Below the pieces are notes generated by a model. It did not search any database. It saw nothing but the letters and a program-made list of their open reading frames with translations, and was not told the DNA's origin. Shown here piece after piece: positions 1 to 31,267 of a stretch of DNA of 31,267 nucleotides (positions are counted from its first letter, which is position 1; each line of letters starts with the position of its first letter). Origin of the DNA: Halorussus marinus (GTDB taxonomy: Archaea > Halobacteriota > Halobacteria > Halobacteriales > Haladaptataceae); the NCBI RefSeq assembly GCF_004765795.1, contig NZ_SBIV01000007.1, positions 186,001 through 217,267 of the forward strand, written 5' to 3'. The position numbers were made by a program, and so were the translations under genes.

Positions 1-1
1 T

Positions 2-694
2 CCAGGTGTTATTCGGGAATACGCTGAGGAGAATGATATCGATTTGCTTGTCCACCAGAAACCTACACAGACTAGATTAGCACGAATTCTCCGGAGAGAC
101 GTCTCCAGCCACATCATTCAAAATATCTCTCTTCCTGTCTTGACGATACCTGATATGGATCCCTCTGGTCCGGTAGGAGAGTTATCTACTAGTCAGTTCA
201 CAGATATTCTCGTGCCTACGGATGGATACGACGAGGCATCTGTGGCCTTCAAACATGGGCTACAAATTGCTAAACGGTATGATGCAACCCTACATGGACT
301 TTTTGTCATTTCCGAACAGTCCTATTCGAGTCGGCCTGGATTCACGTGGGAAGAGGTCACTGACTCTTGGGAACAGCGGGGAACTCGGCTCTTGGAGGAC
401 ATTACGGAGAAGGCAGCGACCTTGGACGTTCCTGTCCGAACTACGTTGAGCTTTGGTCAACCTCAGCAGGAGATTCTCAAATACACTGAGGTGACTGACA
501 TCGATCTTGTTACAATGGGGACACGAGGATTGACTGGCATTCGTCGGCTATTACAGGGAAGCGTCGCAGCTCAAGTGATCGAGGAAGCAGATTACCCCGT
601 TCTAACGATTAACCGGGGGACAGCTGAATTGAAAAAACACCCGTACACCTTTCTTCGAAAGACAAACCAGAATCGGAAGTCAAGGCTATATTGA
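2..694 (+). CDS. Universal stress protein, tandem UspA domains (5'-truncated by window edge)
   Basis: The frame is open from position 2 (PGVIREYAEENDIDLLV..., end of a first Usp domain). The second domain has ILVPTDG, IDLVTMGTRG and LLQGSVAAQVIEEADYPVLTI. Confidence 0.9.
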   Translation, partial: PGVIREYAEENDIDLLVHQKPTQTRLARILRRDVSSHIIQNISLPVLTIPDMDPSGPVGELSTSQFTDILVPTDGYDEASVAFKHGLQIAKRYDATLHGLFVISEQSYSSRPGFTWEEVTDSWEQRGTRLLEDITEKAATLDVPVRTTLSFGQPQQEILKYTEVTDIDLVTMGTRGLTGIRRLLQGSVAAQVIEEADYPVLTINRGTAELKKHPYTFLRKTNQNRKSRLY

Positions 695-958
695 AATATT
701 ATTTGTAGTATACTAATTTCAGTATTAAATTCGTAAATTTCAATTGCGTATTGATTTCCGTTTCTTCTACCAAACCAAAGAGTGTTAAGTTCGTTCTGCT
801 GAATAAAGCGTGCGTACTGACCAGAAGGAAAACCAAGAAACGATAGGGCTACTCCTGAAAATCGTATTTGTCTTCACGTTTAGGTACATAAGATGGACGT
901 TAGTGCGAGCAACGCGAAAAGTTAACTGGCAAATGGCTCCACGGACTGAGTTGTTGAA

Positions 959-1246
959 CTAGTCGTCCATGCCGGATGGGGTTTGGCCCGTAGTCGATCC
1001 CGACGGTGCCGACCCTGCGGCAAACTTGTAAACGGCGACGAGTCCCCAAATCACCAAGCCGAGCAGGATGATGCCCGCCCTAATGTCGATGGGGACCACT
1101 GCAGCGTGTTCGATTGCTCCCTCGCTATCGACTGGGTGCCCGGCTCCCAGTAGCATGTCGAGCAGGCCGATCACGACGACGCCCAAGACAACCAGGCCAC
1201 CGCCGACGTACATGGCGATTTGGTCGGCCGTTGATAAGTCACTCAT
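959..1246 (-). CDS. Small two-TM membrane protein, downstream partner of DoxX
   Basis: 95 aa with two hydrophobic segments flanking a loop with two His; starts 6 nt after the doxX stop on the same strand. Confidence 0.75.
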   Translation of the reverse strand: MSDLSTADQIAMYVGGGLVVLGVVVIGLLDMLLGAGHPVDSEGAIEHAAVVPIDIRAGIILLGLVIWGLVAVYKFAAGSAPSGSTTGQTPSGMDD

Positions 1247-1252
1247 TGGTAG

Positions 1253-1786
1253 TCACCCGAGGAGTTTCCGTAATCGCGTGTTCTCGAACAGTTCCATCTC
1301 ACGCAGGCGGTTATCGACTGCCAGGACGCCGCCCGCTCCAAGTGCCACAATGGTTCCGAAGACCATGATCCCAAGGAGTTCACCCGTGACCATACCGTTG
1401 GCCCAGCCGCCACCGTAGCCGTTGATGAAGTAGAAGAACAGCATCATGAAGGCACCGAAGAAGGCGGCGGTCCTCGTGAGGACACCGAGTATCAGCCCGA
1501 GACCGATGGCGGTTTGCCCAAGCGGTACCGCCACGTTGACGAACGCCAACAGGATGCCGTCGCTGAACGGCGTGACGAAGGGGGCGAGAATCGTGCCCTG
1601 AGCGGCTCCGCCGACGAACCAGCTGGCGTCGAAGGGCCACGCCCAGATCTTGTCAAGGCCGGCGTGGAGCATCCACCACCCGGCGGTCAGCCGGAGCAGC
1701 AGGATCCAATACGACAACCAGGCTCCTGAGACCGAGAACGACGTCTCAGTTCCGAGAAATCTCGTTCGAATGGATTGTGTTGACAT
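1253..1786 (-). CDS. DoxX/DoxD-like membrane protein (copy 1)
   Basis: Contains LLRLTAGWWMLHAGLDKI and NVAVPLGQTAIGLGLILGVLTRTAAFFGAFMMLFFY. ATG at 1786 is preceded by a GAGGTGA Shine-Dalgarno (1795-1801). Confidence 0.85.
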   Translation of the reverse strand: MSTQSIRTRFLGTETSFSVSGAWLSYWILLLRLTAGWWMLHAGLDKIWAWPFDASWFVGGAAQGTILAPFVTPFSDGILLAFVNVAVPLGQTAIGLGLILGVLTRTAAFFGAFMMLFFYFINGYGGGWANGMVTGELLGIMVFGTIVALGAGGVLAVDNRLREMELFENTRLRKLLG

Positions 1787-2110
1787 GGCATACTTCACCT
1801 CACGACTGGGTTTATCAGAAGTGGTAAAAAGATTGGTGGTGGTTCGTGATCTCTAAGAGTCGGGGCTCATTGCAGGAACGCGGGTGTCAAAGGTGAGTTG
1901 GATGATCCTCAAGAAGGAATTCGGTCACCCTCAACGCACTGATTGTGTGCTGGGGCATGTAAGCAGGAGCACCGATGAATCTGAGCCCACCGATTTCTGG
2001 ATTTCGGAAAATTCTGTTTGAGGGACTGAATTCATCTACTGATCTAATCCTTTGTACTTACCGATCCTCTCAGTAGCTAACAGATTCTGAGAATTTAACT
2101 CGAGTGGATA

Positions 2111-3286
2111 TCAATCAATTAACTCCCACTGGTTAGTCATTCCTCCATAGACACGGTTTAAAACTCGTCGTCTCGAGAAAATACGGGCAAATAAAACAGG
2201 GTGGCGGAGGAGACGCAGTAGAACTGTACTCGGAGACCGGTCAACGTCTTCAATATCGATCCCGGCAGCGGCACGAATTGCTGCTCCCAGAACCTTGGGA
2301 TTACGAGTTTCAAGAAAGTATCTCACAACTGTGGCGAAAATGTACTCCGTTTTCATCCTCTGATATAATCTATCAGGATAATTGTGTAATTGGCCTCTGT
2401 TAGCCAGCTCTGCGGCCAAGAATCCCGATTCAATGGCCTGTGAGATCCCCTTTCCGGTGAGTCGGTTTGCTATACCTGCAGCATCACCCACTCGTACGAC
2501 TGAATGCTCCGGTAGATGGGTTCTGTCGGGATCAAGGCTTGGTCCCTCGGGAATGATTGCGACGTTCGTCCGTTCCTGCGACGGGACTGGCCACCCATTC
2601 CGCTCACAGGCTTCCCTCAATGCCTTCATATAATCATTAGGCCGGTCACTGACCGTCCAGCCGATACCAACGTTGGCTCGTTGCGATGTCTTCGGGAATG
2701 CCCACGAGTACCCTGTATAGTTCTCCAGAATTATCCGGCTGTTCGGGTACAACTCGGTGAAGTCCCCTTCGACATCACTGTTAAGCGCTACCATATATCC
2801 TGAATACTCGTTGGTTGTTCCGAGCGCTTTACTAGAGAGTGATGGCTGACCGGTTGCATCAACGACGAGATCATACTCATCGGTGAACTCGTGGAAATCT
2901 GTCCGTGTGATAGACTGGTTTTCGTGGATGTCAACACCCTTCTCTGAGAGTTGTTCTGCCCAGGACTGCTCAACGACATTTCGGTCCGTTATATATGTAT
3001 CCGCAGCAGGAAAGGTGCCGGCTCCAGTGCGGTGGCGATCGGCGTCGATTCCGTCATACACCTCCACTTCCATCGCTGGCAGCGGGTTGAGAAAGCCGTT
3101 CTCTACAGTCGGTTCGAGTGGGATCTTCGATACCGCTGTCATCGCTTCTCCGCAATTAACGCCTTTGCTATCGTAGGACTGCCGCTCATATAGTTCGACG
3201 ACGAATCCAGCGTCGTCGAATCCAGCAGCTGCTGCAAGCCCGGCCATCCCTCCACCTATTACCGCAATTTTGGACGTTCGAGTCAT
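2111..3286 (-). CDS. FAD-dependent oxidoreductase, geranylgeranyl reductase family
   Basis: Rossmann motif IAVIGGGMAGL, NCGE, GYSWAFP (GGR YxWxFP motif), ANVGIG and VGDAAG...TGKGISQAIESG. Start taken at MTRTSK (3286). Confidence 0.85.
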   Translation of the reverse strand: MTRTSKIAVIGGGMAGLAAAAGFDDAGFVVELYERQSYDSKGVNCGEAMTAVSKIPLEPTVENGFLNPLPAMEVEVYDGIDADRHRTGAGTFPAADTYITDRNVVEQSWAEQLSEKGVDIHENQSITRTDFHEFTDEYDLVVDATGQPSLSSKALGTTNEYSGYMVALNSDVEGDFTELYPNSRIILENYTGYSWAFPKTSQRANVGIGWTVSDRPNDYMKALREACERNGWPVPSQERTNVAIIPEGPSLDPDRTHLPEHSVVRVGDAAGIANRLTGKGISQAIESGFLAAELANRGQLHNYPDRLYQRMKTEYIFATVVRYFLETRNPKVLGAAIRAAAGIDIEDVDRSPSTVLLRLLRHPVLFARIFSRRRVLNRVYGGMTNQWELID

Positions 3287-3314
3287 CGGTTTTTGCCAAT
3301 CTTTGAGGCCATCG

Positions 3315-4316
3315 TTAAGCTCCCAACAGCATCCGAAGTGACCCACGAACGCCCATCGGGAGTCCGATCGCTCCGATGAAGAACGTCATAAGCCACCACC
3401 ACGTGTGATTCATCTCCTCTTTCGCATCGGCGAGATACCACACGATGCCGACAGTCACGACGAGTTTCAGCACGAACGTCGATCCGGAGAATCCAGTCGC
3501 CTGGTACACGAGATTCGTCACGACCAGCTTTGGGGAGTAGCCGAGGAACGTCACACCGATGAGATTCTGCGCAGCGTCCCACAACTGGCCGAAAACGGCC
3601 AGCAGAATTAGCGGGTGTCGAAGGTGGGTGATATTGGCGAAACTCGTGCCCCAGTAGTAGAGTGCGGTTACGCCGAGCGCTATCCCCGTCGTCGCGACAG
3701 GAACCCATAGGCGGAGTGGGGTCGATGTCGAGAGGCCGTGCCAAACAGCCCACCAGACGGCCCCGACAGCCCACACCGACCCGACGAGCCCGACTGTTAG
3801 CGGGATAGATCCGATATTTTGGTCACGCAAGAGTGCACCGACACCGAGCGCGAGGATGGTGACAGCGGTGACGACGATGTAAATCGATGGCGTGATGAAC
3901 CACACCGCGTAGTCCCCGAGCAGCCCGAGATCCTCGAGGGCGCGCATCGCCCCACCTGCGATGATGATCGGAGCGAACCCGTAGGCCAGTCGTGCGTCGA
4001 ACGTGACGTCGAGTTGGTCGAGATACGCACGTAGTCCGGGGAGGCTGTATACGACTGCCGCGAGGTAGATTACCGTGTTCACCGCGTTGTAGCCCTGGAC
4101 AGCACGAATCCCCTCGTGCGTGACTGGCTGACCGGCCGCATCGGCGACGACTGGTCCCCAGAGATACTGCCAGATGAACCGGTCGTAGACCAACGTCGGA
4201 AACACGAGGATGCCCCCACCGAGAAGGACGAGCGGGGCCAGCAGGTACAGCGCCCACCACTCGCGTGAGCCGGTCTCCGGAAGGACAGTCTCGACGCGGC
4301 GGGTGACAGTACTCAC
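3315..4316 (-). CDS. Polytopic membrane protein, DUF63-like
   Basis: Contains YDRFIWQYLWGPVVADA, GYNAVNT, GGAMRALED and GLPMGVRGSLR. The GTG start at 4316 overlaps the upstream TGA (GTGA), with a GGAGGTGA RBS at 4324-4331. Family name is from recall. Confidence 0.8.
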   Translation of the reverse strand: MSTVTRRVETVLPETGSREWWALYLLAPLVLLGGGILVFPTLVYDRFIWQYLWGPVVADAAGQPVTHEGIRAVQGYNAVNTVIYLAAVVYSLPGLRAYLDQLDVTFDARLAYGFAPIIIAGGAMRALEDLGLLGDYAVWFITPSIYIVVTAVTILALGVGALLRDQNIGSIPLTVGLVGSVWAVGAVWWAVWHGLSTSTPLRLWVPVATTGIALGVTALYYWGTSFANITHLRHPLILLAVFGQLWDAAQNLIGVTFLGYSPKLVVTNLVYQATGFSGSTFVLKLVVTVGIVWYLADAKEEMNHTWWWLMTFFIGAIGLPMGVRGSLRMLLGA

Positions 4317-4537
4317 GACCCGTTCACCTCCAATCGCCACGTCGTGCTTTTCGAGCGCCCCCACTGTTCGAGTGAAACGATTGTGAGTTCGTCCTGGAGC
4401 TGGCTGAGGTACTGCGCGACTGCCTTGGGAGATCCGTCGAGGTCGCTGGCAATCTCGCGAGCCCGGAGGTATGTCGGTTCGCTACTGGCTGTCTCGACGA
4501 GGTACCTTCGAACCGTGTGCCGGGAAATATTCGACAT
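4313..4537 (-). CDS. Small winged-helix protein (haloarchaeal DUF7123-like)
   Basis: 74 aa; YLRAREIASDLDGSPKAVAQYLSQL...EQWGRSKSTTWRLE has a wHTH pattern; starts 17 nt after the copA stop. Confidence 0.75.
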   Translation of the reverse strand: MSNISRHTVRRYLVETASSEPTYLRAREIASDLDGSPKAVAQYLSQLQDELTIVSLEQWGRSKSTTWRLEVNGS

Positions 4538-4554
4538 TGATCTAGAGGTGACGG

Positions 4555-7161
4555 TTAGCGAAGAAATCCGAAGAGCTTGTAGTCGTGATCGGGGGTGTAC
4601 CGCCGGAACAGGAGACTGTTCGTCAGCACCGACACCGACGAGAACGCCATTGCTGCTGCAGCGAGCACGGGCTGGAGGAGGCCGAGCGACGCTAACGGAA
4701 TCATCGCCGTGTTGTAACCGAGCGCCCACACGAGGTTCTGTTTGATCTTCTGGAGTGTCGCGTCTGAGATTCGGATCGCCTTTACCACGTCGAGCGGGTC
4801 GTCTCGCATCAGCGTGACGTCTGCAGCTTCGATGGCGACGTCGGTGCCGGAGCCGATTGCTGTCCCGACGTGTGCGACCGCGAGTGCCGGAGCGTCGTTG
4901 ACGCCGTCACCGACCATCATCGCCTGCCGGCCCTCGTCTTGAATACTGTCGACCGCGTTGGACTTGTCCTCAGGAAGGACTCCTGCGCGGACGTTCTTCG
5001 GGTCGATACCCACCTGTTTAGCGACCGCACGGGCAGTTCGCTCGTTGTCGCCCGTAATCATCATCACGTCAACTCCCCGCTCCTGGAGTGCTGTGACAGC
5101 CTGCTTGGAGCTTTCCTTCACTGTGTCGGCGTCGGCGACCACACCCACGAGCTCCCCCTCGTAGGCGACCAGCATCGCCGTCTTCCCCTCGTTCTCGAGG
5201 CGTTCCATCGTCTCCTCAGCGGGAGAGGGGTCGATCCCGTTGTCCCGCAGCAGCTTGCGGTTGCCGACCAGCACCTCGCTGTCACCAATGACTGCTTTGA
5301 TCCCGTGGCCCGGAACGTTCTCGAAGTCGTCAGGCTCAGTCACGTCCAGGCCGCGTTCTTCGGCCCCTTCGACGATTGCACGGGCGAGCGGGTGTTCGCT
5401 GCCGCTTTCAGCTATCGCCGCCAGTCGAAGCACATCATCCTCTGAGAGGCGCTCACGGGTGCTGAGCTGTCCACCATCTGGGGTCGGCTCGCCACCGTCA
5501 GTCACCACATTTCCATCGCTATCAAAGACGACCACGTCGGTGAGTTCCATTTCACCCTCCGTGAGGGTGCCCGTCTTGTCGAAGACGACCGTGTCGACGT
5601 CTTTTGCGCGTTCGAGGATGTCACCGCCCTTGAACAGGACGCCGTTCTGGGCACCAATCGTCGTCCCGACCATCGTCGCTGCGGGCGTCGCCAGCCCCAG
5701 CGCACAGGGACAGGCGATGAGGATCGAGGACGCGAAGACAATTATCGCGAACTCGAAGACTGAAACGGTCCCACCGACCGGGGCCGGGCCGCCAGCAACC
5801 TGACCCCACAGCGGGAGCCAGTCGACGAAGCCAGCGAGAGCCTCGGGGAACAGGAACCAGACGACACCCCAGAGAAGGGCGTTCGCGATGACCGCAGGCA
5901 CGAAGTACGCGGAGATGCGGTCGGCGAGATTCTGGATGTCGGGCTGGCGCGACTGGGCCTCCTTGACTGTCTGGACGATCTGTTGGAGGGCCGTGTCTTC
6001 TCCAACCTTCGTCGCCTCCACGACAAGGACGCCGTTCTCGTTAATCGTCGAGCCGACGACCTCATCGCCCTCCTCTTTCTCGACAGGCACAGATTCGCCA
6101 GTGACCATTGACTCGTCGACGGCAGACTGACCGTCGACAACGACACCGTCTGTGGGAATCTTCTCACCTGGACGAATTTTCATCCGGTCACCAGTTGTGA
6201 CCTCTTCGAGTGGAACTTCTTCTTCACTGCCGTCCTCGCGGACAATGGTCGCCGTTTCGGCTTCCATTTCGAGGAGCTTTCGGAGGGCCTCACCCGCTTG
6301 GCCCTTCGACCGAGCTTCGAGATAGTTACCCAACGTGATGAACACGAGGATGAGGGCTGCCGTGTCGAAATAAAGTCCACCTGCAATGAGTTCAGCAAGG
6401 ACTGCCACAGAGTATAGATAGGCCGTTGTTGAACCGATCGCAATCAGCACGTCCATATTGGCGCGGCCGTTCTTCACGATCGCCTTGTACGAGTTCTTAT
6501 AGAACGGCCAGCCGAGGATCGCCTGTACCGGCGTGGCGAGGAGGAACTCAACCCAGCCAAGTTCCACACCGAAGACGGCTTCAGGGACGATCGCGCCACC
6601 GAGCAGATAATTGTCGATGAGGAAGAAGAGCAACGGTGCCGATAACACTGCCCCAAAGAGGGTCAACCTGAGTTGTTTCCGAGTTTCGGCTTGACGGGCG
6701 GCATCTCGTGCGTCCTGGCCCGACTCTTCGTCGGCACCATCTTCGCGGACGGGCGAGTAGCCAGCCTCCTCGATAGCATCGTACAGCGCACCAATAGATA
6801 CTTCCGCAGGATTGTAGGTGACCTGTGCTTCGTCGGTTGCGTAATTGACCTCCGCATTAACGACGCCCGGAATATTTTCAAGAGCGGTTTGGTTGGTCTC
6901 GGCGCAGTTGGCACAGGTCATATCGGAGATGGCAATCGTTACCGTCTCAGAGACTGCGCCGTACCCGGCCTCGTCGATCGCGTCGTAGATTTCTTTGAGC
7001 GATACCTCTTCAGGGTCGTAGGTGACGGAACCCTCGTCGGTGGCGAAGTTCGCATCCGCCTCCGATACCCCGTCGAGCGATTCGAGAGTGTCCTGGATCG
7101 TCGCCGAACAGTTGGCGCAGGACATTCCCGTGATATCAAGATGGATTGTTTGGCTTGTCAT
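4555..7161 (-). CDS. copA: Cu(I)-translocating P1B-1 ATPase with two N-terminal HMA domains
   Basis: GMSCANC and DMTCANC HMA motifs, [31 protein letters not shown], and the YN and MAFSS transmembrane ligands. Confidence 0.97.
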
Positions 7162-7203
7162 GCTTGTTCTACTATACGGGGTCTAGGTTTAGGCGATTTA
7201 CTG

Positions 7204-7248
7204 CTTCGAGAGGCGGGGTTTCGACTGCAGGAAAATTTGGATTCCAAA
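7204..7248. promoter_or_regulatory. Putative CopR operator upstream of copA (CTTCGA-N33-TCCAAA)
   Basis: One of three 45-bp dyads with identical spacing; 42 nt from the copA ATG. Confidence 0.65.
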
Positions 7249-7255
7249 GACAGCG

Positions 7256-7846
7256 TTACGCTCCCTCTTCGAGTCGCTGATACCGATCGTCGAACCGTGT
7301 GAGACAGGACGGACAACAGAAGTGATAGATCTCTCCGTCGATTCTCGTCGTTTCACCTTGATTATCAACGGTATTGTTACATTCAGCACAGGTGAGTGCA
7401 AATTCGACGCCATCAACGGACGGCGTCCATTCAAGCTCGTCAATTAGCGTGACGGTGTAATCTGCTACATCGATCTCGTTAAAGAGTCCATCTACCCACT
7501 GACGTACGTTCTGGGCTTCAACACGGGCATAGAACCAAAGATCTCCTTCGGAGGTCGTGAAGACGTGTTCAACGCCATCTGACTCTCGAGCCCGCTCGCG
7601 GGCGGCCTCCAACGACGCTGAGCCGATTTCGGCCTGAATAAATACCGGTACACCAGCTCGGAGATGAGCCCGGTTGACGTCAATCGTGAAGTTGTTAATG
7701 ATGCCAGCTTCCTGTAATCGCTTTACCCGGTCAGACACGGCTGGCCCCGACAAGTCGACCTCCTCGCCAATATCGCTGAACGGGCGGCGGGCGTCATCAG
7801 CGAGTAACGAGAGGATTTCTAAGTCGGTTTCATCCAAATTGCGCAT
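7256..7846 (-). CDS. copR: Lrp/AsnC-family regulator with C-terminal TRASH metal-binding domain
   Basis: AsnC HTH (LDETDLEILSLLADDARRPFSDIGEEVDLSGPAVSDRVKRL) plus C-terminal CAEC...YHFCCPSC; lies between copA and copZ. Start at MRNLDE (7846). Confidence 0.9.
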   Translation of the reverse strand: MRNLDETDLEILSLLADDARRPFSDIGEEVDLSGPAVSDRVKRLQEAGIINNFTIDVNRAHLRAGVPVFIQAEIGSASLEAARERARESDGVEHVFTTSEGDLWFYARVEAQNVRQWVDGLFNEIDVADYTVTLIDELEWTPSVDGVEFALTCAECNNTVDNQGETTRIDGEIYHFCCPSCLTRFDDRYQRLEEGA

Positions 7847-7893
7847 ACGACCGCTTCGTCTCGCAGGATACATTATTGTTGCCCACAACACAC

Positions 7894-7938
7894 CTTCGAA
7901 ATCGGTGATCCAGGGCTGCGACAACATTGGATTCTAAG
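7894..7938. promoter_or_regulatory. Putative CopR operator between divergent copR and copZ1 (CTTCGA-N33-TCTAAG)
   Basis: Same 45-bp dyad; 42 nt before the copZ1 ATG (7981) and 47 nt from the copR ATG. Confidence 0.65.
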
Positions 7939-7980
7939 CAGAAAACCACATAGAATACTCGCCCCTATCTACGAATGGAT

Positions 7981-8178
7981 ATGACTCAGACAATCACCGT
8001 CGAAGGAATGACCTGTGAACATTGCGAGCAGACCGTCGAAGAGGCACTCGAAGAAGTTGAGGGGGTTACGTCTGCTACTGCGGATCGTGACTCAGAATCC
8101 GCGACGGTCGAGGGGTCCGCTGAACGGGATGAGCTTGTGACTGTGGTCGAAGACGCTGGATACGATGCCTCTGCGTAA
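7981..8178 (+). CDS. copZ: Copper chaperone, single HMA domain (copy 1)
   Basis: VEGMTCEHC...VEDAGY; an alternative ATG lies at 7975. Confidence 0.93.
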   Translation: MTQTITVEGMTCEHCEQTVEEALEEVEGVTSATADRDSESATVEGSAERDELVTVVEDAGYDASA

Positions 8179-8249
8179 CAAATCCCGATTCTCGTCGAAT
8201 CGGATTCGGAGAGGGATTGATACGACTGCCAATCCCAGGTGTAGATACT

Positions 8250-11033
8250 ATGACTGATACACTTCCGTTCGATGCCGTCCGCGAGCTCGACGTCGACGGG
8301 ACGACGTACAAGATGGCCGATCTTCGAGCACTCGAAGAGCAGGGGCTCTGTGACCTCGACACGCTCCCTGTGAGCATCCGTATTCTGCTTGAGTCGGTGC
8401 TCCGGAACGCCGACGGCGAAACTGTTACTGCAGCGGATGTCAAGAATGCTGCTGGCTGGAAGCCAGACGTACCGGACGCAGAGGTTCCGTTCTCTCCATC
8501 ACGAGTCGTCCTACAGGATCTCACTGGCGTGCCCGCAGTTGTCGACCTGGCGGCCCTTCGATCCGAAGTCGACCGCAAAGATCGGGACCCGACCCTGGTC
8601 GAACCAGAGATCCCTATTGATCTCGTAATCGACCACAGCGTCCAAGTCGACTACTTCGACTCCGAGGACGCCTACGAGAAGAACGTCGAACTGGAGTACG
8701 AGCGCAACGCCGAACGGTATCGCGCGATCAAGTGGGCGCAGAACGCCTTCGAGAACTTCAACGTCGTCCCGCCGGGGACCGGCATCGTCCACCAGGTGAA
8801 TCTCGAGCATCTGGGCCGGGTCATCCACGCCCGCGAGCGAGACGGTGAGAAATGGCTCCTGCCGGACACACTCGTCGGCACGGACAGCCACACCCCAATG
8901 ATCGGTGGCATCGGTGTGGTCGGCTGGGGCGTCGGCGGCATTGAAGCGGAAGCGGCAATGCTCGGTCAGCCGGTCACGATGAAACTTCCCGAGGTCGTCG
9001 GCGTCCGCCTCGAAGGCGAATTACCCGAGGGCGCGACGGCGACGGATCTCGTGCTCCACATCACCGAACGGCTCCGCGAGGTCGGCGTCGTCGACCGGTT
9101 CGTCGAATTCTTCGGTCCTGGTGTGGAGAATCTCACAGTCCCCGACCGGGCCACGATCGCCAATATGGCGCCCGAACAGGGCTCGACGATCAGTATGTTC
9201 CCGGTCGACGAGCAGACGCTCGAGTATCTCGAACTCACCGGGCGTGACCCCGCCCACATCGACCTTGTTCGCGAGTACCTCGAAGCGCAAGGGCTATTCG
9301 GAGAACAGGAACCGGAATACACCGAGGTGGTCGAGTTCGATCTTTCGACTGTTGAGCCGAGTCTCGCCGGACACAAGCGGCCACAGGACCGGATTCCGAT
9401 GGGGGACGTGAAACAGAGCTTCCGGGGACTTCTCCACGGGGAGTTCGAAGACGACCTCGATGATGTCGACGAAGACGCCCTACAGCGGTGGCTCGGCGAA
9501 GGTGATGCAGCTGGTGCGGAGACCGACGGCGGTGTTCAGGTCGAACCCGAATCGGAACTGCACCCGTTAACCAAACGCGTTGAGGTCGACCTCGACGGTG
9601 AGACAGTGGAAATTGGACACGGAGACGTCCTCGTCAGCGCCATCACGAGCTGTACGAACACTTCGAACCCGTCGGTGATGATCGCTGCTGGTCTGCTTGC
9701 CCAGAACGCCGTCGAGAAAGGTTTAGATGTCCCGCCGTACGTCAAGACGAGTCTCGCACCCGGCAGTCGCGTCGTCACGCAGTACCTCGAGGAATCGGGC
9801 CTGCTTCCGTATCTCGAAGAGCTCGGGTACGCGGTCGTCGGCTACGGCTGTACCACTTGTATCGGGAACGCCGGACCACTTCCCGATCCCATCGAGCAAG
9901 CGATCGACGACCACGACCTCTGGACGACGAGCGTCCTCTCCGGAAATCGGAACTTCGAGGCGCGTATTCACCCGAAGATCCGCGCGAACTACCTCGCGAG
10001 CCCGCCGCTCGTCGTCGCCTACGGCCTCGCAGGGCGGATGGACGTCGACCTCGAGAACGAGCCGCTAGGCACCGACGAGGAGGGGGGATCGGTGTATCTG
10101 GCGGACATCTGGCCCGACGCAGCGGACGTGCAGGCAGCAATCCACGAGAACGTCTCTCCTGAGATGTTCGAGGAGAAGTATGCCTCTGTGTTCGAGGGTG
10201 ACGAGCGGTGGGCTGCTCTCGACGCGCCCACAGGTGACGTCTACGAGTGGGACGACGACTCGACATACATCCGAGAGCCGCCGTTCTTCCAGGACTTCCC
10301 CCTCGAAAAACCCGGCGTCGCCGATATTGAGGATGCACGCTGCCTGCTGACACTCGGCGATACCGTTACGACCGACCACATCAGCCCTGCTGGCCCCTTC
10401 GGATCTGACCTCCCTGCCGGCCAGTGGTTGCTCGATAACGGCGTTGAGCCGCACGAGTTCAACACCTACGGCGCGCGCCGGGGCAACCACGAGGTGATGA
10501 TGCGGGGAACGTTCGCCAATGTCCGCATCGAGAACGAGATGCTCGACGATGTCGAGGGTGGCTATACGATCCACCACCCAACCGACGAGCAGACGACCGT
10601 GTTCGAAGCCAGCCAGCGCTACCGCGAGGAGGGAGTCCCGCTCGTCGTGATGGCAGGCGAAGAGTTCGGTACCGGCTCCAGCCGGGACTGGGCGGCGAAA
10701 GGAACGGACCTACTCGGTGTTCGCGCAACCATCGCCGAGAGTTACGAGCGCATCTACCGCGACAACCTCGTCGGCATGGGTGTGCTCCCCCTGCAGTTCG
10801 ATGATGGCGACTCGTGGGAATCTCTCGGTCTGGATGGGTCTGAGATCTTCACGATCCACGGCCTCGATGACGGGCTCGATGTGATGGACGAACTGACCGT
10901 TATCGCCGAGCGCGCGGACGGGTCGACTGTCGAGTTCCCGGTCACAGCACAGGTCGGCACGCCGGCCGCCGTGACCTATATCGAACACGGCGGCATCCTC
11001 CACTACGTCCTTAGACGGCTCCTCATGCGATAA
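8250..11033 (+). CDS. acnA: Aconitate hydratase A
   Basis: LQDLTGVPAVVDLA, DHSVQVD, GTDSHT, AITSCTNTSNP and GYGCTTCIGN (the three Fe-S Cys), SGNRNFEAR, GSSRDWAAKG. Start at MTDTLPF (8250). Confidence 0.97.
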   Translation: MTDTLPFDAVRELDVDGTTYKMADLRALEEQGLCDLDTLPVSIRILLESVLRNADGETVTAADVKNAAGWKPDVPDAEVPFSPSRVVLQDLTGVPAVVDLAALRSEVDRKDRDPTLVEPEIPIDLVIDHSVQVDYFDSEDAYEKNVELEYERNAERYRAIKWAQNAFENFNVVPPGTGIVHQVNLEHLGRVIHARERDGEKWLLPDTLVGTDSHTPMIGGIGVVGWGVGGIEAEAAMLGQPVTMKLPEVVGVRLEGELPEGATATDLVLHITERLREVGVVDRFVEFFGPGVENLTVPDRATIANMAPEQGSTISMFPVDEQTLEYLELTGRDPAHIDLVREYLEAQGLFGEQEPEYTEVVEFDLSTVEPSLAGHKRPQDRIPMGDVKQSFRGLLHGEFEDDLDDVDEDALQRWLGEGDAAGAETDGGVQVEPESELHPLTKRVEVDLDGETVEIGHGDVLVSAITSCTNTSNPSVMIAAGLLAQNAVEKGLDVPPYVKTSLAPGSRVVTQYLEESGLLPYLEELGYAVVGYGCTTCIGNAGPLPDPIEQAIDDHDLWTTSVLSGNRNFEARIHPKIRANYLASPPLVVAYGLAGRMDVDLENEPLGTDEEGGSVYLADIWPDAADVQAAIHENVSPEMFEEKYASVFEGDERWAALDAPTGDVYEWDDDSTYIREPPFFQDFPLEKPGVADIEDARCLLTLGDTVTTDHISPAGPFGSDLPAGQWLLDNGVEPHEFNTYGARRGNHEVMMRGTFANVRIENEMLDDVEGGYTIHHPTDEQTTVFEASQRYREEGVPLVVMAGEEFGTGSSRDWAAKGTDLLGVRATIAESYERIYRDNLVGMGVLPLQFDDGDSWESLGLDGSEIFTIHGLDDGLDVMDELTVIAERADGSTVEFPVTAQVGTPAAVTYIEHGGILHYVLRRLLMR

Positions 11034-11101
11034 TCTCTCTCAACTGACTCTATTTCTGGAAGCACAAGCAACACGAAAAACTTTGAGTCCAAATTAGCGT
11101 T

Positions 11102-11602
11102 TCAATCGTGCGTAGACTCTGTTCGGATGATGCCCGCTACGTTATCCATCTGAGCTGAAACGTGTGCGCTCTCACCAGCAACATGCGTAATTAAATCGTC
11201 CAGAGTGATCATCCCGATAACGCTCCCGTCTTCAACAACCGGGACGTGTCGAGCACCCGCTTCGTTCATTTGTCTCAGGACTTTTGGAATCTCAGCATCT
11301 GCTGGCACAGTAAGTGGGTCACGCGTCATCACGTCAGCAGCTCGTACGTCGTCTCCACTCGTCTCGGCTGTGAGCACACTTAACTCGCTTTCCTCGGTGA
11401 GCAGGTTAGCAATCAGGTCTCGATCGGTGATGATACCAGAGATCTGATCGGATTCTTCGACGACCACGTACCTGGCACACCGCGATTGGGAGATCATCGT
11501 GTGAGCGATCTCGGCAACCGTGGCGTCAGGCGTGACACGGGCGACCGACTCATCAGCAATACGACCAATATCCATCCGGAGGTCAGTTGGTCTGGTACCC
11601 AT
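11102..11602 (-). CDS. CBS-domain pair protein
   Basis: GIITDRDL, DVMTRDPLTV, RHVPVVEDGSVIGMITLDDL; start may instead be 11575. Confidence 0.88.
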   Translation of the reverse strand: MGTRPTDLRMDIGRIADESVARVTPDATVAEIAHTMISQSRCARYVVVEESDQISGIITDRDLIANLLTEESELSVLTAETSGDDVRAADVMTRDPLTVPADAEIPKVLRQMNEAGARHVPVVEDGSVIGMITLDDLITHVAGESAHVSAQMDNVAGIIRTESTHD

Positions 11603-11820
11603 GCTAATCAGTACGATTCATAACAGGAAATAGCTTAGCATCAGCTGGTCGTCATAGAAATCCCCGGCTCTGTTGAAATCCTCAGTATTTGATAGTTTTG
11701 TACCCTCAATCGATCAGTACAGGTAATGCAGGTATCGATCCAGATGTGAGAGCGATCGAGACCCAAATACGGGTTTGAGCGTTCCTCACGACATTATGAA
11801 CTGGAAACCTCTTTCCCCAC

Positions 11821-12408
11821 GTGAACCGACGGACGTACCTTGCATCTGTATGTGCTGCTGGCGTCGCCGCAACAGCAGGATGTAGTACAATTTCGGGTAG
11901 CAAAACACTCTCTGAACCGACTGTAAATACGGAATCTAGCGGGAGGAAGGCTCTCATTTTCACAGAGAACGACGAGGAGGTCGGTCACTTAAGTGTCGAT
12001 GGAAGCGTGACATCCGGACGTATCGATCTATCGACCGAGATATGGCACCGGGGCGGGACGAACGTGGAATCGATCAAACTGAGAGTTTGGATGCCCGAAA
12101 CAGCAATGGAATCCCCCGCAGAGGTCGCCGTCGTCTCGCCAGTGGAAGGGGATAGCTCTCCACCACCATCGGTAGCACTCTATACGCCTGATCAAGCGCT
12201 CGGAACGATCATCGAGATCACCGATTTAGACGACCTCGCAGACGAAACCATCAGCACACTCAATCTCATCGTAATTCCGGGGTCAGAAACGGCTACACGC
12301 CTCAATATCCACACAACCATCGAACTCTCGGGTGGCGGCACTCTCAGTAGTGACTACACGCTGGATGGCGAACTCCAGTTAGTGTATCCACATCTCAGTG
12401 ATAAGTGA
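11821..12408 (+). CDS. Tat-exported lipoprotein of unknown function
   Basis: MNRRTYLASVCAAGVAATAGC has a twin-arginine motif plus lipobox (GTG start); the mature part is acidic and beta-rich. Confidence 0.85.
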   Translation: MNRRTYLASVCAAGVAATAGCSTISGSKTLSEPTVNTESSGRKALIFTENDEEVGHLSVDGSVTSGRIDLSTEIWHRGGTNVESIKLRVWMPETAMESPAEVAVVSPVEGDSSPPPSVALYTPDQALGTIIEITDLDDLADETISTLNLIVIPGSETATRLNIHTTIELSGGGTLSSDYTLDGELQLVYPHLSDK

Positions 12409-12596
12409 CGGACCGGCCCTCCACTGATCGAGAATCAGTTACCACCACTCGGATTGCAGACGCGGTCTTACCGCTGACTCGGTCGTTCAGATCTACAATC
12501 ATCACCCGCAAATCGTTCAGGATAGGTAGTATACATAGGTGTATAGCCGGTTGAGTATCCGAATCACTATGACACTCCAACCGGGATAGCACCCAC

Positions 12597-12995
12597 ATGA
12601 AGCGGCGTGCCCTTCTCTTACTCGGTGTGACTTCGCTGTTCGGCGGCTGTCTCGAAATTGGCGAGAACCGGCCACAACCACAGCTCGCATGGATTTGGTT
12701 ACAGAACGACCGTGAGGAAGAGTACGAAGTTGACGTGGTCGTCGAAGAGGACGGTAAGTCGGTGTTTTCCGAAACGTACCAGTTGGGAGCGACGTCGGAT
12801 ACTGCAAACATCAACGTGGAGGACCCTGTCGATGAGCCAGGTCACTACGTCGTCCGGACCATGATGGATGGCGAAACCCGTGAGGTCGATATAGCCGAGT
12901 TCGTTGACGGCGACGAGAACTGCGTCGGAGTTCGATTCTCGTTACTCAACAATGGAAGTGTAGAGTACTGGCCGAAATCCATGCAGCAATGTTAG
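12597..12995 (+). CDS. Tat-type lipoprotein of unknown function
   Basis: MKRRALLLLGVTSLFGGC signal and lipobox; two C-terminal Cys suggest a possible disulfide. Confidence 0.82.
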   Translation: MKRRALLLLGVTSLFGGCLEIGENRPQPQLAWIWLQNDREEEYEVDVVVEEDGKSVFSETYQLGATSDTANINVEDPVDEPGHYVVRTMMDGETREVDIAEFVDGDENCVGVRFSLLNNGSVEYWPKSMQQC

Positions 12996-13192
12996 GTTTG
13001 CACTTTTCAGCGACCAGCTGTTTCGGACGAGTATGAGTCTGAAGAGAAGGATTTAAACAGAGCCAAACCCTCGACTCTTCAACCCTGAGAGACGATAATC
13101 TCCAAACTTTGTGAAGTTACAAAAGGTGTTACCAGCTACGCCACTATCCAAGAGCGATGGTTATTATGAGTTAGTTTCTCCGGGGAAAGAGG

Positions 13193-13451
13193 ATGTACGA
13201 CAAGATTTTGCTCTCAACTGACGGGGCGTTGCTTTTGAGGAGGCTGAATCTCACGCAATCGCGGTAGCAGAGGCCAGCCGACTGGCAGAGGTGATTGTAC
13301 AGTATGCTGACGCCGAAGATATGGATCTACTTGTGCTCGGACGAAACACCGACCGGAAGAATACCGGGCTTTGCTTAGAAGCGTAACCGACCGCGTCCTG
13401 CGATTGACGACCCGCCCAGCAACCGTCGTGAAGACGGAAGTCGACGAGTAG
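13193..13451 (+). pseudogene. Universal stress protein pseudogene (frameshifts plus internal deletion)
   Basis: Consecutive frames read MYDKILLSTDG / VAFEEAESHAIAVAEASRLAEVIVQYADAEDMDLLVLG / EYRALLRSVTDRVLRLTTRPATVVKTEVDE*. The usual central part of the domain is missing. Confidence 0.85.
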
Positions 13452-13462
13452 CGGAAGAACAG

Positions 13463-13861
13463 TCAGTAACGGCCGCCGTCAGGCGTGAGTCGAGCACGCC
13501 GGCGTTCGAACTCCTCGTCGTCGATTTCGCCACGAGCGTACCGTTCCTGGAGGACAGCGAGTGCGCTATCCTCGGTGGGGCCGTCCGATGACGACCGCGT
13601 TGTCAGCCAGTAGACGATGTAGACGGGGAGGGCGATTAGAAGTGCCATCCACAGCAAACCGATCAACATTATCCCCCAGCTCCATATTCCCCACCCGGCC
13701 ATGTGACCATCATTCCACATCCCGTCATGCCAGTCCCACATAACTGTATCTGGAACAGCAGCATGCGTCAGGGTCATTCCAATGATGACGGCTAGCGTCA
13801 GTGCTCCGATGACGATGAGTCCCAGAGAACGAATCCCGCGTGATTGAATTGGATTTTGCAT
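13463..13861 (-). CDS. SHOCT-domain membrane protein with Met/His/Trp-rich loop
   Basis: C-terminal ALAVLQERYARGEIDDEEFERRR (SHOCT); two TM segments around MWDWHDGMWNDGHMAGWG. Confidence 0.85.
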   Translation of the reverse strand: MQNPIQSRGIRSLGLIVIGALTLAVIIGMTLTHAAVPDTVMWDWHDGMWNDGHMAGWGIWSWGIMLIGLLWMALLIALPVYIVYWLTTRSSSDGPTEDSALAVLQERYARGEIDDEEFERRRARLTPDGGRY

Positions 13862-13891
13862 TATTGTACTCCTGAAGAGAGTTCGGCGTGG

Positions 13892-14452
13892 TTAGCCGAG
13901 GATGTATTCGAGGGCGGGGTAGCGCTCGACGAGCGCTTCTCCACCGATCTCGTACTGTTCGATGTACTGGTCGAGCCCGAGGATGCGGCCCGCGGCGAAC
14001 GCGGCGACCGCGAGGAACACGAGCATGTACGCGAAGTCCCCGTTGATGAACCCGTGGCCCATGTCCCAGTTGCCGAAGTAGAACATGAGCATCATGAGCG
14101 CGCCGAAGAACGCCGCGAGGCGGACGAACGCGCCGACGAGCAGGCCCAGTCCGATGAACAGCTCGCCCCACGGGACAGCGACGTTGGCGAATTCGACGAA
14201 CCACGGCGTCGAGCCCATCCACGCGAACAGGCCCGCGAGCGGGTTCCCGTTGGTCGCCGCGACGTTCGACAGGTAGCCGCCAGCGCCGAACTCGCCGGTG
14301 ATCTTCGTGAACCCAGAGTACGCGAACGCGTACCCCATCATGAGACGGAGCGCGAGCACGAACCACGCACTGAGACTGTGAACTTTCCCGCCGACGGTCA
14401 GGCCGCCGACTCTGCTCTCGAGCTGGTTCATGCCGGAGTCAAGTGTGGACAT
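13892..14452 (-). CDS. DoxX/DoxD-like membrane protein (copy 2)
   Basis: LRLMMGYAFAYSGFTKI and NVAVPWGELFIGLGLLVGAFVRLAAFFGALMMLMFYFGN; a clear paralog of 1253-1786. Confidence 0.88.
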   Translation of the reverse strand: MSTLDSGMNQLESRVGGLTVGGKVHSLSAWFVLALRLMMGYAFAYSGFTKITGEFGAGGYLSNVAATNGNPLAGLFAWMGSTPWFVEFANVAVPWGELFIGLGLLVGAFVRLAAFFGALMMLMFYFGNWDMGHGFINGDFAYMLVFLAVAAFAAGRILGLDQYIEQYEIGGEALVERYPALEYILG

Positions 14453-14504
14453 AGTTATTGCACCTTCAACTATCAGTACGGAGGCAGAGACGATATAGTA
14501 GCGA

Positions 14505-14531
14505 GCCGGCGTTCTGAGTCAGAAAATCGGC
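14505..14531. promoter_or_regulatory. Palindromic candidate operator between divergent doxX2 and wHTH regulator
   Basis: GCCG-gcg-TTCTGAGTCAGAA-aat-CGGC is a symmetric dyad centred at 14518. Confidence 0.5.
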
Positions 14532-14566
14532 GGGCTATATTACGCTCCTGTCGCGAGTAGAGACGT

Positions 14567-14917
14567 GTGACCGAGGAGTCCGACCCGTCGGAAATCTTCG
14601 CTACACTCAACGACGAGTACGCTCGCGACATCCTCGTGGCGACGAAGACCGACCGACTGTCTGCGAAGGAACTCAGCGAGGAATGTGACATGTCACGCCC
14701 GACCGTCTCACGCCGTGTCACCCGCCTCGTCGAGCAGGGCCTCCTCGAGGAGTATACGCACGTCGACCCCGGGGGACGACACTACAGCGAGTATGAGGCG
14801 CGCCTCGAACGCATCGAAATCCTCCTGCAGGCGGAGGGCTTCGACGTCAACATCGACATCCGGCCTGACCCCGCCGACCGGATTACGACCATCTTCGAGG
14901 AAATGCGGGGAGACTGA
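14567..14917 (+). CDS. ArsR-like winged-helix transcriptional regulator
   Basis: IFATLNDEYARDIL...LSAKELSEECDMSRPTVSRRVTRLVEQGLL; GTG start. Confidence 0.88.
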   Translation: MTEESDPSEIFATLNDEYARDILVATKTDRLSAKELSEECDMSRPTVSRRVTRLVEQGLLEEYTHVDPGGRHYSEYEARLERIEILLQAEGFDVNIDIRPDPADRITTIFEEMRGD

Positions 14918-14920
14918 ATC

Positions 14921-15196
14921 ATGGACCACACGCTATTCGTCATCGGCAAACTGTTCACGACCGCGTTAGCACTGGTCATCGCATATCAGGCCTATCGCGG
15001 GTACCAACGACATCACACGCAGTTACTCCTGTACGTCGCCGCCGGCTTCGCATTGGTCGGGCTTGGCGGCCTCCTTGAAGGCGTCCTCTTCGAACTCCTC
15101 CAGGTGTCGATCTTCGAAGCAGGATTCGTCGCAGCACTCGTCACCGCAGCCGGGATGCTGTCTATCCTCTACGCCCTGTATGCCCCGAATCCATAA
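14921..15196 (+). CDS. Small three-TM membrane protein (DUF7521-like), partner of the wHTH regulator
   Basis: 91 aa, hydrophobic, IAYQAYRGYQRH...GMLSILYALY; starts 3 nt after the regulator stop. Family name is from recall. Confidence 0.8.
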   Translation: MDHTLFVIGKLFTTALALVIAYQAYRGYQRHHTQLLLYVAAGFALVGLGGLLEGVLFELLQVSIFEAGFVAALVTAAGMLSILYALYAPNP

Positions 15197-15333
15197 GGAT
15201 TCAGGACGCCCATTCGACAAGCGGCCTCTGCGCGTCGTGCCCGGTTCGAAGCCGCTACTGTTCGGACTCCCCTCGTTCTCGATAGTGTAGCGTCGTAGTG
15301 GGAGTTATATCCATATCGGTCGTACCATATCGT

Positions 15334-15729
15334 ATGATTCGAACACTCGTCGGTGTCCTCGGCGCTATCTCAGCGCTGTTCCCGGACGAAATCGTCGAGC
15401 TCTTCGAGAAACTCGCCATTTCGAATCCAGACGAGGGAACAGTGAGAGGGTGGATACGTCCAGCAGTCCGGTCGGAGGGTGTTCTGATAGCTGCGCTTTC
15501 ACTCTTTAACGGGCGAGCATACGCATTGCTGATGAATCTTACCGGCGTGTTCGGTGCGATAGTCCTCTTATTTCCCGACCTGTATCAGAGATTTGCCACC
15601 GCGTTCCTGTACGAGCGTCCAGAGTCGATAGAATGGAACGAGCGATTCCGCTTGGGCATTCGGGCTATCGGCGCACTCTATGTCTTTTTAGCGGCGAAGA
15701 CGTACAGAGAGCGTCACAACGATACTTGA
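15334..15729 (+). CDS. Hypothetical membrane protein with internal duplication
   Basis: Two similar halves (GAISALFPDEIVELFEKLA...PAVRSEG and GAIVLLFPDLYQRFATAFL...LGIRAIG); TTATAT lies ~25 nt upstream of ATG 15334. Confidence 0.7.
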   Translation: MIRTLVGVLGAISALFPDEIVELFEKLAISNPDEGTVRGWIRPAVRSEGVLIAALSLFNGRAYALLMNLTGVFGAIVLLFPDLYQRFATAFLYERPESIEWNERFRLGIRAIGALYVFLAAKTYRERHNDT

Positions 15730-15790
15730 GCCACCTCGCTATTGACACCTGGCGCATCCGATGTCTAGTTCGTTACGGCCGCAGGTATCA

Positions 15791-15835
15791 CTTTGAATCT
15801 AAAGTTTGAGCCCCACGATATCAGTATGATCGAAG
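15791..15835. promoter_or_regulatory. Putative CopR operator upstream of copZ2-copB (CTTTGA-N33-TCGAAG)
   Basis: Third copy of the 45-bp dyad; 40 nt before the copZ2 ATG. Confidence 0.65.
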
Positions 15836-15875
15836 GGGAAATCCGCTAAAGAGAGGAGGCCGTGTGTATCCCTGT

Positions 15876-16073
15876 ATGACGACGACGATCATCGTGGAAG
15901 GCATGACGTGCGGTCACTGTGAGCAGACGGTCGAAGAGGCCCTCGAAGAGGTATCCGGCGTGACTGACGTGACCGTCGACAGGGAGAGCGAACAGGCGAG
16001 CGTCGATGGTGAGGCAAATGTCACAGCTCTCGTGGAGGCCGTCGAAGACGCCGGGTACACCGCTTACGCCTGA
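15876..16073 (+). CDS. copZ: Copper chaperone, single HMA domain (copy 2)
   Basis: [20 protein letters not shown]...VEDAGY; highly similar to copy 1. Confidence 0.93.
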
Positions 16074-16204
16074 GAATCGCGCGGACCACTCCGAGACAAC
16101 GGCCAACCGTTGTCTTTGAAGCTTCGCTACGCTGGTCCTGCTGTACAGTTCAGTGGGGAAGATTCAGGGGGCCAGCGGATCCACCTCTACAGAGAATATG
16201 GGCT

Positions 16205-18487
16205 ATGGACGACCACAAAGATACAAATGAGAATCCCCCTGGAGGGGAACACCAGCAGGACGACAGCAGTCACCAGCACGAACACGGCGAGCAGGATGAA
16301 TCGGACGCCGAGTCGGACGAGCAGCGGGTAGAACAGGAGCTACTGGAAGAAGAGGCACACCCTGCTGCGGAGAGTGAGACAGTGCTCGACGAGCAGCACG
16401 AGCACGCTGGACACGAGGGCGAAGGACACGACCACGGTTCCCATGAGAGCCACGGTGAGGGGCATGGCGGGATGCACGAGGGCCACGAGCAGATGTTCCG
16501 CCGGCGCTTCTTCGTCTCGACGCTCCTGTCGATCCCAGTCCTGCTATACAGCGAAATGCTGCAGGAGTGGCTCGGGTTCTCCGTCCCCGCGTTCCCGGGC
16601 AGCGAGTGGATCAACCCCGTCTTCGCGGTCATCGTCTTCGCGTACGGTGGGATGCCGTTCCTCCAGATGGCGGTACCGGAACTGAAAGATCGGTCGCCGG
16701 GGATGATGACGCTCATCTCGATGGCGATCACCGTCGCGTTCGTCTACAGCCTCGCGAGCGTGGTCTTCCCGACGCAGTCGGCGTTCTTCTGGGAACTCGT
16801 CACCCTGATCGACATTATGCTGCTGGGGCACTGGATCGAGATGCGGTCGGTGCGACGGGCCTCGAGTGCGGTCGACGAACTGGCGAAGCTGATGCCGGAC
16901 ACCGCCGAGCGGATTACCGACGGCGGCGACACTGAGGAGGTCCCGGTGAGTGAACTCTCCGAGGGCGACCTCGTACTCGTCCGGCCGGGTGCGAGTGTCC
17001 CTGCTGACGGCGTCGTCGAAGAGGGAGACTCCGACGTCAACGAGTCCATGATCACGGGCGAATCGAAACCGGTCTCGAAAGACCCCGGCGACGAGGTCAT
17101 CGGTGGGACGATCAACGGCGACGGCAGCCTCCGCGTGCGCGTCGGTGCGACGGGCGAGGAGACGACGCTCGCGGGAATCATGCGCCTCGTCGAGGAAGCC
17201 CAGCAGAGCAAATCCAAGACACAGGTACTGGCCGACAGAGCGGCAGGCTGGCTGTTCTACGTCGCCCTCGCGGCGGCAGTCGTGACAGCAATCGCGTGGA
17301 CGCTCGCGGTCTCATTCGACGCAACGGTCATCGAGCGCGTCGTCACAGTGCTCGTCATCGCCTGCCCGCACGCACTCGGGCTCGCCATCCCCCTAGTGGT
17401 CGCAATCAACACGTCATTGGCGGCTCGCAACGGGATGCTGGTCCGGGACCGTATCGCGATGGAGGAGGCGCGGAACCTGGACGCCATCATCTTCGACAAG
17501 ACGGGGACGCTCACCGAAGGCGAACACGGCGTCGTCGACATGGCGACCGTCGAGGGCGTGGAAGAGGACGACGCTCTCGCGCTGGCAGCAGCCGTCGAAA
17601 GCGATTCCGAACACATGATCGCGCGAGCCATACGCGAGGCCGCCGACGAGCAGGACCTCACCGCACCTGACGCGACCGACTTCGAGGCGATCAAAGGCCG
17701 GGGCGTCCGTGCGAACGTCGACGGAAATGAGGTGTACGTCGGCGGGCCAAACCTGTTAACCCAACTCGATAGCGAGATACCCGACCATCTCCGCCGCTTC
17801 GCTGACGAGGCGGGACAGAACGCTCAGACGGTGGTATACCTTGTTCGTGAAGGCGAGCTGATTGCCGCGTTCGCGATGGCTGACGTAATCCGTGAGGAGA
17901 GTTTTCGTGTCGTCGATACCCTCCACGATCTGGGCATCGAGGTGGCGATGTTGACTGGGGACTCCCAGGATGTCGCCAACGCTGTCGCCGACGAACTGGG
18001 CATCGACACGGTGTTCGCGGAGGTCCTCCCCGAAGACAAGGACGAGAAAGTTCAGGAGCTTCAGGACCAGGGCAAGCTCGTCGGGATGGTCGGCGACGGG
18101 GTGAACGACGCGCCGGCGCTGACGCGGGCCGACGTCGGTATCGCGATCGGGAGCGGCACCGACGTCGCCGTCCAGTCGGCCGACGTCATCCTCGTCCAGA
18201 ACAACCCGATGGACGTCGTTCGGCTCGTGAAACTCAGTAAGGCGAGCTACCGGAAGATGCAGGAGAACATCGTCTGGGCGGCCGGCTACAACGTGTTCGC
18301 AATTCCGCTCGCAGCAGGCGTCTTGGCACCGATCGGGATTCTGCTCTCCCCCGCTGTGGGTGCGCTCCTGATGTCGTTGAGTACAGTAATCGTCGCGATC
18401 AACGCTCAGCTGCTCCGCCGCGTGGACCTGTCCATCCCCGAGCTTCCAAGCGGGACACCAGCGACTGACGCACAACCTGCAGACTGA
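16205..18487 (+). CDS. copB: Copper-translocating P1B-3 ATPase with His-rich N-terminus
   Basis: His/Glu-rich N-terminus, [33 protein letters not shown] and MSLST. Confidence 0.95.
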
Positions 18488-18490
18488 AAC

Positions 18491-18517
18491 GCTCCCGATC
18501 GCTTCGGAGCTTCTTTC
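18491..18517 (+). terminator. Possible terminator after copB
   Basis: GCTCCCGA-tcgct-TCGGAGC stem with one bulge, followed by TTCTTTC, directly after the stop codon. Confidence 0.4.
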
Positions 18518-18703
18518 AATTGAGTTCGGTTGATGGACAGCAAATGGCGACACTGCGTGATTTCGGTGGGTATCGCTATGCAGTCACCGATTCCACAGTT
18601 TTCCCGAGGGATACGTAGTTTGGTATACACAGACGCTTCCTCTGATGGACTACATTGTTGCACCAGCACTAGGTTTATACCGCTTGACGGACTTCTTTCC
18701 ACC

Positions 18704-18808
18704 ATGAGCCTCGAAGAGACAGTTGACTACCTCGCCGAGGAACTCGACCTCGAGCGAAGTGAACACGTTCGCGAGGTCGGACAGTCGGTCGCCGAGCTTC
18801 GCGACTGA
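18704..18808 (+). CDS. Small acidic protein (34 aa), probably leaderless
   Basis: MSLEETVDYLAEELDLERSEHVREVGQSVAELRD has halophile-like composition and codon use; a TTTATA box lies at 18674-18679, 25-30 nt upstream. Confidence 0.55.
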   Translation: MSLEETVDYLAEELDLERSEHVREVGQSVAELRD

Positions 18809-19696
18809 TCAGAACATTTCTCTGAAGTCCCGTTCGACCAGTCCGTTCTCCAGATACGTGAGGAACTCTTGTTTCGTTGGTCCTTGACGGTCAAGTAGAT
18901 CGTCCCGTCCTGCTCGTTCGAGAACTGCCTGCGCGAAGTCCGTACAGTGAGATTCGTGCTGCCCAGCATACTCTGTGAGGGCTTCTCTCCAGTGCATATC
19001 CAGCTCGAACTCGGCTAATCGGATTTGGATCCCGTCTTTCCGTTCGACGACGTCGACGTCCAAGTCTTCGAGTTGCTTGAAACGGAGGTTGTTCCGGCGG
19101 ACAGTAATGAGCCGTTTGGAATCGACGATATAGGGATCGACCCACTCTCGCCAGGAATCGTCGTCGACGTGCGTTCGTGGCATCTCAAAATCCGGGTCCA
19201 CACTCTCAATACAGAACTGCAGCATCGCGATGCCAGTTCGATGATTCGCATTCGGGAGGGAATGTCGGAGGATCAAATTCGACATCACCTCTCCAGCGAC
19301 GGTCGGAAGCGGTGCTTCCCAGGAGACGTGATCGAGTGCCTGCTGGATCTTTTGTGGTTCGAACTCCTTGTAGAGCCGGAACTCATCCTCATCTCGAACT
19401 TCGACCGCGGCTTCGAGCAACTCTACTAATCGGAATGCGACAACCTGCCCAGCACGGGGGAGGTCACGAATACGATCGCTCAGCCATTCCTGATCAAAGT
19501 CGATATCTTGCGCTGATTCGATCTCTGAATCGCCTTCATAGAGCACATAGACCGGAGCTTCGAAGGGGTACCCGATGAGCTTTGTCGACTCGTCGGATTG
19601 CTCTTGCTGAGACCGGATCTCTGCTACCGATGCCGAGCTATATTTGAGTGAGAAATTCTCGGCCTGTGGGTGATGATAGAAGACGAGCCGAGCCAT
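18809..19696 (-). CDS. Fic/Doc-family protein with variant motif
   Basis: ILRHSLPNANHRTG resembles the Fic/Doc motifs HPFxDGNGR and HxFxDANKR. Confidence 0.75.
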   Translation of the reverse strand: MARLVFYHHPQAENFSLKYSSASVAEIRSQQEQSDESTKLIGYPFEAPVYVLYEGDSEIESAQDIDFDQEWLSDRIRDLPRAGQVVAFRLVELLEAAVEVRDEDEFRLYKEFEPQKIQQALDHVSWEAPLPTVAGEVMSNLILRHSLPNANHRTGIAMLQFCIESVDPDFEMPRTHVDDDSWREWVDPYIVDSKRLITVRRNNLRFKQLEDLDVDVVERKDGIQIRLAEFELDMHWREALTEYAGQHESHCTDFAQAVLERAGRDDLLDRQGPTKQEFLTYLENGLVERDFREMF

Positions 19697-19764
19697 CTCA
19701 ATGCGTATTCGTGGGAAGTGGGTAAAGCAGTCCCGCTTTGATATTGAGTTCTACTCGCCTGGTT

Positions 19765-20061
19765 CTACGACGTAGTGGGTGCGTTCACGTCCTCTAAATA
19801 CTGGCTTTCCCACTCACGTCGCGCCTCGATCTCCCGCACTCCGCGTTGTGTGACCGTGTACACGTTCGTCCGTTTGTCGAGTTCACCTTTCTCCAGGAGG
19901 CCTTTGCCGACGAGGTCGTCGAGGTTTGGATAGAGCCGCCCATGATTGATCTCTTGTTCGTAGTAGTCGTCGAGTTCGGCCTTTACTGCGAGCCCGTGTG
20001 GTTCCTCGAGCCCGGCGATAACGTACAAGACGTCCCGCTGGAACCCGGTTAGATCGTGCAT
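19765..20061 (-). CDS. PadR-family transcriptional regulator (haloarchaeal type)
   Basis: MHDLTGFQRDVLYVIAG...HGLAVKAEL...INHGRLYPNLDDLVGKGLLEKGELDKRTNVY. Confidence 0.9.
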   Translation of the reverse strand: MHDLTGFQRDVLYVIAGLEEPHGLAVKAELDDYYEQEINHGRLYPNLDDLVGKGLLEKGELDKRTNVYTVTQRGVREIEARREWESQYLEDVNAPTTS

Positions 20062-20270
20062 CCGTCTGCTCCCTATTTTTGAGGGATGGCATATGTTCTC
20101 TCTGGTACTCAGAAGCAGAGCTTCGGATCGAGGATATCTACCAGTACACTCGTCTCCAAACAGCGCTTAATACCCATGCCTCTGTATCACCGGTAATGGC
20201 GCTTCGGCCGAGGTCGCCGTTGAGGTTCCATGGCTGTGCTCGGTCAGCTGTCAGCCGGTGGTAATCAATT

Positions 20271-22796
20271 GTGTCTTCATCTCAATCCTCATCTTCCACG
20301 TGCGCGCTTTGTGGTAGGGCTGTCCCTGACGATAGAGTCGTGGGTGAGAACGACACCGTCTTCTGCTGTGATGGATGTCGAAACGTCCATCGAGTACTCG
20401 GTGGCGATGGAGTCCACAGTCGGATGGACCCGACAGACGACCCCATGCGCGAGTCCGGTGCTGGGGCGGGCGAACGCGATGCGGATACCCCTCGATTAGG
20501 GTCTGAGGAACGAGCTTTCTTTCAGGTCGACGGGATGCACTGTGCGACGTGTGAAGCATTTCTTGAATCAGTCGCCGAGGACTGCGAGGGTGTTGTAGAC
20601 GTGGCAGCAAGCTACGTCACCGAGACGGTTCGTATCACATACGACCCTGATCGCGTCTCGAAGGAAACTCTCTGTGATACCCTGAGTACACTCGGCTATT
20701 CGGCAACCCTCCGTGCTGGAGGGAGCGATGACACACCGACTATAATCGGACAGTCGCGCCGGTCGGACGAGCCGAATGAACGAGGGATTGACGAGGTGCT
20801 GGGATTCCGTTACGCTGCTGGCGTCATTTTCGGGACGTTCATGCTCCTCCCATATGCGGTCCTCCTCTATCCGGCGCAGCTCTCGTCGTTCTTTGGTGAG
20901 GGGACGCTCGATATGTACGCGAGTACGTCCGGGATCGGCGGTGGAGATGGCCTGTTGATCCTCCCGCTCTTTCTCGTTCTGACGGGTGTCGTCCTCGTGT
21001 TTACCGGCCTGCCGCTGTTACAGGGTGCGTATGTCAGTCTGAAGATGCGACAGCCGAATACGGACTTTCTCGTCGCGATCACCGTGGTGAGCGCCTACGT
21101 GTACAGCACGATTGCCTTTCTCCTCGGTCGACTCGACGTTTTCTACGACCTCACGATCGTGGTTGCCGCGAGTGTGGTGGCCGCCATCTTCTACGAATCA
21201 CTGAGCAAGCAGCGAGCGATGGATCGCCTGACGAATCTCACTATCTCCCACGTCACCGAAGCCAGGCGGTATGGCGCCGATGGGACGACGATGGTCGACG
21301 TACACAGTCTGGAACCCGGGGAACGGGTTCTCGTCCGTGAGGGCGAACGCATCCCAGTCGATGGTGTTCTCGCTGAGAGTGAGTGCACGGTCGATGAAGC
21401 GATCGTGACGGGCGAGTCGCTCCCGGTATCGAAACAAGCTGGGGACGAGGTCGTCGGCGGGGCGGTCGTCACAAATGGGGCTGCTGTCCTCACGGTGAGC
21501 GATGGGACAACCAGTAGTATCGATCGCCTCGTCACCTCTGTCTGGAATCTCCAGAGTGGGGATCACGGTGTCCAGCGGCAGGCCGATAAGCTCGCGTCAG
21601 TCATCATCCCGGTCGTCGTCGGTGGGGCGGTACTCGCTGGATTGGGGTCGCTTCTGGTGGGGACTGGTATTCCCGTCGCCGTCCTGACGGCGCTGGTAGT
21701 TCTCTTAGTGGGATGTCCGTGGGCACTTGGCCTGGCAACCCCGCTCTCGGTGGCAACCAGTATCGAACAAGCGGTAGAGCGGGGCATCGTCATCTTCGAC
21801 GAGACAGTCTTCGAGCGCCTTCGGAACGTCGACGTCGTCGTCTTCGACAAAACAGGGACTCTCACGACCGGCCAGATGGATGTCCTCGAGGTGGATGCAC
21901 CGTCGGATCTCCTTGAAACCGTCGCGGCCCTCGAACAGCGAGCATCCCACCCAGCGGCCGACGCAATCGTGAATACGTTTGCACAAAGGAATCAGGAGGG
22001 CGATCGCTCAAGAGCCGATGGGGGGGTTGCCGATGGCAGTGACCACGAGTACGCAGCGGACATCACCGAATTCACGAGCCACGCGACCGGCGTCGAAGGA
22101 GTCGTCGAGGACACGCGCGTTCTCGTCGGGAATCTCGATCTCTTCGCGGAACTTGGGTGGTCGGTGAGCGAGCAGATCGAGACGCGTGCCGCAGAGGCAC
22201 GAACGGCCGGTCACCTTCCGGTCGTCGTCGGTCGTGACGGTCATGCAGAGGGCGTCGTCGTCGTGGGGGACGAACCACGGGCAGGTTGGGATGACACACT
22301 CACGCAGCTGAATGACCGTGATATCGAGATCGTTGTTCTGACCGGTGATGACGAGGCTGCTACTGACTTTCTCGACAGTCATCCTGCCGTCGATCACGTG
22401 TTTGCGGGGGTCCCGCCGGCAGGCAAGACCGCGACGATCCGGCGGTTACAGTCCCGGGGACAGGTTACAATGGTTGGTGATGGAACGAACGATGCACCGG
22501 CTCTTGCGACCGCAGACCTGGGAATCTCGCTCGGTGGTGGAACGGCACTCGCGTCCGATGCCGCGGATATTTCTATCGTCGATGATGACCTCGCGGCGGT
22601 GGAGACGACGTTCGATCTCGCAGATGCAGCTCGTCGGCGTGTCAAACAGAACAACGGGCTAGCGCTGCTCTATAATGGGGTCACGATGCCACTCGCAGCG
22701 ACGGGGTTGCTGAATCCGGTGTTCGCGATGGGTGCGGTCGTGGCGACCGGCGGTCTCCTCGCAGCGAATTCGTTTCGAGACCTGCTTCACGAGTAG
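20271..22796 (+). CDS. Atypical heavy-metal P1B ATPase (N-terminal CxxC...CCxGC domain + HMA; CPW motif)
   Basis: CALC...FCCDGC, GMHCATC, TGES, GCPWALGLATP, DKTGT, SHP, GDGTNDAP and YN; GTG start. Confidence 0.92.
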   Translation: MSSSQSSSSTCALCGRAVPDDRVVGENDTVFCCDGCRNVHRVLGGDGVHSRMDPTDDPMRESGAGAGERDADTPRLGSEERAFFQVDGMHCATCEAFLESVAEDCEGVVDVAASYVTETVRITYDPDRVSKETLCDTLSTLGYSATLRAGGSDDTPTIIGQSRRSDEPNERGIDEVLGFRYAAGVIFGTFMLLPYAVLLYPAQLSSFFGEGTLDMYASTSGIGGGDGLLILPLFLVLTGVVLVFTGLPLLQGAYVSLKMRQPNTDFLVAITVVSAYVYSTIAFLLGRLDVFYDLTIVVAASVVAAIFYESLSKQRAMDRLTNLTISHVTEARRYGADGTTMVDVHSLEPGERVLVREGERIPVDGVLAESECTVDEAIVTGESLPVSKQAGDEVVGGAVVTNGAAVLTVSDGTTSSIDRLVTSVWNLQSGDHGVQRQADKLASVIIPVVVGGAVLAGLGSLLVGTGIPVAVLTALVVLLVGCPWALGLATPLSVATSIEQAVERGIVIFDETVFERLRNVDVVVFDKTGTLTTGQMDVLEVDAPSDLLETVAALEQRASHPAADAIVNTFAQRNQEGDRSRADGGVADGSDHEYAADITEFTSHATGVEGVVEDTRVLVGNLDLFAELGWSVSEQIETRAAEARTAGHLPVVVGRDGHAEGVVVVGDEPRAGWDDTLTQLNDRDIEIVVLTGDDEAATDFLDSHPAVDHVFAGVPPAGKTATIRRLQSRGQVTMVGDGTNDAPALATADLGISLGGGTALASDAADISIVDDDLAAVETTFDLADAARRRVKQNNGLALLYNGVTMPLAATGLLNPVFAMGAVVATGGLLAANSFRDLLHE

Positions 22797-22859
22797 CGGC
22801 ACCAACCCAGCGAAGCGGCAGATACCTGCTGTAACCGGGTGAAGACGATTCCTATCGCT

Positions 22860-23054
22860 TCATTCGAGCAATTCAAAGGCACCGAGCCCCGCGTACCCGA
22901 CCGCAAAGCCCGCAACGATGATGCCTCCGGAGAGGACTTGGTAGAACGGCGTCGACGGGAGGAAGCCGGTTGCGAAGGTGCCGACAACGATCAGTACCGC
23001 TGCCAGTTCCAAAAACACGTACTGACGACGTTTTCCCCTCATATATTGAGGCAT
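22860..23054 (-). CDS. Small two-TM membrane protein
   Basis: Basic N-terminus followed by two hydrophobic helices; follows 23097-24308 on the same strand. Start is uncertain (23054, 23042 or 23081). Confidence 0.6.
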   Translation of the reverse strand: MPQYMRGKRRQYVFLELAAVLIVVGTFATGFLPSTPFYQVLSGGIIVAGFAVGYAGLGAFELLE

Positions 23055-23096
23055 TTGTCCCCCTAGGTACCGTGAGATCACAGTAGATACCTTACC

Positions 23097-24308
23097 TCAG
23101 TCCGCCGGGATGATGGCAGCCGATTGATCGGGCTGTCGGGCTGCTTGGACCGAGTAGATTAGGCTCCCCGTGAAGAGGACGAAGCTTCCAACGATGAATA
23201 CTGCACTGAGCGGCGAGGCCGAATCGACGAACACCCAGTAGAGAGGGGCGGCAATCGATGGCCCGGCAGCAAGTACCGCGATCTTCGCGACGAGTGGCCC
23301 ACAGCATCCACAGGTACACGTCCCGACGATTGCAGCGCTTCCGGCGGTCCCTTCGGTCATGCCGGCTCGTTCCTCGACGCGCCAGTGACGGGCGATGAGA
23401 GCGGCGTTTAACCCGATGAGTGCGCTTAGCATCCCGACGACGATGACCTGGCCGGGTGACAGGGCTAGGAAGAACGGGATATGTATGAACGGGAGATGCG
23501 GAATCGCGATTTCGAGCGTCGGCCACGATACTAGCTGATAGATTGCGGGTAGAACGACGACCGTCACCTCTTCGGGGAAGCCCTCCTCGGGGAAAAACGA
23601 GAGGTATCCTGTTATAGAGACGAAAAAGAGTGCTAACACGACACCGACGCCGATGCCGAAGCGACGCGCAACCGGATCACGCATGACTGCGCGAATGACA
23701 CTCCCTGCGTCCTTCCAGACAACGTAGCCGACTAGAATTGGTGTTCCGAGGACGATTGCGTACCCAAGTGGGTGTGTATCACTTGCCAGTCCAGGAATGA
23801 GGTAGGGGTACGAGATCCACAATCCCATGAGGATGCCGAGGAACGTGTATCGTGGGCGGGATGGCCAGCGGAGCCACCCAACGATGAAGCTCGCGACCAT
23901 GATGCCCAAGCCACTCAGTAGGGCCAACGGCTGATACCACGACCGGGGGAACGGCATCGAACTCGCAGTATATGTCGGATCTGGGGAGAGCCCTTCGAAG
24001 AGAATTGCTCCGAGTGCCGTGATGGAGATCCCGACAAATACGCCGTAAAGGGCGGTTGTTGAGGTGATGCGATCGGTCCGTTTGAGAAGGATGAAGCCGC
24101 CGAGAATAACGGCACCAACGAAAGCAAGAAGTACACCGTGTCCTTGCGAGAGTCCACCGCTTCCGGTTGTACCGTGGGCGGACGCGACGGGAACCTGAGT
24201 GAGCGTAACAATTGCGGCAAGAAGTACAGAGAGTGGCCGAACAGACCCGATTCGAGTGGTCTGTCCACGGGAGGGATCTCCACGTGGGTGACGCTCTTCC
24301 GGTGACAT
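23097..24308 (-). CDS. Polytopic membrane protein with CTCGCCGP motif
   Basis: 403 aa with about 9-10 hydrophobic segments, a signal-like VASA-HG and a C-terminal GTCTCGCCGPL. Confidence 0.8.
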   Translation of the reverse strand: MSPEERHPRGDPSRGQTTRIGSVRPLSVLLAAIVTLTQVPVASAHGTTGSGGLSQGHGVLLAFVGAVILGGFILLKRTDRITSTTALYGVFVGISITALGAILFEGLSPDPTYTASSMPFPRSWYQPLALLSGLGIMVASFIVGWLRWPSRPRYTFLGILMGLWISYPYLIPGLASDTHPLGYAIVLGTPILVGYVVWKDAGSVIRAVMRDPVARRFGIGVGVVLALFFVSITGYLSFFPEEGFPEEVTVVVLPAIYQLVSWPTLEIAIPHLPFIHIPFFLALSPGQVIVVGMLSALIGLNAALIARHWRVEERAGMTEGTAGSAAIVGTCTCGCCGPLVAKIAVLAAGPSIAAPLYWVFVDSASPLSAVFIVGSFVLFTGSLIYSVQAARQPDQSAAIIPAD

Positions 24309-24436
24309 TATTCTGTCTTGGACAGAGAGGCACTTCTACCTGACTGATTTACCTCTGATATCCTGGGCTTGACTGTCGTTAGATCCTGCTGGCTGTGGAA
24401 ATATCCCCCTCCGAAAGTACGATCGGCACGGTGAAT

Positions 24437-24856
24437 TCACTCGCCGTCCAGAAATACGAGGAACTGTATATGCTTGAAGAACCAGACCGGAAGAACGGCT
24501 CCAACCCCTGCAGCGAGTAGGAGACTATTCGATGCTGTCCACACGATCTGTCCAAGTACGGTGCCAATAATCAAGACGCCGTTGTATGCAATCGCATTCA
24601 CCGCTAAATCGCCTCTTGACTCAGCCCGGGGCCATTTGATGAGACTGGGCCTGATTGCTGACGTCCGGCCGGATACTACTGCGATGAGAAGTCCGAGTAG
24701 GCCGGATACAAACCAGCCGAGTACAGCCGGTGGCCAGTTGTATACAACCGTTGCGGTGGCAAGAACAATCAGACACGGACTGGTGATTGTACCGATCTCT
24801 ACGGAGGCATAGCGGGTCAAAATGTGTTCCTCAGTCCCTTGTTGTGCGGTAGCCAT
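24437..24856 (-). CDS. Hypothetical four-TM membrane protein
   Basis: 139 aa hydrophobic ORF starting 40 nt downstream of the tRNA 3' end on the same strand. Confidence 0.65.
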   Translation of the reverse strand: MATAQQGTEEHILTRYASVEIGTITSPCLIVLATATVVYNWPPAVLGWFVSGLLGLLIAVVSGRTSAIRPSLIKWPRAESRGDLAVNAIAYNGVLIIGTVLGQIVWTASNSLLLAAGVGAVLPVWFFKHIQFLVFLDGE

Positions 24857-24896
24857 CTGTGAGGGTTATGGGTAGGGCAGTGGATCAGATCGGGGA

Positions 24897-24971
24897 TGCT
24901 CCGTCGAGGATTTGAACCTCGGTCCTCGACGTGAGATGCCGAGATGGTTGGCCGAGCTACACCAACGGAGC
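24897..24971 (-). tRNA. tRNA-Glu (anticodon CTC), divergent copy
   Basis: Reverse complement is GCTCCGTTGGTGTAGCTCGGCCAACCATCTCGGCATCTCACGTCGAGGACCGAGGTTCAAATCCTCGACGGAGCA. It has a 7-bp acceptor stem GCTCCGT/ACGGAGC, anticodon stem TCGGC/GTCGA with loop ATCTCAC, T-arm CGAGG-TTCAAAT-CCTCG and discriminator A; CCA is not encoded. Confidence 0.9.
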
Positions 24972-25010
24972 AGCTTCAACTTGGAGCTTCAGTACTTCAG
25001 GTCTGGTCGG

Positions 25011-25029
25011 TGTCCTATTCAGTGGGAAT
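25011..25029. promoter_or_regulatory. Imperfect dyad TGTCCT-N7-GGGAAT midway between tRNA-Glu and halocyanin
   Basis: 39 nt from the tRNA 5' end and 40 nt from the halocyanin ATG; resembles TGTCCC-N7-GGGACA upstream of the multicopper oxidase. Confidence 0.45.
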
Positions 25030-25069
25030 CCGCCGTTTCCCCTTATGTTGGGGTCTTTGATAATGTGGT

Positions 25070-25633
25070 ATGGAGCGTCGACAGGTTCTCAAGACAGCCG
25101 GAATTCTCGCAACAGGTGGCGTAACTGGTCTCGCTGGATGCAGTAGTTCGGGGAACGGAGACGGTGGCGGTGAGCCGACCACGACTGAAACGCAGGAGAC
25201 AGCTGGTGGGTCTGGAGACTCGAATACTGTTATGATGGTCACTGACGGGAGCGAGTATTATTTCGATCCCATTGGTCTGTTCATCGAATCCGGGGAAACT
25301 GTGACATTCGAAATCCAGAGCGGCAGTCACTCGGCAACCGCCTACAAAGAGGGAACGAGCTCAGCATCAGTTACCCGGATTCCCGAAAGCGCAGAAACGT
25401 TCAATAGCGAAACGCTGAGTGAACAGGGCGCAACGTTCGAGCACACGTTCGAGACCACGGGGACGTACGATTACTTCTGTATCCCGCACAAGACTCTGGG
25501 GATGGTCGGTCGGATCGTCGTTGGCGAACCCGGCGGTCCCGCGGAGGGGAGTATGCCGCCGGACGGAGACGTCCCCGAAAGCCAGACCATCGTTGATCAA
25601 GGCAGCGTCTCGTACAGCTCGTTCTCCGGGTAG
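25070..25633 (+). CDS. Halocyanin / plastocyanin-azurin family blue copper Tat lipoprotein
   Basis: MERRQVL...LAGC signal; type-1 Cu ligands in HSATAY and YFCIPHKTLGM. Confidence 0.92.
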   Translation: MERRQVLKTAGILATGGVTGLAGCSSSGNGDGGGEPTTTETQETAGGSGDSNTVMMVTDGSEYYFDPIGLFIESGETVTFEIQSGSHSATAYKEGTSSASVTRIPESAETFNSETLSEQGATFEHTFETTGTYDYFCIPHKTLGMVGRIVVGEPGGPAEGSMPPDGDVPESQTIVDQGSVSYSSFSG

Positions 25634-25736
25634 GCGGCCGCGTATACTGCGAGCTGTGCGCTCCGGAATCGCTTGTACACCATATGGCCGACATTGACTG
25701 TGCTTCGGACCGACAGTATGGAGACATACGCTGTCG

Positions 25737-26489
25737 ATGACACTCGCACAAGGCCCGTGGCCGACATACACGGATGCTGCCCTCGATAGTGTTCTACGAG
25801 AACGACGTGAGGTTGAGCGCGAATGTCAAGCCTTCCAACGGTTTCGCCAGCGTATCCAGACCGTCGACACACAGACTCCTCGGTTCGAACGGTCCGTTGT
25901 TGGAGTGGATCAGAACCTTACATCCGAAGAGAAGTCGGTCCGTAATACCATCGAGCCGTGGTATCATGATACTGTGATGGCGGTCGACCACTACGGCGAC
26001 GTGTACGGTGATTCGTTCGAGGCGAGCCTCAGTGCCGAATTCGGGGCCGATGTGTTGCTCCTGATCTCAGAAGCGACTACGTTCTCACCGCTCATCAAAC
26101 AACGGCTCCTCGAGGCCGCACAGCAGTGTATTGACAACCGCCGAGTCTTTCTGGAGAGCCTCCAGGATGAATTCACTACCCTCAAAGACGTGCAATCTAC
26201 AGTTCAAGAGATTCGAGAGGCGATAGCAGAACTTGATTCTACGAAATTACAGGGGAACTCAGATATTGAACTAACCGACCGATACGAGACGCTTCATACG
26301 TTGAATGATGAATGTAAGAGTTGGATCCAGCAACGGCAGGAGGAAATCCACGCTCATCGAATCGATCGGTCGGCAGACGTGGATGCCTACACTGACCTCT
26401 GTTCATATCTCTATGAGGGTCTGGAGGTTGATTATCCGGTATTGGCGACGTTTGTCGATATCTTGGAGATCATCTCCCAATATGAGTAG
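25737..26489 (+). CDS. Haloarchaeal helical hypothetical protein (DUF7260-like)
   Basis: ERREVERECQAFQRF, YHDTVMAVDHYGDVYGDSFEASLSAEFG and LCSYLYEGLEVDYPVLA. Family name is from recall. Confidence 0.75.
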   Translation: MTLAQGPWPTYTDAALDSVLRERREVERECQAFQRFRQRIQTVDTQTPRFERSVVGVDQNLTSEEKSVRNTIEPWYHDTVMAVDHYGDVYGDSFEASLSAEFGADVLLLISEATTFSPLIKQRLLEAAQQCIDNRRVFLESLQDEFTTLKDVQSTVQEIREAIAELDSTKLQGNSDIELTDRYETLHTLNDECKSWIQQRQEEIHAHRIDRSADVDAYTDLCSYLYEGLEVDYPVLATFVDILEIISQYE

Positions 26490-26772
26490 TCCTCTCTTTT
26501 ACCTCCTACTCTGTCTTGACGTCGTCCTATGGCTGAACAGTAGTTGCTGATTTGGCTGCGATTAGTGCTGGCAAACTCAGCGATGGAATCGAGGAACTCC
26601 GTGCACCGGGTGCACGGCTTTCAGAATCGGCGTGAGTGGGCGTCGAACATGTTAGATAATCGACTCCGGCAATGACTGTGAAAGGGTGGGCTTCCGCTCG
26701 CACCGTGTCAATACCGGCTTCCAGCAAATCTACTTTGTTAACGGTTTTGTCTATCCGGTCACAACTGTACAT

Positions 26773-26958
26773 ATGGAATTCGACTTTGTGCGCTCGGTGG
26801 CCCCCCTTGTCGTAATTGTCGCCGTCGCGGCGATTGCGCTCACGACCGTGATGACCTCCTCGACGGTCTTTATGATGGTTCTGCCCTCGATGATTATCTT
26901 CTCGGTCATCGCGTTCTTCCTGGGAATGAAACATGGCGAGTTCCGCGCCAGTGCATAA
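26773..26958 (+). CDS. Small two-TM membrane protein (DUF7333-like), Met-rich
   Basis: MEFDFVRSVAPLVV...MTSSTVFMMVLPSMIIF...GMKHGEFRA; 61 aa. Family name is from recall. Confidence 0.75.
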   Translation: MEFDFVRSVAPLVVIVAVAAIALTTVMTSSTVFMMVLPSMIIFSVIAFFLGMKHGEFRASA

Positions 26959-27162
26959 TAGGCCGACCCAGTAGCCGGAATCCGCTGTGTTGCGGTCCAT
27001 GCTAGCCCCCAGCTGTGTTGATTCAGATTATTTCGATGACCGGTTCGCAGTCCTAGCGACGGCTGTTTTAGCGGGGTGATGTCGAACCAACAGGAGTCCA
27101 CCTGGGTTGGGTAACCCCTATCGTTCAGTTAGATCCTGTCCTGGTCGTGGTGTAGAGGGTCT

Positions 27163-28317
27163 CTACGTGGAGTAGCCAGCGTACTCCATAAGTTGGTTGA
27201 AAATGTCAGTATCCATGACGGACCGATAGACCACGCCGGTGAGCATCCCGCCGGGATAGAACGTGCCGTTCATCACGTGGTTGACCTTGTGGCAGTGCAT
27301 CAGGTAGATGCCGGGGTCTGCATCGGCAGTAAATTCGATCGTGTGTCGTTCAGCGGGGGCGACGTTCGTGACGTCCATGTCGTGGCGGGCAGCCTCTGGA
27401 ATCGTCCCGCCGTCCTTTTCGACACGCTGGAAGCGGTGGTTATGGATATGCATCGGGTGCGACATGTATCCACCGTTGACGAGGTGGATGCGAACTGAGT
27501 CGCCCTCGTCGACGATGATCGGTGAGCCTTCTTCGGGGTGCAGCGTTCGGGGTGCGCTCTTCCCGTTGACGGTGAACACGTCCGGATTGCGACTGGCCGA
27601 ATTGTATGTGAAGTCCGCCTCACCGGCCCACTTCCGCGGAACCCGCGAATCCCAGTCCTTGATCGTCATGAAGTATTCGCGGTCCGCCGGTTCGTAGCCT
27701 TCGGGATCAACTCGGTAGATCCCGTACATGCCCATGTCGATATGCCGGTGGGTCTGGAAGTGGCAATGGTAGAAATGCGTTCCAGGGACGTTAGCGGGAA
27801 TCTCGTAGGTGTGTGTCTCCCCTGGCGGGACCTGAATCCCGGTCGTCGTCGGGACGCCGTCGTTCTCCCACGTCTTGCGAATTCCGTGGAAGTGAATCGT
27901 GTGGGGACGTCGGCCATCGGTGTTGTCGAGTGTCACCTCCATCGCGTTACCCTCGGTCGTTCTGAGAATTGGGCCTGGGACGCTGGGGTCGTTGTCGTCG
28001 GCCTGGAACGCCCAGACGCGTGGGAATTCGACGGGCCCACCCATTGTATCGAGCGGGTGGACGGCGTGGCGGGCCTGTTGAGTCCGCATCGTCACTCCAC
28101 CACCCTGCTCGTCGACGTTGACGACTGTTGGAGGGCTGGTGTAGGGGAGATTAGGCGAGTCAGTTTGTGTCTGCGTGGCCGTATCGCTCGTTGCTGCTGG
28201 CTCGTTAGCTCCGCCCGCCGAACAGCCTGCTAACGAAGCGATACCCGTCGCGCCAGTTGCCGCGAGAAACTCACGCCGGGACAGTCCGGTTCCGGGTGCG
28301 CCGAAACGTGTGGTCAT
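27163..28317 (-). CDS. Two-domain multicopper oxidase, Tat lipoprotein
   Basis: SRREFL...LAGC signal; HTIHFHG, YHCHFQTHRHIDMGM, HPMHIHNH and MHCHKVNHVM...GGM. Confidence 0.92.
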   Translation of the reverse strand: MTTRFGAPGTGLSRREFLAATGATGIASLAGCSAGGANEPAATSDTATQTQTDSPNLPYTSPPTVVNVDEQGGGVTMRTQQARHAVHPLDTMGGPVEFPRVWAFQADDNDPSVPGPILRTTEGNAMEVTLDNTDGRRPHTIHFHGIRKTWENDGVPTTTGIQVPPGETHTYEIPANVPGTHFYHCHFQTHRHIDMGMYGIYRVDPEGYEPADREYFMTIKDWDSRVPRKWAGEADFTYNSASRNPDVFTVNGKSAPRTLHPEEGSPIIVDEGDSVRIHLVNGGYMSHPMHIHNHRFQRVEKDGGTIPEAARHDMDVTNVAPAERHTIEFTADADPGIYLMHCHKVNHVMNGTFYPGGMLTGVVYRSVMDTDIFNQLMEYAGYST

Positions 28318-28362
28318 GATACACTCGGCATTTTGGTTGGCCTAAACATAGGGCGACTGCGG

Positions 28363-28381
28363 TGTCCCAATTCACGGGACA
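28363..28381. promoter_or_regulatory. Perfect dyad TGTCCC-N7-GGGACA upstream of multicopper oxidase
   Basis: 45 nt upstream of the oxidase ATG. Confidence 0.5.
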
Positions 28382-28485
28382 GTGCGTGGATATGTTCGGC
28401 AAAAGGCGAATGGAGATGGCGGCTTTTTATTTATACTTGTTCGCCGTTAGGAGTCTGAAATTGAGACGACAAAGTGGTCAGATTT

Positions 28486-29211
28486 TTAGAGTCCGCCCGT
28501 CGCCGTCAGATAGGCCCCTGCAAACTGCACCGCGTTATACGTCCCGTGAATCACAGCCGGCACTGTGAGGTTGTCCGTATACTCGTACGCTGCTCCCAGT
28601 ACTAAGGCCAGGACGAATGCGATACCGATGTACACCAGTTTGCCTTCCCCTGACAACGAGAAGAGATGGATCGATGCGAACAGAGCGCTTGCGAGGATGA
28701 TTGCACGAGCCGGATGGAGACTTTCACGGAGGGTGCCCTGTACGAGGCCCCGGAACAACAGCTCTTCTCCCGGGCCGACTAACAGGAATTGAAGGGGGAT
28801 CAGAAGAAGGAATACACTCGGATTTTGTCGCCCGACCTCGACGATCTGATTCTGAGCCGAGTTCAGACCGAGGGCTGTGATTACTGAGGACGCCACAAAG
28901 AGCAACCCCAGGATCGCTATACTCCCGCCAACAATCACTGCTCCATCACGCTTGTCAGGTGAACGAACTGGAACGAATCCCAATCCGAGATCACGGCCTT
29001 TGAGATAAAGGATGGCGATGCCCCCAAACGTCACTCCTTGGAGGAAGAACGTGCTCACAACCAGTCTGAGGGCTGGGCGCGACGCGAGGTCGACTCCGAA
29101 CAACCCGACTACCGTCGCGACGGCAAGGATTACGATAGCCCCCGCGACGTATGATCCATACGTGAGACCAATCGCCGAGGCGACAGACCGGAAACGAGAT
29201 ATCGACGACAT
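28486..29211 (-). CDS. CPBP (Abi/CAAX type II) intramembrane glutamic endopeptidase
   Basis: GPGEELLFRG, LFASIH and IHGTYN motifs in a polytopic protein. Confidence 0.92.
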   Translation of the reverse strand: MSSISRFRSVASAIGLTYGSYVAGAIVILAVATVVGLFGVDLASRPALRLVVSTFFLQGVTFGGIAILYLKGRDLGLGFVPVRSPDKRDGAVIVGGSIAILGLLFVASSVITALGLNSAQNQIVEVGRQNPSVFLLLIPLQFLLVGPGEELLFRGLVQGTLRESLHPARAIILASALFASIHLFSLSGEGKLVYIGIAFVLALVLGAAYEYTDNLTVPAVIHGTYNAVQFAGAYLTATGGL

Positions 29212-29309
29212 TAATCAGATGTGAGCGTAGGGCTCCACCCTACAAGCTGGCTTCGATAGGTCGATTCCGGCGCTATTCATTCCAAGACATCCCGCGGTAG
29301 TGATTTTGT

Positions 29310-29726
29310 TCATAGCTGACGTTCAGGTTCGACGAGGTTGGATCCAGCGAGGACTGTAATTATCACGAGCACGAACGCGATGAGTGAGAGATTCGGAATT
29401 GTAAGTCCGAGCACCGGAGCCTGCCACTGGACAACTGCACAGGGGCCAGCAAAGGTGCATGAGGCCGTCGTTGCTTGGAGTACGGAGTGATATCCCGCGA
29501 TTGAAGCTCCCACCACGGATAGTGGCACGACTGTTCGCCAGATTGTGTTGTGGCTCTCGAGGGCGGCAACGCCGAGAACGACGACAAGCGGATACATGAG
29601 GATACGTTGGTACCAGCAGAGGGTACACGGAACGAGACCGAGGCCGAGACTGAACCAGAGGCTTCCCAGGGTTGCAATCGCCGCGACGCCTGCCCCGCCT
29701 GCAAGCCAGAATCGTCCGTCGGACAT
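29310..29726 (-). CDS. dsbB: Disulfide bond formation protein B (DsbB/BdbC-like)
   Basis: PCTLCWYQRILMYP, a second Cys pair (SCTFAGPC) and LTIPNLSLIAF; start MSDGRF at 29726. Confidence 0.9.
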   Translation of the reverse strand: MSDGRFWLAGGAGVAAIATLGSLWFSLGLGLVPCTLCWYQRILMYPLVVVLGVAALESHNTIWRTVVPLSVVGASIAGYHSVLQATTASCTFAGPCAVVQWQAPVLGLTIPNLSLIAFVLVIITVLAGSNLVEPERQL

Positions 29727-29733
29727 CCATGAC

Positions 29734-30720
29734 TCAGTTTGATCCAGCTGCATCTTCGATCAGCTGTCTTACTCGCTCTTCGTTTCCGAGTGGATTGACC
29801 GTCATGCCATCGATGAGGAGCGTGGGTGTGGCATCGACACCGACATCGCTCGCAGCCCTGTCAGTCGCCCGCAGCGCGTCGTCATACTGATTTTCTTGGA
29901 TGGCCGTGCGGACCGACGCTGTCTCGGAGACGCCTGCGGCCTGAGCAAACTCGACCAATCTCTCGGCGGTCGCCCACTGGTCGCTCTCGGGTGGTTGATT
30001 CCCGAACACGTATTCGTGAAACGCCCAGTATGAGGCTGGGTCGGTGTTCCAGACGGCTAATCCGGCCTGACCGGCTGCCGGTGCATCGGGGCCCAAAAAT
30101 GGGTCGCCACCGATATATGCCAGATTGCGGAACTCGAGCGCAATTGTTCCTGGTTCCACGTAGTCCGTCACGAGTTGTGAAAGCATCTCCGTACTGAACT
30201 GGGCGCAGTACGGACACTTCCAGCTCCCGAAGTATGTGACCATGACATCGGCATCAGCAGACCCCATCGTCGCATAGCGGAAGTCTCCAGGCGAGTCGGG
30301 AATCGGGGCAGTGGTAACGGCACCCGTATCACCTCCAGCAGTCGCGCCGTCATCCGGCTCAGTGCTCGTATTGTTAGAGAGAGCGGTGGCGCCGATCACG
30401 AGACCGGCAGTGGCGGCACCACCACCGCCGAGGAGAAGCTGTCGGCGGGTTAGTCCTCCGACAGCAGCTCCAACACCTCCCTCGGAGAGCCGCTCTGAGA
30501 ACGTGAGTGAATCAACGGCTGTCTCAGCCCGTTTGTAATCCACACCTGAGAGGTCGTCGGGGTGCGCGACGAGCCAGTGTCTGTAGAGCTGCTCGTCAGT
30601 CTCGTCACCGAGTTGTTCGCCACAATAATGGCAGGCGCTGTGAACGTTCCATGTGTGGTCACGCGCTGCTCCAGCTGTTTCGAATTGATCTGTACAGATC
30701 GGGCAGGTATGGGCAGTCAT
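29734..30720 (-). CDS. DsbA/BdbD-like thioredoxin-fold protein with N-terminal C2H2 zinc-finger-like region
   Basis: CPYC active site and cis-Pro loop GVDATPT; N-terminal CPIC...H...H and CHYC...H...H; internal TRRQLL followed by a hydrophobic stretch. Confidence 0.88.
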   Translation of the reverse strand: MTAHTCPICTDQFETAGAARDHTWNVHSACHYCGEQLGDETDEQLYRHWLVAHPDDLSGVDYKRAETAVDSLTFSERLSEGGVGAAVGGLTRRQLLLGGGGAATAGLVIGATALSNNTSTEPDDGATAGGDTGAVTTAPIPDSPGDFRYATMGSADADVMVTYFGSWKCPYCAQFSTEMLSQLVTDYVEPGTIALEFRNLAYIGGDPFLGPDAPAAGQAGLAVWNTDPASYWAFHEYVFGNQPPESDQWATAERLVEFAQAAGVSETASVRTAIQENQYDDALRATDRAASDVGVDATPTLLIDGMTVNPLGNEERVRQLIEDAAGSN

Positions 30721-30824
30721 TCGTGATCACTACTCCAAGTGTAGATTTCATAGGCTCCGTGTTCTGCTCTCATAGTGAGCTGAATCGTCGGTATCTGTGG
30801 CATTGTGTTATACGCAAGGGGTCA

Positions 30825-31140
30825 TCAGCGGCGGAGATATGCGACGAGGCAGGTCGTCAGGAGACAGAGGAGAATGAGAATTGCCACGCCCAGATGCGTC
30901 GTCACGATGGTCGGTTGGAGATCTTCCGTGACGGTCAATCCTCCGAGGATAACCTGTAACGGAAGGAGGACGAGAGCGGCCGTGGCCGACCATTTGACAA
31001 TCGGGGTATTACGGTGTGTCACCCACGCTCCAAGGGTCGTGCCGACGATCAGAACCCCGGCCGTCATCGCCAGTCCACGGTGAGCCCACTCAGCGAAGAT
31101 TTGGAGTGCAGAGTATGGCGAGTTAGCAATGATCTCGGGT
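30825..31140 (-). pseudogene. ctaA: COX15/CtaA heme A synthase, C-terminal part, interrupted by IS insertion
   Basis: PEIIANSPYSALQIFAEWAHRGLA...LQVILGGLTV...IVTTHLGVA carries the ExxHR, QxxLGG and HL motifs; the frame runs directly into the IS end at 31141. Confidence 0.8.
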
Positions 31141-31267
31141 GGCTGTGTTGAATCGCTGTAAGGCGGAGAGATTCACTGTTTGACGAAGCGTTTGATGTTA
31201 TAGACGACACACATCAGCGCGATCTCGCGGAACTCACGAAACCATGACCGCGCTCGCACGGCGAAGC
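31141..31267 (-). mobile_element. Right end of IS5-family (ISH1/ISH9-like) insertion sequence
   Basis: Terminal repeat GGCTGTGTTGAATC at 31141-31154 lies just past a transposase stop codon. Confidence 0.82.
31173..31265 (-). CDS. IS5-family transposase, C-terminal fragment (continues beyond window)
   Basis: ...FAVRARSWFREFREIALMCVVYNIKRFVKQ* matches my recollection of the C-terminus of haloarchaeal ISH9-type transposases. Confidence 0.82.
   Translation of the reverse strand, partial: FAVRARSWFREFREIALMCVVYNIKRFVKQ

Follow-up and report, generated by a model that had tools for sequence, protein, structure and literature searches.

The tRNA-Glu(CUC) locus

The window analysed here, a 31,267-nt stretch of Halorussus marinus DNA, holds a single tRNA gene, and thus no tRNA array, which lies divergent from a halocyanin-like gene and heads a run of membrane-protein genes (Table 1). 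ARAGORN placed a tRNA-Glu(ctc) at 24894-24972(-), and Rfam RF00005 matched 24897-24971(-) with 43 bits (gathering threshold 29, E 1.2e-7), in agreement with the complete cloverleaf of the initial annotation, its fully paired acceptor and T stems, its one G-U pair in the anticodon stem (G30.U40) and its A at position 32. This is a real tRNA-Glu(CUC) gene. An RF00005 gathering scan over the whole window did not pick it up; the match at the level of the locus passes the threshold. Minimum-energy folds computed in silico miss the cloverleaf for tRNA-Glu genes of this type and for housekeeping ones alike, and the alternative fold of the window allele is not evidence because the method fails for housekeeping genes too.

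Table 1. Features around the tRNA-Glu(CUC) gene
Feature	Position	Strand	Remarks
Heavy-metal P1B-type ATPase	20271..22796	+	Converges on the membrane-protein run
73-aa hydrophobic ORF	22860..23081	-	No Pfam or NCBIfam match
403-aa multi-pass membrane protein (ORF403)	23097..24308	-	Widespread haloarchaeal family
139-aa hydrophobic protein (ORF139)	24437..24856	-	DUF8215 (PF26650); starts 40 nt after the tRNA
tRNA-Glu(CUC) variant	24897..24971	-	A32, A51-U63, G1-C72, A73; no nucleotide 47, no encoded CCA; allele-specific U22C
tRNA TATA position (-30..-25)	24996..25001	-	CCTGAA in the window
Conserved imperfect dyad, putative operator	25010..25031		Common to halocyanin and tRNA (formerly cydA) promoters
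Halocyanin-like cupredoxin	25070..25633	+	PF00127, E 2e-13; below the TIGR03102 cut-off; divergent from the tRNA
Second dyad copy	28362..28379	+	Upstream of a multicopper oxidase gene (27163-28317, -)

The three co-oriented genes reported behind the tRNA are in place. ORF403 had no family match and no PDB sequence match; its AlphaFold model (pLDDT 77) gave no Foldseek match at E 0.001, and a wide structure search returned a best Z of 7.6 with no clear fold match, its look-alikes in the Atlas being unnamed clusters. This lack of a match to a predicted structure need not imply a new fold. Within its family, Ala44-His45 and Cys333/335/336-Gly-Pro are invariant and could possibly form a metal site. 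A Pfam scan of the 33 window ORFs found no integrase, and the genome holds no partial copy of the tRNA besides its other tRNA genes, both as initially noted; an integrative-element att site was rejected on these two grounds. On pNG600, which carries a related gene, the nearest integrase-domain gene among those listed lies ~39 kb from the tRNA.

Chromosomal CUC and UUC tRNA-Glu genes are also present in this genome, and the window gene shares 84% identity with the chromosomal CUC one, so it is not the housekeeping gene. Most of the stem differences from housekeeping tRNA-Glu that had first drawn attention fall within normal haloarchaeal variation: among the matches listed, G50-C64 occurs in 6/25 and G30-C40 in 9/25 haloarchaeal housekeeping genes. 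What departs from the housekeeping pattern of pyrimidine 32 and G51-C63 is A32 together with A51-U63. The window tRNA contains U35, C36, A37, U11-A24 and G1-C72 and lacks nucleotide 47, as in a GluRS identity set that is bacterial and may not be the host's (PMC9976931). U34 and U2-A71 are absent, as they are from chromosomal CUC genes.

A plasmid-borne tRNA-Glu family

The window tRNA belongs to a distinct tRNA-Glu family carried on haloarchaeal metal/respiration plasmids, including pNG600. We collected 34 non-redundant loci, 10 non-family loci having been excluded beforehand; 16/401 genomes contain a member. As judged by sequence comparison, the changes that define the family are purine 32 and U63, mostly as A51-U63. 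Across 301 genomes of the host order, Y32/G51/C63 is present in all 517 standard tRNA-Glu genes; the 8 matches in which 63 is a different base are without exception family members with A32 and A51-U63, whose carriers each retain two standard tRNA-Glu genes. Among the matches listed (80 loci of at least 119, with 1 family member removed, 2 incomplete loci dropped and 1 locus yielding two genes), 78/78 housekeeping archaeal tRNA-Glu genes show pyrimidine 32 and G51-C63. The same 78 all have U22 under a search pattern that permitted C or U, as do the other family sequences; C22 opposite U13 is found only in the window allele.

When genome contigs were scanned for purine 32 with positions 51 and 63 left free, 33/33 hits were family members, all with U63 (30 with A51, 3 with G51). 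U63 is less exclusive in metagenomes, where 4/15 tRNA-Glu loci that have it lie outside the family. The closest housekeeping gene found, a UUC isoacceptor, is 8 changes away from the family's central sequence. The proposed synteny check in other haloarchaea came out positive, the tRNA being present in 18/18 loci chosen by the downstream ORF. A viral origin was considered and rejected: viral contigs gave no family match (4 broader-pattern matches are standard-type or other tRNA-Glu), nor did phage records. We found no description of the family in the open-access literature.

Promoter and shared dyad

The initial annotation saw no strong TATA box upstream of the tRNA, which is correct for this allele. 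Other loci of the same arrangement have TTTGAA or TTTCAA at this position, and 32/34 family loci have T at -29, relative to which the window TATA is degenerate; the T at -29 agrees with a TTWW peak at -29 before the ATG in 1948 ORFs. The tRNA TATA is homologous to that of the cydA promoter in cyd-type islands. The degenerate state of the window TATA, like the loss of the tRNA from one orthologous island, had been overlooked.

The dyad was first placed at 25011-25029, and the distances given for it hold: the tRNA lies 39 nt away on one side and the halocyanin ATG (25070) 40 nt away on the other. Its consensus is exact in 24/25 distinct spacers and has a single change in 1, and it also recurs within the ctaA/TFB spacer; it is a conserved island motif. 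Contigs assembled from four of 20 listed RNA runs, of low depth and without strand or end information, include one of 199 nt (depth 2.8) that covers a portion of the tRNA and ORF139; one run also yielded a 21-kb contig resembling DNA of a relative.

Conservation and decay-like changes

Over 16 loci, the tRNA differs between pairs by 0.054 on average, against 0.229 for the spacer, 0.213 for fourfold sites and 0.083 for ORF139 codon positions 1+2, making the tRNA ~4x more conserved than neighbouring neutral DNA. Pairs of loci that differ at 35-40% of fourfold sites differ at 1/75 tRNA positions. Conservation ends sharply at G1 and just past A73, and the TATA position is retained across unrelated flanks. 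Among 23 distinct family sequences, ribosome-facing bases vary (U33A, A37U, C34U) while U35 and C36 are invariant, an invariance partly imposed by some of the search patterns.

Changes that resemble decay are also present. Stem mismatches occur in 8/23 distinct family sequences versus 1/22 haloarchaeal housekeeping ones (Fisher p 0.02, for related sequences that are not independent), T-loop and anticodon-loop changes appear in some copies, and two copies are clearly broken, with a cloverleaf energy of ~-8.8. The window gene, at -22.0, falls among the housekeeping values, which run from -20.7 to -26.3. On a Halorarius plasmid, halocyanin-cydAB and the tRNA promoter are retained and the tRNA is cleanly deleted. 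The window allele may itself be a weakened family member, having the TATA change, U22C and a lost cydAB.

Linkage to cydAB

In 12/34 loci, cydAB lies within 6 kb of the tRNA; two arrangements occur, and the cydA genes belong to two lineages, which match the query at 53-100% and at 75-77%. In 15 further loci, the tRNA comes immediately after what was once the cydA promoter, as it does in the window, so that 27/34 are cyd-linked; for the other 7/34, the DNA examined contains neither cydAB nor the promoter of cydA. The flank types on the two sides of the tRNA are combined in varying ways, and 11/34 loci have no ORF139 homologue downstream. The island type of cydA is found on 6 complete plasmids, 5/6 of which carry the tRNA, while cydA overall is in 185/401 genomes vs the tRNA in 16/401. 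The suggestion that the tRNA supplies heme precursor gains circumstantial support from relatives, where cydAB sits between halocyanin and tRNA; set against it, this genome has no cydA. The genome has one hemA, which is chromosomal; neither hemA nor another Glu-tRNA consumer was found near the tRNA at annotated loci or among the pNG600 CDS listed. The cydAB-tRNA linkage may reflect shared plasmid ancestry only.

Predicted elongation-factor binding

On bacterial EF-Tu, A51-U63 carries a penalty of +1.1 kcal/mol (PMC3239215 Table 2), and in bacteria weak-type T-stem pairs such as this mark non-proteinogenic tRNAs (PMC3239215, PMC9976931). By these bacterial rules, we predict -9.0 for the window tRNA vs -10.1 and -10.6 for the chromosomal tRNA-Glu, making it 1.1-1.6 kcal/mol weaker. 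Its A51-U63 is accordingly of the weak type, though borderline, the shift of 1.1 falling below the outlier cut-off of 1.3 kcal/mol used in PMC3239215; as with non-proteinogenic tRNAs, the normal isoacceptors remain, with CUC and UUC genes on the chromosome. In this genome, chromosomal tRNA-Asn and tRNA-Gln(CUG) have A51-U63 and those for Asp and Glu have G51-C63, a split that matches the bacterial pattern (PMC1904265). Chromosomal tRNA-Leu(CAG) and many of the array tRNAs have A51-U63 as well, C51-G63 is found in chromosomal tRNA-Gln(UUG), and the two array tRNA-Glu(CUC) likewise lack G51-C63 (predicted -9.8 and -9.2). Both aEF1A copies have an acidic residue, D405, at the position of E. coli EF-Tu E378 (Asp instead of Glu). 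As to the anticodon loop, A32.C38 in E. coli tRNA-Ala leads to miscoding and does not stop decoding (PMC7293025); because that tRNA miscoded rather than ceased to decode, A32 cannot be read as a sign that a tRNA is kept off the ribosome.

Possible roles of the family

The family is always additional to normal tRNA-Glu, is conserved in sequence and promoter, and is linked to cydAB or its promoter. Translation and the C5 pathway of heme synthesis share one pool of Glu-tRNA. We favor, with a probability of roughly one in three, a selectively maintained plasmid tRNA-Glu that acts mainly outside translation, a Glu-tRNA donor that bypasses protein synthesis and feeds heme synthesis. The two family changes may steer the tRNA from protein synthesis toward heme production. 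Its transcript would carry little or no 5' leader and, in the window arrangement, would start from the promoter that once served cydA, controlled by the putative dyad operator of the island. Host GluRS would probably charge it, because it retains U35, C36, U11-A24 and G1-C72 and lacks nucleotide 47; A51-U63 would lower aEF1A binding, as with tRNAs that have to hide misacylated Glu or Asp; and the free Glu-tRNA could then reach the chromosomal glutamyl-tRNA reductase and, upon island induction, yield more heme for cytochrome bd and heme A. The most specific version, a mobile and nearly leaderless tRNA-Glu dedicated to tetrapyrrole synthesis that evades aEF1A and boosts heme via the host reductase, is doubtful.

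An ordinary auxiliary decoder, providing extra Glu-tRNA for translation under stress with A32 and A51-U63 as tolerated founder changes, is somewhat unlikely, despite an intact cloverleaf of housekeeping-range energy, purifying selection with a conserved promoter, an A32.C38 that need not block decoding, and array tRNA-Glu on the same contig type that also lack G51-C63. Against it stand the two standard tRNA-Glu genes in all 8 carriers, U33A or U37 in some copies, and family changes never seen in the 517 standard genes. The earlier idea that the tRNA boosts GAG decoding fails on codon counts, which also speak against an auxiliary decoder: GAG is rarer in island genes than on the chromosome, at 41.8 vs 73.9 per 1000 codons and 59% vs 80% of Glu codons, and the Glu codons of cydA are 13 GAG and 12 GAA. 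For the family as a whole, we consider it unlikely that a once useful gene is now decaying or hitchhiking on mobile metal islands: the excess stem mismatches, two broken copies, loop changes and clean deletion point that way, but divergence fourfold below flanking neutral sites, the 1/75 difference between otherwise distant loci, and conservation bounded at G1 and A73 with the TATA position kept in unrelated flanks do not. For the window's own allele, with its TATA change and U22C, this explanation is likelier, at slightly under an even chance.

tRNA-like processing signals occur in haloarchaea, and ORF139 lies 40 nt downstream in many loci, amid mixed flank combinations; a structural element, whether an RNase Z/RNase P processing signal, a transcript end or a recombination point shuffling island modules, would fit these observations. 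It is nonetheless improbable, since the tRNA has its own TATA in every context (at -30/-29 in most loci), persists next to downstream genes that are unrelated or lie on the opposite strand, preserves the Glu anticodon bases, and has neither a nearby integrase nor a duplicated end. The mRNA-processing role initially proposed is weak in particular, because of that TATA box and retention of the tRNA in the loci lacking an ORF139 homologue. Service as Glu donor to another non-ribosomal enzyme, or as a nuclease-resistant backup or decoy against anticodon nucleases, appears very improbable: an altered anticodon loop and T stem would fit a general escape from protein partners, but no neighbour among the proteins scanned resembles a transferase or a toxin, the structure searches gave no clear fold match for ORF403, and no LanB-type gene was matched in this genome, whose absence is not established because control genomes gave no match either. 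G1-C72 argues against amidation to Gln (PMC9976931).

Should the Glu-tRNA donor reading hold, a metal/respiration plasmid could provide more heme for cytochrome bd and heme A, and a dedicated tRNA-Glu would be an archaeal non-proteinogenic tRNA, the mirror image of a known translation-only isoacceptor. The division of Glu-tRNA becomes testable with a natural tRNA-Glu two positions off standard on H. marismortui pNG600, in a cultured strain, and the family offers a test of whether the bacterial T-stem elongation-factor rule applies in archaea. If its role is trivial, the tRNA still cleanly marks a plasmid island that moves among many haloarchaeal genera.

Comparison with known systems

Housekeeping haloarchaeal tRNA-Glu(CUC/UUC) share the acceptor stem, D arm, missing nucleotide 47 and T loop with the family, which differs in purine 32, U63 with A51 or G51, C16-U17, plasmid location and a TATA nearer G1. 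Haloarchaeal plasmid tRNA arrays (PMC6333295), two of whose type are in this genome, are likewise redundant tRNA genes on mobile replicons; the family gene is instead solitary, near the chromosomal sequence type, and set in a metal/respiration island. The non-proteinogenic tRNA-Gly of Staphylococcus, a cell-wall donor, is similarly an extra gene beside a normal isoacceptor with weak EF-Tu-type pairs at 49-65/51-63 (PMC3239215, PMC9976931), whereas the family is archaeal, plasmid-borne, for glutamate, and marked by an extra purine 32, its weak factor binding being predicted. Helicobacter pylori has a second tRNA-Glu(UUC) with weak EF-Tu binding and a function given as unknown (PMC3239215 Table 4); its measured binding is far weaker (-8.0 to -8.6, compared with a predicted -9.0 for the window tRNA), and the family differs in being mobile, archaeal and linked to cydAB and copper genes. 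Finally, Acidithiobacillus ferrooxidans partitions tRNA-Glu isoacceptors between heme and protein synthesis (PMC4284751), indicating that such isoacceptors can differ in their use by GluTR; there the specialised isoacceptor is excluded from heme synthesis, and what we propose for the plasmid family is the reverse.

A plasmid-borne tRNA-Glu distinct from the housekeeping genes

The tRNA-Glu(CUC) proposed in the initial annotation lies where it was placed, as called both by ARAGORN and by Rfam (RF00005, 43 bits), and its described details (the spacings, the G30.U40 pair, A32, the dyad, and the three downstream ORFs) are correct. It is 84% identical to the genome's own CUC gene and hence, as claimed, not the housekeeping copy; the other stem differences cited at that time, beyond the family-defining positions, fall within the normal variation of housekeeping tRNA-Glu. 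The CUC and UUC tRNA-Glu genes of H. marinus sit on high-GC contigs, and the window's contig has 57.6% GC versus 67-69% in the large contigs of the same genome. H. marismortui pNG600 matches the 701 nt surrounding the tRNA at 100% identity and the flanking blocks at 96-98%, and compared with its relatives this allele carries specific changes in the TATA box (TTTGAA to CCTGAA) and at U22C. Plasmid tables list no RNA genes, and several records skip a locus tag at the tRNA position, suggesting that RefSeq probably already annotates the gene as a tRNA.

Coordinates of features in the window, the H. marinus genome (G000, by contig), and other loci (L-numbers)
Feature	Location	Remark
tRNA-Glu(CUC), window copy	window 24897-24971 (-)	
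Island-specific dyad	window 25010-25031, 28362-28379; G000:C15:401-422; L050, L054	before halocyanin/cydA, multicopper oxidase, ctaA/TFB, another small operon
ORF403	window 23097-24308 (-)	membrane protein
Aconitase	window 8217-11033	
Geranylgeranyl-reductase-like enzyme	window 2111-3346	
Three P1B ATPases	window 4555-7161, 16205-18487, 20271-22796	
ctaA	window 30825-31267	cut by contig end
tRNA arrays	G000:C7:29732-35885; G000:C11:67665-71768	14 and 15 divergent genes; related; low-GC contigs
aEF1A genes	G000:C2:272814-274067; G000:C5:29578-30828	both full-length
Divergent family tRNA	L246:2500-2600	
Halorarius plasmid	L348:10990-11030	tRNA lost

Extent and signature of the family

Using the downstream ORF as the query and leaving the tRNA unconstrained, we found the tRNA in all 18 loci recovered (65-100% protein identity), about 40 nt upstream of the ORF, indicating that it is kept in orthologous islands; it is absent from the eight loci whose ORF139 paralogues are distant (31-37%). 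Pattern and BLAST searches enlarged the family to 34 non-redundant loci with 23 distinct sequences. Within the order, 16 of 401 genomes carry the family, as do 12 plasmid records; its named genome matches are all haloarchaea, none in a record titled a chromosome.

Two positions, 32 and 63, mark the family, whose central sequence is eight changes away from a housekeeping UUC gene. All 78 housekeeping archaeal tRNA-Glu sequences combine a pyrimidine at 32 with G51-C63. Across 301 genomes, 517 matches carry Y32/G51/C63; a further eight matches differ at 63, and each of these belongs to the family and carries A32 and A51-U63. Conversely, a scan of genome contigs for purine 32 returned 33 loci, every one of them family with U63, including a Saliphagus member with a UUC anticodon. 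Among metagenome tRNA-Glu loci with U63, 11 of 15 belong to the family and four do not. Because the patterns behind these scans hold the D and T loops fixed, more divergent genes escape them. In metagenome contigs L259, L261, L263, and L266, tRNA-Glu genes of archaeal type with U63 lie outside the family, three with G51.U63 and one with A51-U63. The most divergent member, in L246, has a UUC anticodon, G50.U64 with A51-U63, and the weakest predicted T stem, and has a transposase and an EamA transporter as neighbours.

Selection and promoter

In 16 loci that share ORF139, the tRNA differs between pairs by 0.054 on average, as against 0.229 for the spacer, 0.213 for fourfold sites, and 0.083 for codon positions 1 and 2, and the edges of conservation fall at G1 and one base past A73. 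Despite unrelated flanks, a TATA-like hexamer is found at -30/-29, with T at -29 in 32/34 loci. The TTWW peak before the ATG of 1948 H. marinus ORFs lies at this same position, and the chromosomal tRNA boxes, where visible, are mostly at -31 or further, so that the 5' leader is predicted to be very short or absent. Constraint on the family is nonetheless looser than on housekeeping tRNA-Glu genes, as judged from stem mismatches (8/23 sequences versus 1/22), two clearly broken copies, and single-lineage changes (U33A, A37U, U54G or A59C). Flank types combine in mixed ways, and recombination between plasmids could make conservation look higher than it is. We conclude that the variant family is real, selected, and previously unremarked: searches of open-access literature turned up no description of it, with the proviso that Table S7 of PMC9897764 (archaeal tRNA scores) may list the gene, and PMC6333295 treats tRNA arrays only.

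Gene neighbourhood and island

In 10 of the 34 loci, a divergent halocyanin is followed by cydA, cydB, a small ORF, and then the tRNA, which has a TATA box of its own; Mrp subunit D also precedes the tRNA in two of these. In two loci from Halorubrum-type islands, the cydAB upstream, on the opposite strand, is a different one (75-77% to the query). In 15 loci, including the window, halocyanin and tRNA are 98-99 nt apart, this spacer is homologous to the halocyanin-cydA spacer, and the distance from the cydA TATA box to G1 equals that of the tRNA's own box elsewhere. The simplest reading would be a loss of cydAB by deletion that brought the tRNA, in register, behind the promoter of cydA. The last seven loci have a copper ATPase, sdhB, and trpS as neighbours or sit in different surroundings. 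In L078, L084, L087, and L101, the tRNA is opposite a copper ATPase and is followed by additional copies of sdhB and the tryptophanyl-tRNA synthetase gene and by a peroxiredoxin gene.

The dyad is conserved in 25 of 25 distinct spacers, and a search pattern built from its first copy located others upstream of the multicopper oxidase and in the TFB-ctaA spacer; its exact form occurs in 5/201 genomes, all carrying the tRNA. It is likely an operator of a plasmid regulator. Contig C15 starts with a matching ctaA/TFB spacer as in pNG600, and the window island also has a TRASH-domain regulator alongside DsbA/DsbB-like genes. Iron-sulfur and heme enzymes are targets of copper damage, so grouping aconitase, sdhB, cydAB, and ctaA on one island would be understandable. 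ORF139 is DUF8215. Membrane proteins like ORF403 are widespread in haloarchaea, with many records at 65-91% identity, and usually have no tRNA in the flanks examined; ORF403 gave no Pfam or NCBIfam match and no clear fold match. The hallmarks of its family, a possible copper-handling membrane protein, are a Cys-x-Cys-Cys-Gly-Pro motif and, following the first helix, an invariant Ala-His.

Candidate functions

Of the roles suggested initially, boosting of GAG decoding fails, since GAG makes up 59% of Glu codons in window genes versus 80% on high-GC contigs, and an mRNA-processing signal is unlikely as the main function because different genes follow the tRNA and it has a promoter of its own. 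As to heme supply, A51-U63 in place of G51-C63 costs 1.1 kcal/mol on bacterial EF-Tu (PMC3239215), and a swap of the 51-63 pair lowered Asp-tRNA-Asp affinity threefold (PMC1904265). For the variant, the bacterial EF-Tu table predicts -9.0; its values for the Glu tRNAs of the chromosome are -10.1 and -10.6. In H. marinus, A51-U63 is present in tRNA-Asn and tRNA-Gln(CUG), and G51-C63 in the Asp and Glu tRNAs. At the site of E. coli EF-Tu E378, which we take to be the equivalent of the Thermus residue, both aEF1A copies carry Asp. Identity elements for the bacterial GluRS are retained, and G1-C72 argues against amidation (PMC9976931). Archaeal translation and the C5 heme route draw on the same Glu-tRNA (PMC4284751). 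The genome has one hemA-family gene. GluTR reads the tRNA core rather than the loop. Weak predicted factor binding, retained GluRS elements, the shared Glu-tRNA, and the single hemA together led us to propose that the variant may be a Glu donor biased toward heme synthesis.

Several points argue against such a donor. Although A32 is rare (PMC5041475), an E. coli tRNA-Ala with A32.C38 was found to miscode (PMC7293025). A51-U63 is also common in plasmid tRNA arrays and found in chromosomal tRNA-Leu(CAG), and array tRNA-Glu(CUC) genes, with C51-G63, are likewise predicted weak on the elongation factor by bacterial rules. Moreover, cydA occurs in 185/401 genomes versus 16/401 for the tRNA, which stands behind cydA in 5 of 50 plasmid records with that gene, and the Halorarius plasmid has kept halocyanin, cydAB, the small ORF, and the tRNA TATA box while the tRNA and ORF139 are gone. 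The H. marinus genome itself lacks cydA, and neither hemA nor cydAB is among the listed pNG600 genes. Carriers may all stem from a few related plasmids, and the tRNA-cydAB linkage therefore does not count as independent evidence.

The two H. marinus arrays, one of them on the window's own contig, are of a known kind (PMC6333295). The Staphylococcus cell-wall tRNA-Gly is among the weak EF-Tu binders that exist alongside a second, normal gene (PMC3239215), and the variant family would work most like such a non-proteinogenic tRNA, of which it is a candidate member.
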